Shown piece by piece: positions 1 through 64,000 of a DNA stretch of 64,000 bases. Under the pieces are notes generated by a model, which ran no database searches, had not been told where the DNA came from, and saw nothing but the letters and a program-made list of their open reading frames with translations. Within the stretch, counting starts at the first letter, position 1. Each line of letters opens with the position of its first letter. Origin of the DNA: Dehalococcoidales bacterium (GTDB lineage Bacteria > Chloroflexota > Dehalococcoidia > Dehalococcoidales > RBG-16-60-22). The DNA lies in NCBI GenBank assembly GCA_034418415.1, contig DAOULS010000080.1, positions 8,513-72,512 on the forward strand, in the 5' to 3' direction. A program made the position numbers and the translations under genes.

Positions 1-117
1 TGGTTCAGCACGGCGTAATTACAGGAGGTGGAATCAACCGCCGGGAGAGGTATTTATAAGCTGAAGTGATTTCAATATCTACACATTATAGTAACAGGAT
101 GATGAAAGGAGAACAGC

Positions 118-2181
118 GTGGAACTGGCCGCCGGCATGACCCCGGAAGACCTTAATCTATTTACTCAAGAAGCCGACGAACAGCTGCAGCTACTTGACGA
201 AGACATTGTCCGGCTGGAGAAGGAGTCCGACAACCCGGACCTGATGCAGGAAATATTCCGGGCGGCACACACTCTAAAAGGCTCTTCGGCAATGGTAGGG
301 CATCAGCGTCTGTCTGACCTGGCCCATGCCATGGAGAATGTCCTCGACCAGGTGCGTAAAGGCGTGCTGGCAGTTAGCCCGCCGATTATCGACGCCTTGC
401 TGCACGGCCTCGATGTCATGAGGCTGCTCCGCAAGGAGATGGACTCTCCGGATGCCGAACCGACGGATATTACCGATGCCGTTGCCGAGCTTGCCGCCCT
501 CATAAAAACCAGTAAACAACCTGCAAAACAGGTCGTTGAGGAGCCCGGCACGCTTACTCCCGATGCCGAAGCGCAGGCCCGACTGGAAAAGGCCTGTCAG
601 GAAGGCAAGCAGGCTTATTTTATCAAGGTCTCATTCGATAAGCAGTCCAGCTGGACGGCGGTGCGGAGTTTCCAGGTTATCAACAGTCTTTCGGCGATTG
701 CTGAAATAATCGTATCTCTGCCGACGCCGCAGGAGATTGAAGAAGGCAAGGTCAATTATCTCTTCCAGACTCTGGTGGCCAGCAAGAATAGCGAAGAAGA
801 TATCAGTAAGCTGCTGACAGGGATTCCTGACACTGAAAACGTTGAAATTAACGCATATAAGAAGGACACTGCCGGAGAAGTCGCGAAAGCAGCCGGACCT
901 GATGCAGCTCCCTCTGCCAAGGAGGAAATTAAATTAAGCCACACGGTCAGGGTGGACGTAACCCGCCTCGATACTCTCATGGAACAGGTAGGTGAGCTGG
1001 TAATCAGTCGCAATCAAATCAGCCAGATCGGCAGGATGCTGGCGGAGAAATACCATGAAGATGAAATGATAAATACCTTCGGCGACAGCTTATCGCAGAT
1101 AGCCAAGATAATCAGTACCCTCCAGCAGGATGTCATGTCAATACGTTTGCTGCCTGTTGAAATCGTGTTCAATACCCTGCCGCGTCTGGTCAGAGACACA
1201 GCGCGTAAAGAAAATAAAAAGGTTGAGTTTATTATAGAAGGTCAGGAGACCGAGGTGGACCGCAGCGTCATCGAGCAGCTGCGCGACCCCCTCATCCATA
1301 TGCTGCGCAATTCGATAGACCACGGCATAGAGCTGCCGGAGAAACGTATTTCCGTCGGCAAGCCGGAAACAGGCACGGTACGCCTTACGGCAATGCATGA
1401 ACAGGACAATATTGTTATTACCGTGAAAGACGACGGCAAGGGAATCGACCCCAAGGTAATCAGAAAGTCGGCTATCGATAAAAAAATCGATACCAAGGAG
1501 AATATCTCGAAATTGACGGATTATGAAGCGGTTAATCTTATCTTTAACTCCGGTCTTTCAACCGCCACTGAAGTTACTGATGTGTCGGGCAGGGGAGTGG
1601 GGCTGGATGTGGTGAAAACCAACATCGAAAGCCTGGGCGGTTCGGTCAGCGTTGATTCAGTCCCCGGGCAGGGAACCACGTTCACGTTAACGCTGCCTCT
1701 GACGCTGGCTATTATCCCCGCGCTGCTGGTAAGTACCGGAGGCACGATTTGCGCAATACCTTTGTCGAGCATAGTCGAAGCGGACAAACTGGAAGTAAAG
1801 GAAATTCAGACCGTAAGAGGCAAAGAAGTGACGCTTTTCAGAGGCGATGTGCTGCCTCTCCTGCGACTCGATGAGGTATTCGGGTGGAGTGATGCAAAGA
1901 ACCGGAGTAATGAGGCCCTCCATGTTGTGGTGGTCAAGTATTCCGGTACCCGGGTGGGCTTTGTTGTCGAGGAATTACTGGAGCAGCAGGAGCTGGTGGT
2001 GAAATCACTCGACCATTTTGTCGGGGCGAGCAACGGCATCACCGGCGCCAGCATTCTGGGCGACGGCAGGGTGGTGCTGATTCTGGATGTCACTTCACTC
2101 ATAAGGGGCACTATTACACAACGCCAGAATGGCGTAAATATAAATGCAAAAACGTTAGCATCTAAATTGGGCAGTAAATAA
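118..2181 (+). CDS. cheA: Chemotaxis histidine kinase CheA
   Basis: GTG start with AGGAG about 8 nt upstream. Has an HPt motif (HTLKGSSAMVG), HATPase motifs (DDGKGID, GRGVGLD) and a C-terminal CheW-like domain. Confidence 0.93.
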   Translation: MELAAGMTPEDLNLFTQEADEQLQLLDEDIVRLEKESDNPDLMQEIFRAAHTLKGSSAMVGHQRLSDLAHAMENVLDQVRKGVLAVSPPIIDALLHGLDVMRLLRKEMDSPDAEPTDITDAVAELAALIKTSKQPAKQVVEEPGTLTPDAEAQARLEKACQEGKQAYFIKVSFDKQSSWTAVRSFQVINSLSAIAEIIVSLPTPQEIEEGKVNYLFQTLVASKNSEEDISKLLTGIPDTENVEINAYKKDTAGEVAKAAGPDAAPSAKEEIKLSHTVRVDVTRLDTLMEQVGELVISRNQISQIGRMLAEKYHEDEMINTFGDSLSQIAKIISTLQQDVMSIRLLPVEIVFNTLPRLVRDTARKENKKVEFIIEGQETEVDRSVIEQLRDPLIHMLRNSIDHGIELPEKRISVGKPETGTVRLTAMHEQDNIVITVKDDGKGIDPKVIRKSAIDKKIDTKENISKLTDYEAVNLIFNSGLSTATEVTDVSGRGVGLDVVKTNIESLGGSVSVDSVPGQGTTFTLTLPLTLAIIPALLVSTGGTICAIPLSSIVEADKLEVKEIQTVRGKEVTLFRGDVLPLLRLDEVFGWSDAKNRSNEALHVVVVKYSGTRVGFVVEELLEQQELVVKSLDHFVGASNGITGASILGDGRVVLILDVTSLIRGTITQRQNGVNINAKTLASKLGSK

Positions 2182-2196
2182 TAAGGAGAACAAAAA

Positions 2197-2793
2197 ATGG
2201 ACCTGAAAAAAGGGATTCAGGAAATAGACTTTGCCGACGTTAGTATGGCGGGTCTCTTCGGGGAGGGCGTGAACAACGCGATTGAAGGCCTTTCCCAGAT
2301 GGCTGGGCGGGAAGTGAAAGTGGTCAGCATGGATATCAAAAAAGTCCCGGTCAAGGATATACCGGACATGTTCGGCGGCCCCGAGGCTCTGATAATTGCC
2401 ATATATGTGGAAATATTCGGCAAAGCCAACGGGCACATGGTGGTGGTATATAAGCCGGAAGTGGCTTTCGGGCTGGTGGACCTATTGCTGGACCAGCCGG
2501 CCGGTACGACCACGGAACTAAACGATATGGAAAGCTCGACCCTGGGCGAAGTCGGCAACATCATGGGCTCCTTTTTCCTGAATTATCTATCCGACACCAC
2601 CGGTCAGCGACTTAAGCCGTCGCCGCCAGCGGTAATGATGGATATGGCCGGCGCTGTGCTGGACGCGACACTGGCGAATATCCTGGCTTACAGCGACGAA
2701 ACCTATATCGTCGATACGGTGTTCGGCACCAAGGACCGGCAGGTCTCGGGGACTTTCATGGTTATACCCAACCCGAATCTGGAGGCCGGTTAA
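2197..2793 (+). CDS. cheC: CheC-family CheY-P phosphatase
   Basis: ATG preceded by AAGGAG. Two E-x2-N CheC/FliY-type motifs (EGVNNAIEG, LGEVGNIMG). Lies between cheA and cheD. Confidence 0.8.
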   Translation: MDLKKGIQEIDFADVSMAGLFGEGVNNAIEGLSQMAGREVKVVSMDIKKVPVKDIPDMFGGPEALIIAIYVEIFGKANGHMVVVYKPEVAFGLVDLLLDQPAGTTTELNDMESSTLGEVGNIMGSFFLNYLSDTTGQRLKPSPPAVMMDMAGAVLDATLANILAYSDETYIVDTVFGTKDRQVSGTFMVIPNPNLEAG

Positions 2794-3311
2794 TGGCAGT
2801 AGTGTTTACCGAAACAGCCACACAAGAGCGGGAGCTGTATGTTGTGGGCATGGGCGAGATGGTAATAACGGACTCTCCCGATGCCGTGCTATCCTGCATC
2901 GGGCTGGGTTCTTGCGTTGCCGTGTGCGCCTATGATACACGCGAGAAAATCGGCGGTATGGCACACATCGTACTACCGCAGAATTACGGTATCCCCGGTA
3001 AAAGTGAGGCTAAATACGCCGATACTGCCGTGCCACTGCTGTTGAATGAAATGGCAAAGAAAGGCTGTATAAAAAGACGGCTGATTGTAAAAATCGCCGG
3101 CGGGGCCCAGATGACATTGGCCCCGGGGCTAAGAGATACCTTTAAAACCGGCGAGAGGAATCTGGAGCAAATAATGTCGGTGCTGCAGAAAGAAAATATT
3201 ACCCCGGCAGCGACCGATACGGGTGGAAGTATCGGGAGGACGGTAAAAATGTACGTGAGGACCGGGCGGGTTACGGTTAAGACCGCGTACGGCTCGGCCA
3301 AGGAAATTTAA
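2793..3311 (+). CDS. cheD: Chemoreceptor glutamine deamidase CheD
   Basis: TAATG overlap with cheC. CheD-like core GLGSCVAVC...GGMAHIVLP. Size of 172 aa is typical. Confidence 0.88.
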   Translation: MAVVFTETATQERELYVVGMGEMVITDSPDAVLSCIGLGSCVAVCAYDTREKIGGMAHIVLPQNYGIPGKSEAKYADTAVPLLLNEMAKKGCIKRRLIVKIAGGAQMTLAPGLRDTFKTGERNLEQIMSVLQKENITPAATDTGGSIGRTVKMYVRTGRVTVKTAYGSAKEI

Positions 3312-3363
3312 GAATGAATAATAATATCCCTAATAATATAACTACTGGGAAAAAGGAGATAAC

Positions 3364-3720
3364 ATGGCTACGGTAATGATTGTGGACGATGCAATGTTCA
3401 TGCGTAAAAAATGCGCGCAGGTTCTATCCCAAAACGGTTATGCCGTCGTCGAAGCTGCCAGCGGGGCGGAGGCACTAACAGCCTACCAGGAGGAAAAACC
3501 GGACTGCGTGCTGCTGGACATCACCATGCCGGATATGGACGGGATACAGGCGTTGAAAGAACTGCTTAAAGTCGACCCCAGCGCCAAGGTTTCAATGTGC
3601 AGTGCTATGGGACAGCAGGGTATTGTTATCGAAGCCTTAAAACTGGGGGCCAAGGATTTCGTCGTCAAACCGTTCGATGTTGCTAGGGTGATTGGTTCTG
3701 TTAAAAAGATGATAGGCTAA
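3364..3720 (+). CDS. cheY: Single-domain response regulator CheY
   Basis: 118-aa REC domain (IVDDA..., LLDITMPDMDG, VVKPF) with AAGGAG upstream, inside the che operon. Confidence 0.9.
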   Translation: MATVMIVDDAMFMRKKCAQVLSQNGYAVVEAASGAEALTAYQEEKPDCVLLDITMPDMDGIQALKELLKVDPSAKVSMCSAMGQQGIVIEALKLGAKDFVVKPFDVARVIGSVKKMIG

Positions 3721-3756
3721 TATCTCGGGATATTAAGGTTTTTGGGAGAAAAGCAG

Positions 3757-4803
3757 GTGCAGAAAAAAATACAAGTACTTGTTGTTGATGATTCCGGTTA
3801 CGTTATTACGGCAGTAACCAACCGACTTAATAGCGACCCGGATATTGAGGTTATCGACTCCGCCCGTAACGGTATCGAGGCCGTAGAAAAGGTCAAGAGC
3901 CTCAAGCCGGACGTGGTAACCATGGACGTCATCATGCCGGAGATGGACGGCATTGCCGCTTTGAAGGTAATTATGGAGGAATGCCCGACCCCGGTGGTAA
4001 TGCTTAGTGCGCTGACCAGCGAAAATGCAGAGACCACTCTGAAAGCGCTGGACATCGGCGCGGTTGATTTCTTTTTAAAACCTTCGGCTATCAATCCGGT
4101 GGCCGATGATACCCTGGCGGCAAAAATAAAGACGGCTGCCAGGAGTAAGCTCATCAAGAACGGACGTCACAAGGCGGACACTGATTCAAAGAAAAAGAGA
4201 ACAAGCCAGGAAAAAACTTCAACCTTTAAAAAGCTGGTGATTATCGGTGCTTCTACCGGTGGTCCCAGGTCATTAATGCAGATAGTTCCCGCAATTCCGG
4301 AAGACATTCCGGCGGCGTTTTTAATAGTCCAGCATCTTCCCCCCGTTTTCACACGGTCGCTGGCGGAGAGGCTGGACCAAGTATCTCAAATAGCGGTAGT
4401 AGAGGCGGAGGACGGGAGTGTTGCGCGTAAGGGCAGGATTTTGGTGGCTCCCGGTGATTACCATATGTTGATAGAAAGCGATGGCAGAATAAAGCTTGAC
4501 CAGGGCCCACATGTTCTGGGAGTACGGCCGGCGGTAGATGTAACCATGAAGTCGGCGGTGGCTAAATTCGGTGCGGCTGTCATCGGCGTTATCCTGACCG
4601 GCATGGGTATCGATGGGACCCAGGGGGCTTCTTATATCAAAGCCGCTGGCGGCAAGGTCATTGCCCAGGACGAAGCCACCAGCGCGGTGTACGGCATGCC
4701 GATGAGCGTGGCAAAGGCCGGTTTTACCGACCAGATATTGCCTTTAGAAAAAATAGCGGATGGGATAATTGATGCTTGCGTTGCCAGGGAGAAAGTCGCA
4801 TGA
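3757..4803 (+). CDS. cheB: Protein-glutamate methylesterase CheB (REC + esterase)
   Basis: REC domain plus CheB esterase domain (IGASTGGP...). The ORF track starts at TTG 3742. I prefer GTG 3757 because GGGAGAA lies 6 nt upstream. Confidence 0.9.
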   Translation: MQKKIQVLVVDDSGYVITAVTNRLNSDPDIEVIDSARNGIEAVEKVKSLKPDVVTMDVIMPEMDGIAALKVIMEECPTPVVMLSALTSENAETTLKALDIGAVDFFLKPSAINPVADDTLAAKIKTAARSKLIKNGRHKADTDSKKKRTSQEKTSTFKKLVIIGASTGGPRSLMQIVPAIPEDIPAAFLIVQHLPPVFTRSLAERLDQVSQIAVVEAEDGSVARKGRILVAPGDYHMLIESDGRIKLDQGPHVLGVRPAVDVTMKSAVAKFGAAVIGVILTGMGIDGTQGASYIKAAGGKVIAQDEATSAVYGMPMSVAKAGFTDQILPLEKIADGIIDACVAREKVA

Positions 4804-5633
4804 ATGCGGAAGAGTTCAATTATTTAAAAAAGAGAATACGCAAATTAACCCAGTTCGACCTTGATAATTACGGTCATAACCAGATGATTCGGCGTCTGGA
4901 CGGCTATATTATGCGGTTTAAAGTGCGGAATGTGGTGCAGTACTGCAAACTAATCGAGCGGGATAAACACGAACTGGAGAAGCTGAAGAAGTTTCTTACT
5001 ATAAACGTGTCCGAGTTTTTCCGGGATGCCGTTCAGTTTAGACTGCTGCAGGAAGAAATATTACCGTCGTTACTGAAGAAGAATCTCGGACTTAATATCT
5101 GGAGCGCCGGTTGTTCCAACGGGGCTGAAGCGTATTCGGTAGCCATGCTCCTGGACAGGCTGTCTCCCTACAGAAAGCACCGGATAATGGCAACGGACAT
5201 TGACAAGGTCATCCTGGACCATGCGGCAGCCGGCGGGCCTTACGGCGCAGCCGAGGTAAGGAATGTACCGCCGGCGCTGCTGGAGAAATATTTTACTCAA
5301 GATGACGGTGCTTTTCGGGTGGTTAGCCGGATTCGGGATAAAGTCAACTTCGGACTGCATGACCTGACACGCGACCGGTTCGAGAATGATTTCGACCTTA
5401 TAATATGCCGCAACGTGGTGATTTACTTCTCCGGTGAGACCAAGAAAATATTAAGGAAAAAATTCCTGGATTCTCTGAAAGAGAACGGGATACTTTTTAT
5501 CGGCGCCACCGAGACGATGCTGGATGCCAGGGACAATGGATTTCAGCGTCTCTCGGCGTGCTTTTACAGGAAAAAGTCGGGTGTGCCTGAAAAAATCGAG
5601 GCGCCGCTGGCCGTCAGCAGGGGTACAAAATGA
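4800..5633 (+). CDS. cheR: Chemotaxis protein methyltransferase CheR
   Basis: CheR N-terminal and SAM-binding regions (FFRD..., IWSAGCSNGAEAYS). ATG 4800 forms an ATGA overlap with the cheB stop. The track start at 4776 would overlap cheB. Confidence 0.92.
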   Translation: MNAEEFNYLKKRIRKLTQFDLDNYGHNQMIRRLDGYIMRFKVRNVVQYCKLIERDKHELEKLKKFLTINVSEFFRDAVQFRLLQEEILPSLLKKNLGLNIWSAGCSNGAEAYSVAMLLDRLSPYRKHRIMATDIDKVILDHAAAGGPYGAAEVRNVPPALLEKYFTQDDGAFRVVSRIRDKVNFGLHDLTRDRFENDFDLIICRNVVIYFSGETKKILRKKFLDSLKENGILFIGATETMLDARDNGFQRLSACFYRKKSGVPEKIEAPLAVSRGTK

Positions 5634-6703
5634 GGCGTATCACCATAAAATATGCCAAGCCGGGTATGGTCCTGGAGCAGCCTGTTTATGATGCCTTCGG
5701 GAATACGCTGGTGGATAAAGGCACGGAACTGGATGCCGGCCTGGTGGTCAGCATGAAGGAAAAGGGCGTAACGGAAATAGCTATCCGTGACTGGCGGGCT
5801 ATGGACGTTCTGGCCGCTCCTCTCTTTACGCCGCAAACCGAGGGTATACTGGCTAAGGCTTTCCGGCAGCTGCTGCTGGATAACGAGGGTAAACAGAGAA
5901 TCTCCGTTATCAACCTCAACCAGCTGCATATAGCCATGATTGCGATGATAAGGGAGATGAACCTGAATATGATTGGCGATATCAATGTATCGTGCAAGAT
6001 ATCGCCGCGGGACTACTTATATATGCAGCCTGTCAAGACCGCCGGACTTTCCCTGGCACTCGGTCACGGATTAAGGCTGTCCCCCGAAGAACTGGCCGGC
6101 CTTGGGATGGCGGCTATTCTTAAGGATATAGGCTTACCCGGTCAAGTAATTGAGAGCGTTGACTGGATGGCTGAAGGCAATTCGCCGCGTATGATTAATC
6201 ACCCGAATATCGGCTTTAAACTGCTTAATATGCATAAAATGACCTCTGGAGAAACGGCCAAAGCGGTGCAGCAGCACCACGAGTTCTGGAACGGCACGGG
6301 CTACCCGGATGGACTGAAGAGCAGGGATATTAATCTTTTCGCGCGCATTATTGCCGTAGCCGACTCCTTTGTCGATTTATTGACGGACCGACCGGGAAGG
6401 AGTAAAGTCCTGCCGCACCAGGCAATTGAATATATCATGGCGGGGGGCAACGACCAGTTCGACCCGGATATCGTCGAGTTACTGGTGAGGCGTGTTCCTT
6501 CGTATCCGGCTGGAATTTCAGTGAAGTTAAGTACCGGTGATACCGGCATTATTGCCAACCCCAAGCTCGGGTTCATTGCCAGACCCATTATCCGTATTTT
6601 TCACCGTCCGGCGAAGGGTAACCTGAAAAATCCCTTTGATATCGACCTGTCCAAACCGGACTTTCAGCGTTTACTGGTTACCGAAGTACTGGAGTATGAC
6701 TAA
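5630..6703 (+). CDS. HD-GYP domain protein (putative c-di-GMP phosphodiesterase) with an uncharacterised N-terminal domain
   Basis: HD-GYP signature HHEFWNGTGYPDGL. ATGA overlap with the cheR stop indicates co-translation with the che operon. Confidence 0.85.
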   Translation: MRRITIKYAKPGMVLEQPVYDAFGNTLVDKGTELDAGLVVSMKEKGVTEIAIRDWRAMDVLAAPLFTPQTEGILAKAFRQLLLDNEGKQRISVINLNQLHIAMIAMIREMNLNMIGDINVSCKISPRDYLYMQPVKTAGLSLALGHGLRLSPEELAGLGMAAILKDIGLPGQVIESVDWMAEGNSPRMINHPNIGFKLLNMHKMTSGETAKAVQQHHEFWNGTGYPDGLKSRDINLFARIIAVADSFVDLLTDRPGRSKVLPHQAIEYIMAGGNDQFDPDIVELLVRRVPSYPAGISVKLSTGDTGIIANPKLGFIARPIIRIFHRPAKGNLKNPFDIDLSKPDFQRLLVTEVLEYD

Positions 6704-7371
6704 TGCCACGTGAAGACAGAATATTATCTCAATCGGAAATAGACTCTCTGCTGAAAAAGATTGCACCGAGTGCGGGTGAACCGGCGGCTGAAGACGAGAC
6801 GGCACAGGTCGGACCCGAACCTGTGGAACCGACCGCTGCACCTGAAGAAACGACTGCCCCGAGTATGAAAACGGTATCGTTCAAGTCTATTGAATCAGGA
6901 GAGGTTGAAGAGTCGGCGCCGGATGGTCCGGTGACGGACTCGATAAAGATGAGTGAACGCAAAACCGAGGCGGCGAAACCGCCAGCATCCGTAGAGTCTC
7001 TGGAGATTGATGTGCAAAAACACACTTCCGGTGAGGTTGAAGAACCTCAAAAGAAGATAACGGAACCAACCGCCGAGATGAGCAAACTGACGGCCGCACT
7101 GCAGACAATCTCGCAACTGGAAGAGAGGGTCAGGCAGCTGGAAGCCGCCGTCAAGAATATACCGGAATCGACCCGGGCGCTCAAAGCCAGGGTGGATAAA
7201 ATCTCCGCCGCTATAAAAGCAGTCGAAGAGAACAAGTCCGATTATGGTTTCCTCGAGGCGTTCCGATGCAACCACTGCCATTCCATAGGCAATGTGGCTG
7301 TTTACGTTAAATGCACCAGCTGCGGCAAGGAAAACTGGATGGGCTGGTGGCCTGAAAAAGGAAAGAAATAA
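6703..7371 (+). CDS. Hypothetical protein: acidic/Pro-rich N-terminus, coiled coil, C-terminal CxxC...CxxC zinc ribbon
   Basis: TAATG overlap with the HD-GYP gene. C-terminus is CNHCHS...CTSCGKENWMGWW. I recognise no family. Confidence 0.6.
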   Translation: MPREDRILSQSEIDSLLKKIAPSAGEPAAEDETAQVGPEPVEPTAAPEETTAPSMKTVSFKSIESGEVEESAPDGPVTDSIKMSERKTEAAKPPASVESLEIDVQKHTSGEVEEPQKKITEPTAEMSKLTAALQTISQLEERVRQLEAAVKNIPESTRALKARVDKISAAIKAVEENKSDYGFLEAFRCNHCHSIGNVAVYVKCTSCGKENWMGWWPEKGKK

Positions 7372-7436
7372 GGTCGGCGCCGAATATCAAACGTCAGCTT
7401 AATCCTTTAGTTTATCATCCCCTTAAGTAAAGTCCG

Positions 7437-8294
7437 CTATTTTTCCGCCTGCTCCAGTTCACTCTGAATATCCGCGGTAAGGTCTATCTTATAGAAATCA
7501 CTCCCCATGCTGGGCAGTATCATCATGAAGTCCGGGGTATAGTCGATGAAAACATCCGCCTGCCCGATAGTGAACTCAAGCACATGGCCGCCGGCATCCT
7601 TATTTTGGGTCAGGAAATGCAGGTGGTAGCCCGGCATATTGAGACCGACGATAAAAGGCGGCGAGCGGAAACCGACCATAACGCCCTCTACCTCCTCGAA
7701 CTCAAAGATGGGCTGGTCTTTGGTGACTTCAACCAATGGAGGGTAGGGCTTTTGCTGGGCGGGCACGCTCCGCGTTTTCATGTAGGTAAACGTGCCCTCG
7801 ATTTTAATGGCGCAGAAGGTATTTACGCTGGGAATAATACTATCGATGTACTCCTGCAGTGACGCGTAATTAAGGCCCTGCGCCAGATTGCCTGAATAGT
7901 CGGTATCAAAGAAAGTTACCATCGCAAACGGGGTCTCCATATCGTCGGCAACATGGTAGGCGATGCCGTCGGCTTTGACCTGATAAAACTCGCCGTCGAA
8001 AGCCATCATCTCGCCGTCGAGGGCCTGGAAGGTACCGATACCGAAATCGCCGTACTCCTTCAGGACTCCGTAGGTCATCACGCCGTCATAAACGCCGTTG
8101 ACGATAGCGCCAAGCGTGGATATCTGCGTCATCGTTTCTCTGCCGGGGTATTCCGTGGAGCCGATTTGAGACGTAGTATCCGACTGGCCGCACGCCGTAA
8201 CGACAGTGCCCCCGATAACCAGAATGGCTAGGACTAAACAGACTAAAAACCGCAGGAGAATACTCTTCTTGCCCGTACTGAAAACTACTTTCAT
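7437..8294 (-). CDS. Alpha-acetolactate decarboxylase family protein with a lipoprotein-type signal peptide
   Basis: AlsD/BudA-like core (GTFQALDGEMMAFDGEFYQV, HLHFLT). N-terminus has a hydrophobic helix ending in the lipobox-like VVTAC-GQ. GAGG RBS. Confidence 0.8.
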   Translation of the reverse strand: MKVVFSTGKKSILLRFLVCLVLAILVIGGTVVTACGQSDTTSQIGSTEYPGRETMTQISTLGAIVNGVYDGVMTYGVLKEYGDFGIGTFQALDGEMMAFDGEFYQVKADGIAYHVADDMETPFAMVTFFDTDYSGNLAQGLNYASLQEYIDSIIPSVNTFCAIKIEGTFTYMKTRSVPAQQKPYPPLVEVTKDQPIFEFEEVEGVMVGFRSPPFIVGLNMPGYHLHFLTQNKDAGGHVLEFTIGQADVFIDYTPDFMMILPSMGSDFYKIDLTADIQSELEQAEK

Positions 8295-8431
8295 GATATA
8301 AAAACCTCAATGTTTATTTGATAGGTGAATCGGTAACGACCTCGTTAATAGTGTAATATATACCTGCTTGCCGTGTCCATGTAATTGACCGCCGCATATG
8401 TTCCGTAGCATAATACTGGCAAGAGGTTCAT

Positions 8432-9358
8432 ATGAAAAGAAAATTACTGTTTTCAATTCTGCTTCTGGCGGCGTTATTGTTATCGGTTTCAGGGTGTACC
8501 GTAGCGGCTAATCAGCATATGCCCCTGGTCCTGCTGACCGATTTCGGCACCGATGACTACCGCGTGCCCAGGCTCAAGGGTGTGATTTACGATACCTATC
8601 CCGATGCGCAGGTAATCGATGCTACTCACGGCATTGCGTCCTTTGATATCGCCGCCGGCGCCTATGTACTCGGGCTGACGGCCAAGGAGTTCCCGGGGGG
8701 ATTCGTGTTCATCGCCTCCGTCGGGGCCCACAGCACCGCCGAGGAAAAGTCGCTGGTATTGACCAATAACAAGGACCAGATTTTCGTGGCGCCGGATAAC
8801 GGACTGCTTACCTATATTATTAAAGAGATGGGCGTTAAGTCGGTATATGAGGTCTCCAACCAGGCGCTTTTCGACCAGCCCATTTCAACCCTGCCTTTCC
8901 ATTATTTGCTGGGCAAAGTCGGGGCGCTGATTGCCTCCGGCTATGATCCGGCGGATATCGGGCCGCCGGTTGCCTCTACGGTGATGCTGGACATTCAGGA
9001 AGGCGGTATTAGCGACGGCAAGGTAGTCGGCTCGGTGGTGTTTATCGACCATTTCGGCAACTGCCTGACCAACATACCCGGCGACACCTTAAGCGAATAC
9101 GGACTGAAAATCGGGGATACCGTTCAGATAATCATCGATGGCAATACCATCGCGGCGCAGTACGGCGGGAACTACAGCGACGTTCCCGTAGGGGAGTGCG
9201 TTATTATCGTAAATTCGCTGGGAACGGTGCAGCTTTCGATAAACAAGGGCAGTTTCGCCGACTCTTACGGAATCAAGACGGGGATAAAAATCGAGCTTGG
9301 GTGGCAATATAGTTTCTTGGTGATTACAAGTACCAATTCAATTTTTCGGGTACTTTAA
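8432..9358 (+). CDS. SAM hydroxide adenosyltransferase family (DUF62; fluorinase/chlorinase-like fold) with a lipoprotein-type signal peptide
   Basis: Family N-terminal motif LVLLTDFGTDDYRVPRLKGVIYD, preceded by MKRKLLFSILLLAALLLSVSG-C. AGAGG RBS. Confidence 0.8.
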   Translation: MKRKLLFSILLLAALLLSVSGCTVAANQHMPLVLLTDFGTDDYRVPRLKGVIYDTYPDAQVIDATHGIASFDIAAGAYVLGLTAKEFPGGFVFIASVGAHSTAEEKSLVLTNNKDQIFVAPDNGLLTYIIKEMGVKSVYEVSNQALFDQPISTLPFHYLLGKVGALIASGYDPADIGPPVASTVMLDIQEGGISDGKVVGSVVFIDHFGNCLTNIPGDTLSEYGLKIGDTVQIIIDGNTIAAQYGGNYSDVPVGECVIIVNSLGTVQLSINKGSFADSYGIKTGIKIELGWQYSFLVITSTNSIFRVL

Positions 9359-9451
9359 TACATGATGAAAAGTCGCTATTGATTTTTTTTTAGACACTTG
9401 GTATTATTATACAAAAGTCCCAATGTACCAATATACCTCGACCTTTAGTAC

Positions 9452-9934
9452 ATGTTTGATAATCAGAAAGATATACACGTAAGAATCCCGAAAGAACTCT
9501 ACACCAAGCTAAAGGTCAAATGTGCCTATAACGGCAGTTCCATGCAGGACTATATAATCAGGCTGATGAACCAGGACATCCAGAGTCCGTCGAGAAAAAA
9601 GTCCGTATTGATAGTCGATGATGAAAAGACCATGCGCGAAGGCCTCCGCGACTGGCTCAAGGACAGCTATAACGTGACTACAGCCGAAACGGGTGAAGAG
9701 ACCATCGATATGGTGAAAAACCAGGAATTCGATGCCATGATTATCGACGTTAGACTGACAGGCAGAAGCGGCATCGATGTCCTGAAAGAGGTCAAACAGA
9801 TACAACCTAATATTAATTCCATTGTCATGACTGCCTATCCTTCGGTGGATACGGCCGTCGAGGCAATGAAAGCAGGCGCTATAGAATTCATTGTGAAGCC
9901 TTTTGCTCCGAGTCAACTTGAAAGGCTAATCTGA
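9452..9934 (+). CDS. Response regulator with an N-terminal ribbon-helix-helix-like DNA-binding segment (RHH-REC)
   Basis: N-terminus VRIPKELYTKLKVKCAYNGSSMQDYIIRLM resembles CopG/Arc RHH. It is followed by a REC domain (VLIVDDE, MIIDVRLTG, IVKPF). Confidence 0.8.
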   Translation: MFDNQKDIHVRIPKELYTKLKVKCAYNGSSMQDYIIRLMNQDIQSPSRKKSVLIVDDEKTMREGLRDWLKDSYNVTTAETGEETIDMVKNQEFDAMIIDVRLTGRSGIDVLKEVKQIQPNINSIVMTAYPSVDTAVEAMKAGAIEFIVKPFAPSQLERLI

Positions 9935-10020
9935 AGGCTCCCCCTGAAGCAACAATGAAGAATGGCGGAAAAGAGTAAGGATGCGAATGCGCGCGAAAGC
10001 AGGGACAAAGTGGTAAAAAA

Positions 10021-10060
10021 AGAGGTGAGATATTTAGTTCTCTCGCCTCTTTTGTTTTTG
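10021..10060 (+). terminator. Rho-independent terminator candidate
   Basis: AGAGGTGAGA (10021-10030) pairs with TCTCGCCTCT (10041-10050) as a 10-bp stem with one G-U pair. It is followed by TTTGTTTTTG. Confidence 0.55.
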
Positions 10061-10117
10061 TCTTTTCTATATTTATATCAAAAAGTGTCTTACGTTTCTA
10101 ATGTTAGGAGGTAAAGC

Positions 10118-13100
10118 ATGGAACCGAAAATAGGTGTGTATATCTGTGATTGCGGTTCGAACATTCTGGGCAAGGTGGATGTTCCCAAGGTCGTGGAGTA
10201 TATCCAGGGCCTGCCGACGGTGACCATCGCCCGCGAGTACAGGTTCATGTGTTCCGGTCCGGGACAGGACATGATTGAGCAGGACATCAAGGAGATGGGA
10301 CTCAACCGTGTGGTCGTTGCCTCGTGTTCACCGCAGATGCACGAACCGACCTTCCGCCGCCTGATGCAGCGGGCCGGACTTAATCCCTACCTGTTTGAAA
10401 TGGCGAACATCCGCGAGCACGCCTCCTGGGTGACCGATGACCCCGATGCTGCCACGGAAAAAGCCAAAGCCTTGGTAAGCGCTGCGGTCAGGAGGGTGTA
10501 TTACCAGGAACCTCTGGAAACGAGGGAAGTGCCGGTCAATCCCGATACCATAGTTGTCGGCGGCGGTGTCGCCGGAATCCAGGCGGCACTGGAAATCGCC
10601 GATTCCGGGCATAAGGTTTACCTGGTGGAAAGGGAGCCGAGCATCGGCGGGCACATGATTCAGCTGGACAAGACCTTCCCCACCCTCGACTGCTCCGCCT
10701 GTATCCTTACGCCGAAGATGACCCTGGCCGGTTCCCATCCGTTTATCGAGCTGATGACCTACAGCGAGGTGACCGAGGTCTCCGGCTTCATCGGCAACTT
10801 TACCGTGAAGATACGTAAGAAGCCAAGGTACATTGATGTCAATGAGTGCAACGGCTGTTCCGACTGCGAAAAGGTATGCCCGGTGACCGTGCCGTCCGAA
10901 TTCAATATGAAGCTGGACACGCGCAAAGCCGCCTACCGTCCCTTCCCGCAGGCCGTCCCCAGCGCCTACGTCATTGATAAGCAGGGGAAGTCGCCGTGCT
11001 CGTTTACCTGCCCCGCCGGCGTCAATGCTCACGGCTATGTAGCGCTAATCTCGGAAGGCAAGTTCAAGGAAGCTATCGAAGTCCTGCGGCGCACCATGCC
11101 TTTTGCCGGGGTCTGCGGGCGGGTCTGCACCCATCCCTGCGAAGCCGAGTGCGAGCGGGGCAAAGTTGACGAGCCCATAGCAATAAGGGCTCTAAAGCGG
11201 TTCATGGCCGACTATGAAATGAAGAACGGACGTGAGAAAGCCGCGCCCGCGGAAATAACCAAGAAGGAAAAAATCGCCGTCGTCGGCTCCGGTCCCGCCG
11301 GGCTCGCCTGCGCTTACGACCTGGTGAAAGCCGGCTATCCGGTGACGGTCTTCGAGGCTGCTGATAAGGCCGGTGGTATGCTGCGCTACGGGATACCGGA
11401 ATACCGCCTGCCCAAGAGCATCCTCGATAGCGAGATTGACTATGTTAAAGAGCTTGGCGTTGAGATAAAGACTAAAACTGCTGTTACCGATATTGACGAG
11501 CTCAAGAAGCAGGGCTACAAGGCGGTGTTCCTGGCTAACGGCGCCTGGGTAAGTCAGAAGATGAACATCCCCGGCGAAGATGCCAAGGGAGTGATGCACG
11601 CCATCGAGTTCCTGAAACAGGCAAGCGAGGGCAAGAAAGTCGAACTCGGCAGCAAGGTTGCCGTGGTCGGCGGCGGTAATGCGGCCGTCGATGCCGCCCG
11701 TACGGCGTTGCGCCTGGGCGCTAAAGAGGTCAGCATTATTTACCGCCGTTCCCGGGCGGAAATGCCGGCTATTGCCAGTGAAATCGATGAAATGGAAGAG
11801 GAAGGCGTGACGATACGCTATCTGACCAATCCCGTTGAGGTAATCGCCGCCGACGGCAAGCTGAAAAAAGTCAAGTGCATCAAGATGGAGCTGGGCGAGC
11901 CGGATGCCTCCGGACGCCGTCGTCCGGTGCCGATTGAAGGGTCGGAATTTGAGTTGGAAATCGATACCCTGATTATGGCTATCGGCCAGGCGGTCAATAA
12001 ATCGATGCTGCCCGGTAATGTCCAATATTCCAAGTCCGGCACCGTTAACGCCGATGAGATAACCTTCGAGACCAGTGTCAAGGGGGTGTTCGCGGGTGGC
12101 GATGTCGTGGCCGGCCCGGCTACGGTTATCGAGGCGATTGCCGCCGGCAAGGAAGCCGCCATCTCCATCGACAGATACATACAGGGCGCCGATATGAAAG
12201 AAGGGCGACCCGAGGAAAAAGAGCGCGTCAAGGACGTAAACAAGGAGGGCGTCGCCAAGCAGCCGAGGGCGACCATGTCCAAGCTGCCTGTGGGCGAAAG
12301 GACAAAGTCGTTTAAGGAAGTGGAGGCGGGACTCGACGAGAAAGCGGCTATCGAAGAAGCCAGCCGCTGCCTTAACTGCGCCGTCTGCTCTGAATGCTTG
12401 CTGTGTGTCTCCGCCTGCGAGCGAAACGCCGTGAGGCACGACATGAAAGAGGAAATCGTCGAGGTCAACGTCGGCAACATCGTGCTGGCGACGGGGTACA
12501 AGGAGTTCGACCCCTCCGTGATACAGAATTACGGCTACGGGCGACTGGATAATGTCATTACCGGTCTGGAGTTCGAGCGTATGGTCAACTCCGCCGGTCC
12601 CACCAGCGGCAAGATACTGCTGAAGAACGGCGAGGAGCCGAAGAGCGTCGCCATTGTCCACTGTGTGGGCAGCCGCGATATCAATTACCACGAATACTGC
12701 TCGTCGGTCTGCTGTATGTACTCGCTCAAGTTTTCACACCTGCTTAGAGAGCACCTGCCCGAGGCGGAAATCTATGAGTTTTACATCGATATCCGCGCGC
12801 CGCGTAAGGGCTTCGAAGAGTTTTATAACCGCATCCTGAGGGAAGGAACGATTCTCTACCGCGGCCGTCCCGGTGAAATCACCGACGTACCGGAAACACC
12901 TTATGAGGAGGGTAAACTAATCGTCAAGTTTGAGAATACCCTCATCGGTGAAAAGGAGCGCCTGCCGGTCGATATGGTGATTCTTAGCTCCGCCCTGGAG
13001 CCCCATGAAGACTCCCGCGAGGTCGCTCGGATATTCAATATCAGCTGCGGCGAAGGAGACTTCTTCATCGAGAGGCATCCCAAGCTCGACCCGGTGGCGA

Positions 13101-13462
13101 CGATGACGGAAGGCGTTTTCATCGCCGGCTGCTGTGAAAGTCCCAAGGACATACGGGACAGCGTCGCCCAGGCTTCGGCCGCGGCGGCCAGGGTACTCGC
13201 CCTCATCAGCAAAGGCAAGGTGGAAACCGAAGCTACCATCGCGGAAATCGATGAGGAGCAGTGCTCCGGGTGCCGGGTTTGCAACCTGCTCTGTCCCTAT
13301 GGAGCGATAACCTACGACGAAGAAAAGAAGGTATCAAAAATCAACGACGCCATCTGTAAGGGCTGTGGGGCTTGTGTAGCCGCCTGCCCGAGTTCGGCCA
13401 TCAAGCATAAGCACTACACCACGCAAGAAATAATGGCGCAAATCGAGGGAATTCTGGTCTAG
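10118..13462 (+). CDS. hdrA: Giant HdrA-like flavoprotein with an inserted GltD/NfnB-like NAD(P)H module (HdrL-type)
   Basis: HdrA N-terminal domain (IGVYICDCGSNI), FAD site (VVGGGVAGIQAALE) and HdrA core (VAIVHCVGSRD, GVFIAGCC). C-terminal 2x[4Fe-4S] motifs (CSGCRVCNLLCP, CKGCGACVAACP). Between them lies a glutamate-synthase-small-subunit-like block (CGRVCTHPCEAECERG, VVGSGPAGLACAYDL, VVGGGNAAVDAAR, GVFAGGDVV). Confidence 0.9.
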   Translation: MEPKIGVYICDCGSNILGKVDVPKVVEYIQGLPTVTIAREYRFMCSGPGQDMIEQDIKEMGLNRVVVASCSPQMHEPTFRRLMQRAGLNPYLFEMANIREHASWVTDDPDAATEKAKALVSAAVRRVYYQEPLETREVPVNPDTIVVGGGVAGIQAALEIADSGHKVYLVEREPSIGGHMIQLDKTFPTLDCSACILTPKMTLAGSHPFIELMTYSEVTEVSGFIGNFTVKIRKKPRYIDVNECNGCSDCEKVCPVTVPSEFNMKLDTRKAAYRPFPQAVPSAYVIDKQGKSPCSFTCPAGVNAHGYVALISEGKFKEAIEVLRRTMPFAGVCGRVCTHPCEAECERGKVDEPIAIRALKRFMADYEMKNGREKAAPAEITKKEKIAVVGSGPAGLACAYDLVKAGYPVTVFEAADKAGGMLRYGIPEYRLPKSILDSEIDYVKELGVEIKTKTAVTDIDELKKQGYKAVFLANGAWVSQKMNIPGEDAKGVMHAIEFLKQASEGKKVELGSKVAVVGGGNAAVDAARTALRLGAKEVSIIYRRSRAEMPAIASEIDEMEEEGVTIRYLTNPVEVIAADGKLKKVKCIKMELGEPDASGRRRPVPIEGSEFELEIDTLIMAIGQAVNKSMLPGNVQYSKSGTVNADEITFETSVKGVFAGGDVVAGPATVIEAIAAGKEAAISIDRYIQGADMKEGRPEEKERVKDVNKEGVAKQPRATMSKLPVGERTKSFKEVEAGLDEKAAIEEASRCLNCAVCSECLLCVSACERNAVRHDMKEEIVEVNVGNIVLATGYKEFDPSVIQNYGYGRLDNVITGLEFERMVNSAGPTSGKILLKNGEEPKSVAIVHCVGSRDINYHEYCSSVCCMYSLKFSHLLREHLPEAEIYEFYIDIRAPRKGFEEFYNRILREGTILYRGRPGEITDVPETPYEEGKLIVKFENTLIGEKERLPVDMVILSSALEPHEDSREVARIFNISCGEGDFFIERHPKLDPVATMTEGVFIAGCCESPKDIRDSVAQASAAAARVLALISKGKVETEATIAEIDEEQCSGCRVCNLLCPYGAITYDEEKKVSKINDAICKGCGACVAACPSSAIKHKHYTTQEIMAQIEGILV

Positions 13463-13494
13463 GTCCGGTGTAATAGACCTGGAAAGGGGAAAAT

Positions 13495-14073
13495 ATGGAA
13501 ACGGAAACCATCAAAGAAGCCAAGACATTCGTTGATGAAGTGGCCGCCGAGCCCGGCGGAGAAAAGATTAACGAATGTATCCAGTGCGGGGTATGCAGCG
13601 GCTCCTGCCCGACCGTAGAATGGTGGCAATACCCGCCGCGAAAAATCATCGCCATGATACGGGCCGGGAAGCGGGACATGGTGCTTTCCAGCACCTCCGC
13701 TTTTAACTGTGTCACCTGCTATTCCTGCACGGTACGCTGCCCCCGGAACATCAACCCCACCCAGCTGATTCATGCCGTCGAAGCCATCGCCGAGCGTGAG
13801 GGTTATAAGCCGAAAACCCCGACCCTGACGCTGCATCGGGGCTTACGTGACGCGATGAAGCAGGGGCGTGTCTGGGAATTAAGCCTGGCAATGCTTTTCT
13901 ACCTGAAAACCAGTTTGATAGAAGGGATGAAAATGCTGCCGGTAGCCTGGGACCTGATATCCCGCGGTCTGATGCCGATTTTACCGCCTAAACGGACCAG
14001 GAAAGGCGGCAAAGAGGTCACGGCTATCGTGAAGGCGGTCGAGGCAATGCAAAAGAGCGGAGGTGCCAAATGA
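13495..14073 (+). CDS. hdrC: Heterodisulfide reductase subunit C-like
   Basis: Two ferredoxin-type motifs, CIQCGVCSGSCP and CVTCYSCTVRCP. Typical size and position. Confidence 0.85.
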   Translation: METETIKEAKTFVDEVAAEPGGEKINECIQCGVCSGSCPTVEWWQYPPRKIIAMIRAGKRDMVLSSTSAFNCVTCYSCTVRCPRNINPTQLIHAVEAIAEREGYKPKTPTLTLHRGLRDAMKQGRVWELSLAMLFYLKTSLIEGMKMLPVAWDLISRGLMPILPPKRTRKGGKEVTAIVKAVEAMQKSGGAK

Positions 14074-14960
14074 AAGAATACACTTATTTCCCCGGCTGTG
14101 CCATGGCGAGCACCGGGAAGCCGATTCAGGCATCCATGGATGCGGTTTGTGAGGTGCTGGGTATAGAACTCAAGGAGCTCGATGACTGGACATGCTGCGG
14201 CTGCCCTGGTGAATCGATTAACGAGCTGGCGGCAGTCGCCATCGCCACACGCAATCTGGCACTGGCGGAAAAAAGCGGTCTCGATATGGTTACGGCTTGC
14301 AGCTGCTGCTACCGGAACCTGCTGGCCGCCCACGTGACCTATACCGAAGACCCCAGAATCAGGGAACAGGTCAAGAAAGCCCTGGCGGCAACCAACCTGG
14401 AATATAACGGCACTTTACGCGTCAGAAACTTGGTTGACGTATTCGTCAACGATATCGGTCTTGATGTGATTGCTTCAAAAGTCCAGAGGAAATTGACCGG
14501 CCTGAAGGTCGCCAGCTATTACGGCTGCCACCAGTCGCGCCCTTACGGTCCGGACGACCATGAATTCCCTGTCTGGCAGGACCAGATAGTCGAAGCCCTC
14601 GGCGCCGAAACGGTCTTCTTCCCCTTGAAGGCTCAATGCTGCGGAGGCACGCAGCTTTTCAGTAACAAAAAGATGATTTACAAGCTGCTCTATAAAATCC
14701 TCGATAACGTTGAAGAGCACGGCGGCGAGTGCATTTCCAGCACGCTGTGCCCGCTGTGTTTCACCAACCTGGACGCCAATCAGGGGCGGATTAATAACCG
14801 TGTGGGCAAGAAATTTGATATGCCGGTGCTGGCTTTGACGCAGCTCATGGGCATCGCTTTCGGCTTGAGTCCCAGCGAGCTCGGGTTTAACAAGAATATC
14901 TCCCCGGCCCTTAGAGCGGTTAAACCATATTTGAAGGTACCGGCACAGGAGGTATCGTAA
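14070..14960 (+). CDS. hdrB: Heterodisulfide reductase subunit B-like (two CCG domains)
   Basis: CCG-domain cysteines (WTCCGCPG..., CSCCY, QCCGG). ATGA overlap with hdrC. Confidence 0.88.
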
Positions 14961-15391
14961 TGAGTTGGGAACCGAAGATTGTAGGATTTTTGTGTAACTG
15001 GTGCTCTTATCGCGGCGCCGACCTGGCGGGTACATCGCGGATGCATTTCGCGCCCAACGTGAAAGTAATCAGGGTGCCCTGCAGTACCAGGGTGGAACCG
15101 TCTTTCGTGGTAAAAGCCTTTCAGTCGGGTGCCGACGGCGTGCTTATCCTGGGTTGCCATCCGGGGGACTGCCATTATATTGAAGGAAATTACAAGACAA
15201 TGCGGCGCATGCCGCTGTTAAAGAAAATGCTCAAGCAATTCGGCATTGAACCTGAAAGAGTCCGCCTGGACTGGGTATCCGCTTCTGAAGGTGAGAAATA
15301 CGCCAATGTCGTCAATGAAATGACGGAGAAGGTCAGGGAACTCGGACCGTTCAGGTCGAATAACGGGGAGGGTCAACATGGCAAAAATTAA
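14960..15391 (+). CDS. mvhD: Methyl-viologen-reducing hydrogenase delta subunit MvhD
   Basis: [15 protein letters not shown] ... GCHPGDCHY family signature. Start overlaps the hdrB stop (TAATG). Confidence 0.9.
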
Positions 15392-16337
15392 ACTGGCACT
15401 GTACTGGGCCTCCAGCTGCGGCGGTTGTGAAATCGCCCAGCTCCAGATAGGTGAAAAACTCTTGAAACTAATAGAGGTAGCCGATATCGTTTTCTGGCCG
15501 GTGGCTATCGACGTGAAGTATAAAGACGTGGAAGCCATGCCGGATAAAAGTATCGATGTCTGCCTGTTCAATGGCGCCATCCGCACCTCGGAGCAGGAGC
15601 ACATGGCAAAAATGCTGCGCGATAAGTCAAAAATAATGATTGCCTACGGCGCCTGCGCCACTTACGGAGGCATTCCGGGTCTGGGTAACCTGTATAACCG
15701 TGAGTTGATTTTCAACCGGGCTTATCTGGAAACGCAGTCCACGGATAATGAAAAGAAGGTGACTCCCCAGACCAGTATTGACGTACCGGAAGGGAAGCTC
15801 TCTCTCCCTGAATTTTTCGATACCGTGAGAAGTCTGCCGCAAACGGTGGACGTGGACTTCATCATCCCAGGCTGTCCGCCGGAAGAAAAGACCACCTGGC
15901 TTGCCCTGGAAGCGCTGATTCAAAACAAGCTGCCGCCCAAGGGCTCGATAATTTCTCATAACGTCAAAGCGGTGTGCGATGATTGCCCCCGCACCAAGAA
16001 CGAAAAGAAGGTCAAGAAATTCTACCGTCCGTTCCAGGTCGAGACGGACCCGGAGGTCTGTCTGCTGGAGCAGGGGGTACTCTGCGCCGGGGTAGCCACT
16101 GCCGGCGGCTGCGATGCCATGTGCCCGAAAGCCAACATGCCCTGCACCGGATGCTATGGTCCGGTTAAGGGAGTTACCGACCAGGGGGTGCATTTTTTGA
16201 GCGCGGTGGCGTCGATAATCGATTCCACCGACCCCGAAGAAATTAACAAGATAATCGAGGATATTGCTGACCCGGCCGGCACGTTTTACAGGTACTCGCT
16301 GCCGGAATCGCTGTTAAGGAGGGCCAAGATATCATGA
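15378..16337 (+). CDS. mvhG: [NiFe] hydrogenase small subunit, Mvh/F420-non-reducing type
   Basis: N-terminal SSCGGCE proximal-cluster motif and further Cys clusters ([12 protein letters not shown]). Overlaps the mvhD end. Confidence 0.88.
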
Positions 16338-17797
16338 AGAAGATAACGATAGACCCGATAACCCGTCTCGAAGGCCACGGTAAGATAGAGATATTTCTGG
16401 ATGACAAGGGCGGGGTCGCTAATTCATATTTCCAGGTGCCGGAATTGAGAGGCTTTGAGAAGTTCGCCGAAGGTCGCAATTCCGACGATATGCCACAGAT
16501 TACCGAGAGGATATGCGGCGTCTGCCCGGAAGCGCACCACCTGGCTTCGACCAAAACACTTGATGCCCTCTACCACGTCGACCCGCCCCCGACAGCTAGA
16601 AAACTACGTGAAATTTTCTACGATGCCTTCTATGTAACCGACCATACCACGCATTTCTACATCCTGGGCGGCCCGGACTTTGTCATGGGGCCCGATGCCC
16701 CGGTAGCCGAGCGCAATATTATCGGCGTTATCGGCAAGGTGGGGCTGGAACTGGGTGGGGCTGTTATCAAAGCCCGCATGCGGAATCACCATGTCATCGA
16801 GTTGATTGGCGGCAGGGGTGTTCACCCTGTCTTCGGTCTGCCCGGCGGCGTCAGCAAAAGCATTAATGAAGAAGAAAGAAAAGAAATCGAGGAAATTGCC
16901 AAGGAGTCGATAGAGTTCGGCAAGCTGTCGCTGAAGGTCTTCGATGATATTGTTCTCAAGAACAAAGCCTATGTAGATATGATTGTCAGCGATGCTTATA
17001 CCCACAAGACCTACTATATGGGACTTGTGGATGAGAACAACAAAGCCAACTATTATGACGGCAAGGTCAGGGTAGTTGACCCCGAAGGCAAGGAATTTGC
17101 GAAGTTTGCTCCCGCCGAGTATCTCGACCATGTCGCCGAGCATGTTGAGCCGTGGTCCTATATCAAGTTCCCCTTCCTGAAGAAGGTGGGGTGGAAGGGA
17201 TTTGTGGATGGCAAGGACAGCGGTGTCTTCCGCGTAGCGCCGCTCGCCAGGCTCAACGCCGCCGACGGTATGTCGACCCCGCTGGCACAGGAACACTACG
17301 AGAAATTCTACGAGACCCTCGGCGGTAAGCCGGTACACCATACGCTGGCGATGCACTGGGCACGCCTTATCGAGCTGCTTAATGCCGCAGAACACATGCT
17401 GGAGCTGATTCGCGACCCTGACATTACCAGTCCTGAAATACGCACTATCCCCGATAAGACTCCCGATGAAGGCGTAGGAATCGTGGAGGCGCCCCGGGGT
17501 ACGCTTATCCACCACTATATCACCGATGAAAAGGGCGTGATTCAAAAGGCAAACCTGATTGTAGCTACGGTCAACAACGGCGCCGCCGTCAATATGTCGA
17601 TAGGTAAAGCGGCCAAGGCGGTTATCCAGCCCGGTAAGGAAATCACCGAGGGCATCCTCAACCGGGTAGAGATGGCCTGGCGTCCCTACGACCTCTGCCT
17701 TGCCTGCGCTTCGCATGATTTGAATGGCCCTTCACCGGTGCCGATTTACGTGTACGACAGCCAGAAAAATCTGGTGAAGAAACTGGGTGGAGATTAA
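16334..17797 (+). CDS. mvhA: [NiFe] hydrogenase large subunit, Mvh type
   Basis: N-terminal RICGVCPEAHH and C-terminal DLCLACASH Ni-binding motifs, with a C-terminal tail after the His. ATGA overlap with mvhG. Confidence 0.92.
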   Translation: MKKITIDPITRLEGHGKIEIFLDDKGGVANSYFQVPELRGFEKFAEGRNSDDMPQITERICGVCPEAHHLASTKTLDALYHVDPPPTARKLREIFYDAFYVTDHTTHFYILGGPDFVMGPDAPVAERNIIGVIGKVGLELGGAVIKARMRNHHVIELIGGRGVHPVFGLPGGVSKSINEEERKEIEEIAKESIEFGKLSLKVFDDIVLKNKAYVDMIVSDAYTHKTYYMGLVDENNKANYYDGKVRVVDPEGKEFAKFAPAEYLDHVAEHVEPWSYIKFPFLKKVGWKGFVDGKDSGVFRVAPLARLNAADGMSTPLAQEHYEKFYETLGGKPVHHTLAMHWARLIELLNAAEHMLELIRDPDITSPEIRTIPDKTPDEGVGIVEAPRGTLIHHYITDEKGVIQKANLIVATVNNGAAVNMSIGKAAKAVIQPGKEITEGILNRVEMAWRPYDLCLACASHDLNGPSPVPIYVYDSQKNLVKKLGGD

Positions 17798-17872
17798 GTC
17801 GCTTTAAAAAGTTTATTAGCAATCATTGATGGTATATAATAGAGAATCAATATAACCTGCTATGCGGTTTAA

Positions 17873-19075
17873 ATGGTTGCTAATATGTATAGTCGCTGGC
17901 TGAAAACGCTAAAGAGCCCGCATTTATGGGTGGTTGTAGTCCTGTTTGCGGTGGGTATTATCCTTCACTACCCGCAGCAGATACTCGCGACGGATTCAAC
18001 CTCTCTGTTTTCCTTCCTCGGTCTTAGCCGCCACGCCGTAGAGCGCATTTTCCTATTATTGCCGATTGGCTATGCCGGATTCTTTATCGGTACGCGGGCG
18101 GGACTGGTAAGCCTGGTATTGACCGCCGCCATCATGCTGCCGCGTGTCTTCGTGATATCGCAGTTTTTTGCCGACGCTTTGTTCGAGACTATCGGGGTAA
18201 TCGTCATCGGCGCTCTCGTGGTTCTATGGATTTACTACGATAGAAAAGGAAAGGAACAAAAACAGCAGATTCTCGCAAACCTCGAGGAATCCAACAGTAA
18301 GCTGGAGGCGATGTTAAAGGCTCTGGAAACGAACCACCGGCGGCTTAAGGAGACTCAGGCGCAGGTAATCCAGGCGGAGAAACTTACGTCGCTGGGGCAG
18401 CTGGCGGCATCCATCGCTCACGAAATCAATAATCCTCTATCCGGTACACTGGTTTACACCCAGCTGCTGGCCAGGAAGGTCGAGAGAGGCGAAGCCGATA
18501 ATGAAGTTACCCTCGACTACCTGACCAAAATGGAATCCGAGCTTGTCCGTAGTACTAAACTGGTACAGAACCTGCTCAATTTTGCCCTCCAGTCGACGCC
18601 GGAATATCAGCCGGTTAACATGAATACCGTTGTCAATCATGCCCTGGACCTGGTATCGCACTCGGTTGAGGAGCAGGAGATACGGGTCTTCAATGAGCTC
18701 GACCCCTCATTGCCGGAAATCATGGCCGACCCCGGTCAGCTTCAGCAGGTCTGTCTTAGTCTGATAATCAATGCCGTTCAGGCCATGCCCCAGGGAGGCA
18801 GACTGACCTTGCGTACCTATGTCAGCAATTCCAAAGTCAAGCTGGAGGTGCAGGATACCGGAACGGGAATTCCTCCGGAAAATATCGGCAAGCTCTTTAC
18901 TCCCTTTTTCAGCACCAAGGCGGACGTAAAGGGGGTCGGGCTGGGGCTGGCGGTAGCCTACGGCATTATCCACCGGCATAAGGGCAGGATAGAAGCCCAC
19001 AGCAAACTGGGGGAGGGCTCAACATTTACGGTTACGATGCCACTGTCAGAGGGGTCGCTTGAAAAAGACGGCTAA
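17873..19075 (+). CDS. Membrane sensor histidine kinase
   Basis: About four N-terminal TM helices, a coiled coil, H-box SIAHEINNPL, and N/G boxes (LIINAVQAM, DTGTGI, GVGLGL). Confidence 0.88.
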   Translation: MVANMYSRWLKTLKSPHLWVVVVLFAVGIILHYPQQILATDSTSLFSFLGLSRHAVERIFLLLPIGYAGFFIGTRAGLVSLVLTAAIMLPRVFVISQFFADALFETIGVIVIGALVVLWIYYDRKGKEQKQQILANLEESNSKLEAMLKALETNHRRLKETQAQVIQAEKLTSLGQLAASIAHEINNPLSGTLVYTQLLARKVERGEADNEVTLDYLTKMESELVRSTKLVQNLLNFALQSTPEYQPVNMNTVVNHALDLVSHSVEEQEIRVFNELDPSLPEIMADPGQLQQVCLSLIINAVQAMPQGGRLTLRTYVSNSKVKLEVQDTGTGIPPENIGKLFTPFFSTKADVKGVGLGLAVAYGIIHRHKGRIEAHSKLGEGSTFTVTMPLSEGSLEKDG

Positions 19076-19222
19076 TCATGTATGTTCCGGTCCCGCCTGT
19101 AATTTATAGTTGAATATCTGTTAAAATATAGGGTTGAATAAACGCTATTGATGGTTTCTGGATATGCAGCTTGATTAATCCGGTTATTAAACGATGGAGA
19201 TAGCCGTCGGGAGGTTGAAATT

Positions 19223-20569
19223 ATGGAACAGACTTTTATAGGACTGACGATAAAGCAGATAATCATTGCCCTGGTCATAATCGTGGTTTTTTGCGGGCTG
19301 GCATGGTTTATACGGTTCGCATTAGAAAAATGGGGTAAAAGATTTACGGAAAAGACTCGCACTAAACTGGATGATGCCATTCTATCGGTGATGCGGAAAC
19401 CCGTTATCATCATTATCGTCCTGCTGGGCTTTTACATAGCGGTGGTGACTCTGCCGCAGAGTGAAGCTGTATGGTCGTACACATTGAAAGGACTGGCCAC
19501 GGCGCTTAGCCTGCTGGGTATTTTTTCCGCCGTCGCTTTACTCGATACCATCATCAGGTGGTACCGTCGTAGGGCTACCGCAGAAAAAACCGGTGTAGGT
19601 TTGAGTATGCGCCTGGTAACTCTCTGCTGGGTAGTAATGATACTGGCGGCTATCTGGCTGGCGGTGATGGCCGTATTGAGTATCTGGGGGATGAATGTCA
19701 GTATCGTAACCGGCTGGCTCGGTGAATACGGCTGGCGCATTGCGCTTATCGTCGGTATTGCCGTGCTGGCTATCATCAGTGTTGGAGAAATTATCCCGAG
19801 AGTGGTGGTACGGACCTTAACCCGCCGACCTGGAGAAAGAAAAGACGAGGTCAAAAAAAGAAGCGACACTCTGGCTAAGGTGCTAGTCAGTACCAGCCAG
19901 GTTTTTATAGTATTCATCGCTATCTTTATGATTCTTTCCGAGCTACAGATAGATATCGCGCCTATCCTGGCCGGTGCCGGCGTCGTGGGTATCGCTATCG
20001 GTTTTGGTGCTCAAGGCTTGATCAGGGACCTAGTAGCGGGCTTTTTTGTCATCATAGAAAACCAGTACCGTGTCGGTGACATTGTTAAAATCGCCGACGT
20101 CGGCGGTATCGTCGAAAGCATAAATCTAAGAAGGACTGTGCTTAGAGACCTCGACGGTGTTGTTCATGTTGTACCTAACGGTGAAATCCGGGTGGCTAAT
20201 AATATGACCAAAGAACTATCAAGGGTGAATTTTAACGTCAGTGTGGGGTATGGGGAAGATTTGGACCATGTGATTAGCGTAATCAACCGGGTTGGTCAAG
20301 AACTTGCTGAAGATCCTGAATGGAAGGAAGTTGTTCTTAGTGCGCCTAAGGTATTGAGAGTAGATAATTTTGGCGATTCAGGTATTGATATCAGGGTAGC
20401 TGGGGATACGCAGCCGATGCGCCAGTGGGATGTAGCCGGCCAGCTTCGGTTGAGATTGAAGAGAGAGTTCGATAAAGAGGGTATTGAAATCCCCTGGCCT
20501 CACACCAAGTTGTATTTCGGCAATGCGCTGCCGGCGCCTGATTCCGGGAAAAAAGCCAAAGATAAATAA
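19223..20569 (+). CDS. Mechanosensitive ion channel (MscS family)
   Basis: Multiple TM helices followed by the MscS beta-domain core (FFVIIENQYRVGDIVKI...G.VE.I.LR.T.LRDLDG...VPNG). Confidence 0.88.
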   Translation: MEQTFIGLTIKQIIIALVIIVVFCGLAWFIRFALEKWGKRFTEKTRTKLDDAILSVMRKPVIIIIVLLGFYIAVVTLPQSEAVWSYTLKGLATALSLLGIFSAVALLDTIIRWYRRRATAEKTGVGLSMRLVTLCWVVMILAAIWLAVMAVLSIWGMNVSIVTGWLGEYGWRIALIVGIAVLAIISVGEIIPRVVVRTLTRRPGERKDEVKKRSDTLAKVLVSTSQVFIVFIAIFMILSELQIDIAPILAGAGVVGIAIGFGAQGLIRDLVAGFFVIIENQYRVGDIVKIADVGGIVESINLRRTVLRDLDGVVHVVPNGEIRVANNMTKELSRVNFNVSVGYGEDLDHVISVINRVGQELAEDPEWKEVVLSAPKVLRVDNFGDSGIDIRVAGDTQPMRQWDVAGQLRLRLKREFDKEGIEIPWPHTKLYFGNALPAPDSGKKAKDK

Positions 20570-20591
20570 CGTCGGTCAAAGAGAGGCGAGT

Positions 20592-20708
20592 ATGAGAAAA
20601 TATGCCTCGTTCCTGGACTACGTGTCTGTTGCCTGTGGCACCAAAAATATTGAACTGAACCTTCTTTCAGGACTGCTCTCGGATGAGGCTAAATCTATTT
20701 CTGGGTGA
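20592..20708 (+). CDS. Possible 38-aa small protein
   Basis: ATG 20592 has AGAGAGG upstream. The track ORF from 20484 overlaps the MscS 3' end, so I trimmed it. No homology recognised. Confidence 0.3.
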   Translation: MRKYASFLDYVSVACGTKNIELNLLSGLLSDEAKSISG

Positions 20709-20714
20709 TGAGCG

Positions 20715-21014
20715 ATGGCTGACTTCAATGAAATAGAAGAGGCGAGAACGTTGCTGGGGCTTGGTAAGTCAGCGACACTGAAGGAGATAAAAAGGGCTTA
20801 TAGAAAGCTGGCGCATCGCCATCACCCCGATAAGCATGGTAGCGATAATATCGCCGAGAGCGAGACTATGAAACAACTAAACCGGGCATATAAGCTGCTT
20901 CTGGATTACTGTAATGATTACAAATATAGCTTCGGAGAGGAAGATGTTGCCCGTACCTATCCCCAGGAAGACTATTTAAGGACTTTCAAAGAAAAGTGGT
21001 ATGACAGTATATAG
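20715..21014 (+). CDS. Stand-alone J-domain protein
   Basis: J-domain with HPD motif (YRKLAHRHHPDKHG). No Gly/Phe or zinc-finger regions. Confidence 0.85.
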   Translation: MADFNEIEEARTLLGLGKSATLKEIKRAYRKLAHRHHPDKHGSDNIAESETMKQLNRAYKLLLDYCNDYKYSFGEEDVARTYPQEDYLRTFKEKWYDSI

Positions 21015-21045
21015 GTAAAAACGCAAACCGATTTGAGGGGGAGCC

Positions 21046-22392
21046 ATGAATAAAGTCGAAAAAGTCGTTGTTATAGGTTGTTCAGGCACCGGTGCACTGG
21101 CGGCGCGCATGCTAAAAAATCTTGCGCCCTCTGTGGATGTATCTATAATCAGGGAAGAGGAGGAGCCGGGCTTACTGACCAGATGCGCTACGCCGTATAT
21201 CTGTTTTGGGCATGTACTCACGGACCCTTCTTACAAAGATGATGGTATCTTCACCAAAGCCGGTATAAACCTGGTCAATATAAAAGCCGAAAAAATTGAT
21301 AGAAAACAGAAGATGGTAACCACTGCCGATGGTAAGGATTATTACTACGACAAACTGGTTCTGGCTACCGGGGCCAGGTCTGTAGTGCCTCCTATCCCGG
21401 GAGCCGAACTGCCCGGGGTTTTCACACTGCGTACGAGCGGTAGTGCCATTGATATTCTCCAGTGGTTGAATACCAAGCGGGTAAAGAGCCTGGTCCTGGT
21501 GGGCGGTGGTGCTATTAGTGTCGAGATTGCCTACCTGGCTAAACAGCATGGTATCAATGTGACAATGATAGAAATACTGGAGCATGTTCTATCAAAATCA
21601 TTGGACCCGGATATGAGCGAGGATGTGGAGAGCTACATGAAAGAGCAGGGTGTAGACCTGCGTTTAGGTGAACAGGTCAAGGAAATTAGCGGCAATGGAA
21701 AAGTCCAGGGCGTGTCACTGGCATCAGGTGAAAGAGTTAATGCGGATATGGTGATTATCTGTGTCGGGGCTGAACCTCGCAGTGAATTGGCTGAAAAAGC
21801 CGGGCTTGAAATGGGTGAACTGGGGTTGAAAGTCAACAAGTATCTGGGAACTTCCGACCCTGATATTTTTTCCGCAGGCGACCTTGTTCAGTATTCAAGT
21901 TTTATTACGGGTAAGCCGATAAGAGGACAGCTGCGACCTAACGCTGTAATTGGCGGCAGAATAATCGCTAAAAATATCCTCGGATACGGTATTGAATATC
22001 CTCCTCTCATTAACAGCTTCGCCACTAAATTCTTTGAGAAATCTATCGCCGGAACGGGCATCACCGAATCAGAGGCAGTAAATAACGGTATCAGTGCAGT
22101 CAGCTCAATACAGTCTTCGGCAAGTCAGCACTCTATGATGAGAAGCAGAAAACCCTATAAAATTAAGTTGATTTTCGATAAGGAAGATAAAAGAATTATC
22201 GGCGGACAGATTGTAAGCGATAGCGAATGCCCGATAAAGCATATTGATGCATTGGCCGTGGCTATAAGAGCGCGCTGGACTTCTCTCGATTTATCGACAT
22301 TGCGGTGCGCCGGCCAGCCGGAGTTATCCCCGGACCCGGGTATGGAACCGATAGCACTAGCTGCTGAAACCGTCGAAAAAATGTTAGGTTAG
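21046..22392 (+). CDS. FAD-dependent pyridine nucleotide-disulfide oxidoreductase (NADH oxidase / CoA-disulfide reductase-like)
   Basis: N-terminal dinucleotide fold (VVVIGCSGTGALAA), single redox Cys context (LTRCATPY), second Rossmann fold (LVGGGAISVE), and SAGD motif. Confidence 0.85.
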   Translation: MNKVEKVVVIGCSGTGALAARMLKNLAPSVDVSIIREEEEPGLLTRCATPYICFGHVLTDPSYKDDGIFTKAGINLVNIKAEKIDRKQKMVTTADGKDYYYDKLVLATGARSVVPPIPGAELPGVFTLRTSGSAIDILQWLNTKRVKSLVLVGGGAISVEIAYLAKQHGINVTMIEILEHVLSKSLDPDMSEDVESYMKEQGVDLRLGEQVKEISGNGKVQGVSLASGERVNADMVIICVGAEPRSELAEKAGLEMGELGLKVNKYLGTSDPDIFSAGDLVQYSSFITGKPIRGQLRPNAVIGGRIIAKNILGYGIEYPPLINSFATKFFEKSIAGTGITESEAVNNGISAVSSIQSSASQHSMMRSRKPYKIKLIFDKEDKRIIGGQIVSDSECPIKHIDALAVAIRARWTSLDLSTLRCAGQPELSPDPGMEPIALAAETVEKMLG

Positions 22393-22552
22393 AAATATAT
22401 ACGTAAGTGGTTTCAACTGGTAGTAGTCCCATTATTTCTACCGGGCATTTTTTACTCTGAATCTCGTCTGGCTTAACTAAATTGCTAGTACGCAATACTA
22501 TACTTCCTGCCGCCTAATTACTTGTTTATTAAAATGTATATGCGTATTCAAA

Positions 22553-22592
22553 TGTCATAATTTTGTAATATTTATCTCCTCCTTTTTATAAC
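22553..22592 (+). promoter_or_regulatory. Copy A of the conserved 40-nt promoter/operator module
   Basis: TGTCATAATTTTGTAATATTTATCTCCTCCTTTTTATAAC, that is TGTCA-N6-TGTAA then TATAAC exactly 16 nt after the 18-nt box. Lies about 30 nt upstream of the 22624 CDS. Confidence 0.55.
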
Positions 22593-22623
22593 TATTCCAC
22601 CATAGAACCTCTAAAATTGCGGA

Positions 22624-22908
22624 GTGATGAAAACAAACGGAACTCCAATAATATCAGAAGAACCGGGACAATCGGGTTCCGGTGTTAGAGCAAACGTAGC
22701 CAGAATCTTACTTGAACATGCCAGGAATGGCCACAATATGCAGGGCAATCTTTCCCAGAGAGAAATAGCGACGATTTTGGGTGTAAACATATATCAAGTC
22801 TATTCGTCAATCCAGTCTTTGTATCATGAAGGACTAATCGGCCTTGAGTGCCGTCGCATTATAATCAAAAAGAAGTTACTCCAAAAATTAGCCAATACGT
22901 CCCGATAA
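22624..22908 (+). CDS. Small winged-helix/HTH protein (hypothetical regulator)
   Basis: LSQREIATILGVNIYQVYSSIQSLYHEGLI resembles a Crp/MarR-type wHTH. GGAG RBS. Start is GTG 22624 or ATG 22627. Confidence 0.6.
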   Translation: MMKTNGTPIISEEPGQSGSGVRANVARILLEHARNGHNMQGNLSQREIATILGVNIYQVYSSIQSLYHEGLIGLECRRIIIKKKLLQKLANTSR

Positions 22909-23033
22909 AAAAGAGTACGGGAACGTATAACAGCACTATCAACAAAATATGAGATGGCTACTTGCAGGGGTAATGAGCCCATCTTCAGCTCGTGGACTTA
23001 AGATAGACTGGCCGCTGGAGCTTCCGTTCAAAG

Positions 23034-24944
23034 TTATGGTTTAAGTTTTTCCAGCAACTCGTTGAGTCGAACTGTAGCTACGGCAGTGACTTTATCCGCG
23101 CCACCATAGTAGAGGTGCAGGGTATTCTCAATTACAGCGGCGCCGCAGGAGAAAACGGCATTATTAACAATACCGTTTCTCTCATAATCCGTTTCAGGTT
23201 CCAGGATAGCTGTATAAGTACGTCCGATAATACGCATGGGGTCGTTCAGGTTTAATAGTGCCGCTTTAATTTCGTAATAAGCATGGTTAATGGTCACCCC
23301 ATGATAAAGCAAAAGCCAGCCGTGTGGTGTTTCAATAGGCGGTCCGGCGATGCCGATTTTCTGGTGGACACGCGGCATAGGCCTGGGTGTCATGAGAACC
23401 TGCCCGTAAATCCACCTGTTGCCGTCAAAGTCCAGGTCATCAACAAAATCCACCCAGATGCTGTCACCGAGGCGGTGTAAAATTACATATTTACCCTCTA
23501 TTTTCTTGGGAAATATCGCGGCATCTTTATCAGCTAAATCAGGGGGAGAAATCAATACCGGTTCGGCCCAGTCCCATTGTTTTGCTAAAAAATCATCCAG
23601 TTTGATGTGTGTAAGTGCTACTCTAGGAGGATTTTTGCCGCTGAAGGCGGTATAACACATGTATAGATTATCTCCTATTCGGGTTAATCGGGGGTCTTCA
23701 CAGCCGGAGTTGCCCCCCGCTACCTGCTTCATCTCGAAGTCCTTTCGCGGTACGTATACAGGGTCAGGTAGCCGTTCAGTAATCCGCGTGCCGTCGGCGC
23801 TGGAAGCATACCCCAGAACGGAGGTATTATCATTCGACATAGCCCGGTAAAGAAGGTGAACCCTGCCTTTTTCATAAATAACCCCCGGATTAAAAGTTGC
23901 CTGGGCTTCCCAAGGATTTTGGTCGTTGGGTGTGAGGATAGGATTATCAAAAAAGCGTTTGAGTTTTACAGTATTAACTTCAATTCCCAGTATTTCACGT
24001 ACCATCTGGTCTAAATTGATGGTCGCCGCGGCACAGGTGGTATCCGCCGCGCCGTAATACATATACAGCTCTTTACCCCTGACAACAGCACCGGTTGGGA
24101 AAACGATGTTCGGGACGCGTCCGTATTTTTCATATTCCTGTCGCGGTACCAGGAGAGGTTTCTTGGTACGGCCGAGCACCTCGGTGGGGTTATATAAACT
24201 CAATAATGCGGCTTCTACGCCGAAAACAGGTGGCGGATTGAAGTAGTTCTGAATATGACTGTAGAGTAAAAGCCAACCGTATTTGGTCTTAATGGGAGGC
24301 GCCCCGACCTCAATCTGGTCTTGGTCTTGCCGTTCCAGAGGAATGGTGCGTGAATTTAGCGATTCGTACCACTTGTCCCAGTAATTTTGCGACCAGATTT
24401 CAGTTTCGTCATCAAAATAGGCAACGGCGATTTTAGCTGGAGGATTGTCCGTGTTTGCCGTGAGCACGGCGGCAATTTTCCCATTGATTCTTTCGGGAAA
24501 AAGCGCCATAGCCTTGGCGTTGAAAGTAGTAACAGGATGTTTGGCTTCAATCTGTTTAAAATCACTGGTAATAGCTACCCCGACTCTAATACCATCGGCA
24601 GTGAAGGGATATTTAGATAGAGCCGTGTAAAAAATATAGTATTTACCATCCAGGCCGGTAACGCGCGGGTCCTCGCAGCCGAACTGCTCCCACTCCTCCT
24701 CCGGTCTGATAAGCTGGTAACGGTCATTAAAGTGAATACCGTCACTACTCGAAGCACAGCCAATGGACGAGACATTCCTGTGAGGTCCTCCGTTGCTTAA
24801 AGCCGATGATTCAGCGCGATACAAGAGATATATCTTACCCTTATGCTTGACAGGGCAACCGTTAAAGGTCGCCTCTCCCTCCCAGTTGTTATCAGGGTCG
24901 GGTATTAAAACTGGGTTCTCGTCAGAGCGTTTAAAGCGAATCAT
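23034..24944 (-). CDS. Tandem double GH130-family (PH1107/DUF377-type) glycoside phosphorylase/hydrolase-like protein
   Basis: Two complete five-bladed-propeller-type halves. Each has FN(G/P)..., LLYRA, GCEDPR(V/L)T and YYG(A/G)AD motifs. ATG 24944 is preferred (AAGGA 8 nt upstream); the track uses TTG 24950. Confidence 0.85.
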   Translation of the reverse strand: MIRFKRSDENPVLIPDPDNNWEGEATFNGCPVKHKGKIYLLYRAESSALSNGGPHRNVSSIGCASSSDGIHFNDRYQLIRPEEEWEQFGCEDPRVTGLDGKYYIFYTALSKYPFTADGIRVGVAITSDFKQIEAKHPVTTFNAKAMALFPERINGKIAAVLTANTDNPPAKIAVAYFDDETEIWSQNYWDKWYESLNSRTIPLERQDQDQIEVGAPPIKTKYGWLLLYSHIQNYFNPPPVFGVEAALLSLYNPTEVLGRTKKPLLVPRQEYEKYGRVPNIVFPTGAVVRGKELYMYYGAADTTCAAATINLDQMVREILGIEVNTVKLKRFFDNPILTPNDQNPWEAQATFNPGVIYEKGRVHLLYRAMSNDNTSVLGYASSADGTRITERLPDPVYVPRKDFEMKQVAGGNSGCEDPRLTRIGDNLYMCYTAFSGKNPPRVALTHIKLDDFLAKQWDWAEPVLISPPDLADKDAAIFPKKIEGKYVILHRLGDSIWVDFVDDLDFDGNRWIYGQVLMTPRPMPRVHQKIGIAGPPIETPHGWLLLYHGVTINHAYYEIKAALLNLNDPMRIIGRTYTAILEPETDYERNGIVNNAVFSCGAAVIENTLHLYYGGADKVTAVATVRLNELLEKLKP

Positions 24945-24978
24945 GCCCAAAATCCTTTCTCTTTTTTTACAGACTTTC

Positions 24979-26256
24979 CTAAATACGCAGGGTAGATTTT
25001 ACAAATTTCAGCATGTTTTTCCCGCACTGCGGACACACACCCTTGATAGCATGCCTCATGTTTTTGAAAACTACACGACGCGGGTTTTTAATAACCCGCT
25101 TTTGCCGGCATTTAAGGCAGAATCCATCTACACGTTTCATTGTCTTATCTGCATCAGAAGAAGGCGGTACGCTTATGCTCCGGCCGGTCGACTCTTTATG
25201 GTTTGCGGCGAGCTCCTCGACAAAGCCGTTTAGTTTTACCGAGGCAACGCCGACTATCTTATCAGCCCCTCCATAGTATACAAACAAGCGTTTGTTAATT
25301 ATGGCAGCCCCGCAGGGATAAACCACGCCGGCTTTCCAGCCTTCGTTTTCATACCAGGCGTTAGGCTCAAGAATAGGTTTCCTGCTTCGAGCCAGCACCT
25401 TGGTCGGGTCTTTCAGGTCCAGCAGCATCGCCCCGATTTTATAACGGTAGCCGTCATTCTTACCAACCGCCTGATAAACAAGCAGCCAGCCATATTTAGT
25501 TTTTAATGGTGGCGGTCCTGCCCCAACCTTGTGGCTGTCCCACTCTGAACTCGAGGTCCTTATAGGTATTTCATACTGTCCGGTCAGCCACTTTGTTCTG
25601 CCGTCAAAGTCCAGGTCGTCAACGAAGTCAATAAGTATATTCGGATAAATCCGATGAAAAATAACGTATTTCCCATTTATTTTTTCCGGGAAAATACAGG
25701 CATTCTTGTCCACGATGTGGGGGGGAGAGATAAGGACGGGTTTTTTCCAGTCCCACCGCCGGGCAAGAAAGTCATCAACATGAATCGAGGTCAATGCCAC
25801 GCGGGGGGGATTGCGCCCGTCATAAGCGACATAGGTCATATATACACGTTCATTAATTCTGGTCAGGCGCGGGTCTTCACAGCCCCCCATACCCCCGCCT
25901 CCCGAAACATAGATACCCGAAGTCCCTGTACCAGGCTGGTAAACCGGGTTGATTCCTTCGAATGGTTCTCTAGGGGAGTACACCGGCTTATCGAGGCGTT
26001 CCTGAATATGCATCCCATCCGTGCTGGAGGCGTAGCCTAACATGGAGACATCCGTTTCACCAATTGCCCGGTAAAGAATATGTACCTTGCCGCCTTCATA
26101 AATAGCGGCGGGATTAAAGGTGGCTTTTGTCTCCCACCAGCTATCGGGTCTGGGGGTCAAAATAGGATTACCTTTATACCTTTCCAGTACCAATGGAATG
26201 TTTTTTACTAATTGTTTCGTCATTATTCCGTGTTGTTTTGTCATTATCCCGGCCAT
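24979..26256 (-). CDS. GH130-family protein fused to a C-terminal CxxC...CxxC zinc ribbon (DUF5679-like)
   Basis: GH130 motifs (FNPAAIY, ILYRA, GGCEDPRLT, YYGGAD) and a close paralog of the second half of the 23034 gene. C-terminal tail is FCLKCRQKRVIKNPRRVVFKNMRHAIKGVCPQCGKNMLKFV. GGGGGTGG RBS. Confidence 0.85.
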   Translation of the reverse strand: MAGIMTKQHGIMTKQLVKNIPLVLERYKGNPILTPRPDSWWETKATFNPAAIYEGGKVHILYRAIGETDVSMLGYASSTDGMHIQERLDKPVYSPREPFEGINPVYQPGTGTSGIYVSGGGGMGGCEDPRLTRINERVYMTYVAYDGRNPPRVALTSIHVDDFLARRWDWKKPVLISPPHIVDKNACIFPEKINGKYVIFHRIYPNILIDFVDDLDFDGRTKWLTGQYEIPIRTSSSEWDSHKVGAGPPPLKTKYGWLLVYQAVGKNDGYRYKIGAMLLDLKDPTKVLARSRKPILEPNAWYENEGWKAGVVYPCGAAIINKRLFVYYGGADKIVGVASVKLNGFVEELAANHKESTGRSISVPPSSDADKTMKRVDGFCLKCRQKRVIKNPRRVVFKNMRHAIKGVCPQCGKNMLKFVKSTLRI

Positions 26257-26311
26257 TTTCTTCCACCCCCTTTGTCAGCGACTTGTGTTTACCGGTTATT
26301 CAGTATTTTTA

Positions 26312-26788
26312 TTAAGTAAGTTCTTCGTTTAGTTCATCCAGCCGAGCCAGGACTTGTTTATTAGGAGGAATATCACTCATGGATGCCCCATGATGTTCCA
26401 GGCGTATCATGCCGTTTTTATCAATCACAAATAGAGCTGGCATCCTGCCCATTTTCAGGAGATTAACCTCCTGCCCGAACTTTTTAGCAATTGTGTGGGC
26501 GGGGTCAGGTATGCCAATAAAAGGTATCTTTTTGCTGCGCCAGTAGTCCGAGAGCTGTTTAGTGTTTTCAGGTCCTACAGCAATGACTTCTGCATCACGG
26601 TCAATGAATTGCTGATAATCCTGACGCAACTGCGCCATATGCTCCCGGCAGTATGGTCAGCCCAAACCCCGATTGAATACCAGCACCACATGCTTCTTGC
26701 CTTTATAATCCGCCAGCCTTATTAATCTTCCATGTGTATCGTTAGCAAAAAAGTCCTTTGCAGAAGCAGCGGTTTTAGTATTTGTCAT
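26312..26788 (-). CDS. Peroxiredoxin/thioredoxin-fold (AhpC/TSA-redoxin) selenoprotein; in-frame TGA at 26659..26657 read as Sec (residue 44, U-P-Y-C motif)
   Basis: The track ORF (26312..26638) is only the C-terminal two-thirds. The same frame upstream reads MTNTKTAASAKDFFANDTHGRLIRLADYKGKKHVVLVFNRGLG-TGA-PYCREH-MAQL..., with ATG 26788 preceded by GGGGAGG. A hairpin follows the TGA. Confidence 0.8.
26622..26637 (-). promoter_or_regulatory. Candidate bacterial SECIS hairpin
   Basis: mRNA sequence UGGCGC-AGUU-GCGUCA, a 6-bp stem including one G-U pair with a tetraloop that has G at its second position. Starts 23 nt after the U of UGA. Confidence 0.5.
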
Positions 26789-26939
26789 TACAATGGCCTC
26801 CCCTAAGAGTAATTACCTCTGGATATGGCTGGTAAAGAAGCGGTAATATCATGCACCTAAATCTTGGAAGTGGGGCTCTAGAAGGCATTACAGTCTTGCT
26901 TATGTCCCTTAAAAATTTTAGATTACGGCCAGTGGAAAA

Positions 26940-26979
26940 GTTATAAAACCAGCGGGAAAAACGTTACAAAATCGTGACA
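26940..26979 (-). promoter_or_regulatory. Copy B of the conserved 40-nt promoter/operator module (faces the selenoprotein-GH130 operon)
   Basis: Minus-strand read is TGTCACGATTTTGTAACGTTTTTCCCGCTGGTTTTATAAC, in the same register as copy A. Confidence 0.55.
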
Positions 26980-27046
26980 TTTCCTGGCTGGGTTTAAAAT
27001 CAGGGAAGGCGGTATTTGTGAATCGGGGATGGTTTTATGAAAAAAA

Positions 27047-27086
27047 TGACATATTTTTGTAATTATTCCGGGGCCTATTTTATGAC
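27047..27086 (+). promoter_or_regulatory. Copy C of the conserved 40-nt promoter/operator module
   Basis: TGACATATTTTTGTAATTATTCCGGGGCCTATTTTATGAC, in the same register. Lies about 57 nt upstream of the 27143 CDS. Confidence 0.55.
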
Positions 27087-27142
27087 TTTTCCATCAGTAG
27101 CTATATAAAATCTCTAAATCAGGCAGTCTGGAGGGACGGGTA

Positions 27143-27364
27143 ATGACACTAACGCTAATAAAAGAAGAGAGGATTTTAAAAAATAGGGCAGGGGATGATT
27201 CATTAAGGACCGAAGAGGTCATGGCGTTTTGCCCCCGGTGTAAAGCCCTCCAGACAGTCTGGCTTCAAGGGAATATTATGATGCCGACACGCAAATTTAG
27301 TCAGGCAGGGGGCCGGATTTATCATAATTGTGGCTCAAATCAACCGTGCATTCTATATTCTTAA
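27143..27364 (+). CDS. Small hypothetical zinc-ribbon protein
   Basis: GGAGGG RBS 8 nt upstream. CPRC...HNCG cysteine/histidine pairs. No family recognised. Confidence 0.45.
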   Translation: MTLTLIKEERILKNRAGDDSLRTEEVMAFCPRCKALQTVWLQGNIMMPTRKFSQAGGRIYHNCGSNQPCILYS

Positions 27365-27451
27365 TGTTTAATATAACCCACAGATTGACGATATATAGTC
27401 TTTAAAAGGAAAGCTAACTCCCACGGGAAAGTGTGCCGTTATGAGGTCTGG

Positions 27452-28150
27452 TTAATTTTCGGTCTCGTCGATAATGTACCCGGTCTTGGGCACGGTACGA
27501 ATAAGGGCGGGATTATCCGGGTCTCTTTCCATCTTGTGTCTAAGTCGACTAATCCAGGTTCTTAATATCTGAACATCATCACGATATTCCGGCCCCCAGA
27601 CTCTTGTTAGCAGGTCCCCGTAAAGCATGAGTTTGCCTCGGTTGCGGGCAAGCTCACTCAATAGCAGCCACTCGATACGGGTTAGTTGAATTTCCTGGTC
27701 GTCAACAACGACCATACGGTTTCTTAAATTGATGGTTAAGTTTCCCAGAGTTATTGATTCAATGATTTTTCGGTCTTCCGCGGGTGCCAGACGCCGCCTG
27801 ACGGCTTCAATACGGGCGACCAGCTCATCGGGATTAAAGGGTTTGGCCAGATAATCATCAGCGCCCATTTTCAAACCCTTGACCTTATCAACATTGGTTT
27901 CCTTGGCGCTTAAAATAATAACCGGCACCGGGGATACTGCCCGGATCTGCTTTAGAGTTTCAAAGCCGTCCATACCAGGCATAACAACATCGAGTACAAG
28001 CAGGTCCGGTTCCTGTGTCTGAACCTGGGCTAAAGCCTCCGAGCCGTTATTGGCGGATAGCACTTCATACCCCGAAGCCGTGAGTTTCACCTGAAGGAAC
28101 TGGAGTATATGCGGCTCATCATCAACTATCAGTACGCGAAACTGCTTCAT
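27452..28150 (-). CDS. OmpR/PhoB-family response regulator (REC + winged-helix)
   Basis: REC domain (VLIVDDEP, LLVLDVVMPGMDG, LAKPF) and trans_reg_C (LTRIEWLLLSELARNRGKLMLYGDLLTRVWG...TVPKTGY). Confidence 0.92.
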   Translation of the reverse strand: MKQFRVLIVDDEPHILQFLQVKLTASGYEVLSANNGSEALAQVQTQEPDLLVLDVVMPGMDGFETLKQIRAVSPVPVIILSAKETNVDKVKGLKMGADDYLAKPFNPDELVARIEAVRRRLAPAEDRKIIESITLGNLTINLRNRMVVVDDQEIQLTRIEWLLLSELARNRGKLMLYGDLLTRVWGPEYRDDVQILRTWISRLRHKMERDPDNPALIRTVPKTGYIIDETEN

Positions 28151-28273
28151 TATTCCATCCTGTAAGTATAAGCTGCAAACAAATGATAATCAGTGGTTTG
28201 GCAAAATGTCAAATACTATTGATTTTTCCAACCTGTCATCTCCACTAACCTGATAAAGTCGATACAAGTAAAA

Positions 28274-28313
28274 TGTCATAAAACTGTTATATTTTTTATA
28301 TGATATTTATGAC
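28274..28313 (+). promoter_or_regulatory. Copy E+ of the conserved 40-nt module (faces the REC gene at 28403)
   Basis: TGTCATAAAACTGTTATATTTTTTATATGATATTTATGAC. The first 17 nt nearly equal the E. coli Pho-box consensus CTGTCATA(A/T)A(A/T)CTGTCA(C/T). Confidence 0.55.
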
Positions 28314-28314
28314 A
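28275..28314 (-). promoter_or_regulatory. Copy E- of the module (faces the RR gene at 28150), mirror-overlapping copy E+
   Basis: Minus-strand read is TGTCATAAATATCATATAAAAAATATAACAGTTTTATGAC. Its TATGAC is the complement of the TGTCATA box of E+, and vice versa. Confidence 0.5.
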
Positions 28315-28402
28315 CTTTCATAACGTATAACGTATAATAGGTATAATCTACTACCAGACACCAGTAGTAAATTTTATAGCGCCAGAAGACTGGTGGATAC
28401 CT

Positions 28403-28768
28403 ATGAATGCAACAGTAAAGAAGAAACTCGTGCTTGTGGTGGATGATGAGCCCGGGGTTCTTACTTTCATTGAAATAGACTTAAAGCTCCGTGGTTTTAG
28501 TGTTATCACGACGGTTTCCGGCGAGAAGGCACTGGAGTTGGTTACATCAAAGAAACCAGATATATTATTGCTGGATATGATAATGCCGGAGATAGACGGT
28601 TTTGAGGTGTTGAACAGGCTGCGGGCTTTTTCAGATTTACCGGTAATTGCTTTTAGCGCCAGCCCGGGGAATCAGGACCCGGCAATACTTGCGGGCGCCA
28701 ACGATTTCATTCACAAACCGTTCGATCCCGACGAGGTTGAACAGAAGATTACTGTTCTCTTGGAATAA
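28403..28768 (+). CDS. Single-domain response regulator (REC only)
   Basis: VLVVDDEP, LLLDMIMPEIDG and IHKPF receiver motifs in 121 aa. Confidence 0.88.
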   Translation: MNATVKKKLVLVVDDEPGVLTFIEIDLKLRGFSVITTVSGEKALELVTSKKPDILLLDMIMPEIDGFEVLNRLRAFSDLPVIAFSASPGNQDPAILAGANDFIHKPFDPDEVEQKITVLLE

Positions 28769-28783
28769 AAAAGACTGAAAAGC

Positions 28784-30964
28784 TTATTTAGTTTTCACAC
28801 GTGTAGGTAGAGAAAAGGAAAAGACAGAACCTTTATCCGACTCCGATTCCACCCAGATTTGCCCGCCCTGTGCCTCCACCAGTCGTTTGCATACCACTAA
28901 TCCCAACCCGAGACCCTGGCGTGGTTTACCACCTCTTTCCAGCCGTTCAAAGGGTTCAAATATTTTTTCAAGGTCTTCCGGAGGTATACCCATGCTGTTA
29001 TCGGCTATTCTGGTGATGACCTTGCCATTCTCTTTCCGCGCTGATACTTTTATTTCACTATCTTCATGGGAATATTTGTTGGCGTTCTCGAGGAGATTAT
29101 AGAGAATTCTCTCCACTCTTATCGGGTCGGCTTCAACGGTAGGTAAATCGGTTGGAAAATCTATCAGAAATCGACGTTCGCCCCGGGCTTTCAATCGACT
29201 TATAACAGTCTCTGTGATACTTGGTATATCAACCGTCTCACGATGAAGCTGGAGACGCCCGGCCTGATACCTTGAAAGCTCCAGCAGGTTTTCCAGAATG
29301 GTGGCCAGTGAACCAGCACCCTCGATGGCATTTTCCAGGAGGATGCGTTTGTTTTTGGTGGATATACCTGCGGACATAGCTGTCCTTAAAGAACCTGTAA
29401 TCACCGTCATGGGAGTGCGGAGTTCGTGTGAAACAAGGCCGATAAACTCATCTTTGAGTTGTTCCGCTTTTTTACGTTCCGTAATGTCCTGCCCCTGCGC
29501 GATGGTGGCAATAACCGTTTTGCCATCTTCGGCGTATAGGTTAGCGGAATTCCACAAAAGGATATAAACAGCGCCGTCCTTGTGCTTGATGGGAATTTCT
29601 ACTACTTCCCACCGTACTCCTGAAGTGGCTTTGTGGATGTGCTTCATGGACTTGTCACGGCTGTCATCCGGGAAGAGGATGTCCAGAGTATTACCTAATA
29701 CTTCTTTAGCGGTACGCCCTGTGAGTCGTTCAAAGGCATGGTTAAACCTGGTAATTTTAAAGTCCGGGTTCCAGACGATAATCGGGGCGTTGGCGTAATT
29801 AATAAGATTATCCAGATAGTCGCGTGTTTCACGGAGTTCTTTGGTACGTTCTTCAACACGTGTCTCCAATTCGACACGAGCTTTATTTAATTCTTCCTGC
29901 GCCTGCTTGTGTTCAGAAATTTCTGCCTGTAAAGCTATATTAACTTCAGCCAGTTCTTTAGTACGCTCTTGGATGCGTATCTCCAGTTCCTCCCGGATTT
30001 TACGCAGAGCCTCCTCGGTTTTTTTACGCTCGGTTATATCATGAACCATGCCTAAAGAGCGGACAATCTTACCTTGTTTATTCTTTACATGGTTGCATTT
30101 TTCATGGACGAAGCGTACTTCGCCGGTGTCTTTCCTGATAATTCTATGCTCAATCTCATAACCGTCCTTCCCCTCGCTTACGGAACTGGAGTAAGCGTTA
30201 TCCACGGCAGCACGGTCATCAGGGTGAACGGACTCCAGGAAAGCCTCATATGTAGCGTTGAATTCCTGCGGTTTTAAACCAAAAATGCGGTACACCTCAT
30301 CAGACCAGGTCAGGGTATTCCCGGCAAGGTCAAACTCCCAGCTGCCCAGACTTGCTATTTCCTGTGACCGTTTTAACATGTCCTCGCTTTGCAGCAGCCT
30401 TTTCTCCACGCTTCTGTGCTCGTTAATCTCTTTTTTAAGGTCGAGGTTGACCTCTTCTAATTGGGCGGTGCGTTGTTTCACCAATTCTTCAAGGTGTTCC
30501 CGATAAGTGATAAGCTCCGTTTCATGTTGCTGGCGTGTAACCAGTTCTTTATTAGCTTCCTGGGTTTTTTTACGAAGGCTGGAAGATAGGTAGCTGATAA
30601 CAATACCAACAAATAAAAATATCAGAGCAATTGGTACTTCGAAGATATGGAACGATAAGAAACTGTGGAGCGGCGGTAAGAAATAATAATCGAAAGCTAT
30701 CACACTGATGATACAGCATAAAATTGACGGACCTAACCCGAAGAAAAATGCGGTCACTACGATAGCCAGAATGTAAGTAATGGGTACATTGGCAGGAATG
30801 ATATCCGGTTGTGCCAATTGCTTAAACCAGGTAGCTAAGGCAACGACTCCTACCGCGAAGGTGTAGCCGAACCAATGATGATAAATGAATTTGCCTATTT
30901 TTCTTAATATACTCATGGTTGATAATTTGTTCATATATTTTATATCTGATTTCAATATTAGCAT
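28784..30964 (-). CDS. Sensor histidine kinase: KdpD-type DUF4118 membrane module, coiled coils, two PAS domains, HisKA, HATPase
   Basis: N-terminal 4-TM segment resembles DUF4118 (ILAIVVTAFFFGLGPSILCCIISVIAFDYYFLPP). H-box VSHELRTP, plus N/G boxes. The exact start is uncertain, with several Met codons in the first 20 codons. Confidence 0.9.
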   Translation of the reverse strand: MLILKSDIKYMNKLSTMSILRKIGKFIYHHWFGYTFAVGVVALATWFKQLAQPDIIPANVPITYILAIVVTAFFFGLGPSILCCIISVIAFDYYFLPPLHSFLSFHIFEVPIALIFLFVGIVISYLSSSLRKKTQEANKELVTRQQHETELITYREHLEELVKQRTAQLEEVNLDLKKEINEHRSVEKRLLQSEDMLKRSQEIASLGSWEFDLAGNTLTWSDEVYRIFGLKPQEFNATYEAFLESVHPDDRAAVDNAYSSSVSEGKDGYEIEHRIIRKDTGEVRFVHEKCNHVKNKQGKIVRSLGMVHDITERKKTEEALRKIREELEIRIQERTKELAEVNIALQAEISEHKQAQEELNKARVELETRVEERTKELRETRDYLDNLINYANAPIIVWNPDFKITRFNHAFERLTGRTAKEVLGNTLDILFPDDSRDKSMKHIHKATSGVRWEVVEIPIKHKDGAVYILLWNSANLYAEDGKTVIATIAQGQDITERKKAEQLKDEFIGLVSHELRTPMTVITGSLRTAMSAGISTKNKRILLENAIEGAGSLATILENLLELSRYQAGRLQLHRETVDIPSITETVISRLKARGERRFLIDFPTDLPTVEADPIRVERILYNLLENANKYSHEDSEIKVSARKENGKVITRIADNSMGIPPEDLEKIFEPFERLERGGKPRQGLGLGLVVCKRLVEAQGGQIWVESESDKGSVFSFSLPTRVKTK

Positions 30965-31059
30965 TATTCATTCGCAGAGACAATCAGAGAGTCTTTGTTT
31001 TTCTGCACTCATGGGTAATGGGTGTATGGTTGATAGTCAATAGGTGTTTAGCCAACAAA

Positions 31060-31099
31060 TGCTATAAATTTGTAACACTTTTACTAGTCGCGATATAAC
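31060..31099 (+). promoter_or_regulatory. Copy F of the conserved 40-nt module (faces the USP-HEAT-ATPase genes)
   Basis: TGCTATAAATTTGTAACACTTTTACTAGTCGCGATATAAC, in the same register (TGnnA-N6-TGTAA, N16, TATAAC). Confidence 0.5.
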
Positions 31100-31207
31100 T
31101 ATTTAACCCGGGGAAGGCTAAAATGCTCTTGAGAGGCAGATTTGTTATATCCATACGCAAGATTTCTTTTAATGCCCCGGATATTAAAAAATTAAGGAGA
31201 GACTTTA

Positions 31208-32149
31208 GTGTTTAAAAGGTTGCTGGTGCCACTGGACACTTCAGAACTGGCGGAAATAGCGCTACCCTACGCGAGGGAGTTAGCCATAAAATTGGGGGCG
31301 GAGGTTATCCTGATGCATGTGAGAACGCTGGCCGATACTCCAGACAAGCCGGACCATAAGGCTTATATGAGTAAAACGGCGGCGGAAACAGAGCAGATAA
31401 TTAGAAAATCTGGTTCGCTGCCCGCGGGAGAAAAAATTAAGGTAGCAACGGCGATTGTCGGTCCGCCGAGCCTGATAAACCATCCTGCCGAGGGAATAGT
31501 AGATTATGCCGAGAAAGTAAATGCCAGTATGATTGTGATGGCCACGCACGGCCGGTCCGGCATCAGCAGGTGGGCTCTGGGAAGTACGGCTGATAAGATA
31601 GTACGGGTTTCCAAATGCCCGATATTGCTTATCAGGAAAAACCTTGAAGTAACCGGGGAAGTCAGTTTGGAGAAAATACTGGTTCCAATCGACGGGTCTA
31701 AAGCCAGTGAAGAGACGCTGCACTATATTGCGAACCTCATTCCCAAGTTAAAGGCCAAGGTTAATCTTTTAACCGTTGTTGAACCGTTGTACCATCTTTA
31801 CCCTTGGTCTGATGGATTCAGTTTTTATGGTGCAGCAGGAATTATACGAATACCTTACTCTAAAAAAGAGATGGGACCTTATAAAGAGATTGCTGATAAA
31901 TTTATCGGGGACGTGAGTGATAAGCTTAAAGAAAAAGGTGTCGATGTCAATTATGAAGTACGACTGGGTCCGGTTAGTGACGAGATAATCGAGGCGGAGG
32001 AAGAAATAAATCCTGACATAGTCATCATGTCAACACACGGTCATTCAGGGTTCGGCCGCTGGGACCACGGCAATGTCACTGATAAAGTTCTACATGCCGG
32101 GAGCAAACCGCTATTGCTGGTCAGACCGCAGCTATCGCAGTCTACTTAA
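31208..32149 (+). CDS. Tandem universal stress protein (2 x UspA domain)
   Basis: Two Usp repeats, each ending in an ATP-binding-type motif (MATHGRSGISRWALGSTA; MSTHGHSGFGRWDHGNVT). GTG start after AAGGAGAG. Confidence 0.88.
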   Translation: MFKRLLVPLDTSELAEIALPYARELAIKLGAEVILMHVRTLADTPDKPDHKAYMSKTAAETEQIIRKSGSLPAGEKIKVATAIVGPPSLINHPAEGIVDYAEKVNASMIVMATHGRSGISRWALGSTADKIVRVSKCPILLIRKNLEVTGEVSLEKILVPIDGSKASEETLHYIANLIPKLKAKVNLLTVVEPLYHLYPWSDGFSFYGAAGIIRIPYSKKEMGPYKEIADKFIGDVSDKLKEKGVDVNYEVRLGPVSDEIIEAEEEINPDIVIMSTHGHSGFGRWDHGNVTDKVLHAGSKPLLLVRPQLSQST

Positions 32150-32192
32150 GTAATATTGTTGGTACAAATTTGAATAAGTTAAGGAGAAATTA

Positions 32193-32732
32193 ATGATAGC
32201 AAATAAAACAAAACAACGTGCGCCGGCTACGGTTAAAAAAGCAGCAACAGCAACTATAAGAACGCTGGTTAACGACCTGTGCAGCGAGGACGGGCTGGTA
32301 AGAGTGCGGGCGCGCAAGCGTCTGGTAGCGCTGGGGAATCAATCCGTGAGACCGCTGAAAAAACTTCTGGGAAGTAAAAGAGAATGGGTACGCTGGGAGG
32401 CAGCTAAAGCACTCGGGCAAATCGGCGACCCCGCGGCAGCTCAAGCGCTGATAAAAGCTCTGGAAGACAACATGTTTGATGTTCGCTGGCTCGCGGCAGA
32501 AGGGCTGATTTATATGGGGAAAAGTGCCCTCGTTCCCTTGTTGCAGGCGATAAGGGAACGTCCTGACTCTTTCTGGCTTAGAGAAGGCGTGCACCATGTA
32601 CTGCACGATGTAAATAACGGAAAAATTGTTGAGATAATACGACCGGTAATCATCGCCTTGGAAAGTTTTGAACCATCGGTGGAGGCACCTCCGGCTATCG
32701 AGAGAGCCCTAGAGGTGTTAAACAAAAAGTAA
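32193..32732 (+). CDS. HEAT-repeat (PBS-lyase-type) protein
   Basis: Repeated VRxxAAxALGxIGDPxA units (VRWEAAKALGQIGDPAAAQALIKALEDNMFDVRWLAAEGL). Confidence 0.75.
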   Translation: MIANKTKQRAPATVKKAATATIRTLVNDLCSEDGLVRVRARKRLVALGNQSVRPLKKLLGSKREWVRWEAAKALGQIGDPAAAQALIKALEDNMFDVRWLAAEGLIYMGKSALVPLLQAIRERPDSFWLREGVHHVLHDVNNGKIVEIIRPVIIALESFEPSVEAPPAIERALEVLNKK

Positions 32733-32798
32733 GATTCAAGCAGTTACGGTGGATGAATATCACCGGGCGAAAAATTCAAGCGACCGCATTGGAGTAAA

Positions 32799-35246
32799 GT
32801 GGTTGAAACGTCCCAGCGGCAACTGAAGGACTTAAGCGTTGCCGAAATACAAAAGCATTTACAGACTTCCGCAAATGGTCTTAGTAAGACAGAGGCGGAG
32901 CACAGGCTGGCGCAGTACGGCTATAATGAGCTTCCAGAAAAGAAAGTCAACACTTTTTTAAAATTCCTTTCATATTTCTGGGGGCCAATCCCTATTATGA
33001 TAATAATAGCGGCGGTCCTCTCCGGAGCGTTGCAACGCTGGCCGGACCTTGGCGTTATTTTAGCGCTGCTGTGTCTAAATGCTATCGTAGGTTTCCGCGA
33101 GGAATACCAGGCGGGCAACGCCGTAGCTGCGCTTAAGGCGAAACTGGCAATCCAGGCTAATGTCAGGCGAGACGGTAAATGGTCCGGCATACCGGCGCGG
33201 GAACTCGTTCCCGGTGATATCATTCGTCTGCGTATCGGCAACATAATACCTGCGGACGCCAAGCTCCTAGAAGGAGACCCGGTACAGGTAGACCAGTCTG
33301 CCCTGACCGGTGAATCACTGCCGGTTGAGCACAAAACTGGAGACACCGTTTATTCCGGTTCTATCCTGAAGCAGGGCGAAATCGACGCTATAGTATATGC
33401 TACGGGCAAGGACACTTATTACGGCAAGACCGCCCAGTTGGTAGAGACGGCTGAAACACGCAGTCATTTACAACGTGCCGTTCTTAAGATTGCCGACTAT
33501 CTTATTGTCATTGCCGTAGGATTGGCGATATTGATATTAGGCGTTGCCTTTTTCCGCCACGACCCGATACTCCAGGTACTGCAATTCGCGCTGGTTCTGA
33601 CTATCGCGGCTGTCCCGGTAGCTATGCCGGCGGTGCTTTCGGTAACCATGGCGCTGGGGTCCAAAGTACTGGCGGCCAAGCAGGCTATCGTTACTAAGCT
33701 AACCTCTATCGAGGAAGTAGCCGGTGTCGATGTTCTCTGTTCCGATAAGACAGGTACGCTAACACAAAGCAAACTAACCATAGGAGACCCTTTCACCGTT
33801 AGAGGCACTGCTCCGGAACAGGTGATATTAAACGGGGCCCTGGCATCAAGGGAGGAAGATAAGGACCCCATCGACCTGGCTGTATTAAGTGGCTTAAAAG
33901 ACGTGAAGCAACTGGAGTTATATAAGATAGGTCACTTCCAACCCTTTGACCCGGTACATAAGCGTACCGAAGCGACTGTAAAAGATGAAAATGGTCATGA
34001 ATTTAAAGTCGCCAAAGGCGCTCCACAGGTAATTCTGGCGCTCGACCCTGATGCCGCTGAAATACAGTCCCGGGTCGATAAGGCGGTCAACGAATTTGCT
34101 GTGCACGGCTTCCGCTCGCTCGGAGTGGCGCGGACCAATGAGGAAGGTCAATGGCAGCTCCAGGGGATTATCCCAATGTTTGACCCGCTGCGGGAGGACT
34201 CCAAAACCACGATTGATGCTACTAAAGATATGGGGTTGAATATAAAAATGCTGACCGGTGACCAGGTAGCTATAGCCAGGGAAATAGGGCAGCAGCTGGA
34301 CCTGGGTACAAATATTATGGATGCCAGTATTTTCGAAAGTACCAGGCAACATGAAACCGGGCAGATGGCGGAAGCAATCGAAAAAGCCGACGGCTTTGCA
34401 CAGGTTTTCCCCGAACATAAATATCATATAGTTGATGTGCTACAGAAAAGCGGGCATATCGTGGGTATGACCGGCGACGGTGTTAACGATGCTCCGGCTT
34501 TAAAGAAGGCCGATGCCGGTATCGCCGTTGCCGGTGCTACTGATGCCGCACGAGCTGCTGCTGATATCGTGCTTTTAACTCCCGGACTTTCGGTCATTGT
34601 CGATGCAATCAAAGAAAGCCGTAAAATATTCCAGCGTATGATTAACTACTCGACCTACCGTATCGCCGAGACTGTCCGGGTCTTATTGCTGATGACCCTG
34701 TCTATCATGGTCTTCAATTTCTATCCGGTAACGGCGATTATGATCGTACTTCTGGCAATATTGAATGACGGGGCTATCCTGTCAATCGCCTATGATAATA
34801 CGTGTTATTCTGATAAACCAGAGGTCTGGAATATGCGAACGGTTTTGGGCGTGGCAACGTCTTTGGGTCTGATAGGGGTAATTGCGTCCTTCGGGCTTTT
34901 TTACCTGGGTGAAAACGTCTTCAATCTAAGCAGAGACTCAATCCAGACCTTAATGTATCTGAAGCTATCGGTGGCCGGTCATCTTACGGTATTTGTTACC
35001 CGCACCCGGGGGCCTTTCTGGACTATCAAGCCGGCCCGCATATTACTGCTGGCGGTAATAGGCACGCAAATGGTAGCTACCTTAATTGCAGTTTACGGGC
35101 TGGGAATGACCCCCATCGGATGGGGGTGGGCCGGGGTGGTATGGGGATACGCTCTAGCCTGGTTCCTGGTGAATGACATGGTGAAGCTATTGGCATATAG
35201 ATTGTTTGACCGGCAGCATACCAGCTTATTGGTAAAAAAATGCTGA
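32799..35246 (+). CDS. P-type ATPase, plasma-membrane H+-ATPase-like (type IIIA)
   Basis: DKTGTLT, TGES, MTGDGVNDAPALKKA and an N-terminal region collinear with plant/fungal/archaeal P3A pumps (GLS..EA..RL..YGYNELPEKK...FLKFL.YFWGPIP). Confidence 0.9.
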   Translation: MVETSQRQLKDLSVAEIQKHLQTSANGLSKTEAEHRLAQYGYNELPEKKVNTFLKFLSYFWGPIPIMIIIAAVLSGALQRWPDLGVILALLCLNAIVGFREEYQAGNAVAALKAKLAIQANVRRDGKWSGIPARELVPGDIIRLRIGNIIPADAKLLEGDPVQVDQSALTGESLPVEHKTGDTVYSGSILKQGEIDAIVYATGKDTYYGKTAQLVETAETRSHLQRAVLKIADYLIVIAVGLAILILGVAFFRHDPILQVLQFALVLTIAAVPVAMPAVLSVTMALGSKVLAAKQAIVTKLTSIEEVAGVDVLCSDKTGTLTQSKLTIGDPFTVRGTAPEQVILNGALASREEDKDPIDLAVLSGLKDVKQLELYKIGHFQPFDPVHKRTEATVKDENGHEFKVAKGAPQVILALDPDAAEIQSRVDKAVNEFAVHGFRSLGVARTNEEGQWQLQGIIPMFDPLREDSKTTIDATKDMGLNIKMLTGDQVAIAREIGQQLDLGTNIMDASIFESTRQHETGQMAEAIEKADGFAQVFPEHKYHIVDVLQKSGHIVGMTGDGVNDAPALKKADAGIAVAGATDAARAAADIVLLTPGLSVIVDAIKESRKIFQRMINYSTYRIAETVRVLLLMTLSIMVFNFYPVTAIMIVLLAILNDGAILSIAYDNTCYSDKPEVWNMRTVLGVATSLGLIGVIASFGLFYLGENVFNLSRDSIQTLMYLKLSVAGHLTVFVTRTRGPFWTIKPARILLLAVIGTQMVATLIAVYGLGMTPIGWGWAGVVWGYALAWFLVNDMVKLLAYRLFDRQHTSLLVKKC

Positions 35247-35288
35247 AAATAGAAGGAAATACAGGCTGGCAGTAGCCAATAAAGCTGG

Positions 35289-36497
35289 TTAGTATTTAGA
35301 ACTAACATAAGAAGCTGTTTGATTTAGTATTCCTGGGAAGCCTTCTTGGATTACCATCCGGTATAACTCAATTCGGCTTTTAACCCCCAGTTTTCTATAA
35401 ATATTCTTGATATGTGTATGTACCGTCTGCCGGCTAATATAAAGTTTTTCGCCAATCTCATTATCAGACATGCCCCCAATTAAGTAGTGGATGACATCAA
35501 GTTCTCTTCTACTCAGCTTGAATCTTGTTTGCAAACTGGTCTCTAGTCTATTTTCGTCGCTGAGGTCAGATAGAACAACGATGAAACTAGGCGCAGAACT
35601 TATTTGGCCCACCGTCCAAACCAGTGAGCATTCTATGCGGATTCTTTGGCCATTTTCAGTGGATACTATCCTTTCTTTGGGCAACAGGATAGTCTGTCCT
35701 TTTGCTTTTACTAAATTAAGGAGGCTGGAACAATCTCTAATAACACAGGATGGTATGGGAAACTCACCCTTTTCAAGACTAAAGATATTAGGCTGCCCGT
35801 TGGATAGCTGCAGACAGATATCTCTCGCCTTGGCATTGAAAAAGGAGGGATTGAATTTATGGTCTAAACAAAGAAACCCTTCACCATCAGTCTCATTGGG
35901 AGACAAGGAATGACTTTTCTGGTTATTAATTTGTGAGATCACACAGATATTATGTATGGCGACCCCAAGATGAGTAGCAAGCCTCGCTGCTTTGAGAACT
36001 TCCCTATCTTCATAATCCGGCTGGTTCTTGGGACGCCATAGTGTAATCATGCCTTCCAGATTGTTTTTCCAGCGCAGGGTCAGGAATAATTCCCAATATA
36101 GATGCTGTGGTTGTATGAAATCACTATATAAAACTGACCTCTCCCAGTCTCTAAAAGAAATAGATTCCCCAATTTTCAATACATTTTTTGATGATGAAAG
36201 CGCTTCTTTTAACAGGGGAGAATGCTGGTAGAAAGAACCTTTATATAGCGGGCAGTAATAATTATCTTCATAAAGATTGTGGTTATCGAACTTGAAAGAC
36301 CGGGACTCACCTATATTTATATTCTTTGGATACCCCTGGACGAGATGAAAAGTTGCACATTCGACACGGAACGCCCCCATTATGGAGGGGAATAACGCAT
36401 TAACAAAACTTTCCACATCTCCACACCGGTTAGCGAGATAGATCAGATTTAGTATTTCGCGGTAATCTTTGTTGGTCAGCCTAGCCATTTGCACCAT
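35289..36497 (-). CDS. LuxR-family transcriptional regulator with a large uncharacterised N-terminal sensor region
   Basis: C-terminal HTH LSRRELDVIHYLIGGMSDNEIGEKLYISRQTVHTHIKNIYRKLGV. The N-terminal 330 aa are unassigned. Confidence 0.85.
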   Translation of the reverse strand: MVQMARLTNKDYREILNLIYLANRCGDVESFVNALFPSIMGAFRVECATFHLVQGYPKNINIGESRSFKFDNHNLYEDNYYCPLYKGSFYQHSPLLKEALSSSKNVLKIGESISFRDWERSVLYSDFIQPQHLYWELFLTLRWKNNLEGMITLWRPKNQPDYEDREVLKAARLATHLGVAIHNICVISQINNQKSHSLSPNETDGEGFLCLDHKFNPSFFNAKARDICLQLSNGQPNIFSLEKGEFPIPSCVIRDCSSLLNLVKAKGQTILLPKERIVSTENGQRIRIECSLVWTVGQISSAPSFIVVLSDLSDENRLETSLQTRFKLSRRELDVIHYLIGGMSDNEIGEKLYISRQTVHTHIKNIYRKLGVKSRIELYRMVIQEGFPGILNQTASYVSSKY

Positions 36498-36526
36498 TTA
36501 TAGCACCTTTTATTTCCGCTGTCAAA

Positions 36527-36546
36527 AATACCCTTTTTAGGGTATT
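36527..36546. promoter_or_regulatory. Perfect palindrome AATACCCT-TTTT-AGGGTATT in the luxR/livG divergent intergenic region
   Basis: 8-bp arms read directly. The core TACCCTT-TT-TAGGGTA has the 7-2-7 layout of NarL/LuxR-type heptamer pairs (TACYYMT). Confidence 0.5.
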
Positions 36547-36632
36547 GCTTTTACGGATATATATATTAGGATGAAAACAGCAAAACTGATTAAAAACAGG
36601 TGAGTGTGATATTAAACAGGGGACTGTGCTAA

Positions 36633-37445
36633 ATGGCAGTCGAGAGTCAAGTTAAATTACGTATTGATAACCTCTCCCTTAACTTCGGCGGAGTCAAAGC
36701 CCTCACTGACTTAAGCCTGGATATCAGAAACAATGAGATACTGGCGATTATCGGACCTAACGGCGCTGGTAAGACGGCTTTACTCAACTGTATAAACGGT
36801 TTCTATAAGCCGCAAAAGGGCGAGATTTATTACGATGGTCAAAGAATCACCCGCATGCGTCCGGATAAACTGGCTAAACTCGGTATCGCCAGGACTTTTC
36901 AGAACATCGAGCTTTATACCGGACTTAGCACTCAAGATAACATTATGGCTGCCCGCCATGTATTGATGAAGCAGAACTTCATCGCTGGTGCTTTATACTT
37001 TGGCTGGGCTCACAAGGAAGAAATCGAACATCGCAGGACGGTAGAAGATATCATTGATTTCCTGGAAATCGAGCCACTCCGGAAGAGGATAGTGGCGGTT
37101 CTGCCCTACGGAATGCGAAAGAGAGTCGAGCTAGGAAGGGCCCTGGCTCTGGAACCAAAAATCCTGCTCCTCGATGAGCCGATGGCCGGGATGAATCTGG
37201 AGGAAAAGGAGGATATCGCCCGGTTTATCATCGATGTATTCGAAGGCCAGGGAGATACGTATCCCGATACACCCGTTTTGAGAGATGGTATTAAATGCAT
37301 CATCCTTGTTGAACATGACATGGGAGTTGTTATGGACCTTGCGGATAGGATTATCGTCCTCGATTTCGGACGTAAAATTGCCGAGGGTACCCCGGCTGAA
37401 ATTAAGGCCAATCCTGAGGTTATCAAGGCCTACCTCGGACAGTAA
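36633..37445 (+). CDS. livG: ABC transporter ATP-binding protein (LivG-like)
   Basis: Walker A GPNGAGKT, signature and Walker B LLLDEPMAG, and the LivG-type C-terminal extension. Confidence 0.9.
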   Translation: MAVESQVKLRIDNLSLNFGGVKALTDLSLDIRNNEILAIIGPNGAGKTALLNCINGFYKPQKGEIYYDGQRITRMRPDKLAKLGIARTFQNIELYTGLSTQDNIMAARHVLMKQNFIAGALYFGWAHKEEIEHRRTVEDIIDFLEIEPLRKRIVAVLPYGMRKRVELGRALALEPKILLLDEPMAGMNLEEKEDIARFIIDVFEGQGDTYPDTPVLRDGIKCIILVEHDMGVVMDLADRIIVLDFGRKIAEGTPAEIKANPEVIKAYLGQ

Positions 37446-37474
37446 ATATAAATTAATACTTCTTGAGAGAGAAA

Positions 37475-38269
37475 ATGCTTCAAGTCAACAACATTGAAGT
37501 TACCTACATGAATATTATTCAGGTACTGCGGGGCGTATCGCTGGAAGTAGGTGACGGCAAAATCGTTGCCCTACTCGGGGCTAACGGCGCGGGAAAGACC
37601 TCCACACTAAAAGCAATATCCGGAATGTTAAAGACGGAGGAGGGGGAAGTAACTGACGGCAGTATCATTTTCAATGGTAAGAGGATAGACCGGCTTAGTG
37701 CAGCAGATATTGCAGCCTTGGGTATAAGCCAAGTCATGGAAGGGCGAAGGGTTCTGGAACATCTTAGTGTTGAGGAGAACCTGCTGGTATTTGCCCTTAA
37801 TCGTAGAGACCGGAAAGAAGTAAAGAAGGATATGGAGATGGTTTTTACATACTTCCCCAAAGTAAAGGACCTTCGGCGGCAGACGAGCGGTTATTTATCC
37901 GGTGGTGAACAGCAGATGTTAGTGATAGGGCGGGCGCTCATGGCCAGTCCTAAGCTTATGCTTTTGGATGAACCCTCACTGGGCCTGGCTCCTCTTCTAG
38001 TACAAGAAATCTATGAAATTATCAAGAGAATCAATGCTGAACAAAAAATGGCCATACTCCTCGTGGAGCAGAATGCCAGGGCTGCCCTTGATATCGCTGA
38101 TTATAGTTACGTTATGGAGAACGGCAGGGTAGTTATGAGCGGTCCGGCGGCGATGTTAAAGGATAATGAAGATGTCAAGGAATTTTATATGGGGTTATCT
38201 GCGTTGGGCTCTCAGAAGAGCTATCGTGAAGTCAAGCACTACCGACGAAGGAAGAGATGGTTGGCCTAA
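37475..38269 (+). CDS. livF: ABC transporter ATP-binding protein (LivF-like)
   Basis: Walker A GANGAGKTS, LSGGEQQM, LMLLDEPSLGL. ATG 37475 is preferred over the track's TTG 37463. Confidence 0.9.
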   Translation: MLQVNNIEVTYMNIIQVLRGVSLEVGDGKIVALLGANGAGKTSTLKAISGMLKTEEGEVTDGSIIFNGKRIDRLSAADIAALGISQVMEGRRVLEHLSVEENLLVFALNRRDRKEVKKDMEMVFTYFPKVKDLRRQTSGYLSGGEQQMLVIGRALMASPKLMLLDEPSLGLAPLLVQEIYEIIKRINAEQKMAILLVEQNARAALDIADYSYVMENGRVVMSGPAAMLKDNEDVKEFYMGLSALGSQKSYREVKHYRRRKRWLA

Positions 38270-40227
38270 AGGCACGGGTAGAAACAATGACTGTTGAGGC
38301 AGGGCTGGTCTACAAAGAAAAGGGCGATACATGGCCCAAGATATTGAAATACAACTACGAAAAGTATGGCGATAGCAGTATTGCGATGCGGCATAAAAAA
38401 CACGGCGTCTGGCAGCATTATAGCTGGAAGGACTACTACTTCAATGTTAGCTATCTGGCACTTGGTTTAATAGCCATTGGCTTTAAAGCCGGAGATAAGT
38501 TGCTGATTATTGGCGATAATGCCCCCCAGTGGTACTATGCTGAATTGGCGGCTCAGGCTGACCATGGGGCTTCAGTAGGAGTGTTTTCAGAGCTACTCCC
38601 ATCAGAAATAAAATATATCGCCAAAAATTCTGAAGCCAGATTTGCTGTCGTTCAGGACCAGGAGCAGGTTGATAAGCTCCTCCAGATTAAGAGCGACCTT
38701 CCCAACCTCGAAAAAATTATCTTCTGGAATTATAAGGGACTGGCTCATTACGATGATAATAAACTGATGGAATACGGACGAGTGCTGGAGTTAGGAAAAG
38801 CGTATGGGCAGGAACAGCCAGGAACATTCGAGCACAATATTGAAAGTGGCAAGGCTGACGATGTTTGTGCCATTGTTTACACATCGGGAACCACCGGGGC
38901 AGTACCCAAGGGAGCTGTCCACAGCTACAGGACGATGAGGGCCGGGGCCGACTATTATCTGCGCCTCGACCCCTGGCATAGGAACGATAATATTGTTCCC
39001 TACTTGTCACCAGCTAGCATGACCGAGCAGTGGTTCGGGATTGGATGCCACCTCCTCTCAGGCTGTATTCAGAACTTTGCTGAAGAGCCGGAAACCCTAC
39101 GTGAGGATTTTAGAGAAATAGGACCTAGTGTAGTACTCTATGGGGCCCGGACGTGGGAGACCCAGGCGAGCAGGGTTCAGGCCCGTATCCGAGAGGCCGA
39201 TATCTTAAAGAGAAATGTCTACCGCCTGTTAATGCCTATCGGGTATAAAATAGCCGAACTTAAGTATAAAAAACAAAGGCCGAATCTGTTCTGGAGGATG
39301 CTTTATGCCGTTGCCAATATCGCCCTTTTTAGACCAATACGAGATAACCTTGGTCTGCCCAACGCCAGGATTTGTTATTCCACCGGAGCAATACTAAGTC
39401 CCGAAGCCTTCAGATTCTACCATGCGCTGGGTCTCCCCGCAAAAAGCCTGTATGGGTCAACGGAGGGAGGTGCTCTGACTGGCGCGAAGAATGAAGACAT
39501 CTGTCTAGAGACGGTAGGTCCCGTTTTCCCGGGAGCCGAGGTGAAAGTAAACGATAATGGCGAGATTACGTGTCGGCAGCCCGGTGTTTTCCTTGGCTAC
39601 CATAATGACCCGGATAAAACTGCCCAGGTGCTGAAAGAAGGTTGGTTTCATAGTGGTGACAGCGGTTTTATTAATGAGGACGGACATCTTGTCCTTCTGG
39701 ACAGGGTAGAAGATATAGTTGAACTGGCCAGTGGTGATAAACTGGCTCCCCAACTTATTGAGAGCCGGCTTAGGTTCAGTCCTTATATCAGGGACGCTTG
39801 GGTTCTCGGTGGTCCGAATGGAGCCTATACCTCGGCAATCCTCATCATTGACTACGATAGAGTCGGCAGGTGGGCCGGAAAGAAGAAAGTGGCTTACAAT
39901 AACTTCACCGAGCTTTCTCAGAAGCCGGAGGTTTACCAGTTGGTGAGGCAAGATATTGATCGAGTAAATGAGACTTTACCTCCGGGCACCAGGATCAGGA
40001 AATACGTCAACCTGCATAAAGAATTTGACCCTGACGAGGCCGAGCTAACCAGAGACAGGAAGTTGAGGAAGGCATTTATGCAGGAGCGCTATCGCGATCT
40101 TATCAATGCCATTTATAGTGACAAGACCGAGGTGCCCGTGGAGGCCCAGGTCAGATACCGGGACGGTCGAGTGGGGGCAATAAAGACCACAATTATGATC
40201 CAGGCTGTTAAAGGAGCTGACAGGTGA
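38257..40227 (+). CDS. AMP-dependent synthetase/ligase (acyl-CoA synthetase-like) embedded in the ABC operon
   Basis: AMP-binding motif IVYTSGTTGAVPKGA, YGSTEGG and GWFHSGDSG. Overlaps the livF end and the livH start. Confidence 0.85.
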   Translation: MVGLKARVETMTVEAGLVYKEKGDTWPKILKYNYEKYGDSSIAMRHKKHGVWQHYSWKDYYFNVSYLALGLIAIGFKAGDKLLIIGDNAPQWYYAELAAQADHGASVGVFSELLPSEIKYIAKNSEARFAVVQDQEQVDKLLQIKSDLPNLEKIIFWNYKGLAHYDDNKLMEYGRVLELGKAYGQEQPGTFEHNIESGKADDVCAIVYTSGTTGAVPKGAVHSYRTMRAGADYYLRLDPWHRNDNIVPYLSPASMTEQWFGIGCHLLSGCIQNFAEEPETLREDFREIGPSVVLYGARTWETQASRVQARIREADILKRNVYRLLMPIGYKIAELKYKKQRPNLFWRMLYAVANIALFRPIRDNLGLPNARICYSTGAILSPEAFRFYHALGLPAKSLYGSTEGGALTGAKNEDICLETVGPVFPGAEVKVNDNGEITCRQPGVFLGYHNDPDKTAQVLKEGWFHSGDSGFINEDGHLVLLDRVEDIVELASGDKLAPQLIESRLRFSPYIRDAWVLGGPNGAYTSAILIIDYDRVGRWAGKKKVAYNNFTELSQKPEVYQLVRQDIDRVNETLPPGTRIRKYVNLHKEFDPDEAELTRDRKLRKAFMQERYRDLINAIYSDKTEVPVEAQVRYRDGRVGAIKTTIMIQAVKGADR

Positions 40228-41111
40228 CTTTTCTGCAGTTAGTGATAAGCGGTTTTACCCTGGGGATGGTCTATGCCCTGATCGCTATAGGCTTTGTGAT
40301 TATTCTTAAGTGCTCCAAGGCGTTCAACATTGCCCAGGGTCAGTTTGTCATGATTGGCGGGTACCTGGGATTTACTTTTCTGGTAACCTTCCATATGCCG
40401 ATATGGGCCAGCCTGCTGGCAGCGATAGCCGTGGCTATTGTGATGGGCTTGTTAGTAGAACGTTTAGCCCTGCGTCCTCTGGTGGGTCAACCAGTATTAG
40501 CGGTCATCATGATGACCATAGGCCTAGCTACGGTGCTAGAAGGGCTGGCCACTCTGATTTGGGGTGGTGAATATAAGACCTACCATGGAGTACTGCCGAA
40601 ACTAACCCTGAAAATGGGTGAGATATCCATACCATCAGAGATGATAATTGGAGTAATAGTTTCTGTTTTAGCGGTAGTCATACTCATGATTATCTTCCGC
40701 TACACTAAAAGCGGACTGGCAATGAGAGCCACCGCCGAGGATGAGCAAGTGGTTCAGAGCGCCGGTATCAAGGTAACCACTATTTATGCCCTCTCGTGGG
40801 CAATTGCCGGTGTCGTCGGCGTCATCAGCGGTATTATTTTGGGCGGTGTATCCGGTGTCATGGTAGGGATGTCACAGGTCGGTCTGAAGGCTTTCGCCGT
40901 GGTGCTGCTGGGAGGGGTAAACTCATTTGGCGGAGCCATTATCGCGGGTATAATAATCGGTGTTCTAGAAAACGTAGCTGCCGGCTACCTGGACCCACTC
41001 TTACCTGCTGGGGGTGGGCTGGCTAACGTCTTCCCGTTTATCGTTATTATAATCGTGTTAATCTTCAGGCCCTATGGCCTGTTTGGTCTGGCTGAGATAG
41101 AAAGGATTTAG
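40224..41111 (+). CDS. livH: Branched-chain-type ABC permease (LivH-like)
   Basis: Polytopic membrane protein with the LivH-family N-terminus (GLxLGxxYALIAIGFVI). GTG start after AAAGGAG. Confidence 0.88.
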   Translation: MTFLQLVISGFTLGMVYALIAIGFVIILKCSKAFNIAQGQFVMIGGYLGFTFLVTFHMPIWASLLAAIAVAIVMGLLVERLALRPLVGQPVLAVIMMTIGLATVLEGLATLIWGGEYKTYHGVLPKLTLKMGEISIPSEMIIGVIVSVLAVVILMIIFRYTKSGLAMRATAEDEQVVQSAGIKVTTIYALSWAIAGVVGVISGIILGGVSGVMVGMSQVGLKAFAVVLLGGVNSFGGAIIAGIIIGVLENVAAGYLDPLLPAGGGLANVFPFIVIIIVLIFRPYGLFGLAEIERI

Positions 41112-42158
41112 TTGATGGATCTTCCCTCCGGGACATTTAACCAAAGCTATGGTCAGGATATGGCCTTCTTCCGCACCCGGACGCAATGGCTATTGCTGCT
41201 TGCCTTTCTTGCCGTTCTCTTCACCTGCCCCCTTTATTTTGGTGACCGAATACTGACCATCATGACCATAATGGGTATTACCATCATCAGTGTTCTAGGG
41301 CTTAGTATTCTAACTGGATACTGTAATCAAATCTCCATAGGTCATGCTGGTTTTATGGCCGTAGGAGCCTATACTTCGGGTATCCTTTGTGCCAAGCTGG
41401 GATGGCCATTCTGGGGAGCCCTGCCCTGTGCTGCACTGGTGGCGGGACTGGTGGGTATTTTATTTGGTTTGCCATCACTGAAGATTAAGGGCTTCTACCT
41501 GATTATGGCGACCATAGCCGCCCAGTATATTATCATATGGTTTATTCTTCAATTCAGTAATATCACCGGTGGTGGTGATGGCTTGGCCGTGCCAAGACCG
41601 GAAATATTTGGCTATGTTTTAAAGTCCAAAGCTAGCTACTTTTACCTGGTGATGATAATTGCCTGTCTGGCGACTTTCGCGGCTAAAAACATCGTCAGGA
41701 CCAGGGCAGGCAGAGCCTTTATTGCTATCAGAGATAATGAGCTGGCGGCCGAAGTCATGGGAATCAATCTGTGGGTTTATAAGCTAATGGCGTTCTTCAT
41801 CGGTTGTGTCTATGCCGGTGTGGCTGGCGCACTTCTGGTTCACTATGTTGCCTTCGCCACTGTTGATCAGTTTCCCTTTATGAATTCGGTGTGGTATCTG
41901 GGTATGTTAATTGTTGGTGGTATGGGCAGCACCCTCGGGGCAATCCTGGGCGCCGTATCATTCAAGCTACTGGATGAACTGGTTACTGTTGTAGGGCCGA
42001 TGCTCTCGGTAGCAGTTGCTCCCCAGGCAGCCGCTTCACTCAGTCTCATAATGCGTGGTTTGATCATTATCATCTTCCTCATTTTTGAGCCCAGGGGGCT
42101 GGCTCATCGGTGGCAGATCGTTAAAGCATACTACCGGTTATGGCCTTTCTCACATTAA
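41112..42158 (+). CDS. livM: Branched-chain-type ABC permease (LivM-like)
   Basis: Polytopic. LivM-type motif GQISIGHAGFMAVGAY. Confidence 0.88.
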   Translation: MMDLPSGTFNQSYGQDMAFFRTRTQWLLLLAFLAVLFTCPLYFGDRILTIMTIMGITIISVLGLSILTGYCNQISIGHAGFMAVGAYTSGILCAKLGWPFWGALPCAALVAGLVGILFGLPSLKIKGFYLIMATIAAQYIIIWFILQFSNITGGGDGLAVPRPEIFGYVLKSKASYFYLVMIIACLATFAAKNIVRTRAGRAFIAIRDNELAAEVMGINLWVYKLMAFFIGCVYAGVAGALLVHYVAFATVDQFPFMNSVWYLGMLIVGGMGSTLGAILGAVSFKLLDELVTVVGPMLSVAVAPQAAASLSLIMRGLIIIIFLIFEPRGLAHRWQIVKAYYRLWPFSH

Positions 42159-42244
42159 AAATACTTGCTAAAAAGGGGGTGATAAAATTCAGAAAACGGA
42201 ATACTTAAAGTATAAGCAAAACCATAAACTAGAGAGGAGGAGAG

Positions 42245-43570
42245 ATGACGAAGACTAAATGGGTACTGATGACTTCCCTTACTATTATCATACTGTTGGC
42301 ATTACCTCTCTTGAGTGCCTGTGGCGAGGAGGAAGCAACGACGACCCCGGCAGCAACGACGCCTGCGACAACCACAGCGGCACCAGTTAACTACACGGTG
42401 TATGTTGGTGGTTGTTTTGCCCTCACTGGTGCCTATGCCGAGGATATGGCGGCGGACCTGGCCGGATACGAGGACTACATCAAATGGGTAAATGAAAACA
42501 AGAAAGTAGCTCCGTGGTATCCGGATAAGACAATCCCCGATAACGTTACCTTTGAGGTGCTATGGCGAGACGATGAGCTCAACGTAGAGAAGGTGCTTTC
42601 GATCTACGAAGAGCTTAAAGACACAGGACTTCTGGTCGAAAGAATATCAGGTTCACCGCAAGCGCTGGCACTAATGGACTTGATGAACGAGGACCGCATC
42701 GGTGCCACCAGTGCAGCTGCCGGGCCGTATCTCCTGTCGCCGCCGAAGACCATCTTCACCAACTACCCTATCTATACCGACGACTGCGCTGCCTTCGCTG
42801 ACTGGTTCATGGAAAACTGGAATGAGACCAGGGCACCGAGGTTTGCCTTCCTTACCGCCGATAATTCCATGGGCAGGTCGCTAGTGACTGATGAAATGAA
42901 GGACTATCTGGAGAGCGCCGGGTTTGAATTAGTCGGCGAACAGTATGTGCCTTTAGTTCCCACGGCGCCCCCAACCACCCAGCTGGTATGGCTGAAGGAC
43001 AATCAAGTTGATGCCTGCTTCGGCGTCATGATCAATCCCGGTTCCCAGCCAACGGTAAAGGAAATGAACAACCTGAATATGGGACCCGGTAAGGACTACG
43101 AGATAACCTTCGGCTGCGCCACGCCCAGTCACCTTCAGGTGTTCCTTCCGGCGATGGGTCAAGAGGGTAATGGTTTTGTCGTTGGCGGCGGCTATGCCTC
43201 TTGGGACGACCCTGGTGAAGGAATGACTTTCGCCAACCAGCTGTTAGCGGCATACCGTCCTGACAGTGTTGGAGCTATGCACATCATGTATGCCGGTGGC
43301 ATAGTTGAATGCATGACCCAGGTTGAGGCGTTCAGGCTGGCCTTATTAAATACCGGCAAATCTCCTGACCAGCTAACCTCGGCCGATGTCCTGGAGTACG
43401 GCTTCTACAAGATAAAGGACCTGGACACCGGAGGTATAACCGGTTCATTCCTGACCTATGGTCCGGGTGACGTTGAAGGCTGTGATGAGGTGCGTATCCA
43501 GCAGGTGCAGAATGGGAAGATTGTAGACCTGGGCGCATACCCGGTCCACCACATCTACAAGCACGAATAG
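42245..43570 (+). CDS. ABC substrate-binding lipoprotein (type-I periplasmic binding fold)
   Basis: Signal peptide with lipobox LLSAC-GEEE and a Thr/Ala/Pro linker. Position completes the Liv-type transporter. Strong GGAGGAG RBS. Confidence 0.8.
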   Translation: MTKTKWVLMTSLTIIILLALPLLSACGEEEATTTPAATTPATTTAAPVNYTVYVGGCFALTGAYAEDMAADLAGYEDYIKWVNENKKVAPWYPDKTIPDNVTFEVLWRDDELNVEKVLSIYEELKDTGLLVERISGSPQALALMDLMNEDRIGATSAAAGPYLLSPPKTIFTNYPIYTDDCAAFADWFMENWNETRAPRFAFLTADNSMGRSLVTDEMKDYLESAGFELVGEQYVPLVPTAPPTTQLVWLKDNQVDACFGVMINPGSQPTVKEMNNLNMGPGKDYEITFGCATPSHLQVFLPAMGQEGNGFVVGGGYASWDDPGEGMTFANQLLAAYRPDSVGAMHIMYAGGIVECMTQVEAFRLALLNTGKSPDQLTSADVLEYGFYKIKDLDTGGITGSFLTYGPGDVEGCDEVRIQQVQNGKIVDLGAYPVHHIYKHE

Positions 43571-43576
43571 CTAATG

Positions 43577-43610
43577 TTCCGGGAGCTCTATTCCAACAGA
43601 GCTCCCGGAA
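43577..43610 (+). terminator. Strong hairpin (13-bp perfect stem) downstream of the SBP gene
   Basis: TTCCGGGAGCTCT-attccaac-AGAGCTCCCGGAA. There is no U-tract, so this is an atypical terminator or a stabiliser. Confidence 0.5.
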
Positions 43611-43616
43611 GTTACC

Positions 43617-43781
43617 GCTATCTCTAGTGCTGGAGCTATACATGTAAGCAGAACCGTGGCTGCCAATATACCGGATATTCTGGCGGTCGGTGACTGTGCT
43701 GAGACGTGGCATCATATTCTTAAAAGCAAAATGTACATGCCTCTAGGTACCACAACTCATAAACAAGGACTGGTAGCTGGC
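43617..43781 (+). pseudogene. Remnant (about 55 codons) of a pyridine nucleotide-disulfide oxidoreductase gene
   Basis: Translation GAIHVSRTVAANIPDILAVGDCAETWHHILKSKMYMPLGTTTHKQGLVAG matches only the third FAD-binding motif region (xGDCA...PLG..A.KQG) of Nox/CoADR-type enzymes. No N- or C-terminal parts are present. Confidence 0.6.
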
Positions 43782-44229
43782 TTACCAGTCCTTACTGTGA
43801 TAGACTTGGCGAGTCCGAAGGTGGTACGGCAATATGTGGATGACCTGCGTCAGTTTATTGATAATGGCGAACTCACGGAAAGAAGAGTTGGGAGTTCTGC
43901 CTATTGTACGTTACAGTGGGTGGTGGTGTACAAAAGGTAGAACTTTTGCCCTAGCGTTTACAATTACATTCTAATAGGACTCACACCATAATTCAAACAA
44001 TCGACATTTAAATTAACAAAATGGACGATTGTTTAGCATTGCCGACTTCAGATAATGACTCGTATCCCAAGCTGCCAGGGGAACGAACGACCTCTACAGG
44101 ATCTAGCTAGCCAAAGAGAGCGCCAGAATGGTAAAAAACTGAAGCAGATGATATACTATCGTTAAGATTTCGCATGCTAGTAAAAAATTATTGGTATACT
44201 ACATTACATTAGATGAGGAAGGAGGATAA

Positions 44230-45909
44230 ATGGCAACAGTATATGGAGTAACACGTTTTGAGTTTGATGAAAAAAATGACCTCGAGAACTACACTGTGTG
44301 GCTAGCTGACGTTGTCCACGCCACGCCACCTTGGCGTCCTCTTTTCTTCATGGAGAGCTGGGGGCGGTGGGCTTATCGCTCTATACAACGAACCGCCGAG
44401 CAACTGTCCCTGCCCACAACCAAGGGTTGGGATGTGAGATACATAGATGGTTATCCTTATCCTACCGTGATTGAGACTTCGGAGCAAGAGACGAGGGAGC
44501 GCGAACCGGTATTCAGAGAGAGGATAAGACCTTATATTGAGGACTTCGATGGGCTCTGGGAAAAAAGCAAGGCGGACTTAATGAACACCTACCAAGAGCT
44601 CAGGAAAAAGTATGGATTGGGGAAATATGAGGACATCAAGAAGCTGAGTAATATTGACCTTCTGGATCTTTTTGACGATTTTATGCAGGTAGATAGGAAA
44701 CAGTGGGATGTGCACATGGGGTTTATGGTTCCGGCATTTTATCTCTTCGGTCTATTTGAACAGATGTGCCGGGAGCTTATTGGATTCGGCCATACCGATC
44801 CCCTGTTCGCCAAGCTGATGTCTGGCTTTGACAGCATGGTATTCAGGTTCAATAAAGAGGTCTGGCGACTGGCTAATCGAGCAGTTGAACTTGGGCTTAC
44901 TGAACCTTTCCAGACTATCGAAAACAATGACGCCCTGCTCGCTAAGCTGGAAAAGAGCAAGAACGGGAGGAAGTGGCTTGCGGAATACCAGGATTTCCTG
45001 GAGGTTCATGGCTGGCGAAATGAGCGTATGCTCGACTGGGCAACCCCCAACTGGTTAGAGAAGCCGAGTCTGGGGATATTTGCAATAAAGGTAGCGATGA
45101 CTACCGGGGGGGCTTATACCATTGATGAGAGGCGGGAACAGGCTGTAATGGAAAGAAAGCAGGCGGAGAGGGAAGCCTTGGCCAGGGTGCCGACCGAGCA
45201 CAGGGAGTGGTTTGAGGCCCTAATGAAAGCCGCCCAGATGGCTGGTTACTGGAGCGAAGACCACACTTATTATACCGACCTTTACTGCCACGCAATAGGG
45301 CGCTGGATAACAAGAGAAATTGGGCAGCGCTTCGCCCAGGTCGATGTTATCAATAAGCCTGAAGATGTCTATTTCCTAATCGCTGATGAGATAGAGAAAG
45401 CATTAATCCCGATGGGGAAAGTCAAACTGCACAGCTACGTTGACAGGCGGAAGAAGGAATGGGAAGAATACCTCAAGCTTACTCCTAAGCCCTACTACGG
45501 GAATATCGAGCTTGTGCAGGAAATGGTAAGAAAGGACTCTGTGATCACTGTCTCCACTTCAGCCCCAGTAGTCAGGGAAGGGTCGGATGCTGACCTCTTT
45601 GGTACTGCTTCAGCCCCCGGGGTAGTAGAAGGGATTGCTCGCGTTATAATGATTGAGGAGAAATTAGCTGAGGTTCAGCCCGGGGAGATCCTGGTAGCAC
45701 CTGGAACAAGTGCACCATGGACTCCTGTTTTTGAGATAATAAAGGGCCTCATCACCGATGGCGGCGGTGCCCTGGCTCACGCTGTGATTGTAGCCCGAGA
45801 ATACGGCATTCCTGCCGTTATCGGTTGTCTTGAGGCAACCAAGAAGATCAAGACTGGCGACAGGGTAAGGGTTGATGGTAACTTTGGGGTCGTCTATATA
45901 CTGAAGTGA
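44230..45909 (+). CDS. PEP-utilising-enzyme mobile-domain protein (phenylphosphate synthase PpsA-like / PEP synthase central part)
   Basis: C-terminal swivelling phosphohistidine domain (GTASAPGVVEGIARVI...ILVAPGTSAPWTPVF...GGALAHAVIVAREYGIPAV) after a 430-aa unassigned N-terminal region. Strong GGAGG RBS. Confidence 0.8.
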   Translation: MATVYGVTRFEFDEKNDLENYTVWLADVVHATPPWRPLFFMESWGRWAYRSIQRTAEQLSLPTTKGWDVRYIDGYPYPTVIETSEQETREREPVFRERIRPYIEDFDGLWEKSKADLMNTYQELRKKYGLGKYEDIKKLSNIDLLDLFDDFMQVDRKQWDVHMGFMVPAFYLFGLFEQMCRELIGFGHTDPLFAKLMSGFDSMVFRFNKEVWRLANRAVELGLTEPFQTIENNDALLAKLEKSKNGRKWLAEYQDFLEVHGWRNERMLDWATPNWLEKPSLGIFAIKVAMTTGGAYTIDERREQAVMERKQAEREALARVPTEHREWFEALMKAAQMAGYWSEDHTYYTDLYCHAIGRWITREIGQRFAQVDVINKPEDVYFLIADEIEKALIPMGKVKLHSYVDRRKKEWEEYLKLTPKPYYGNIELVQEMVRKDSVITVSTSAPVVREGSDADLFGTASAPGVVEGIARVIMIEEKLAEVQPGEILVAPGTSAPWTPVFEIIKGLITDGGGALAHAVIVAREYGIPAVIGCLEATKKIKTGDRVRVDGNFGVVYILK

Positions 45910-45999
45910 TTGTGACTCTCGACCTATGGAAATGCAAGCTGGGTACCATGTACAGAAAATGACTTTGGTTACCAATCCCGCTCTGGTGAGGGGTTTGAG

Positions 46000-46695
46000 G
46001 TGAGTAAGGGGCAAGTAATCCTCCAGGCCGAGCCAAAACCCATCGAAATAGATTTTTTAAAGACCGCTGTGCTCGTGGTAGACATGCAGAATGCTTTTGT
46101 ACGCCGCGGTGGATATTTGGACCAGCTTGGTATTGACATTTCCGCCACCGAAAAAATCATCGAGCCCTGCCGTAAAATTGTTAATACGGCACGTGAGAAG
46201 GGAATCAAGGTTATATATTTGCAGATGGCTTATAGTACCGACTTGTTAGATAAGGGAGGTTCAGAATCTCCGGTCTTGTACAAATCGAGGGGGTTAGCTT
46301 TTATTGAGCAATATCCCGAAATGAAGGATAGGATTTATATTCATGGCACCTGGGGAGCCGATATTATAGAGGAGTTGAAACAACAGCCGGGTGATTTAAT
46401 AATTCGGAAGCAAAAGTACGATGGATTTATCGGCACTAATTTAAATACAGTTTTAAAGACTGGCAACATAAAATACCTTATATTTATAGGAACAGCAACC
46501 AACGTCTGCGTTGAAACTACGCTCAGGCATGCTTTCTCCTTAGATTACTTTCCGATTCTCGTATCTGATGCTGTAAGTCAACTGGGTCCCGCAATAACCC
46601 AGGAAGCGACTATTTATAACGTACGAACCACTTTCGGCTGGGTGACGACCTCGGAAGAGTTTTTGAATATAATGAGAAGTGTAGACAATAATTGA
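46000..46695 (+). CDS. Isochorismatase-family cysteine hydrolase
   Basis: TAVLVVDMQNAF..., K...DGF and GTATNVCVETT (catalytic Cys context). Confidence 0.85.
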   Translation: MSKGQVILQAEPKPIEIDFLKTAVLVVDMQNAFVRRGGYLDQLGIDISATEKIIEPCRKIVNTAREKGIKVIYLQMAYSTDLLDKGGSESPVLYKSRGLAFIEQYPEMKDRIYIHGTWGADIIEELKQQPGDLIIRKQKYDGFIGTNLNTVLKTGNIKYLIFIGTATNVCVETTLRHAFSLDYFPILVSDAVSQLGPAITQEATIYNVRTTFGWVTTSEEFLNIMRSVDNN

Positions 46696-46733
46696 CTTGA
46701 TAATAGCCACCATGAGAGGGAAGGTGATAATCA

Positions 46734-47786
46734 GTGTCCAAGAGTTGGGTTTTTTGGCTTGAAGAATTAGGACGGGAGCATAAAGACCTGGTGGGTAATA
46801 AGTGCGCCAACCTGGGGGAGATGTGCAGATTAGGGTTGAGAGTCCCCCCTGGATTTGCTCTTTCCATCAAAGCTTATAAGGACTTTATGGAAATGACAGG
46901 TAACCTCCGGGAGATACAGGGATTGCTGAATAAATCGGCCAACAAAGACCTGAACTTGGACCAAATCAACGAGGCTAGCTCTCATATACGCCAGCTCGTT
47001 GAGTCAAAAGCCATGCCTGAGGAAATGGAGGAGATGATTATCTCGTGCTACAGGGAGCTGTGCCGAAGGTGCCATGTCACTAAAGTTGCTGTGTCAACAC
47101 GCTCCGCCGGGCCTGTAAGTCAGCCGGGGCAGTACGAGACTTACCTTAACATAGTCGGGGAGTCAGATGTGATAGGCGCCATCAAGAAGGTGTGGGCGAG
47201 CACGTTCAATCCCCGTTCCCTGGCCTCCCGTAGCAAAAAGGGAATGCCGCTGTCGAGCGACCCTATTGGTGTAGCTGTGTTAAAAATGGTGAACGCTCGG
47301 GCTGCAGGAATCATTTTCACCGCTGACCCCAATACCGGCGACACTAATAGGATGATAGTCGAGGCAAACTGGGGATTAGGAGAGAGCGTTGTAGCCGGTA
47401 AAATAATCCCCGACGTTTATATCTTGGATAAGAAGAGTTTAGAAATACGTGAGAGGAAACTGGGACAGAAATCAGAATACGTGGTTTGCAGAGAAGCAGG
47501 AGTAGCCGACGAGGAGACTCCGCTGGATAAAAGGTCTAATTTTTGTTTAGGTGACAGTGAGATAAGGGAAATAGGCAGAATGGGCAAGCTGTTGGAGGAG
47601 CATTTCGGTGTGCCTCAGGACGTGGAATGGGCTATAGACCAAGGTCTCTCATTCCCTGATAGCGTTATTCTGCTCCAAACTCGCTCTGCGGTTATAGCAC
47701 AGAGAAAAAAGCCTGTTGACAAGATTATAGACTTAGCGGTAAGTCGGTTTTCAAGAGGAGGATTTGGAGGAATGAAAAAGATGTAG
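46734..47786 (+). CDS. PPDK_N-type ATP-grasp nucleotide-binding protein (phenylphosphate synthase PpsB-like / PEP synthase N-terminal part)
   Basis: VGNKCANLGEM...GLRVPPGFALS, VAVSTRSAG and QDVEWAI motifs of the pyruvate,water-dikinase ATP-binding domain. It lacks His and PEP domains. Confidence 0.85.
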   Translation: MSKSWVFWLEELGREHKDLVGNKCANLGEMCRLGLRVPPGFALSIKAYKDFMEMTGNLREIQGLLNKSANKDLNLDQINEASSHIRQLVESKAMPEEMEEMIISCYRELCRRCHVTKVAVSTRSAGPVSQPGQYETYLNIVGESDVIGAIKKVWASTFNPRSLASRSKKGMPLSSDPIGVAVLKMVNARAAGIIFTADPNTGDTNRMIVEANWGLGESVVAGKIIPDVYILDKKSLEIRERKLGQKSEYVVCREAGVADEETPLDKRSNFCLGDSEIREIGRMGKLLEEHFGVPQDVEWAIDQGLSFPDSVILLQTRSAVIAQRKKPVDKIIDLAVSRFSRGGFGGMKKM

Positions 47787-47858
47787 CGGTTGGTAAAAGT
47801 AATGATACCGACGTAATTTTTACACCCGGCCAAGCAGGATAGAGGGGAGTTTAGAACA

Positions 47859-49214
47859 ATGCAGGACAAGGTGGTCAATTTTATCGATGAGTCCGTAAGA
47901 GATGGCAACCAAAGCCTCTGGGATGCTACGGGGATAACAACCCCTATGATACTTTCAATCGCACCTGTTATGAACCGGGTCGGTTTTAAATCCGTAGTTC
48001 TTACAGCCTCTACACTCATGAGGTTGCAAATTCGCGTGCACCATGAAAATCCCTGGGAGGGCATCCGGCTCGTTGCCAAAGCGCTAAAAGATACCCCTTT
48101 AACCTTCCTGACGACGGGCAGACGTTTCCTGACCTTCACCGTGACGCCTCTCTCCGTTATGTCCCTGGCGATAAAGGTGATGATTGCCAACGGGATAAGG
48201 CGCATTTGGATACTGGAAACTTCACACGAACCTGAATCCACCTACCGAACCGCAAGAATAGCTAAGGAAGCAGGGGCGGAGGAGGTTGTAGCCTCATTGA
48301 TATATTCGATTTCCCCTGTGCATACCAATGAATTCTATGTCCAAAAAGCTAGAGAGTTAGCGAAGTGCCCTGATATTGACGCCATAATGATGGAAGATGT
48401 TGGGGGCCTGCTGACGCCGGAGAGCACTCGAACTCTGATGCCGCTCATTCTACAGAATATCGGCAGTTTGCCGATGGAGCTCCACGCGCACTGTAATACC
48501 GGGCTTGCCCCCATTTGCTATCTTGAAGCTATCAAACAAGGCGTCTCGACGGTCTCGACCTGTATCTCAACTCTTGCCAACGGCAGTTCACTCCCATCCA
48601 CGGAAAACGTCTTGAGTAACATTCAGCGTCTGGGTTATTCGGCGAACTTAGACAAGGAAGCGCTGGAAGCTATGGCCACTCATTTCCGCGGCATTGCCGA
48701 AAGGGAAGGTCGACCGTGTGGCGCACCAGCTGAGTATGATGTTTATTACTACGAGCATCAGATTCCTGGCGGGATGGTAGCGACCCTTAAGCGTCAGCTT
48801 TCCGAGATGGGAGTAGAACACCGGCTGGATGAGATTTTAAAGGAAGCAATCCAGGTCCGTAAGGAGCTTGGTTACCCTATTATGGTTACTCCCTTTTCGC
48901 AGTTTGTGATGGCCCAGGCAACCAACAATGTCATCACGGGCGAGCGGTACAAAGTAGTGCCTGAAGGAATAATCCAATATGTAGCGGGGTGGTTTGGTAA
49001 GCCTCCAGCTCGTTTAGACCAGAATGTTCTGGATAAAATAAGTAGCTTACACCAGGCTAAAAATATTATAGGTAAAGAGCCTCTGGAACCATCTATAGAA
49101 GAGTTGCGTCGCAAAATTGGGGGGAGACTCCCTGATGAGGAATTCTTGCTTCGACTTGCATTGAGGGAGGAGGAAATGAAGGGCGTACGCCCGATCAAGA
49201 CTCAGTACCCGTAG
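47859..49214 (+). CDS. HMGL-like carboxyltransferase domain protein (oxaloacetate decarboxylase alpha / transcarboxylase 5S-like) without a biotinyl domain
   Basis: N-terminal FIDESVRDGNQSLW (compare D-T-x-x-RD-x-xQS), HAHCNTGLA metal-site context and the conserved C-terminal carboxyltransferase extension. It ends at 451 aa with no AMKM-type biotin motif. Confidence 0.8.
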   Translation: MQDKVVNFIDESVRDGNQSLWDATGITTPMILSIAPVMNRVGFKSVVLTASTLMRLQIRVHHENPWEGIRLVAKALKDTPLTFLTTGRRFLTFTVTPLSVMSLAIKVMIANGIRRIWILETSHEPESTYRTARIAKEAGAEEVVASLIYSISPVHTNEFYVQKARELAKCPDIDAIMMEDVGGLLTPESTRTLMPLILQNIGSLPMELHAHCNTGLAPICYLEAIKQGVSTVSTCISTLANGSSLPSTENVLSNIQRLGYSANLDKEALEAMATHFRGIAEREGRPCGAPAEYDVYYYEHQIPGGMVATLKRQLSEMGVEHRLDEILKEAIQVRKELGYPIMVTPFSQFVMAQATNNVITGERYKVVPEGIIQYVAGWFGKPPARLDQNVLDKISSLHQAKNIIGKEPLEPSIEELRRKIGGRLPDEEFLLRLALREEEMKGVRPIKTQYP

Positions 49215-49280
49215 CAACTTATTATCCGGGACGGATATATATCACAAGTATGCCATAAGGGTATTAACTTGGAGATAGTT

Positions 49281-50507
49281 ATGAAGAAGATAATCATCAT
49301 TGCTACTTTGGATAATAGAGACCAGGAGGTCAGCTACCTGAAGGAACTTATCTTGCAGAGGAGACAGCAACCTCTGATCATTGATATTGGCTTTAGAGGG
49401 GAGCCGAGGCTAGCGGCAGACATTACTGCTGCAGAAGTAGCCAAAGCCGCCGGCGCCAAAATAGAGGAGTTACGGAAACCCGAGGGAAGGAAGAGAACGA
49501 CTGAGTTAATGATTCAGGGGGCAATAGTGAAACTGGACGCTCTATGTCGGGCGGGTGAGGTATCGGGCATGATTGCCATTGGTGGCATGACCACTTTGGT
49601 CATGGCCTCCGGCATCATGAGAGAAATGCCTTACCAAATTCCCAAGCTCATCGTTTCCAGTACTGCCTCGTCGCCCGGTGTCAACCGCCTTTTCGGTGCC
49701 GCGGGAATAACCTTAATGCATTCGCTGATCGACGTGAGAGGCCTTAATAGCCTGCTTAAAACCCAATTGAGTAGAGCGGCCGCAGCTATTTGCGGTATGG
49801 TGGAAGCTGAAATTCCACCTCCTTATCCTGAGAAAGGAAAACCAAGGATAGCCATGACTACCTACGGATACATAGATAACTGCGCCCGTTATATTAGAGA
49901 GTCGTTGGGAGAAAAATATGAGCTCATCGGCTTCCATGCCACCGGAATGCCGGAAGTGGCCATGGAGAAGCTCATCGAGGAGGGCTTCTTCAGCGGTGTT
50001 ATTGACCTGGTGCCGTCCAGCATAACTAATGAGAAGTTCAGCGGCTCGCGAATCTCCTGGTCCAGGCGGCTGGAAGTAGCCGGGGAGAAAGGCCTCCCCC
50101 AGGTAGTGGCACCAGCGGGAGTAGATACTATTTCTCGAACCGGACTTACCTCCGAAGAGTTAGCCCCCGAACTCAAAATACGAAAACATTACTTTATGGA
50201 TGAACAACGGGTGACGGTGTTCTTGAATGAGGATGAATTAAGGAACATCGCCTCGGTTTACGCTGAAAAACTTAATATGGCGAAAGGCCCAACTAAGTTT
50301 CTCATCCCAAAGCGAGGGTGGCTTTCGATAGAAAAGGAAGGTGGCGAGTTTTACTCCCCTCAAGGCATTCAGTCGTTTGTTGATGGACTTAAGGAGAAGT
50401 TAAAGCCGGGGATTGAGATAAGGGAGGTGGACGCAAATATTGACGAGCCGGCTTTTGCTCGCGAGGTGGTTAATGCATTTGAGGAAGTAATGATAAAGCA
50501 GTTTTGA
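49281..50507 (+). CDS. UPF0261 / Tm-1-like ATP-binding domain protein
   Basis: MKKIIIIATLDNRDQEVSYLKE... N-terminus, with length and collinearity typical of UPF0261. ATG 49281 (GGAGAT RBS) is preferred over the track's TTG 49269. Confidence 0.7.
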   Translation: MKKIIIIATLDNRDQEVSYLKELILQRRQQPLIIDIGFRGEPRLAADITAAEVAKAAGAKIEELRKPEGRKRTTELMIQGAIVKLDALCRAGEVSGMIAIGGMTTLVMASGIMREMPYQIPKLIVSSTASSPGVNRLFGAAGITLMHSLIDVRGLNSLLKTQLSRAAAAICGMVEAEIPPPYPEKGKPRIAMTTYGYIDNCARYIRESLGEKYELIGFHATGMPEVAMEKLIEEGFFSGVIDLVPSSITNEKFSGSRISWSRRLEVAGEKGLPQVVAPAGVDTISRTGLTSEELAPELKIRKHYFMDEQRVTVFLNEDELRNIASVYAEKLNMAKGPTKFLIPKRGWLSIEKEGGEFYSPQGIQSFVDGLKEKLKPGIEIREVDANIDEPAFAREVVNAFEEVMIKQF

Positions 50508-50577
50508 ATTATATGATGCCTGTAATACCGGATAAGTTAACTATCGAAAGAGATGAAGTTCTACCTTCTGTACATTA

Positions 50578-50654
50578 TGGTGGGCGGTAGAGGACTTGAA
50601 CCACTGACCTCCGCGATGTCAACGCGGCGCTCTAACCAACTGAGCTAACCGCCC
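50578..50654 (-). tRNA. tRNA-Val (anticodon GAC), CCA encoded
   Basis: I folded it by hand. Acceptor GGGCGGT/ACCGCCC, D stem GCTC/GAGC, anticodon stem CCGCG/CGCGG with loop TTGACAT, T arm AGTGG-TTCAAGT-CCTCT (one U-U mismatch), and 3' ACCA. Confidence 0.9.
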
Positions 50655-50842
50655 TTAATACAATTCAATTCTACTAAATGCCCCCTTTTAACGTCAACCT
50701 GTATTGCCTTCAGGATGTATTTTAGTATAGGATATGTTAAAATCTATGCACGGTATTGAAACGTTATATTAATTTAGGGAGCGGCTTATATATTTATAGC
50801 TGGACTCTTCTGAAAAGCTGCGGGAAGGTACAGGTATAAAAG

Positions 50843-51931
50843 ATGGGTATCTTAAGAGGTCTTGCCACAAGTATTCTAAGCTTTATACTGTTCCTGACAC
50901 TGATGGTTTTCAGCATTGCCTTCATGCTTAAGGGCACCGTCCTGAACTATGATTTTGTTTCTGACCAGGTGGATAAGGTGCCGATAACCGATATCGCCCG
51001 CGATTTAGGCGATGAGCTAATCACCTCACAATTAACTCAAGATATGCCTTTTGCAAAAGACGTAGCATTGAATGTCCTGGAACAAAAGGAACCGTGGATT
51101 AAAGATACATTAAAAGAAGCCATGGACAGCGGTTATGACTATATACTGGGTGAGACGGATACGCTGTACATCGTGCTTCCGTTATCCGAACTGAAGGCGG
51201 ACCTCCAGAGTACGCTGTGGGATGAAGCCAGGTCTTATCTCCGTCAGGAGCTTGTCGGGAAGTCCGAAGCAGAAATATCAGTATACCTCCAGGATATAGT
51301 GCGGCAGATTCCCACCGACTTGATGCCCCCGGAGCTGGCCGCTTTGCCTCAAAACGTGCGTAATCTTGCCGTCGAACAGTATTTGAGAGATTTTGCAGGG
51401 CTGAATTCCGTTGTCGGCCTGCCGCCGGAAGTAACCGCCTCGGTCGAGGATAGCGCCAGAGAGTATTTCGACGAATTTCTTGAGGACTTTATCGACGAAA
51501 TCCCGAATACCTACACCATTGACGAGAGTACTCTCGGGGCCGATACCATGAATGCGATATCTAACGCCAAGACGGCGATTGGGTATTTCCAGACCTACTA
51601 TCCCTGGATGATTGTCCTGATGATTGTCCTGGCGGCCCTGATTTTCGTGATTAACATGAACATAAGAGCCACCGCCAGAGCCCTGGGGACCAACCTGTGT
51701 ATTTACGGCGGTCTTAGCTTGATAGGAATCATCGTTGTTAAGGCTGTTTCACCGTTCCACTATATTACGGATGCCTTTGATGTCCCGTCTACGCTAACTA
51801 CCTGGGCGGAGGGTGTGGCTAACGACATAACCTCGGTAGGCCTGCCGTTATCTATAGGTCTGCTGGTGGCGGGTGTGGTTTTGCTGGTGGTGTCCTTTGT
51901 TATTAAACCCAAAGCCGCCCCGGAGGCGTGA
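50843..51931 (+). CDS. Hypothetical membrane protein (N-terminal TM, large extracytoplasmic acidic domain, C-terminal TM bundle)
   Basis: Long ORF with TM segments at both ends. No family recognised. Confidence 0.6.
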   Translation: MGILRGLATSILSFILFLTLMVFSIAFMLKGTVLNYDFVSDQVDKVPITDIARDLGDELITSQLTQDMPFAKDVALNVLEQKEPWIKDTLKEAMDSGYDYILGETDTLYIVLPLSELKADLQSTLWDEARSYLRQELVGKSEAEISVYLQDIVRQIPTDLMPPELAALPQNVRNLAVEQYLRDFAGLNSVVGLPPEVTASVEDSAREYFDEFLEDFIDEIPNTYTIDESTLGADTMNAISNAKTAIGYFQTYYPWMIVLMIVLAALIFVINMNIRATARALGTNLCIYGGLSLIGIIVVKAVSPFHYITDAFDVPSTLTTWAEGVANDITSVGLPLSIGLLVAGVVLLVVSFVIKPKAAPEA

Positions 51932-51934
51932 TAA

Positions 51935-52315
51935 TTGAAATATAAAATACCCGTATTTATCTTGATTTTGTTGCTGCTAGCGGTCTCCGGCTGTTCATTC
52001 CTGCAGGACACGGAAGGCCCGCCGAGGAAGGCGGAACTGGCTATTATCAAGCAGGAACTGACCAAGGACGAGGAAGGCAATGTAATCTATCTTGTGTCTG
52101 TTAAAAATATCAGTCAGGTGACCGTTGAGCTGGCCGAGGTCAAGGTAAGCTTCTACGACTCTCAAGATAATTTTATCGGCAGCACAACGGACAGCGTCCT
52201 GAACTTGAAACCGGACGATACCTGGGACTTTTACATACAATGCCAGGGGGACTGTCAGGACATTCAGCGCTGTGATGTTGAAGTAATGGTGGGGACAAGT
52301 AGCGGGGGATTGTAA
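51935..52315 (+). CDS. Small lipoprotein (FxLYD/DUF3426-like beta-sandwich guess)
   Basis: Signal peptide with lipobox LLAVSG-C. Starts 4 nt after the preceding gene's stop. Confidence 0.5.
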   Translation: MKYKIPVFILILLLLAVSGCSFLQDTEGPPRKAELAIIKQELTKDEEGNVIYLVSVKNISQVTVELAEVKVSFYDSQDNFIGSTTDSVLNLKPDDTWDFYIQCQGDCQDIQRCDVEVMVGTSSGGL

Positions 52316-52332
52316 ATTTCGTAAGTTATTAG

Positions 52333-53019
52333 TTAAACTGGTGCGTCTTTATATTTCCTCCACAGCCACCACCCCAGACCTCCCAGTATCAGGGCGGCGA
52401 CTACTTTAGCCACGGAGCAGTAGATAGCGGCGTCGAACCAGAAGCCCTCCGGGAAAAGCATTATCAGGTAGTCCGTCGCCGGGTTAAGCAGCCACAGGTC
52501 ATTGGCGAAGCTGATGATGTGGAACTGCCAGAACAGCCAGTGAAAATCGATGATGGCCGCCAGTCCCAGCGCCGCCATCAGCGCTATGGAAAGGCCACTG
52601 CCCCAGACCAGCCCCAGCCCTAACCTCCGTTTGTCCCCCCACCAGAAAAGGGCGATGCCGGCGTAAGCCAGAACGTAGATGCCCGTCCCCATCAGTAGCC
52701 TGTAAACCAGCTGGAATATCGCCTTGACGTCCTTAAGGTGCCCCACCTCCCGCTGGTTGAAGACGGTGAAGGGCTGTCCGTCCTTCATCACGGTGATATT
52801 GAAGGTCTCGTCACCGGAGTTCCAGTACCCGATTAGTCCTTGGGCTACCTTTTCCAGCTGTGACGACTCCAGTCCCGTCACCTGGACGACGTCGTATTTA
52901 TCGAAGCCGTACTCGTAGAGCCAGATGCAGTTGGCGGCCACGCTGACGCTGGCGGTAAAAAGCATCACCGGCAGGCACAAAACGAACAGCCACCAGGCTA
53001 TTAACCTCACTATTTTCAT
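52333..53019 (-). CDS. TIGR01906/DUF1461-family integral membrane protein (Lit-like)
   Basis: Motifs FNQREVGHLKDVKAIF and FHIISFANDLWLLNPATDYLIMLFPEGFW fit my recollection of the family pattern. Confidence 0.6.
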   Translation of the reverse strand: MKIVRLIAWWLFVLCLPVMLFTASVSVAANCIWLYEYGFDKYDVVQVTGLESSQLEKVAQGLIGYWNSGDETFNITVMKDGQPFTVFNQREVGHLKDVKAIFQLVYRLLMGTGIYVLAYAGIALFWWGDKRRLGLGLVWGSGLSIALMAALGLAAIIDFHWLFWQFHIISFANDLWLLNPATDYLIMLFPEGFWFDAAIYCSVAKVVAALILGGLGWWLWRKYKDAPV

Positions 53020-53108
53020 CTGTTAAATTTCTTCCCCTGCGTCTCTTAATAATACTCTAAAAAATGCGTCCTGTGCTATAATAATGAAGACCATTCTCGG
53101 GGGGCATC

Positions 53109-56100
53109 ATGTTTACCCATCTCCACGTTCACACTGAATACAGCCTGCTTGACGGGATGTGCTCTATCCCCAAGCTCGTCGCCCGCGCCAAAGAACTCGG
53201 TATGGATGCCCTGGCGATAACCGACCACGGCGTGATGTACGGCGTCATCGAGTTCTACCAGGCGGCTAAAGAGGCCGGTATCAAGCCCATTATCGGCTGC
53301 GAAATCTATATCGCCCCGGGGAGTCGTTTCAGCAAGAACGCCGTCGACAGGAACAATTACCACCTTGTCCTGCTGGCTAAAGACCAGACCGGCTACCAGA
53401 ACCTTATCCAGCTCATCACCAAAGCCCATCTGGAGGGATTTTACTACAAACCCAGGGTGGACAAAGAGCTGCTGGAGCAGCACAAGGACGGACTCATCGC
53501 CATGAGCGCCTGCAACTCCGGCGAGCTTAGCCAGTATATACTCAACGGGCGCTATGAGGACGCCAAACAAGCGGCCCTCTGGTACAAGGAGACTTTCAAG
53601 GACTATTACCTGGAAATCATGCGCCACCCCATCCCGGAGCTTGAAGCCGTTAACAAGTATCTGGTCGAGATGGGCAAGGAACTAGACATCCCCATCGTCG
53701 CCACCAACGATACCCACTACGTTAAAAAGGAAGACGCCTCCGCCCACGATATTCTGCTCTGCATCGGCACGAACACTACCATTCACGACGATAAGCGTAT
53801 GAAAATGGCGGGCGACTTTTTCTATCTCAAGGGGCCGGAAGAAATGGCGGAGCTTTATAAGGACATCCCGCAGGCGCTGGAAAATACCGAGCGCATCGCC
53901 GAGATGTGCAATCTGGAGATGGAGTTCGGGCGACTGCACCTGCCGGAAATCGGCATCCCCGAGGGCAAGACCCCCGACCAGTTTCTCGCCGACCTGTGCT
54001 ACGAAAACCTGGAGAAGTATTACCCCGACCCCACCCCGGAAATCAAAAAACGACTTGAGTACGAGCTTGAGGTCATCAAGACGACCGAGTTCGCCAATTA
54101 CATCCTGGTGGTCTGGGATATAATCTCTTTTACCAGGAGCAAGAACATCCTGTTCGGCGTGAGGGGCAGCGCTGCTTCAAGTCTCGTCCTTCACTGCCTC
54201 GGCATCACCCCCCTCGACCCCCTTGATTTTAATCTGGTGTTTGAGCGCTTCTTAAATATAGAGCGCAAGGAAATGCCGGATGTGGACATGGACTTCCAGG
54301 ACGACCGCCGTGACGAGGTGATTGCCTACGTTACCCAGAAATACGGTCAGGACCACGTCGCCCAGATTATCACCTTCGGCACGCTGGGCGCCAGGGCGGC
54401 GATTCGCGACGTCGGCAGGGCGCTGGGCATGTCTTACGGCGACGTTGACCGCGTGGCGCGGCTGGTGCCCGGCAATCCGGGCATGACGCTGGCGCGGGCG
54501 ATGGACGATAACCATGAGCTTAGAAAAATCTATGAGGAAGATGAAATCGTCCGTAACCTGGTGAATACCGCCCGCCGCGTCGAAGGGGTGTCCCGCCACG
54601 CCAGCACCCACGCCGCAGGGGTCGTTATCTCCAGGGAGCCCCTGACTAAATACGTGCCTCTTCAGCGTTCCTCCCGGACGGAAAACCAGGAAGCTGTCAT
54701 GACCCAGTTCTCCATGAACGATATCGCCCGCATCGGGCTGCTCAAGATGGACTTCTTGGGATTAGCCAATCTGACCATTTTAGGTAAAGCTAAGGATATC
54801 ATTAAAGAGAAACACGGTGTGGATATCGACTTATTTAATCTGCCCATGGACGATAAAAAGACCTACGACCTGCTGGCGGCAGGGGAAACGGCCGGCGTCT
54901 TTCAGCTGGAAGGCTCTGGCATGAGACGCTATATCAAGGAGCTCAAGCCTTCCGTTTTCAGCGATATCGCCGCTATGGTGGCGCTTTACCGTCCCGGTCC
55001 TATGGAGCACATTCCCCGCTTCATCGATGCCAAGCACGGGAAGATACCGATACGCTATCCCCACCCCGCCCTGGAAAGCATCCTCAAAGAGACCTACGGC
55101 GTCATCGTTTACCAGGAGCAGGTGTTGCTGATTGTCCAGGAGTTCGCTGGCTACAGTCTGGGTCAGGCGGACATCTTCCGCAAGGCGATGGGCAAAAAAA
55201 TCGCCGAAACGATGAAGAAGGAAAAGCGTGCCTTTATCAGCGGCGCTAAGAAAAAGGGCTTTACCACGGAAATCGCGGAGGAGGTCTTTGCCTTAATCGA
55301 GCCTTTTACCGGCTACGCGTTTAATAAAGCGCACGCCTGGTGCTACGCCCTGATTGCCTACCAGACGGCTTATCTCAAGGCTAATTACACGGCGGAGTAT
55401 ATCGACGCTTTTCTGACCATCCACGCCGGGGAATTGGAAAAGACCGCCGGCGCCATCGCCGAATGCCGCCGTCTCAATATCGAGGTCCTGCCGCCGGATA
55501 TCAACCGCAGTCAGCTTGATTTTTCTATCGAAAGCAACGGTGATGGCAGTCCAGCCATACGCTTCGGGCTTGCCGCCGTGAAAAACGTGGGCGGCGGAGC
55601 CATCGAACCTTTGATTAAGGAACGCAATAAGAACGGAATGTTCAAATCAATCGAGGACCTCTGCCGTCGCGCCAATCTGCAGTCGGTCAACCGGCGCGTC
55701 ATGGAAAGCTTGATAAAAGCCGGCGCGCTGGACAGCCTGGGGAACCGGGGGGCTCTGTTAAACAGCGTCTCACGTATTTTGTCGCTGGCGCAGCGGGAGC
55801 AACGACTCCGTGAAACGGGGCAGACCACCATGTTCGACCTTTTTGGAGAATCCACCGCGGTGCCCCTGCCGGAGCTTGAACTGGCACCCTCTGAAGTCAC
55901 CGATAGAGAAAAGGGGCTCTGGGAAAAGGAGCTGCTGGGCGTCAGCTTCTCGGAAAAGCCGTTCAGTCCCGTTTTCAGCAGTACCAATCCCGATACCAAG
56001 TTCTGCGAAGAGATAAACACGGAACTCAATGGGCAAAACGTGGTGCTGGCCGGACGGCTCGTCTCGGCGCGCTATCTGCTGACCAAGGACGGGCGGTCTT

Positions 56101-56615
56101 TCGCCAGCGCCGTTCTCGAGGACTTCAGCGGGCAGGTGGAGGTCATGGTCTGGCCCAAGGTCTATGCCGAGACCGATGAGCTCTGGATGGAAGGCAACGA
56201 GCTCGTCATCCAGGGTAAGGTCAGGGTGCGTGAGGACAGGGCACAGATAAGCTGTGATAACGTGCGCCTTTACCAGCCGCCCCGCGAAGGGGAAGAGACG
56301 GCAGCCCGCACGCTACCTGAAAAACAGGAAGCCCCGGCGGAAAAACCTGCCCCAACACCCGCCGCTAGGCGTCTATTGATAATCAACCTCCAGCAGACCG
56401 ACGATGAATCGGGCGATATCGCCCGGCTGGGGAAAATCGTGTCTGTGCTTAAGTCTTACGACGGCCGCGACGAGGTGCAGTTGAACGTTATTAACGGCAG
56501 CGGGGCCGTCCCGCTGAAGATGCCCGGTTTACAGACTGGCTATTGCCCCGAGCTGGAGCAGCGTCTGGTGGAACTGGTAGGGGAGGCGGGACTTAAAGTG
56601 GAACAGCTTAAGTGA
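53109..56615 (+). CDS. dnaE: DNA polymerase III alpha subunit
   Basis: PHP domain (FTHLHVHTEYSLLDG), polymerase core (MPDVDMDF, GLLKMDFLGL), an OB fold and a 1168-aa length. Confidence 0.96.
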   Translation: MFTHLHVHTEYSLLDGMCSIPKLVARAKELGMDALAITDHGVMYGVIEFYQAAKEAGIKPIIGCEIYIAPGSRFSKNAVDRNNYHLVLLAKDQTGYQNLIQLITKAHLEGFYYKPRVDKELLEQHKDGLIAMSACNSGELSQYILNGRYEDAKQAALWYKETFKDYYLEIMRHPIPELEAVNKYLVEMGKELDIPIVATNDTHYVKKEDASAHDILLCIGTNTTIHDDKRMKMAGDFFYLKGPEEMAELYKDIPQALENTERIAEMCNLEMEFGRLHLPEIGIPEGKTPDQFLADLCYENLEKYYPDPTPEIKKRLEYELEVIKTTEFANYILVVWDIISFTRSKNILFGVRGSAASSLVLHCLGITPLDPLDFNLVFERFLNIERKEMPDVDMDFQDDRRDEVIAYVTQKYGQDHVAQIITFGTLGARAAIRDVGRALGMSYGDVDRVARLVPGNPGMTLARAMDDNHELRKIYEEDEIVRNLVNTARRVEGVSRHASTHAAGVVISREPLTKYVPLQRSSRTENQEAVMTQFSMNDIARIGLLKMDFLGLANLTILGKAKDIIKEKHGVDIDLFNLPMDDKKTYDLLAAGETAGVFQLEGSGMRRYIKELKPSVFSDIAAMVALYRPGPMEHIPRFIDAKHGKIPIRYPHPALESILKETYGVIVYQEQVLLIVQEFAGYSLGQADIFRKAMGKKIAETMKKEKRAFISGAKKKGFTTEIAEEVFALIEPFTGYAFNKAHAWCYALIAYQTAYLKANYTAEYIDAFLTIHAGELEKTAGAIAECRRLNIEVLPPDINRSQLDFSIESNGDGSPAIRFGLAAVKNVGGGAIEPLIKERNKNGMFKSIEDLCRRANLQSVNRRVMESLIKAGALDSLGNRGALLNSVSRILSLAQREQRLRETGQTTMFDLFGESTAVPLPELELAPSEVTDREKGLWEKELLGVSFSEKPFSPVFSSTNPDTKFCEEINTELNGQNVVLAGRLVSARYLLTKDGRSFASAVLEDFSGQVEVMVWPKVYAETDELWMEGNELVIQGKVRVREDRAQISCDNVRLYQPPREGEETAARTLPEKQEAPAEKPAPTPAARRLLIINLQQTDDESGDIARLGKIVSVLKSYDGRDEVQLNVINGSGAVPLKMPGLQTGYCPELEQRLVELVGEAGLKVEQLK

Positions 56616-56642
56616 TATACTGGAATTAGCAGGGGTGTAACC

Positions 56643-57761
56643 GTGAAAGCTTCATTCAAGCTGTTTCGTATTTTCGGGATAACTATCGGCATTCACTATA
56701 CCTGGATATTCGCCATTATCTTTTTCAGCTGGACGCTGGCGATGGTCTATTTCCCTGGGTATTATCCCGGCTGGAGCACGGCAACCTACTGGATAACGGG
56801 CGTCATCGGGGCGCTGCTCATTTTCGTATCCGTACTCCTGCACGAAATGGCGCACTCGCTGGTCGCCAATGCCAGGGGCATCCCGGTACACAGCATTACG
56901 CTTTTCCTGCTCGGCGGCGCCAGCAACATGGAGGAAGAGCCGCAGAAGCCGGCCGCCGAGTTTGCCATGGCTATCGTGGGGCCTATCACCAGTCTTGTGC
57001 TCGCCGCCATTTTCTGGGGCTTTGCCAGACTGCCGTCGGACGCTGCTACCCCGCTGGCGGCGATGTTGAGCTACATGGCACTCATCAATATGTACCTGGG
57101 CATCTTCAATCTGCTGCCCGGGTTCCCCCTGGACGGAGGCCGCGTGCTCCGGTCGATTATCTGGGGCGCGACGGGCAGTATCACCCGGGCTACCGATATT
57201 GCCGGAATGGTCGGGCAGTTTTTCGGCTGGGCTTTTATCGGCCTGGGTATCTATCTGATGATATCCGTCAGCTTCGTCAGCGGACTCTGGATAGCGTTTA
57301 TCGGGTGGTTTCTCAACAGTTCCGCCGACGCCAGCCGCAAGGAAATCACGCTGCGCGAGCGCTTGAGTCACGTTAAGGTCAGGGAGTTGATGAATCCCGA
57401 TGTCAGCACCATCTCCCCCGAGGCGACCGTCGATGAGATGGTGAGGGACATTTTCCGCAAGCAGCAGGGCAGGGCGGTACCTGTCTGTAAGGATGATAAG
57501 CTGGTCGGCATCGCGACGATTAGCGATGTTAAAAAGGTTCCGCAGAATAAATGGGCGGAGACTACGGTCGGCAGTATTATGACCGGCGAACCGCTTTATT
57601 CGGTAACGCCGGACGATAATTTAAGCACGGCGCTGGTAATGATTGCCAAAAACGATATCAACCAAGTGCTGATTAACGATAACGGCAAGTGCGGCGGCCT
57701 GTTAAGCCGCGCCGACATCATACGTGTTATCCAGATGAACCGCGAGCTGGGCCTTCACTAA
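56643..57761 (+). CDS. Site-2 protease family (M50) metalloprotease with tandem CBS domains
   Basis: HEMAHS zinc motif in a TM helix, NLLPGFPLDGG, and a C-terminal CBS pair. GTG start. Confidence 0.9.
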   Translation: MKASFKLFRIFGITIGIHYTWIFAIIFFSWTLAMVYFPGYYPGWSTATYWITGVIGALLIFVSVLLHEMAHSLVANARGIPVHSITLFLLGGASNMEEEPQKPAAEFAMAIVGPITSLVLAAIFWGFARLPSDAATPLAAMLSYMALINMYLGIFNLLPGFPLDGGRVLRSIIWGATGSITRATDIAGMVGQFFGWAFIGLGIYLMISVSFVSGLWIAFIGWFLNSSADASRKEITLRERLSHVKVRELMNPDVSTISPEATVDEMVRDIFRKQQGRAVPVCKDDKLVGIATISDVKKVPQNKWAETTVGSIMTGEPLYSVTPDDNLSTALVMIAKNDINQVLINDNGKCGGLLSRADIIRVIQMNRELGLH

Positions 57762-57781
57762 AGCCTTTAAGCTGGCGACTG

Positions 57782-57997
57782 TTATTTACTCTCGTCCATG
57801 GCTTCGGTAATATCTTTGGCCATCTTAAGGAACAGCTTGCGCAGTCGTTTCATCACCTCTTGGGCGGCCTTTTCGCCGGCGGCTCTGGCATCCTCGGCGG
57901 CTTGCCTGGCGTCGGCCGCGGCATCCTGGATGTCATCGAGAATTTCGGGGAGAGGTTTGTTGAAAATCTGGTTCTTTTCGCTTACTTTGTCAGCCAT
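57782..57997 (-). CDS. Small Ala/Asp/Glu-rich helical hypothetical protein (71 aa)
   Basis: ATG 57997 is preceded by AAGGAG. The track's longer N-terminal extension (to 58117) lacks an RBS and overlaps the radC start. Confidence 0.5.
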   Translation of the reverse strand: MADKVSEKNQIFNKPLPEILDDIQDAAADARQAAEDARAAGEKAAQEVMKRLRKLFLKMAKDITEAMDESK

Positions 57998-58106
57998 ATA
58001 TGCTCCTTTATCTGTTCCCGGACCGCTCTTCAGAATAATTATAGCATAAAGTCTTCTGTGGAAATGACACGACTTTAGTGCTACAATACGGGCGAACAGG
58101 AAGAGA

Positions 58107-58910
58107 ATGACCGGCAAAAAGTCGAATCAGCCACCGGAAGAAGGGCATCGGGGACACCGCAAAAGACTAAGGGAGAAGTTCCTGAAGTCCGGCTTGAGCG
58201 GCTTCCACGACTACGAAATCGTGGAGCTGCTGTTGAGCCTGGGCACGCCGCGTAAAGACTGCAAGCAGTTGGCCAAGGAGGCTATCAGGAAGTTCCAGAC
58301 CCTGCGCGGTGTACTTGAAGCGCCGATAGATGAGCTGGAGAAGATTACCGGCATCGGCGCCCACAGCGCCTTCGGCATCAAGCTGGTGCAGGAGGTCGCC
58401 CGCGAATTTCTAAAAGCCAGGATACTCGATAAGCCTTTCTACCGCTCCTCGCAGGAGGTCTTCGATTATCTCTATCACTCCATGCGCGGACTGAAGAAAG
58501 AGGTCTTTAAGGTACTGTATTTAAGCAGCCAGAACCAGATTATCAATACGGTCGACCTTTCCGAGGGCACGGTTAACAGCAGCTCCGTCTCCCCCCGCGA
58601 GGTCATCGAGGGTGCCCTTAAGAGCAACGCCGCCGCCATTATATTCGTGCATAACCACCCCTCCGGCGCCGTCGAACCGAGCACCAGCGATAGGGGCCTT
58701 ACCCGGGAACTGGTCTATGCCGGCCGGATTATGCGACTTAAGGTGCTGGACCATATCATCATCGGCGAAAACAAGCATTACAGCTTCGCCAGCGAGGGCT
58801 TAATCGAGGAGTACGAGACGGATTTCCTGAACCAGATGCTGCGGGGAGCCGCCGAGGCCAGGAAAAGGTTTTATAAAGTCAATATTGCCGGGGAAAACAC
58901 TAAATACTAG
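58107..58910 (+). CDS. radC: RadC-family JAMM domain protein
   Basis: GHRKRLREKF N-terminus, HhH region and the JAMM motif HNHPSG. Confidence 0.9.
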   Translation: MTGKKSNQPPEEGHRGHRKRLREKFLKSGLSGFHDYEIVELLLSLGTPRKDCKQLAKEAIRKFQTLRGVLEAPIDELEKITGIGAHSAFGIKLVQEVAREFLKARILDKPFYRSSQEVFDYLYHSMRGLKKEVFKVLYLSSQNQIINTVDLSEGTVNSSSVSPREVIEGALKSNAAAIIFVHNHPSGAVEPSTSDRGLTRELVYAGRIMRLKVLDHIIIGENKHYSFASEGLIEEYETDFLNQMLRGAAEARKRFYKVNIAGENTKY

Positions 58911-59410
58911 CCCGACCCCTTTTCAAGGGCGAGCAGACGTTTTTTCATCGCCAGTCCGCCGGAAAATCCCCCCAGGCTGCCATCGCTGGCAATCACGCGG
59001 TGACAGGGTATGACTACCGGCAGCGGATTTTTCCCTAAAGCCTGCCCGACCGCTCGCGCCGCAGCCGGATTCCCGATTTGCCGGGCTATCCAGGCGTAGC
59101 TGCGGGTCTCGCCGCAGGGTATTTGCCGCGCTGCCTCCCAGACTTTTCGCTGGAAAGCGGTAGCCCCCTGTAAATCCAGTTTATCCGGGAAATCTACACG
59201 GTGTCCCATAAAGTAGTCTTTGAACCGCCTGACAAGGTCTTTAAAATGCTCTTGAGACAGGGTGGCTTGAACGGTATCGGTGCCGAGAGTGGCGGTTGCC
59301 TTTTCTCTGGAGGGCTGGGGCAGGGTAGTGCGTGTCAGTCCGGCGTCCGAACCCAGCAGGCCTACCCATCCCGCGGCTGTATTGAAGATGACATAATGTT
59401 TGGTTGGCAT
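58907..59410 (-). CDS. ogt: Methylated-DNA-protein-cysteine methyltransferase
   Basis: Active-site PCHRV and the upstream YAWIARQIG...ARAVG helix-turn-helix region. Confidence 0.9.
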   Translation of the reverse strand: MPTKHYVIFNTAAGWVGLLGSDAGLTRTTLPQPSREKATATLGTDTVQATLSQEHFKDLVRRFKDYFMGHRVDFPDKLDLQGATAFQRKVWEAARQIPCGETRSYAWIARQIGNPAAARAVGQALGKNPLPVVIPCHRVIASDGSLGGFSGGLAMKKRLLALEKGSG

Positions 59411-59958
59411 TATTTGAATTCCGGCTCGATGATGCCGTAGTTGCCGTCTTTACGCCGGTACAGCAGATGCACTTCGCTGGCATCTGAATCATAGAAGAGG
59501 AAAAAGTTATGCCCGAGGTGTTCCATCTCCGCGATGGCTTCTTCCTGCGTCATCGGCTCGATAATAAAACGCTTGGTCTTGACTACCTTCCTTGCAGTAC
59601 CCTCTGCTTCCGGTTGCTGGAATTTACCCCTTGCCAGAGGGTTGCCCCGTCCGCGGTCGTACAATTTACCCTTGTGCTTCTCTAGCTGCCGGGTCAGGAC
59701 GGCCGTTATCTTGTCGGTGGCTTTCATGATGTCTTCGGCCCTTTCTTCGCCGTGAAACACCGACTTTCCCACGCCGCTGTTGACCGTCGCCCGAATCAGG
59801 TAGCGCTGCTCCCGGGACTTGGTCTGTTCCTCGGACACCTCCACCTTGATGTCTATAATATCGGGGAGGTGTTTGTTCAGCTTATTAAACTTACGCTCGA
59901 TATATTTGTTTACGGCTGCCGTTATTTCCGTGTTCGTCCCGGTTATTTGAAGTTCCAT
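59410..59958 (-). CDS. hpf: Ribosome hibernation promoting factor, long form
   Basis: N-terminal S30AE/RaiA domain (MELQITGTN.EIT.A...YI..K..KL) plus a C-terminal dimerisation domain (KRF...PM..EEA...ME..GH.FF.F). Confidence 0.9.
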   Translation of the reverse strand: MELQITGTNTEITAAVNKYIERKFNKLNKHLPDIIDIKVEVSEEQTKSREQRYLIRATVNSGVGKSVFHGEERAEDIMKATDKITAVLTRQLEKHKGKLYDRGRGNPLARGKFQQPEAEGTARKVVKTKRFIIEPMTQEEAIAEMEHLGHNFFLFYDSDASEVHLLYRRKDGNYGIIEPEFK

Positions 59959-59999
59959 GTTTTCACGCTCCTGAAAGGATTATTTATACGTAGGTCGGT

Positions 60000-60716
60000 C
60001 TATATTTCCAGTGCCACCGTCAGTCCCCACACGCTGGCGGCGCCGGCTTCCTTCAGTATTTCCGCGCAGGTATTGAGAGTAGCCCCGGACGTGGATACGT
60101 CGTCGATTATTATCACCTGTTTACCTTTTAAACTCTCGCCGGAGCAGGCGAAGGCGCCGGCGATGTTCTTACGCCGTTCTGCGGCGCTGGCTGTCCTTAC
60201 CTGCGGCGGCGTGTTGATGCTTCTTGTAAGGCTGTCCTCGATGACAGGCAGTCCCTTCTTCCTGCCCAGCGCATGCGCTATCAGTGAGGACTGATTATAA
60301 CCGCGCTCGCGCAGACGTTTGGGGTGTATAGGCACCGGCACCAGGACATCGCCGGAGATGGGGTTCTCCAGGAGGTAGTCGTGCAGGAGACCGGCCAGCA
60401 GCGGCGCGATTGCCTTGAGATTGCGGTATTTGAACTCGTGAACCGCCTTGCGGATAACGCCGTGAAACAGGAAGGGAGCGCGGATGCCGTCGATGGTAAC
60501 CGGCTCTTCGATACAGCCGGGGCAGGTGTTTTGCTCCGTCAATGGTCGTCCACACGTGGCGCAGACCGGAGGTGAAATAAGGGGCAGCTTCTCGAGGCAG
60601 GCGCTGCAGATGTATCGACCCTCCCGCCCGCAGCCGATGCACCAGGGCGGGAAAAACAGGTCTAGTGCTACCCTCTTCAGATTCATTATTTGAGGAAGCA
60701 CGTTTGCCATCCGCAA
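60000..60716 (-). CDS. comF: ComF-family protein (N-terminal zinc finger + phosphoribosyltransferase domain)
   Basis: CxxC...CxxC N-terminus and the PRT motif VIIIDDVSTSGATL. Confidence 0.85.
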   Translation of the reverse strand: MRMANVLPQIMNLKRVALDLFFPPWCIGCGREGRYICSACLEKLPLISPPVCATCGRPLTEQNTCPGCIEEPVTIDGIRAPFLFHGVIRKAVHEFKYRNLKAIAPLLAGLLHDYLLENPISGDVLVPVPIHPKRLRERGYNQSSLIAHALGRKKGLPVIEDSLTRSINTPPQVRTASAAERRKNIAGAFACSGESLKGKQVIIIDDVSTSGATLNTCAEILKEAGAASVWGLTVALEI

Positions 60717-60747
60717 TTATCAGTCGGTCAAACGATTCGCCGGAATA

Positions 60748-60960
60748 CTATCTGGAGCGGGCATTATGCATCGCGCCGCTCATGATAGGTTCGTCTCGAT
60801 AGACGTCACCGTTCCTGATTTTCAAATTAAAGCCGCAATCGGGGTTAGTGCAAACCCAGGCTTTAAATTGTATGGATGCTCCCTGACTGCCGAAGTCGGA
60901 TAAAGGCACAAGGTCACCGGTATTACACTTCTGACATTTTGGAAAATTGAACTGTTCCAT
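60748..60960 (-). CDS. Small zinc-ribbon hypothetical protein (70 aa)
   Basis: CQKC...CTNPDC cysteine pairs. Strong GGGAGGAGG RBS. Confidence 0.5.
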   Translation of the reverse strand: MEQFNFPKCQKCNTGDLVPLSDFGSQGASIQFKAWVCTNPDCGFNLKIRNGDVYRDEPIMSGAMHNARSR

Positions 60961-61071
60961 GGGGTCCTCCTCCCAACCATAAAATAATATAGAATTAACC
61001 GTTTAAGTATACCTTGAAATCGTCCTCTTTGGCAAGTGGAATACCTGATAAGTCATTAATTTAATATTTAC

Positions 61072-61569
61072 TTAGTCTTTTTGTTTGCCGTCGGCGTTGA
61101 TGAAAATCATTTTATCCTGCATCTCTTTGGAGACGAGCTTTTTCAGGGAGGTCTCCTTCAGCTTGGGGGAATACTGGCATTGGATAAAGAGGAAAGGTCG
61201 CCGCACTTTCAAGATACGGAAAGGGCAATGTATGAATTTGGCCGGTATCCATATCATCGTGGACTCCGAGATAATATGGCTTTCCATTTCCGGCCCCATG
61301 CACATTTCCATGTCCGCCCCGAGGTCTTTGGGATTAGCCGGGTCGGTGCCCAGCGCTACCAGCAGTTCCGGGTCATCGTGTATGTGCGGCCCGTGTCCTG
61401 CTACCTTGGTTGCCTCCTCGCCCATGAGCATCACGGAAAAATACTTGCTGCCTTCGATGATGTCGTTATCGGTAAATGCCACCATCGACGGCATCCTGCC
61501 GAAGCCTTTTTTACGCTGCTCCTCCGGCAGCTCGTGGAGGAAGTATTTGCTGTATTTTAGTTCTGCCAT
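61072..61569 (-). CDS. Cupin-like hypothetical protein (paralog 1)
   Basis: HxH...E...H metal-site-like pattern (GHGPHIHDDPELLVALG ... IWIPAKFIHCPF). GGGGAGG RBS. Clear paralog of the 61896 gene. Confidence 0.6.
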   Translation of the reverse strand: MAELKYSKYFLHELPEEQRKKGFGRMPSMVAFTDNDIIEGSKYFSVMLMGEEATKVAGHGPHIHDDPELLVALGTDPANPKDLGADMEMCMGPEMESHIISESTMIWIPAKFIHCPFRILKVRRPFLFIQCQYSPKLKETSLKKLVSKEMQDKMIFINADGKQKD

Positions 61570-61637
61570 GTTTCAATGCCTCCCCAAACAGGGTTTACGT
61601 GATATACCTGTTGATTCTGCTGATTTTTGGGTTGCTT

Positions 61638-61853
61638 TTATCCCTTTATAATCGCTTTAGCCGGGCACCACCACTCGTGGGAAAAGCAGGTATCGCATTC
61701 CGTGCACTTATTCTCATCGATGATGACCGTGTAAAGTATCAAGCCGTCGTCCTCTTTTACCTTATCGGTTACCACAAAAGCGTCTTCGGGGCAGTCCTGG
61801 GTAACGCAGAGTCCGCATTTTAAACATTTCTTGGTATCTATCCTGTAAGCCAC
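61638..61853 (-). CDS. 2x[4Fe-4S] ferredoxin
   Basis: CLKCGLCVTQDCP and CTECDTCFSHEWWCP motifs. GTG start 5 nt after GGAGG. Confidence 0.8.
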   Translation of the reverse strand: MAYRIDTKKCLKCGLCVTQDCPEDAFVVTDKVKEDDGLILYTVIIDENKCTECDTCFSHEWWCPAKAIIKG

Positions 61854-61895
61854 TTTAGCCTCCGTAAGTGAATTTATCTGCCTGATTTATATCCT

Positions 61896-62414
61896 TTAAA
61901 CCATTATCTCCGGGTATTTATCATCGGGCCACATCGACCAGTCCATTCTGGCGCGCGCTTCTTTGGGCAGTATCTGGCGGTAAGACTTCTCCGTGTGCAC
62001 GGGACCCTGATTGAACTCCATGAATATCCAGGGTCGGTCGCACCTGACCGGTTTCCAGGGAGAGTGGATGAAATTCGGGGGTATCCAAATACAGCAGGTG
62101 CGGGTAATGTGGTGCTCCTCCAGCTCCGGCCCCAGGTACATGATTACCTCCGCCCCCAGGTCCATCGGGTTATTGGGGTCGGTGCCAATGTGGAAAAGCA
62201 GCTCGGCGTCTTTGTGGATGTGCGGCGGGTGCCCCGCGTAGGGGAAGTCCCATTCCGGCTGCATCCCGAAACCCGGCATTATCCAGTGTATCAGGTAGAA
62301 GTTGCTGCCTTTCGCCAGGTTGTTGTCCATATAAGCCATCACCGGGCGGCGCTCTTTGGGGAACATCTTGGGGTCGTACTCGTAGATGTATTTAGCGTAC
62401 TTCTTTTCGGCCAT
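61896..62414 (-). CDS. Cupin-like hypothetical protein (paralog 2)
   Basis: AGHPPHIHKDAELLFHIGTDPNNPMDLGAEV...IWIPPNFIHSPW is collinear with paralog 1. AAGGAGGG RBS. Confidence 0.6.
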   Translation of the reverse strand: MAEKKYAKYIYEYDPKMFPKERRPVMAYMDNNLAKGSNFYLIHWIMPGFGMQPEWDFPYAGHPPHIHKDAELLFHIGTDPNNPMDLGAEVIMYLGPELEEHHITRTCCIWIPPNFIHSPWKPVRCDRPWIFMEFNQGPVHTEKSYRQILPKEARARMDWSMWPDDKYPEIMV

Positions 62415-62486
62415 TATCAGCCCTCCTTACTTGTACTTGAAATTTAGTTTACCTTTAAATGGATGAAATTATCAAATTAAAAGCGT

Positions 62487-62515
62487 TTGACATTAGGGAT
62501 AGCTATATATAGACT
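62487..62515 (+). promoter_or_regulatory. Sigma-70-like promoter candidate for the ADH gene
   Basis: TTGACA (62487-62492), a 17-nt spacer, then TAGACT (62510-62515), about 43 nt upstream of the ATG. Confidence 0.3.
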
Positions 62516-62557
62516 ACATAATAAAAACTGCTTCGGCTGGTTTTTCAAGGAGGTCTC

Positions 62558-63649
62558 ATGAAAGCGGCTGTCTGCTATGAATTCGGCAAACCCCTGGTTA
62601 TAGAGGAAGTTACCCTGGACCCTCTGGGAAAAGGCGATGTGAAAGTGCGTATGGCGGCGTGTGCCATCTGCCATAGTGATATACATTCACTTAAAGGGGA
62701 GCATGGCACCCCTCCTCTGCCTATGATACCTGGCCATGAGCTTGCCGGTTACGTCGATGCGGTAGGGGAAGGTGTTACTTACGTTAAACCCGGCGACCGT
62801 GTTATCGGCAGTATTATTCCGGAAGGCTGCGGGCAGTGCTATTATTGTCGTATCGGTCTTTCCAGCCAGTGTACGACCAATCGACTTTATCTATACGGAA
62901 AGGGGAGGTTTACCAGTAAAAAAGGCCAGCGCATCGGGCAATATGCCGGCGCGGTGGCTGGCTTCGCCGAATACGCCGTCATTCCCGAGGTGAACCTGGT
63001 GAAAATACCGGATGACTTGCCCGTAGACCGGGCCTGTCTGCTTGCCTGCGGTGTTATATCCGGTTTTGGGGCGGTAATGAACCGCGCTAAGGTTACGGCT
63101 AATAGCAGCGTTGCCGTTATCGGCTGTGGGGGCGTCGGGCTTAACGCTATACAGGGTTCTTTGTTTGTAGGGGCTTACCCCATAATCGCTGTCGATGTTC
63201 GTGACGGCAAGCTGGCAACGGCTAAGGTTTTCGGCGCCACGCATACGGTAAATGCCAAAACAGAGAAAGACCCCATTAAAAAAGTGCAGGAGATTACTTA
63301 CGGACGGGGTGCGGACTACGTTATTGTGGCGGTGGCGGGCATCGATATCTTAAGACAGGGGTTCATGATGTCAGCCAGGGACGGCACAACCTGCATTATC
63401 GGTCACGGCTGGGGAGAGAAGCTGACTGATTTCACTCCGCTTGATTTCATGGCAGGTAAAAAACTGACCGGCAGTGCTATGGGGGCCGTCCGCTTAAGAA
63501 TTGATATCGCCAGGCTGATTGAGCTTTATAAGGCCGGCCGACTCAAGCTGGATGAGCTTGTTTCCGGTCACTATCCCTTTGAAAAGATTAATGAAGCGCT
63601 GGCGTCCTCGGAAAAAGGCGACGTGATACGCAACGTGATTATGTTTTAG
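62558..63649 (+). CDS. Zinc-dependent alcohol dehydrogenase (MDR family)
   Basis: Catalytic Zn site (CAICHSD, GHELAGYV), structural Zn cysteines (CGQCYYC...C) and the NAD fold VIGCGGVGL. Confidence 0.9.
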   Translation: MKAAVCYEFGKPLVIEEVTLDPLGKGDVKVRMAACAICHSDIHSLKGEHGTPPLPMIPGHELAGYVDAVGEGVTYVKPGDRVIGSIIPEGCGQCYYCRIGLSSQCTTNRLYLYGKGRFTSKKGQRIGQYAGAVAGFAEYAVIPEVNLVKIPDDLPVDRACLLACGVISGFGAVMNRAKVTANSSVAVIGCGGVGLNAIQGSLFVGAYPIIAVDVRDGKLATAKVFGATHTVNAKTEKDPIKKVQEITYGRGADYVIVAVAGIDILRQGFMMSARDGTTCIIGHGWGEKLTDFTPLDFMAGKKLTGSAMGAVRLRIDIARLIELYKAGRLKLDELVSGHYPFEKINEALASSEKGDVIRNVIMF

Positions 63650-63661
63650 TATGTACTGAAG

Positions 63662-64000
63662 TTATTTTAAATAAACATCGAAGTCGATACCCTTCATGGT
63701 GCCGTTGACCCAGGCTTCGACGATTATCTCGTTCTTTAACCTGAAAAGGAACATCAGATTTACGTCTACCTTACCCCCGGCGGGCGGCAACCCCGGCACT
63801 GTGCCGTTAGAAACATAATGAGCCTCGTATAAAAGCGCGAAGAGGTTGCCTTCCCCGGTGAGATATGTCCATTCCTGCTTGATATCGGAGTACGACGCCA
63901 GGGAGTCGAGGATTTGCTGCTTGTGCGCCTCGAAACCATCGACATCCGCGCCGAGCACGATAAAATGGTAAACGACTTTAGGGTCTTCGAGCGCCGCCAG
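63662..64000 (-). CDS. SnoaL-like/ester-cyclase-like protein, 5' end outside the window
   Basis: The reading frame stays open to the window edge, and the track's 'M' at 63958 is an internal GTG. C-terminal pattern ...MFLFRLKNEIIVEAWV... resembles NTF2/SnoaL folds. Confidence 0.5.
   Translation of the reverse strand: MAALEDPKVVYHFIVLGADVDGFEAHKQQILDSLASYSDIKQEWTYLTGEGNLFALLYEAHYVSNGTVPGLPPAGGKVDVNLMFLFRLKNEIIVEAWVNGTMKGIDFDVYLK

Follow-up and report, generated by a model that had tools for sequence, protein, structure and literature searches.

A predicted hydrogenase-heterodisulfide reductase operon with an NfnB-like module inserted in HdrA from an uncultured Dehalococcoidales bacterium

In the MvhAGD-HdrABC complex of methanogens (PDB 5ODC; also Elp-Hdr, 8RVU, and Fdh-Hdr-Fmd, 7BKB), the inserted ferredoxin domain of Hdr is the electron exit and the docking site for ferredoxin or the polyferredoxin MvhB/FmdF (PMC12350162). 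In the type III HdrA of Bathyarchaeota (class A10) and in HdrA9-11 of ANME-1, this same domain contains an NfnB/GltD-like domain of ~500 aa (PMC12054007, PMC9012536). These archaeal proteins are otherwise complete HdrA1-type proteins that keep the equivalents of K409 and E356, and the clustering of the bathyarchaeal gene with mvhADG has already been described and discussed (PMC12054007). Fusions of HdrA with a module resembling the small subunit of glutamate synthase, followed by mvhD, are also known as HdrL from Desulfobacterium autotrophicum and Syntrophobacter fumaroxidans (PMC2702500, PMC5947623). An NfnL-like module is likewise present in NfnA/StnC of the Bfu-type NfnABC/Stn transhydrogenases (9BOV, 9N5U, 8OH5), where it feeds a HydB-type FMN “flavobicluster,” and in the NfnB/NfnL subunits of NfnAB/NfnSL (4YLF, 5JCA). 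The architecture discussed below is already published, as HdrL (2009), as HdrA-NfnB (2022), and as “type III HdrA” clustered with mvhADG (2025).

The window analyzed here, a stretch of 64,000 nucleotides, comes from the metagenome-assembled genome of an uncultured Dehalococcoidales bacterium, which is not a sulfate reducer. The genes of interest and their surroundings are as follows.

9452..9934, + strand: response-regulator gene with a receiver domain only (Pfam Response_reg, 7e-29), upstream of the operon
10018..10060, + strand: terminator-like hairpin with a U-run between the regulator gene and the hdr-mvh operon (-18.4 kcal/mol, z = -4.1)
10118..13462, + strand: hdrA with insertion (HdrL / type III HdrA), 1114 aa
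13495..14073, + strand: hdrC, 192 aa, two [4Fe-4S] motifs
14070..14960, + strand: hdrB, 296 aa, two CCG domains
14960..15391, + strand: mvhD, [2Fe-2S] connector subunit, 143 aa (Pfam FlpD, 8e-57; 5odc_D, 5e-52)
15378..16337, + strand: mvhG, [NiFe]-hydrogenase small subunit, 319 aa, from domain and PDB matches
16334..17797, + strand: mvhA, [NiFe]-hydrogenase large subunit, 487 aa
17873..19075, + strand: HisKA/HATPase sensor kinase directly 3' of mvhA, syntenic in relatives

The original prediction of six genes, hdrA(1114 aa)-hdrC-hdrB-mvhD-mvhG-mvhA, in a single operon agrees with these data: all six open reading frames were found on the plus strand, forming one co-oriented unit, hdrACB-mvhDGA, at 10118-17797. 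ATGA or TAATG overlaps had been claimed for every junction from hdrC onward; they are indeed seen at hdrC/hdrB and mvhG/mvhA (both ATGA) and at hdrB/mvhD (TAATG), but mvhD and mvhG share a 14-nt overlap instead (ATGGCAAAAATTAA). The hdrA/hdrC junction, for which no overlap had been implied, is a 32-nt gap, so that four of the five junctions within the cluster overlap. Only hdrA is preceded by a terminator-like hairpin, with none found before the sensor kinase; not one of 200 shuffled sequences folded as well as the hairpin, although the region 9300-19300 as a whole shows no excess of terminator-like matches (10 on both strands versus a mean of 10.6 in shuffled sequence). The identical six-gene order is present in seven other species-level genomes of Dehalococcoidia (L002-L006, L011, and L016), and the response-regulator gene keeps its place upstream in L002-L005, L011, and L016. 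Judged by its sequence, this tightly packed cluster is a real conserved operon predicted to encode a methanogen-type hydrogenase/heterodisulfide reductase complex. With a probability of about one half, we read its product as a soluble flavin-based electron-bifurcating complex of the Mvh-Hdr type, HdrA(L)BC-MvhDGA, in which NADP(H) would take the place of ferredoxin, with H2 and a disulfide as the other partners.

Each of the six proteins has a chain of 5ODC (A to F) as its top match among solved structures, and the predicted complex consists of the same six subunits with a colinear HdrA core. The shared features include the cluster cysteines, the HdrA FAD residues, the cysteines of the non-cubane clusters of HdrB, and the [NiFe] motifs, and we consider the cofactor-binding residues of the methanogen complex to be conserved, at the level of aligned sequence, in all six proteins. 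In contrast to the methanogen complex, this one belongs to a bacterium, is encoded in a single unit, and has its ferredoxin exit domain interrupted by an NADP(H) module of ~470 aa. Its proteins also all fall short of the cut-offs set by the NCBIfam equivalog models of HdrA/B/C and VhuA/G/D (for example, 838 vs 1100 for HdrA2, 203 vs 345 for HdrB, and 405 vs 800 for VhuA).

On the hydrogenase side, MvhG matches 5odc_E at 6e-65 and MvhA matches 5odc_F over its full length at 1e-120. MvhA has a C-terminal tail of 26 aa and two Ni-binding motifs.

16508-16540, + strand: MvhA L1, N-terminal Ni-binding motif R59-ICGVC-PEAHH, with the Cys pair C61/C64
17690-17716, + strand: MvhA L2, C-terminal Ni-binding motif D453-LCLACASH461, with the Cys pair C455/C458

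Together with MvhG and MvhD, these Cys pairs are the features of a group 3c (Mvh/Vhu-type) [NiFe]-hydrogenase, to which the enzyme is assigned on this basis. H2 would enter through MvhA-MvhG-MvhD, as in methanogens.

HdrCB is a candidate reductase of a bacterial disulfide. HdrB matches 5odc_B at 1e-48, and in this alignment all ten CCG cysteines for the two non-cubane [4Fe-4S] clusters are present, as in the disulfide-reducing HdrB. This conservation makes it very doubtful that the high-potential acceptor of HdrB is something other than a disulfide, such as a quinone, as with SdhE-type anchors, or thioredoxin or another protein thiol system. What speaks for such an acceptor is that HdrB scores nearly as well against the MFR SdhE (quinone-side) model (199 bits) as against the HdrB model (203 bits), under the cut-offs of both, which we also count against the main reading, and that a WCGPC thioredoxin gene follows hdrL in Dehalogenimonas sp. 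WBC-2; however, this adjacency is limited to that one genome. CoM-S-S-CoB, for its part, is not to be assumed as the disulfide here, in contrast to the archaeal type III systems. Also counted against the main reading is that no disulfide substrate is identifiable. As the original prediction had it, neither a hydrogenase maturation protease nor a DsrC-like gene was found by Pfam searches of the called genes at nt 118-61931 and a scan of the otherwise unannotated open reading frames.

The two halves of HdrA match HdrA proteins in the PDB with E values of about 1e-220. With aa 286-754 excised in silico, residues 2-644 align with residues 11-653 of Methanothermobacter marburgensis HdrA (E = 2e-224), end to end and colinear with canonical HdrA except for a 3-residue gap at the excision point. 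In the alignment with the insertion removed, all six [4Fe-4S] cysteine motifs correspond to those of 5ODC, and the FAD-N5 residues E820 and K871, equivalent to E356 and K409 of 5ODC, are invariant among 39 homologues. The insertion and its landmarks are listed below.

10847..10882, + strand: first Cys motif of the inserted ferredoxin domain, C244xxC247xxC250xxxC254P (motif scan and HdrA alignment)
10973..12385, + strand: NfnB/NfnL-like insertion, aa 286-756 (~470 aa), from sequence and fold matches
11195..11197, + strand: codon for K360, aligned with the non-cysteine ligand of the cluster; invariant among 39 homologues
11285..11302, + strand: FAD dinucleotide motif G390SGPAG (GxGxxG); invariant among 39 homologues
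11669..11755, + strand: NAD(P)H site, from G518GGNAA (GxGxxA) through Y542RRSR; invariant among 39 homologues
12365..12418, + strand: junction, NfnL RC751LNC754 followed by HdrA ferredoxin motif 2, C757xxC760xxC763xxxC767 (motif scan and alignment)

Domain, sequence, and fold matches agree with the earlier claim of a GltD/NfnB-like module with two [4Fe-4S] motifs and FAD and NAD(P)H sites. The insertion comprises these two [4Fe-4S] sites, FAD, an NADP(H) site, a linker, and an RCLNC motif near its C-terminus, and its Pfam content is Fer4_20 plus Pyr_redox_2. The span of 10990..12200 originally given for it captures the NfnB core but falls short of the true one, about 10973-12385, since the RCLNC cluster motif forms its C-terminal end. 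The eight cluster cysteines (294, 298, 333, 337, 341, 345, 751, and 754) are invariant among the 39 homologues, and both glycine motifs are intact. The NfnB/GltD-type module of HdrA is thus an intact one. The top PDB matches of the insertion are 9bov_A (the NfnA chain of NfnABC, 5e-139), 9n5u_A, 8oh5_C, 4ylf_B (NfnB, 3e-106), and 5jca_L. The AlphaFold model of the whole protein is of low quality outside the insertion (mean pLDDT 68, pTM 0.52), so that inter-domain geometry and cluster distances are not readable from it, but the insertion itself reaches pLDDT values of about 80-92 and superimposes on 4ylf_B with a target-normalised TM-score of 0.79 and an rmsd of 2.6 A.

The closest relatives of the insertion in both sequence and fold are the NfnL-like domains of NfnA/StnC, with 41-47% identity and rmsd values of 3.3 A (9bov_A), 5.4 A (8oh5_C), and 6.7 A (9n5u_A), the last falling to 2.6 A with 9n5v_A, which has NAD(H) bound. 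In both, the RCLxC motif follows the module, a circular permutation with respect to NfnB, and a ferredoxin-type Cys motif comes before the module. C333 is missing from the NfnABC/Stn proteins, and their module feeds the flavobicluster, whereas that of Dehalococcoidales would be wired to the FAD of HdrA. The non-cysteine ligand, the fourth one of the FAD-proximal cluster, is Lys in NfnABC/Stn and Glu in NfnSL (PMC12018979); accordingly, the LKRF context of K360 aligns with LKRF/LKSF in 9bov/9n5u/8oh5 and with LERF in 4ylf/5jca. The GxGxxA and YRRS motifs are also those of the aligned NADPH-using NfnB, NfnL, and StnC chains, and the dinucleotide site, like that of NfnABC/Stn, is assigned to the NADPH type. 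NfnB/NfnL of NfnAB/NfnSL has the same fold with the same four cofactor sites, but lacks the Lys ligand and the permuted RCLxC, and has an NfnA/NfnS partner. No such partner, which would have a [2Fe-2S] cluster and another FAD, was found among the Pfam domains of the six operon proteins and of the called genes at nt 118-61931.

These comparisons bear on whether the module is itself a bifurcation site. A series of two bifurcating flavins, that of the NfnL-like module (as in NfnAB/NfnSL) and that of HdrA, would amount to coupled double bifurcation, as proposed for the HdrA-NfnB fusions of ANME-1 (PMC9012536); the insertion is 46% identical to the bifurcating NfnB of Thermotoga maritima, and R430, the Arg of GIPEYRLP, is conserved among homologues. 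However, the missing NfnA/NfnS-type partner, the Lys ligand, and the non-bifurcating NfnABC modules as top matches render this highly improbable. In NfnABC, which has the Lys signature, the FAD of the module is non-bifurcating (PMC12018979), and since the module of HdrA has the ligand signature of this class, we take it to be just a port for NADP(H) and no second site of bifurcation.

The insertion is located between the two Cys motifs of the inserted ferredoxin domain. The junction reads C751xxC754-AV-C757, and its signature, C-x2-C-x2-C-x2-C-x2-C-x3-C, is present in 91 of 150 representative relatives, including unnamed database representatives of ~1500 aa. The latter are about 400 aa longer than the Dehalococcoidales HdrA and lack the N-terminal HdrA domain. 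As the protein described here keeps both the N-terminal and the C-terminal HdrA domains, its layout is, by domain content, that of “type III A10” (PMC12054007); it differs from the bathyarchaeal proteins in being bacterial and in its GxGxxA and YRRS motifs of NADPH type, whereas GXGXXG was reported, and NAD+ inferred, for the latter (PMC12054007). The name HdrL, taken in the original prediction from sulfate reducers, fits in the broad sense of HdrA joined to a glutamate-synthase-small-subunit-like module, as used in PMC2702500, but the host and the precise architecture are to be corrected as above. mvhD lies three genes downstream of hdrA in the same operon, in keeping with the HdrL-type association. 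By description rather than sequence alignment, only mvhD is mentioned after each hdrL of D. autotrophicum (PMC2702500), and the S. fumaroxidans hdrL cluster lacks the catalytic subunit MvhA (PMC5947623), whereas the Dehalococcoidales operon includes mvhA.

Because the module interrupts the inserted ferredoxin domain, the low-potential exit of methanogen Hdr, NADP(H) probably replaces ferredoxin as the third partner, leaving no fourth. C754, the last ligand of the module, is three residues from C757 in ferredoxin motif 2, which would put the outer cluster of the module beside HA5/HA6, the pair that in methanogens marks the docking place of external ferredoxin or polyferredoxin. The four redox partners originally suggested are thus unlikely. 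That ferredoxin is kept as the fourth, with free ferredoxin still reduced on the complex and the NADP(H) module as an extra branch, would fit the retention of every cysteine in both ferredoxin-type domains of HdrA and the interaction of the NfnB-type module of NfnAB with ferredoxin. Still, the module sits within the domain that forms the docking surface, its outer cluster, at which NfnB has its ferredoxin site, is fixed by covalent linkage against an HdrA cluster, and the model in PMC12054007 predicts blocked ferredoxin access, all of which makes a fourth partner quite unlikely.

For the bifurcating complex with three partners, the electron path would run from the bifurcating FAD through (HA3), HA5, HA6, and the two NfnL clusters to the NfnL FAD and NADP(H). 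The overall reaction, its least certain step, could be written as

2 H2 + NADP+ + R-S-S-R' <-> NADPH + H+ + RSH + R'SH

and may be reversible. At the low H2 pressures of sediment and soil, reduction of NADP+ by H2 is uphill, and driving it with the reduction of a disulfide would then be a sensible arrangement.

The opposite direction, with NAD(P)H as a mid-potential donor whose electrons reach the HdrA FAD by way of the NfnL-like module and the inserted ferredoxin domain and are bifurcated there to the disulfide (HdrCB) and to protons (MvhD-MvhG-MvhA), with evolution of H2, is the published hypothesis for the archaeal cluster of type III HdrA with mvhADG (PMC12054007). It fits the homologous module of NfnABC, a mid-potential entry port for NADPH that shares the Lys signature and has a FAD that does not bifurcate; this we count against the main reading. 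Beside the seven genomes with the six-gene order stands a larger sister clade with hdrL-hdrCB and no mvhDGA. In that clade, the NADP(H) module can be the sole dedicated port besides HdrB, in line with NAD(P)H as the donor; the hydrogenase is thus accessory and the HdrL core must have other partners, another point counted against the main reading. However, donation by NAD(P)H needs the two branches of HdrA to swap roles relative to every solved Hdr structure, transfer from NADPH to H2 has no need for energetic coupling at environmental H2 pressures, and spending an oxidant to vent H2 has no obvious rationale without a known reaction that regenerates the disulfide. We therefore regard this direction as unlikely.

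A bolder form of the preferred reading, unlikely as it stands, has H2 at trace concentrations bifurcated, without the use of free ferredoxin, straight to NADP+ and to a thiol/disulfide couple of Dehalococcoidia. If true, this would be a bacterial reaction for energy coupling that no organism has yet been shown to carry out, would give the abundant Chloroflexota of sediment and soil a dedicated route from H2 to NADPH, and would suggest a new “bacterial heterodisulfide.” In a still more extreme form, both flavins would act as coupled bifurcation sites.

The six genes of the operon lie on the + strand, exactly where the original prediction had placed them, and are flanked by a response regulator gene and a histidine kinase gene:

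9452-9934: response regulator, receiver-only, upstream of the operon
10118-13462, + strand: hdrA, 1114 aa
13495-14073, + strand: hdrC, 192 aa
14070-14960, + strand: hdrB, 296 aa
14960-15391, + strand: mvhD, 143 aa
15378-16337, + strand: mvhG, 319 aa
16334-17797, + strand: mvhA, 487 aa
17873-19075: HisKA/HATPase kinase, downstream of the operon

ATGA or TAATG overlaps had been claimed for every junction from hdrC onward. They are found at hdrC/hdrB (ATGA), hdrB/mvhD (TAATG), and mvhG/mvhA (ATGA), but not at mvhD/mvhG, where the overlap is 14 nt long (ATGGCAAAAATTAA) and is preceded by GGGGAGGG. The tight gene packing stands despite this one misdescribed junction. A 32-nt spacer with a ribosome-binding site (GGAAAGGGG) separates hdrA from hdrC. 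Between the response regulator gene and hdrA, RNA folding revealed a strong terminator-like hairpin of 13 bp with a U-run behind it (window 10018-10060; -18.4 kcal/mol, z = -4.1). This hairpin was detected by folding only and not by the promoter/terminator consensus scan, which found no excess of terminator-like sites over shuffled sequence in the 9300-19300 region. Folding showed no terminator-like structure in the 75-nt interval between mvhA and the histidine kinase gene; because this interval has no hairpin comparable to the upstream one, the kinase gene may belong to the same transcript as the operon. The regulator and the kinase keep their places on either side of the operon in six relatives (L002-L005, L011, and L016, out of seven that share its gene order), which suggests that the operon is under dedicated two-component control. 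Farther upstream, the window also carries a chemotaxis cluster of cheA, cheC, cheD, cheY, cheB, and cheR (118-5633).

Pfam and NCBIfam assign all six proteins to the expected families, and the solved structure closest to them is the Methanothermococcus thermolithotrophicus Mvh-Hdr complex (5ODC) or one closely related to it: 8rvu/5odc_A for HdrA (E ~1e-220), 5odc_B for HdrB (E = 1e-48), 5odc_D for MvhD (E = 5e-52), 5odc_E for MvhG (E = 6e-65), and, over the full length, 5odc_F for MvhA (E = 1e-120). All ten cysteines of both CCG motifs are present in HdrB, which scores equally against the HdrB and SdhE models of NCBIfam. All six proteins score under the NCBIfam equivalog cut-offs and, judged by sequence, are relatives of the methanogen enzymes rather than certified equivalents. 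MvhA contains the motifs R59-ICGVC-PEAHH and D453-LCLACASH461, with a tail of 26 residues after the latter, so that a maturation endopeptidase is to be expected. As predicted, neither a hydrogenase maturation protease nor a DsrC-like protein is encoded nearby: Pfam searches of the called genes looked up in nt 118-61931 and of the scanned unannotated open reading frames returned no DsrC-like protein and no HycI-type endopeptidase.

Matches to HdrA proteins in the PDB cover two separate stretches of the window HdrA, aa 2-289 and 753-1113, and the sequence between them resembles members of the NfnB/GltD family. In silico removal of aa 286-754 leaves a protein of 645 residues that aligns with Methanothermobacter marburgensis HdrA from end to end (2-644 versus 11-653, E = 2e-224), with a gap of only 3 residues where the module was cut out, after “PFPQAVP” and ahead of the second ferredoxin motif. 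By this alignment, the module is a clean insertion in an otherwise canonical HdrA. It is located inside the “inserted ferredoxin” domain, between the Cys motifs C244xxC247xxC250xxxC254P and C757xxC760xxC763xxxC767, and contains eight cluster cysteines, the FAD motif G390SGPAG, and, for NAD(P)H, the motif G518GGNAA with Y542RRSR after it; these are all invariant in 39 homologues (67-88% identity). The predicted NfnB/GltD-like insertion with FAD and NAD(P)H sites is thus borne out, with the cluster cysteines and both dinucleotide motifs intact in the alignment.

Its closest relatives in the PDB are the NfnL-like domains of NfnA/StnC. The module carries an “RCLxC” motif (RC751LNC754) at its C-terminus, two residues ahead of C757 of HdrA. 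In NfnB and GltD, this motif forms the start of the protein, whereas the NfnL-like domain of NfnA/StnC from the Bfu-type NfnABC/Stn transhydrogenases shows the same permuted order as the module. The best matches were 9bov_A (E = 5e-139), 9n5u_A (E = 1e-135), and 8oh5_C (E = 4e-114), followed by NfnB itself (4ylf_B, E = 3e-106), and the NfnA/StnC-type alignments begin within the first ferredoxin motif (query 245-760 versus 55-571 of 9bov). A full-length AlphaFold2 model of HdrA, built from the 39-sequence alignment, was confident in the insertion alone (pLDDT ~80-92); with a mean pLDDT of 68 and a pTM of 0.52 overall, it was dropped as a source of domain packing and cluster distances, and Foldseek searches with it served solely to confirm domain folds. 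The insertion could be superimposed on two chains: on 9bov_A, 478 columns were aligned at an rmsd of 3.3 Å with 47% identity, and 4ylf_B gave an rmsd of 2.6 Å with a target-normalised TM-score of 0.79.

The HdrL label had prompted the idea of an origin from sulfate reducers; it was rejected, as the nearest relatives are Dehalococcoidales metagenome-assembled genomes (MAGs) with 93% identity and full synteny. The contig CAZSRM010000006.1 (GCA_964609685.1) is near-identical to the window, differing by a few single-nucleotide polymorphisms (SNPs) and an N-gap. Around window position 35253, this NCBI contig (L026, 12455-12609) contains a 100-N scaffold gap and a 55-nt duplicated flank, both missing from the window, so the 155-nt discrepancy comes from the database record and is not a real difference. 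Given these features and the SNPs elsewhere, the window represents a near-identical but different assembly. Metagenomic data contain at least 120 clusters of full-length HdrL homologues (1110-1120 aa, 67-93% identity), of which the taxonomically named ones belong to Dehalococcoidales, Dehalococcoidia, or Chloroflexota.

In a tblastn survey of the six operon proteins, with one genome per species, the order hdrL-hdrC-hdrB-mvhD-mvhG-mvhA was found to be identical in seven related species-level genomes (L002 to L006, L011, and L016). The order is permuted in L013 (hdrC-hdrB-hdrL-mvhD-mvhG), and L014 has only hdrL-hdrC-hdrB-mvhD, with mvhG and mvhA missing after mvhD. Four other genomes (L007, L009, L010, and L018) encode hdrL and hdrCB with no adjoining hydrogenase, and in the numerous members of a sister clade (67-68% identity; L028-L031) hdrL-hdrC-hdrB is followed by unrelated genes. 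The conserved core is thus HdrL-HdrCB, to which the sublineage of the operon adds MvhDGA. In both L014 and L016, which are MAGs of one project (MFD isolates), hdrL is split into two overlapping frame pieces (10001-13343 in each), which are probably due to assembly indels rather than pseudogenes. The peat Dehalococcoidia MAG L006 carries a second set, hdrC-hdrB-hdrA-mvhD (10384-14247), directly after mvhA of the operon; its hdrA product (666 aa) has no insertion. In a wider search of 1.84 billion cluster representatives, 91 among the best 150 shared the junction signature C-x2-C-x2-C-x2-C-x2-C-x3-C, in length classes of ~900, ~1100, and ~1300-1500 aa, indicating that the HdrA-module fusion is widespread. 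Named sources include Dehalogenimonas sp. WBC-2, Thorarchaeota, Heimdallarchaeota/Hodarchaeales, and Thermoleophilia and Pseudomonadales MAGs.

In methanogen Hdr, the [2Fe-2S] cluster of MvhD delivers electrons to the bifurcating FAD; the high-potential electron travels via HA4 and HdrC to HdrB, whereas the low-potential one passes through the HA3 shuttle to HA5/HA6 in the inserted ferredoxin-like domain, the docking site of MvhB/FmdF and anticipated exit (PMC12350162). The window HdrA retains the bifurcation signature (E820 and K871, corresponding to E356 and K409 of 5ODC), and its NfnL-like module is grafted exactly at this low-potential exit domain. C754 and C757 are three residues apart and would be ligands of neighboring clusters. 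The outer cluster of NfnB is the one that faces ferredoxin; in the module, it would be held against HdrA's own ferredoxin domain, which would act as a built-in ferredoxin. In view of the position of the module on the exit and of the C754-C757 proximity, we favor a complex with three partners, H2/H+, NADP+/NADPH, and disulfide/dithiol, over the four originally proposed, with the module occupying the ferredoxin exit.

In the alignments, K360 (“AIRALKRF”) falls at the position of the non-cysteine ligand to the FAD-proximal cluster. NfnABC/Stn enzymes likewise have Lys in this position (LKRF/LKSF), in contrast to the bifurcating NfnB/NfnL of NfnSL, which carry Glu (LERF). In NfnABC, the ligand Lys is conserved, the NfnL-like FAD is non-bifurcating, and the mid-potential path receives NADPH (PMC12018979). 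A double bifurcation that involves the NfnL-like as well as the HdrA flavins (PMC9012536) is highly improbable, given the Lys signature and the absence of an NfnA/NfnS partner from the Pfam domains of the operon proteins and of the called genes looked up. Somewhat less unlikely is the reaction proposed for an archaeal homologue (PMC12054007), with NAD(P)H as the mid-potential donor and the disulfide and protons as acceptors; both the analogy to NfnABC and the sister clade that lacks the hydrogenase lend it some weight.

For the three-partner complex, the GxGxxA/YRRS site and the likeness to NADPH-using relatives make us favor NADP(H) as the nucleotide. With methanogen polarity kept, the reaction would be 2 H2 + NADP+ + RSSR' -> NADPH + H+ + RSH + R'SH. 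It would be energetically meaningful in sediments, since at the low H2 pressures found there electron transfer from H2 to NADP+ is uphill.

HdrABC complexes are common outside methanogens. The HdrA/GltD fusion of Desulfobacterium autotrophicum was named HdrL (PMC2702500), and HdrL is found in the Syntrophobacter fumaroxidans proteome (PMC5947623). An NfnB-like insertion inside the ferredoxin domain was described in ANME-1 (PMC9012536), and a 2025 description of “type III HdrA” (PMC12054007) covers, among others, a Bathyarchaeota cluster that contains mvhADG and for which a reaction was proposed. In Chloroflexi genomes, hdrABC has been linked to group 3c hydrogenases, with no mention of the insertion (bioRxiv 10.1101/2021.08.23.457424). 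Thus, for archaea both the architecture and its association with mvhADG are in print, but the literature searched contained no account of a Dehalococcoidales hdrL-mvh operon with the insertion, or of one from Dehalococcoidia at large, so the operon itself was not taken as already known; nor did it contain a biochemical study of any HdrL-type member. The operon is genuine, well conserved, and of mechanistic interest, and it belongs to a known type rather than a new kind. By itself it does not reveal the substrate, and its architecture had been recognized before in archaea and sulfate reducers; it is of value as a well-defined test case, not as a discovery. In a widespread uncultured bacterial lineage, one Hdr core joins a complete hydrogenase arm and a predicted hard-wired NADP(H) port. 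Its gene order is kept across several species-level genomes, so that it is a clean target for heterologous expression or enrichment biochemistry, and the sister clade that has mvhDGA can naturally be compared with the one that lacks it to see which branch donates and which accepts.

A gene of the CoA-disulfide-reductase/NADH-oxidase family, 3 kb 3' of the operon (window 21046-22392), was considered as a disulfide-linked candidate and rejected; it is not syntenic in the relatives and hence is probably unrelated to the operon. In Dehalogenimonas sp. WBC-2 (L032; CP011392.1, 7835-12740), a fused hdrCB (382 aa) and hdrL (1118 aa, 58% identity) are followed by a gene for a 105-aa WCGPC thioredoxin, which is missing from the gene table of the NCBI record. 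No thioredoxin gene adjoins hdrL at the other loci compared or in the window, so this one is a lead, the sole contextual hint on the HdrB disulfide, and not a general one. The same hdrCB-hdrL cluster adjoins cdhC/cdhD/acsE genes. The window also encodes a 71-aa 2x[4Fe-4S] ferredoxin (61638-61853, - strand), 44 kb from the operon and with no link to the complex. In L028, from the hydrogenase-free sister clade, three response regulators are encoded divergently beside hdrL-hdrCB, as is (5886-7832, - strand, with hdrL starting at 8001) a histidine kinase with a [FeFe]-hydrogenase-like domain (PF02906 and PF04060) that could serve to sense H2 or redox state.

Follow-up and report, generated by a model that had tools for sequence, protein, structure and literature searches.

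The motif that recurs in the window (the whole 64,000-nt stretch of Dehalococcoidales DNA that was analyzed) is a specific regulatory module and not a housekeeping promoter. In the explanation we consider probable, the 40-nt unit of the initial annotation belongs, as its upstream portion, to a rigid, activator-dependent promoter of ~68 nt, which is bound by a response regulator (RR) of the OmpR/PhoB family and serves a stress regulon. All six 40-mers lie at the coordinates and on the strands first reported, and the motif they represent is conserved, but the 40-nt register covers only the upstream part of a conserved unit that runs from position -2 to position 65. The modules, their conserved blocks, their predicted -10 elements and their targets are as follows, with scores from a matrix built on orthologous sites only.

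22550..22617, + strand: module A, 76.8 bits
22550-22573, + strand: block 1 of module A (AAATGTCATAATTTTGTAATATTT)
22583-22599, + strand: block 2 of module A (TTTTTATAACTATTCCA)
22612-22617, + strand: predicted -10 of module A, TAAAAT; the target is a small CRP-type HTH gene
26915..26982, - strand: module B, 68.0 bits
26982-26959, - strand: block 1 of module B
26949-26933, - strand: block 2 of module B (GTTTTATAACTTTTCCA)
26920-26915, - strand: predicted -10 of module B, TAAAAT
26788-23034, - strand: targets of module B, an AhpC/TSA gene (in-frame TGA) and then three GH130 domains in two genes
27044..27111, + strand: module C, 72.3 bits
27044-27067, + strand: block 1 of module C
27077-27093, + strand: block 2 of module C (ATTTTATGACTTTTCCA)
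27106-27111, + strand: predicted -10 of module C, TAAAAT (promoter scanner: ATGACT-18-TAAAAT at 27082..27111)
27143-27364, + strand: target of module C, a 73-aa zinc-ribbon-like ORF (CPRC...HNCG...C)
28271..28338, + strand: module E+, 55.0 bits
from 28274, + strand: Pho-box-like block 1 of module E+ (TGTCATAAAACTGTTATA)
28309-28314, + strand: -35-like ATGACA of module E+
28333-28338, + strand: predicted -10 of module E+, TATAAT (promoter scanner: ATGACA-18-TATAAT, 11/12)
28403-28768, + strand: target of module E+, a lone, single-domain receiver gene, divergent from the RR gene and a conserved regulon member
28250..28317, - strand: module E-, a weak mirror of E+ directed toward the RR gene, 24.0 bits
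28255-28250, - strand: "-10" of module E-, TATCAG
31057..31124, + strand: module F, 42.7 bits
from 31057, + strand: block 1 of module F (AAATGCTATAAATTTGTAACACTT)
31119-31124, + strand: predicted -10 of module F, TAAAAT
31208-35246, + strand: targets of module F, USP-HEAT-P-type ATPase

The orthologue-only matrix spans 69 nt; the 28 sites behind it come from eight organisms other than that of the window, and none from the window itself. As had been proposed, the motif occurs nowhere else in the window: the matrix matched just the six sites, no other position in the 64 kb scored 5 bits or more, and shuffled sequence stayed below 0. Separate matrices for block 1 and block 2 likewise found matches inside modules only in the window scan, and leave-one-out scores of the six sites were 12.7-38 bits. 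A matrix of the six window sites reached at best 21.3 bits in 1.37 Mb of unrelated genomes, while sites at orthologous loci scored at least 27 bits. This negative control consisted of the loci returned by a scan of genome contigs for the RR protein, for which the peptide patterns amounted to generic motifs of receiver domains; the matches listed were distant regulators (30-52% identity) from other phyla, with no orthologue among them. Because a matrix made from other organisms matches only these six sites in the window, the motif is not a generic promoter. Its promoter-like hexamers and its several occurrences might have suggested a housekeeping promoter or a dispersed (mobile) repeat, but the 40-mer is missing both from the other intergenic regions of the window (~58 ORFs) and from the 1.37 Mb of other genomes, has no match in Rfam, and has spacers unrelated between copies at sites that are kept at orthologous positions across species. 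Within the data at hand, this explanation is effectively refuted.

The motif is present at nine non-redundant regulator loci, those of the window and of eight relatives whose RR is 76-87% identical. The 35 sites in these loci keep blocks 1-3, and positions 22-30 and 49-57 carry only ~0.1-0.2 bit each. The final consensus, for which 77 of the 130 sites were picked with a search pattern in which parts of blocks 1-3 had been set beforehand, reads aAA-TGTCATA-nTTT-TGTAAY-nnTT, ~9 variable nt, aTTTTATRAC-TtTTcnA, ~12 variable nt, TAnAAT. The whole module holds ~66 bits, with the highest share in block 1 (33 bits) and ~25 bits in block 2. Two direct half-sites 11 bp apart, of the OmpR/PhoB type, had been described, and they are borne out by the alignment of the 130 sites, in which TGTCATA occupies positions 1-7 and TGTAAYn positions 12-18, with T1, G2, A5 and T12, G13, A16 invariant or nearly so. 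One related locus (L096) has 3-4 phased TGTwAyGAATT units. An RNA element was considered and rejected: no Rfam family was found in 22000-32000, conservation ends at the -10, and the spacers show no covariation.

The position of the core promoter differs from the one first assigned. The initial annotation read TATRAC (positions 35-40) as the -10 element, with the half-sites replacing or overlapping the -35. In a sigma70 -10 element, the second base (A) and the sixth (T) are the most constrained, but TATRAC has C as its sixth base in 30 of 35 and in 117 of 130 sites. A hexamer that was not part of the search matrix, TAnAAT at positions 60-65, has A61 in 35/35 and T65 in 33/35 sites, and each of these two bases recurred in 19 of 20 further independent sites. 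With TAnAAT as the -10, TATRAC falls in the -35 region (ATGACT, 18-nt spacer). A sigma70-type criterion (A2, T6 and a -35-like hexamer 16-18 nt upstream) accordingly selects ATGACT/ATAACT-18-TAnAAT at positions 36-65 and rejects TTGTAA-18-TATRAC, whose position 6 is C, and a consensus promoter scanner independently returned the corresponding pairs at E+ and C. Judged from these positions, transcription is expected to start ~7 nt after TAnAAT, at module position ~72, and not after TATRAC; the direct repeats would then lie near -71..-54, without overlap with the -35. A promoter in which TTGTAA, overlapped by the repeats, is the -35 and TATRAC the -10, with the start ~7 nt on as in classic PhoB-activated promoters, is unlikely. 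TTGTAA-18-TATRAC is a formally possible pair of strongly conserved elements, and the box does resemble a Pho box in sequence, but such a promoter does not explain why a canonical TAnAAT should follow 20 nt downstream, at a constant distance, ahead of genes that are unrelated and differ widely in leader length. It also sits poorly with the finding that, upon insertion of 1 nt in the spacer, blocks 2 and 3 shift as one. In one related locus (L083), the spacer of the module F orthologue (7099-) is 1 nt longer.

In three loci, those of the window, L083 and L092, the HTH ORF can begin nowhere but at module positions 71-75. In the window, its first possible start codon is the GTG at 22624 (position 72 of module A), and the TAA within the -10 itself is the closest stop in that frame, in the window as in L092. 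The ORF starts in the three loci are thus compatible with a transcription start 6-8 nt after the proposed -10. A leaderless HTH mRNA is only partly usable as proof of the start site, since most HTH orthologues have a conserved internal ATG ~24 nt downstream, with a Shine-Dalgarno-like sequence before it.

Another reading considered was that an alternative (stress) sigma factor recognizes the promoter, with block 2 as its -35, block 3 as its -10 and block 1 as an accessory upstream element. The -35-region block is long, highly conserved and unlike TTGACA, and the gene content would fit a general stress or dormancy regulon, but TAnAAT is a -10 of the housekeeping type, none of the loci examined has a linked sigma-factor gene, and most of the information lies in block 1, with its response-regulator-type repeats, which leaves this arrangement quite improbable. 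Block 2 is far more conserved than a -35 requires, and this counts against the RR-activated promoter that we favor. The same block resembles a third half-site, being a direct copy of half-site 2 with T-tracts (TTTTGTAACTTTT vs TTTTATGACTTTT); it can equally be described as half-site 1 in inverted orientation. The idea that block 2 forms a second tandem box was rejected, as it has no consistent partner half-site at +/-11 nt.

Three proteins encoded in the window bear on the question of what binds the module:

27452..28150, - strand: OmpR/PhoB-family RR (REC and Trans_reg_C), candidate binder of the direct repeats
28784..30964, - strand: sensor histidine kinase (DUF4118 membrane domain, PAS domains, HisKA, HATPase_c)
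22624..22908, + strand: stand-alone CRP/FNR-type DNA-binding domain protein of 94 aa, a conserved regulon member and alternative candidate binder

From sequence comparison, the adjacent RR is the most likely binder of the direct repeats, as the initial annotation had also supposed. It adjoins the motif in all orthologous loci examined, and it contains both domains expected of the family (PF00072, 3.3e-35; PF00486, 4.7e-18). Across nine orthologues, its recognition-helix region GPEYRDDVQILRTWISRLRHK is invariant except for two or three conservative changes, and its KTGY wing motif is invariant in all nine. Its best solved relatives are RegX3, MtrA, KdpE and PrrA, with the PDB relatives about equally distant. 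Identification of the RR as PhoB, KdpE, TorR, MtrA or RpaB was rejected, all being far under the NCBIfam cut-offs: it scored 173.6 bits against the PhoB equivalog TIGR02154 (cut-off 296.2), 159.9 against NF053854 (cut-off 270), 124.8 against TorR (cut-off 275) and 169.2 against KdpE (cut-off 325), and the kinase scored 165.6 against KdpD (cut-off 1123). The kinase gene is syntenic in every orthologous locus that has a kinase, and its product is presumed to be the cognate kinase of the RR.

The small CRP-type HTH protein might bind the repeats or the -35-region block, instead of or alongside the RR, making the module a two-regulator composite promoter. Its gene is as syntenic as that of the RR, with a module among the best conserved; its fold family is that of the DNA-binding domain of CRP/GlxR/Vfr, CRP-family domains recognize TGTGA-like half-sites similar to TGTnA, and block 2, having no assigned binder, leaves room for it. 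We regard this as somewhat unlikely. The protein is devoid of the CRP dimerization and nucleotide-binding domain, and direct repeats at 11 bp are unlike the inverted repeat of CRP-type sites. In addition, while the DNA motif is invariant, the HTH orthologues are just 30-45% identical overall and their putative recognition helix varies (NIYQVYSS, SWGMVYLS, GWDTVHLS, DWYTVHIS), as opposed to the near-invariant helix of the RR; in our reading of the alignment, the HTH protein does not retain the positions at which CRP contacts bases through R, E and R.

In the RR-activated promoter, with TAnAAT as the -10 and a start at ~72, the two direct repeats at ~-71..-54 would be followed by the second conserved block at -41..-25, which would hold a weak -35 (ATGACT/ATAACT, 18-nt spacer). 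The DUF4118-PAS histidine kinase would feed phosphate to the adjacent RR, and the phosphorylated RR would bind the tandem repeats as a head-to-tail dimer, recruiting RNA polymerase from a fixed distance to the weak core promoter. Help may come from an extra protomer, or from direct contacts, at the -35-region block, and the outcome would be activation of the stress regulon.

Several known systems share features with this arrangement. As had been noted, the E+ copy is close to the E. coli Pho-box consensus, with 16/18 matches both to CTGTCAT-AWAW-CTGTMAY and to the pstS box (~15/18 for the family consensus). Like the Pho box, the module pairs direct repeats of 7 bp across an A/T-rich spacer of 4 bp, for an 11-bp period, and its regulator is likewise a winged-helix protein of the OmpR/PhoB family. 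The E. coli Pho box, however, lies ~10 nt upstream of the -10 and replaces the -35, whereas the box of the module ends at position 18, ~41 nt upstream of the conserved -10 that starts at 60, and therefore does not replace the -35. The two also differ in that the RR is under the PhoB equivalog cut-off and that no phosphate-acquisition genes (pst, phoA, ugp, phn) were seen among the targets examined: none in the 25 commonest of 90 Pfam families from 71 downstream proteins, none among 20 individually scanned proteins and none in the window. TorR has a related half-site (CTGTTCATAT), which in the module is without the extra base. At torCAD there are several tor boxes, two of them in tandem at a distal site and another closer to the promoter, near the -35, and the divergent regulator gene uses the common control region; TorR controls about one operon, unlike the module, which stands at dozens of promoters with rigid spacing.

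The likeness to Kdp includes the DUF4118 membrane domain of the kinase, typical of KdpD, the naming of many RR orthologues as KdpE by JGI automatic annotation, the half-site period of 6+5 bp, and the USP and P-type ATPase genes in the regulon. At kdpFABC, the KdpE site also lies upstream, at about -70..-50. The half-sites differ (TGTCAT/TGTAAY here, TTTATA-N5-TTTACA for KdpE), PAS domains replace the N-terminal, USP and GAF domains of KdpD, and there is no kdpA or kdpC here, the ATPase having Cation_ATPase_N. DosR/DevR of Mycobacterium tuberculosis is a functional analogue only, with neither regulator nor motif homologous; that regulator is of the NarL/LuxR type and its boxes are palindromic. 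From PMC3177182 and general background, it is an autoregulating two-component system that drives USP proteins, an alpha-crystallin/HSP20 and redox enzymes, with tandem boxes at fixed positions in the promoters.

The genes first assigned downstream of the copies were borne out by Pfam, apart from the label "H+-ATPase", for which Pfam supports just a P-type ATPase with no specificity assigned. In the window, the members are the CRP-type HTH protein, the peroxiredoxin-GH130 operon, the zinc-ribbon peptide, the lone receiver protein, USP-HEAT-P-type ATPase and, weakly, the RR itself. The description of a local regulon is too narrow, since the module precedes many other genes in related metagenome contigs and the regulon is therefore dispersed; it was also found on 10-15 kb metagenome stretches without any RR. 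Its metagenome targets include catalase, cbb3-type oxidase, a flavodiiron-like protein, HSP20, HtrA, USP, a hibernation factor and NAD genes including NadA, and the dispersed stress regulon is probably oxygen-related. Only tentatively can this be extended to an order-wide Dehalococcoidales regulon for oxygen/oxidative stress and dormancy, with one rigid tripartite promoter that has the RR on the distal tandem box and a second factor on the -35-region block. Its members may be catalase, cbb3-type oxidase, the flavodiiron-like protein, seleno-peroxiredoxin, HSP20, USP, the hibernation factor, NAD synthesis genes and zinc-ribbon peptides, and the second factor may be either a third RR protomer or the small CRP-type HTH protein.

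The literature searched contained no paper on this motif or its regulon in Dehalococcoidia. The Dehalococcoidales are strict anaerobes, abundant in sediments and aquifers and hard to culture, and their transcription control is almost unstudied. Although the mechanism itself would be ordinary two-component promoter biology, a ~66-bit module with order-wide conservation makes a whole stress regulon readable from genomes and metagenomes, and the master switch that it points to is one two-component system. The gene list (oxygen detoxification, chaperones, ribosome hibernation, zinc-ribbon proteins) suggests a route to surviving episodes of oxygen or starvation, which is relevant to bioremediation.

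The genes of the two-component system themselves stand close to modules. Module F lies ~95 nt away from where the divergent histidine kinase gene starts; for this gene, a motif-driven promoter was looked for and none was found. Of the six copies, all of which are present, E+ (28274) and E- (28314) read opposite strands of the same 41-bp palindromic stretch, which leaves five independent places. E- is weak, with a poor second half-site, less than 10 bits in block 1 and TATCAG as its "-10". Half-site 1 of either copy is at the same time the -35-region element of the opposite copy. Immediately upstream of the RR gene there is, in addition, a canonical promoter:

28183..28212, - strand: sigma70-like promoter TTGACA-18-TATCAT

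The TTGACA of this promoter is also found in locus L083, and the promoter probably provides basal expression of the RR.

The six 40-nt modules described in the initial annotation were all found in the sequence where it had placed them: A (22553, +), B (26979, -), C (27047, +), E+ (28274, +), E- (28314, -), and F (31060, +). E+ and E- overlap almost fully, being opposite strands of a single palindrome; the six sites thus represent five independent places in the window. Because a matrix built from these six sites is overfitted, three controls were run. When left out one at a time, the sites scored 12.7–38 bits; the same matrix peaked at 21.3 bits across unrelated bacterial DNA (1.37 Mb) and gave 27–44 bits for the sites in orthologous loci. 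An independent 69-nt matrix, built from 28 sites of eight other organisms without any sequence from the window, recovered precisely the six sites of the window (76.8, 72.3, 68.0, 55.0, 42.7, and 24.0 bits), with no further site of ≥5 bits across the 64 kb and scores below 0 in shuffled sequence. As had been claimed, the motif occurs in no other intergenic region of the window (about 58 ORFs). The alternative that had been set against a regulon, a generic housekeeping promoter, is ruled out within the data available, as the matrix finds these six sites and no others in the 64-kb window.

The gene calls of the initial annotation around the modules were supported by Pfam, with the exception of the H+ specificity given to the last unit, for which Pfam indicates USP, HEAT, and P-type ATPase only:

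22624–22908, + strand, Crp-like HTH protein (94 aa)
26788–23034, - strand, AhpC/TSA gene, then GH130 plus DUF5679, then double GH130
27143–27364, + strand, zinc-ribbon-like ORF (73 aa, CPRC...HNCG...C), no Pfam match
27452–28150, - strand, OmpR-type response regulator (RR)
28403–28768, + strand, lone receiver domain
28784–30964, - strand, histidine kinase (DUF4118, PAS, HisKA, HATPase_c)
31208–35246, + strand, tandem-USP protein, HEAT-repeat protein, P-type ATPase

Alignment of 35 sites from nine loci (positions -19 to +100, position 1 being the first T of half-site 1) showed conservation in three blocks, with unconserved spacers between them. The conserved unit is therefore longer than the 40 nt of the initial annotation:

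Block 1, module positions -2 to 21, AAATGTCATAnTTTTGTAAYnnTT
Block 2, module positions 31 to 47, aTTTTATRACtTTTccA
Block 3, module positions 60 to 65, TAnAAT

Block 3 lies outside the search matrix and is nearly invariant (T60 in 32/35 sites, A61 in 35/35, T65 in 33/35). The same holds for another 20 metagenome sites, none of which fitted the pattern used in the search (T60 18/20, A61 19/20, T65 19/20, and A47 20/20). With its A at position 2 and its T at position 6, a TAnAAT hexamer has the hallmark bases of a primary-sigma -10 element. The TATRAC at positions 35–40 had been taken as the -10, with the repeats at or over the -35; this assignment is not supported, since its final base is C in 30 of the 35 sites (117/130 in a larger set) and the canonical hexamer is conserved downstream. 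The most economical reading of the sequence places the -10 at positions 60–65, the predicted start site near position 72, a weak -35 (ATGACT/ATAACT) at positions 36–41 with an 18-nt spacer, and the direct repeats at about -71 to -54. Independently, a consensus promoter scanner called ATGACA-18-TATAAT at 28309..28338 (11/12) and ATGACT-18-TAAAAT at 27082..27111. Modules A and F were not called, their -35 matching in only 3/6 positions, which fits activator-dependent promoters. The spacing is rigid: block 2 keeps its expected distance after 30 of 33 block-1 matches and is wholly absent after one, while in two others a 1-nt insertion shifts blocks 2 and 3 together, as expected if both form the core promoter.

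In the window, as in L083 and L092 (L-numbers denote loci from other organisms or metagenome contigs), the sole possible start codon of the HTH ORF lies at module positions 71–75; in two of these three, the window and L092, the TAA of the -10 itself supplies the closest in-frame stop. The window ORF begins with GTG at 22624, module position 72, 6 nt past the -10 hexamer. This fits an HTH mRNA that in this genome would be leaderless or near-leaderless, starting at about 72. The argument holds only in part, because most HTH orthologues also have a conserved ATG about 24 nt downstream, preceded by a Shine-Dalgarno-like sequence; the corresponding codon in the window is ATA.

Block 2 carries about 25 bits, far above the needs of a -35 hexamer. 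It can be read as half-site 2 repeated in direct orientation together with both T-tracts (TTTTGTAACTTTT vs. TTTTATGACTTTT, offset 23 nt) or, equally well, as half-site 1 and its A-tract in inverted orientation (AAATGTCATA vs. the reverse complement AAAAGTCATA). In the divergent receiver/RR region of the window and L083, two modules overlap, each module's half-site 1 doubling as block 2 of its partner, suggesting that one protein may read both. Candidates for binding block 2 are a third RR protomer, sigma region 4, both, or another protein.

Two conserved proteins are candidate binders, the RR and the 94-aa HTH protein, and with moderate confidence we predict that block 1 is more likely bound by the RR. 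The direct repeats with their 11-bp period reproduce the arrangement of Pho boxes and KdpE half-sites, and block 1 resembles the Pho box (16/18 in E+), which bears out the initial annotation of an OmpR/PhoB-type operator. Also in favor of the RR are the three to four phased units of L096. Across nine orthologues, its recognition-helix region (GPEYRDDVQILRTWISRLRHK) differs by no more than two or three conservative changes, and the KTGY wing motif is invariant; such a near-invariant helix agrees with the invariant DNA motif and makes the RR, already proposed as the binder, a probable one. The HTH protein may play a part, for example at block 2 or as a feedback factor, as it is an isolated DNA-binding domain of the CRP/GlxR/Vfr family, which reads TGTGA-like half-sites. 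However, it has no dimerization domain, the sites are not CRP-type palindromes, and the protein is only 30–45% identical between the same loci, with a variable putative recognition helix.

By its scores, the RR is classed as a member of the OmpR/PhoB family and as the equivalog of none of the named regulators: PhoB (173.6 bits; curated cut-off 296.2), KdpE (169.2; 325), TorR (124.8; 275), MtrA (204; 300), and RpaB (216; 330) are all rejected. The kinase reached no curated cut-off either, and neither the window nor the targets examined contained pst, pho, or kdp genes. The promoter is thus of the PhoB/TorR/KdpE type and would work alike, yet it is part of none of these systems. A search of the accessible literature yielded no paper on this regulon; the system is new and well conserved, while its type is already known.

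The RR falls among more than 120 sequence clusters at 74–98% identity, the nearest named homologues coming from Dehalococcoidales MAGs. Across eight non-redundant orthologous loci (RR 76–87% identical), the order kinase, lone receiver (opposite strand), (isochorismatase or HtrA) plus RR, and small HTH gene is kept, with small ORFs (about 75 and 100 aa), HSP20, AhpC/TSA, GH130, USP, an M50-CBS protease, and encapsulin in the vicinity. Each orthologous locus has 2–6 high-scoring sites, all intergenic and all pointing at a gene; the loci of distant RR homologues (30–52% identity, other phyla) have no such sites. The lone-receiver/RR gap of L096 (9884–9906, -) holds three to four phased 11-nt units (TGTAACGAATT, TGTTATGAATT, etc.) and no standard module, and is best read as an array of half-sites.

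Between the palindromic module and its start codon, the RR gene has a canonical sigma70-type promoter of its own, TTGACA-18-TATCAT (28212..28183, -; 11/12), probably a basal one, which is also found in L083, where TTGACA is conserved in the flank. Where isochorismatase or HtrA precedes the RR gene, the operon has a full module as its promoter, whereas the E- copy here is weak; autoregulation is therefore likely in the family and would be at best weak in this window.

Metagenome contigs were scanned with a 65-nt degenerate pattern (45 bits); at least 120 stretches matched, and 80 loci were analyzed. Among the matches listed, these 80 loci contained 101 sites of ≥24 bits, and only 18 of the loci had an RR orthologue. 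Stretches of 10–15 kb with a site and no RR (L107, L110, L111, L139, L145, L160, L174, and L175) demonstrate that sites unlinked to the regulator exist. "Local regulon" is consequently too narrow a term, as the module precedes many other genes, although in the window the regulon is confined to 22.5–35.2 kb. Among the matches listed, the genes most often downstream are the 73/75-aa zinc-ribbon family (9 sites) and a family of roughly 100 aa (6 sites). Others encode HSP20, the HTH protein, USP, the lone receiver, isochorismatase, DedA/VTT proteins, catalase, a fused cbb3-type oxidase, a flavodiiron-like protein (ODP plus flavodoxin), a multicopper-oxidase-like protein, a Pyr_redox_2 flavoprotein, glucose/sorbosone dehydrogenase, NadA, a ribosome hibernation factor (S30AE), an aldo-keto reductase, a molybdopterin oxidoreductase, a P-type ATPase, an M50-CBS protease, and sugar-nucleotide and glycosyl transferases. 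From this gene content we infer a theme of oxygen or oxidative-stress defense plus protein and ribosome protection. The window's isochorismatase (46000–46695) and M50-CBS protease (56643–57761) have no module, while their homologues are module-driven in L087, L090, L092, and L096, so regulon membership differs between species. In L141 (432–1445, -), an IS1595-family transposase lies behind a full module; it probably inserted there and displaced the gene that the module originally served.

The zinc-ribbon-like family (27143–27364, +; relatives in L083–L099 and nine metagenome loci), the commonest downstream of the module, comprises proteins of roughly 65–85 aa with a CxxC...C pattern and has no Pfam or NCBIfam match; the next commonest is an uncharacterized family of about 100 aa. 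The AhpC/TSA-family gene (26312–26788, -) has an in-frame TGA at codon 44, inside a G-U-P-Y-C (UxxC) redox motif, and is a candidate selenoprotein gene. The split into 43-aa and 105-aa calls recurs in L001 and L083, and the L099 orthologue is uninterrupted (153 aa). At 23034–26256 (-), three GH130 (mannoside-phosphorylase-like) domains are spread over two genes, and one of them carries a fused DUF5679 zinc-ribbon domain at its C-terminus. Their apparent co-transcription with the peroxiredoxin under a stress promoter is an odd functional pairing, and it is kept in L083.

Elsewhere, the window contains a chemotaxis cluster (118–4803, +) of CheA (Hpt-P2-dimerization-HATPase-CheW), a CheC-like protein, and CheB, unexpected in a lineage usually described as non-motile. 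At 10118–17797 (+) lies what looks like an Mvh/Hdr-like electron-bifurcating cluster, encoding a large flavoprotein/Fe-S protein (1114 aa), an Hdr-like CCG-domain protein, and both the small and the large subunit of a NiFe(Se) hydrogenase.

Follow-up and report, generated by a model that had tools for sequence, protein, structure and literature searches.

The locus lies on the minus strand of the window, as the whole 64-kb stretch of DNA analysed here is called below, where a frame of 158 codons runs from an ATG at positions 26788-26786 to a TAA at 26314-26312 and is interrupted only once, by a TGA at 26659-26657 that constitutes codon 44. The 43 sense codons in front of the TGA, read from ATG 26788, encode MTNTKTAASAKDFFANDTHGRLIRLADYKGKKHVVLVFNRGLG, and the TGA is followed by the residues PYCREH, which run into the MAQLRQ... 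of the listed ORF; the mechanical ORF list called just this last portion (26312..26638, 108 aa). The complete frame (26312..26788) encodes an AhpC/TSA-Redoxin domain of the thioredoxin fold, with the motif FNRGLG-U-PYC at the interruption. When Cys is put in place of the TGA, the 158-residue protein matches the Pfam AhpC-TSA family PF00578 over residues 9-129 with 88 bits (E-value 6.3e-25, cut-off 26) and the Redoxin family PF08534 with an E-value of 1e-20, the former match extending across the TGA, and full-length homologs align with the 158-codon product from end to end. The original prediction had described a longer gene made up of ATG 26788, 43 codons, the TGA and a PYCREH-MAQL junction, and all of these coordinates are confirmed by the translation and by the continuity of the Pfam domain over the TGA.

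The start codon at 26786..26788 is preceded, 8 nt further 5′, by the Shine-Dalgarno-like sequence GGGGAGG (26797..26803, minus strand), which had likewise been predicted and is the same in four assemblies of a close relative. The N-terminus of the protein aligns with the starts of the full-length homologs, and upstream of ATG 26788 the frame stays open for just eight more codons, among which there is no other start codon. The in-frame TGA (26657..26659) would encode the selenocysteine U44 of the motif G-U-P-Y-C, and a TGC at 26648..26650 encodes Cys47, the second residue of the U-x-x-C pair, which is kept by 90 % or more of the 46 sequences aligned. What the public records call a 108-aa "peroxiredoxin" is the final two-thirds of a redox protein of 158 residues. 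Downstream on the same strand, a GH130 gene with a C-terminal DUF5679 (24979..26256; Pfam PF04041, E-value 6e-50) starts about 55 nt after the stop codon and is followed by a second GH130 gene with two GH130 domains (23034..24950; PF04041, E-value 2.5e-99, in two stretches), while an OmpR-type response regulator and a PAS histidine kinase are encoded upstream, also on the minus strand.

The conservation of the TGA was assessed in a locus scan of one genome per species with protein patterns that carry no bias towards TGA, and TGA is present at the aligned codon in all 80 species-level loci, which upholds the proposal of an in-frame Sec codon in U-P-Y-C. The loci are mostly from Chloroflexota (Dehalococcoidia, Anaerolineae and others), with further ones in Desulfobacterota (Deltaproteobacteria, Syntrophaceae and Smithellaceae), Spirochaetota, Actinomycetota, KSB1, Calditrichaceae and Myxococcales, and the closest homologs occur in Dehalococcoidales MAGs (63-67 %). 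In protein searches the relatives fall into two classes, many of about 108 aa that start with MAQLRQ and full-length ones of about 155-165 aa. Of the 45 full-length proteins aligned, 32 have W where the TGA falls and 10 have C, while F, R and L occur once each. The sole W protein checked at the DNA level, that of L087, has a TGA at this codon and its called product is not obtained under translation table 11, so the W is an artefact of the gene caller, and the W calls in the remaining homologs are probably artefacts of the same kind. A minority of the homologs have Cys at the TGA position, as had been anticipated, with a TGT or TGC codon in L081, L083, L085 and L086, and the 43 N-terminal codons are conserved and align with these full-length Cys proteins, again in keeping with the prediction. 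The hairpin described below is kept in L081, L083 and L086 and lost in L085, which suggests recent Sec-to-Cys conversions, and the first three have apparently arisen in this way. The Cys homologs served only partly as a hairpin-free control, and the codons chosen in the remainder of each gene took over this role.

Shortly 3′ of the UGA, the mRNA contains the hairpin UGGCGC(AGUU)GCGUCA at 26622..26637 on the minus strand, within the coding sequence at the codons for M51-A-Q-L-R-Q56. It consists of a 5′ arm (26637-26632), an AGUU loop (26631-26628) and a 3′ arm (26627-26622) that form six pairs, one of them G-U, and it is separated from the UGA by a 19-nt spacer (26638..26656, minus strand), which places the apical loop 25 nt from the UGA. 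The consensus model of bacterial SECIS elements (bSECIS) is said to originate from Zhang and Gladyshev. The model specifies a loop of 3-9 nt, an upper stem of 4-16 bp, a G in the first two loop positions, a distance of 16-37 nt from the UGA to the loop and a free energy of -7.5 kcal/mol or lower (PMC13188914). The hairpin has this shape, with a loop of 4 nt that carries a G at position 2 and a stem of 6 bp, and its spacing and loop G fit the consensus, as had been claimed. Its energy, -7.3 kcal/mol for the 16-mer and -8.1 kcal/mol with 3-nt flanks, is borderline against the -7.5 kcal/mol of the model, and the majority form among the homologs, which has a G-C pair instead of the G-U, reaches -10.0 kcal/mol. 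The window hairpin resembles the E. coli fdhF-type bSECIS in being a coding-region hairpin just 3′ of the UGA, with G-U at positions 2-3 of its 4-nt loop, but it has no lower stem, internal loop or bulged U.

Taken from the window alone, the evidence of the hairpin is only moderate. The single-sequence MFE fold of the 76 nt 3′ of the UGA consists of other pairings in which the hairpin is not used (z = -0.06), and single-sequence thermodynamics was therefore dropped as evidence. An equal or better hairpin by the same criteria is found at 2.2 % of the 2047 TGA trinucleotides in the window, and of the 44 in-frame TGAs there that are flanked by open frames just two have one, 26659 and 60541 (minus strand), the latter being out of frame with the ORF at that site.

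With the homologs included, the evidence is decisive. The hairpin is the only structure that RNAalifold predicts for the 90-nt region in 79 homologs, and 99.0 % of its cells are paired over 82 sequences, 14 of which have a G-U wobble like that of the window. Compensatory double changes occur in four of the six pairs, U-A being replaced by C-G in L041, G-C by C-G in L042 and L074, G-C by U-A in L036 and C-G by U-A in L073. Not one of the hairpin measures is attained in any of 500 shuffles, and slid registers collapse. The 16 nt are nearly invariant across genes with a GC content of 40-67 %, and the codons within them depart from the usage in the rest of these genes: GCG encodes Ala in 76 of 77 cases (22 % elsewhere), TTG encodes Leu in 78 of 79 (16.5 %), CAG encodes Gln in 78 of 78 (69 %) and CGY encodes Arg in 77 of 77 (49.5 %). 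Identity at third codon positions is accordingly 0.93 in the hairpin codons versus 0.36-0.44 in the flanks. The hairpin of the original prediction is thus present as it was described, and it is the structure identified as conserved by RNAalifold and by covariation.

The locus very likely holds a genuine selenoprotein gene that encodes a 158-residue, thioredoxin-fold, Prx-like (AhpC/TSA-Redoxin) protein with the redox centre U44-P-Y-C47. By analogy with Sec decoding in other bacteria, a ribosome at the UGA (26659-26657) would meet the hairpin 19 nt downstream, bound by SelB-GTP-Sec-tRNASec; SelB would recognise the 6-bp stem and the AGUU loop with its G-U, Sec would be delivered and termination would be avoided.

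The gene could instead be a relic, a pseudogene in a lineage that has lost Sec decoding from a family that is Sec-dependent as a whole, which we consider improbable. Genes for selA, selB, selD and tRNA-Sec are absent from the 64-kb window, where a Rfam scan at gathering thresholds returned tRNA-Val only and no SECIS or tRNA-Sec model, in agreement with ARAGORN; however, 64 kb is far too small a sample to expect sel genes. A second selenoprotein gene was not found in the window either: the NiFe hydrogenase large subunit encoded there is of the Cys type and ends in TAA, and no upstream extension through an in-frame TGA was seen for an HdrA-like ORF. The class Dehalococcoidia includes some of the most selenoprotein-rich bacteria catalogued, with genomes of 46-49 selenoprotein genes (PMC13326102). 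Decay does occur in the clade, as in the closest full-length relative (P0001/L088) Sec has been lost to a TTT codon and the hairpin and conserved residues are degraded, but in the window gene the TGA, hairpin, start codon, ribosome-binding site and all family-invariant residues are intact. A 95.6 %-identical relative, represented by four independent metagenome assemblies, has also kept the TGA, start codon and ribosome-binding site; the window gene differs from it at 21 nt of 480, and the 15 synonymous against 5 non-synonymous codon changes between them likewise speak against a pseudogene.

It is more doubtful still that the existing annotation is correct, with TGA 26659 acting as a stop, a 108-aa product translated from ATG 26638 and the upstream 43 codons being separate or non-coding. 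ORF callers and public databases do give a 108-aa "peroxiredoxin" or "peroxiredoxin Q/BCP", although the exact 108-aa sequence of the window has no public entry, and in the records of the 95.6 %-identical relative the gene is split into ORFs of 43 and 108 aa; in addition, an SD-like GGGAG 3 nt before ATG 26638 would make a separate 108-aa product possible when judged from the sequence alone. Such a product, however, would be devoid of the redox motif and of the first β-strands, and in the long form the Pfam match begins as early as residue 9. Selection at the protein level acts on the upstream codons, which align with Cys-containing full-length homologs, and the 12 codons 5′ of the TGA bear a coding signature in 78 genomes, with an identity of 0.78 at first, 0.90 at second and 0.44 at third positions. 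The SD-like sequence before ATG 26638, on the other hand, is not conserved, most loci having CGCCGGCACATG in its place, and the frozen synonymous sites that follow this ATG are explained by the RNA hairpin and not by initiation.

A different decoding of the UGA, either by genome-wide reassignment to Trp or Gly or by near-cognate read-through, is highly improbable. The W called at the codon in most of the full-length homologs would be in line with it, but the L087 case points to a gene-caller artefact, and TGA terminates 11 of the 38 long ORFs in the window and is therefore not reassigned in this genome. Furthermore, the homologs substitute Cys for the encoded residue, not Trp or Gly, and a conserved SECIS-type hairpin at the canonical distance would be left unexplained. 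Finally, the idea that the TGA is a TGC or TGT misread in sequencing or assembly has nothing in its favour other than the single nucleotide that separates the codons, and it is effectively refuted, since the TGA is kept in the four independent assemblies of the close relative as well as in 80 of 80 other species.

The selenoprotein that this locus very likely encodes has a peroxiredoxin-like fold with an altered active site. In a profile search of the PDB, archaeal BCP/PrxQ proteins come first (2ywn and 3drn, E-values of about 1e-18), followed by AhpE and ResA. The AlphaFold2 model of the Cys homolog P0003, which is 59-60 % identical to the window protein, has a pLDDT of 90.4, and in it a helix spanning residues 45-56 starts directly after position 44, so that the CxxC is located at the N-terminus of the helix, as is usual for motifs of this type. 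A Foldseek search with this model gives Bcp1, Bcp4, Prx1 and AhpE as the top matches (TM-scores of 0.81-0.86 at about 24 % identity), and the three-dimensional fold is that of the Prx/BCP proteins. The HMM alignment to 2ywn, however, places FNRGFxUPFC on FYPAAFTQVC, where Sec occupies the position of the Thr in the T-x-x-C of peroxiredoxins and Cys47 falls on the peroxidatic Cys. The original prediction had Sec replacing the peroxidatic Cys, and this part of it is contradicted by the 2ywn alignment. Of the peroxiredoxin signature P-x-x-x-T/S-x-x-C only the Cys is kept, the Pro being replaced by Arg40 and the Thr by Sec, and the catalytic Arg of the R-x-x-F-[VI]-I-D motif is missing as well, with the Arg of 2ywn aligned to the invariant Pro117 (G-R-M-P-A...ID).

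The protein probably does not work as a canonical peroxiredoxin, on account of the Sec at the Thr position and the replacement of the catalytic Pro and Arg by Arg40 and Pro117. The location of Sec at the N-terminal position of a CxxC-type pair, together with the loss of the peroxiredoxin Pro and Arg, favours a thiol:disulfide oxidoreductase over a peroxidase, and the sequence and the structural model suggest that the protein is more likely a CxxC-type thiol:disulfide oxidoreductase built on a BCP-like scaffold. The selenol/thiol pair would then probably cycle between a reduced and a selenenylsulfide form, as in oxidoreductases of that type. Some members of the family read U-P-H-C, resembling the CPHC motif of DsbA.

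Among the proteins of known type, BCP/PrxQ (Sulfolobus Bcp1, 3drn, and Bcp4, 3hjp, as well as 2ywn) provide the best match both in sequence, with a profile E-value of 1e-18, and in structure, with Foldseek TM-scores of 0.83-0.85, an rmsd of 2.1-2.3 Å and Cys47 on the peroxidatic Cys. They differ from the window protein in that the identity is just about 24 %, that their P-x-x-x-T-x-x-C reads R-G-[FL]-x-U-P-x-C here, and that the catalytic Arg has become an invariant Pro. TlpA/ResA proteins share a CxxC-type pair at a helix N-terminus, and the invariant Pro of the window protein may correspond to the cis-Pro loop of the thioredoxin fold; the match to them is weaker than that to BCP (E-values of 1e-12 to 1e-9 for ResA structures and 5e-12 for the ResA NCBIfam model), and the motif here is U-P-x-C, DsbA-like CPHC in some members, instead of C-x-P-C. 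A further difference is that the 158-aa protein has no evident membrane anchor or signal sequence.

The known selenoproteins of similar fold were compared as well. SelL and the SelL-related family NF040769 also have a Prx-like thioredoxin fold and a Sec in a CxxC-type motif, and of the NCBIfam models NF040769 matches best (75.5 bits, cut-off 120, E-value 3.8e-21, residues 11-105), but the match covers just profile positions 4-99 of 173, and SelL proper has UxxU. In the PrxU (TxxU) selenoproteins the Sec is peroxidatic, whereas that of the window protein is at the Thr position, and the corresponding model NF040737 scores 16.4 bits against a cut-off of 270. With both the SelL-related and the PrxU model below their cut-offs, no NCBIfam model captures the protein.

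A closer counterpart is the Prx-like thiol:disulfide oxidoreductase selenoprotein (pfam00578, UxxC/UxxU, exemplar WP_010940744.1), reportedly described by Kryukov and Gladyshev in 2004. Compared by family description, the two are alike in having PF00578 as the top domain, a U-x-x-C motif, Cys homologs and a bSECIS downstream of the Sec codon. Reviews define prokaryotic selenoprotein families by a conserved domain and a Sec motif (PMC9312934, PMC13188914, PMC2398784), and both the domain and the motif of the Prx-like family are found in the window gene, which by this definition belongs to an already known kind of selenoprotein, although it had not been annotated as such. The Prx-like family is listed as "predicted" in reviews (PMC13188914, PMC9312934) and has members in Geobacter, Syntrophus and Desulfotalea (PMC1794560); the TGA homologs identified here in Syntrophaceae, Smithellaceae and Deltaproteobacteria MAGs belong to the group for which the family was originally listed (PMC1794560). 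It corresponds to "Prx-like 1" in the GOS ocean metagenomes, where 2,740 Cys homologs stand against 225 Sec forms (PMC2398784). In contrast to this Cys-rich family, the clade described here consists mostly of Chloroflexota and nearly all of it has the Sec form (80 of 80 species-level loci). It is conceivable, if rather unlikely, that the clade represents a distinct, uncatalogued subfamily that is centred on Chloroflexota, almost obligately Sec-containing, marked by the 16-nt hairpin UGGCGCAGUUGCGCCA in at least seven phyla, and endowed with a thiol/selenol chemistry of its own. Should it be one, the combination of U-P-x-C with a BCP scaffold could allow reactions that differ from those of Prx and also from those of TlpA/ResA.

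The most direct implication of the finding is that the annotation needs correcting, a selenoprotein of 158 aa taking the place of the 108-aa fragment, and the same holds for hundreds of homologs in Chloroflexota and other anaerobes. That selenoprotein genes are annotated in truncated form is a widespread problem and recognised as such (PMC13326102), and programs that search for selenoprotein genes could be benchmarked on the family. The organism itself appears as a probable user of selenium, which bears on its cultivation, as selenium would be needed in the medium, and on its redox physiology. The gene also offers an example of dual coding, in which five codons (M-A-Q-L-R) are frozen at their synonymous sites by an RNA hairpin. 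The knowledge of how Sec is encoded is left unchanged, as no new mechanism is involved.

The gene had also been proposed to be the first of an operon with the GH130 genes and to sit behind copy B of a promoter module. For the latter, no repeated module was detected: the window contains no direct or inverted repeat of at least 45 nt, none involves the upstream region within 20-32 kb, and when 26789-27451 was compared with the window by blastn-short, the only matches were of 13-19 nt, at the level of chance. The operon fares better in part, as the genes are co-oriented, no terminator-like site was found on the minus strand between the selenoprotein gene and the GH130 gene, and the gene order is kept in the close relatives L089-L092, with the GH130 order the same in L089, L091 and L092; in this lineage the gene organisation suggests that the selenoprotein gene is probably co-transcribed with the two GH130 genes. 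The neighbours are, however, not conserved across the 80 loci, and the linkage to GH130 is therefore specific to the lineage. The most frequent neighbours in the family, neither of them general, are presumably an alpha/beta-hydrolase-like ORF upstream, at 15 loci, and what we take to be a carbon-nitrogen hydrolase-like ORF downstream, at 10 loci.

The SECIS hairpin, which lies within the coding sequence 3′ of the Sec codon, is not confined to homologs that carry TGA at this position. In three loci with Cys homologs (L081, 737-1219; L083, 943-1413; L086, 928-1416), the Sec codon is replaced by TGT or TGC and the hairpin is nonetheless retained, in L083 via a compensatory U-A pair. Since a Cys codon and the hairpin coexist in these genes, the sequences suggest recent Sec-to-Cys conversions that would have left "fossil" SECIS elements behind. 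In a further Cys homolog, L085 (TGC), the hairpin has been lost.

The nearest full-length relative of the window protein is P0001, encoded at positions 74-550 of locus L088 (JGI Ga0568923_0070525), which has the same N-terminus and 69 % identity. There, the TGA is replaced by TTT (Phe), the hairpin is degraded (ACGGCACAGTTGCGTCA), and the protein is altered at otherwise invariant residues, with NRG changed to YRG, HM to YT and GRMPA to DCIPA. P0001 has the look of a copy that is in decay or has been neofunctionalised. The locus may come from a sample series related to that of L089-L092, the four metagenome assemblies of a close relative of the window gene, as the sample numbering is similar. 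Another irregularity is found in L078 (1599-1688; uncultured Dehalococcoidales MAG CAYSQK010000124.1), where a TAG directly precedes the Sec TGA (..GF-TAG-TGA-PYC..) in a gene that is otherwise intact, as is its hairpin; possible explanations for the TAG are an error in the assembly, recent pseudogenisation and recoding of a second stop codon.

In the window gene, a GGGAG on the minus strand (26641-26645) lies 3 nt 5′ of the annotated start ATG 26638. The motif is unconserved in most homologs and may be the reason that gene callers readily begin the 108-aa ORF at this position.

Elsewhere in the window, a plus-strand cluster at 10118-17797 encodes an HdrA-like flavoprotein of 1114 aa that contains Fe-S domains, a protein sharing the CCG domain of HdrB, and both subunits, small and large, of a NiFe hydrogenase. 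A NiFeSe enzyme was rejected because the large subunit is of the Cys type (..DLCLACASH..) and ends with a TAA stop. Apart from the Sec codon, only one in-frame TGA of the window, at 60541 (-), is both flanked by open frames and accompanied by a SECIS-like hairpin (CCGGCU GUAUCGAAG AGCCGG, -9.6 kcal/mol), which is 24 nt from it. It is in a different frame from the 238-aa ORF at 60000-60716, no Cys is found near the TGA, and the combination is probably due to chance.

Among the flanks of the 80 TGA-containing loci, the commonest neighbour, found in 15 loci, is a co-directional alpha/beta-hydrolase-like ORF directly upstream; L085 also has Pfam matches to Abhydrolase. Ten loci have a downstream ORF which, from reading its sequence, we take to resemble a carbon-nitrogen hydrolase. 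The window contains neither of these ORFs. A 73-aa ORF at 27143-27364 (+), which separates the selenoprotein gene from the response regulator and runs opposite to the selenoprotein gene, has no Pfam match on record, and a 73-aa gene is called at the matching position in L089, L090 and L091. Finally, the first GH130 protein (24979-26256, -) carries a C-terminal DUF5679 domain (residues 380-418, E 4e-10), an architecture also found in L089, L091 and L092.
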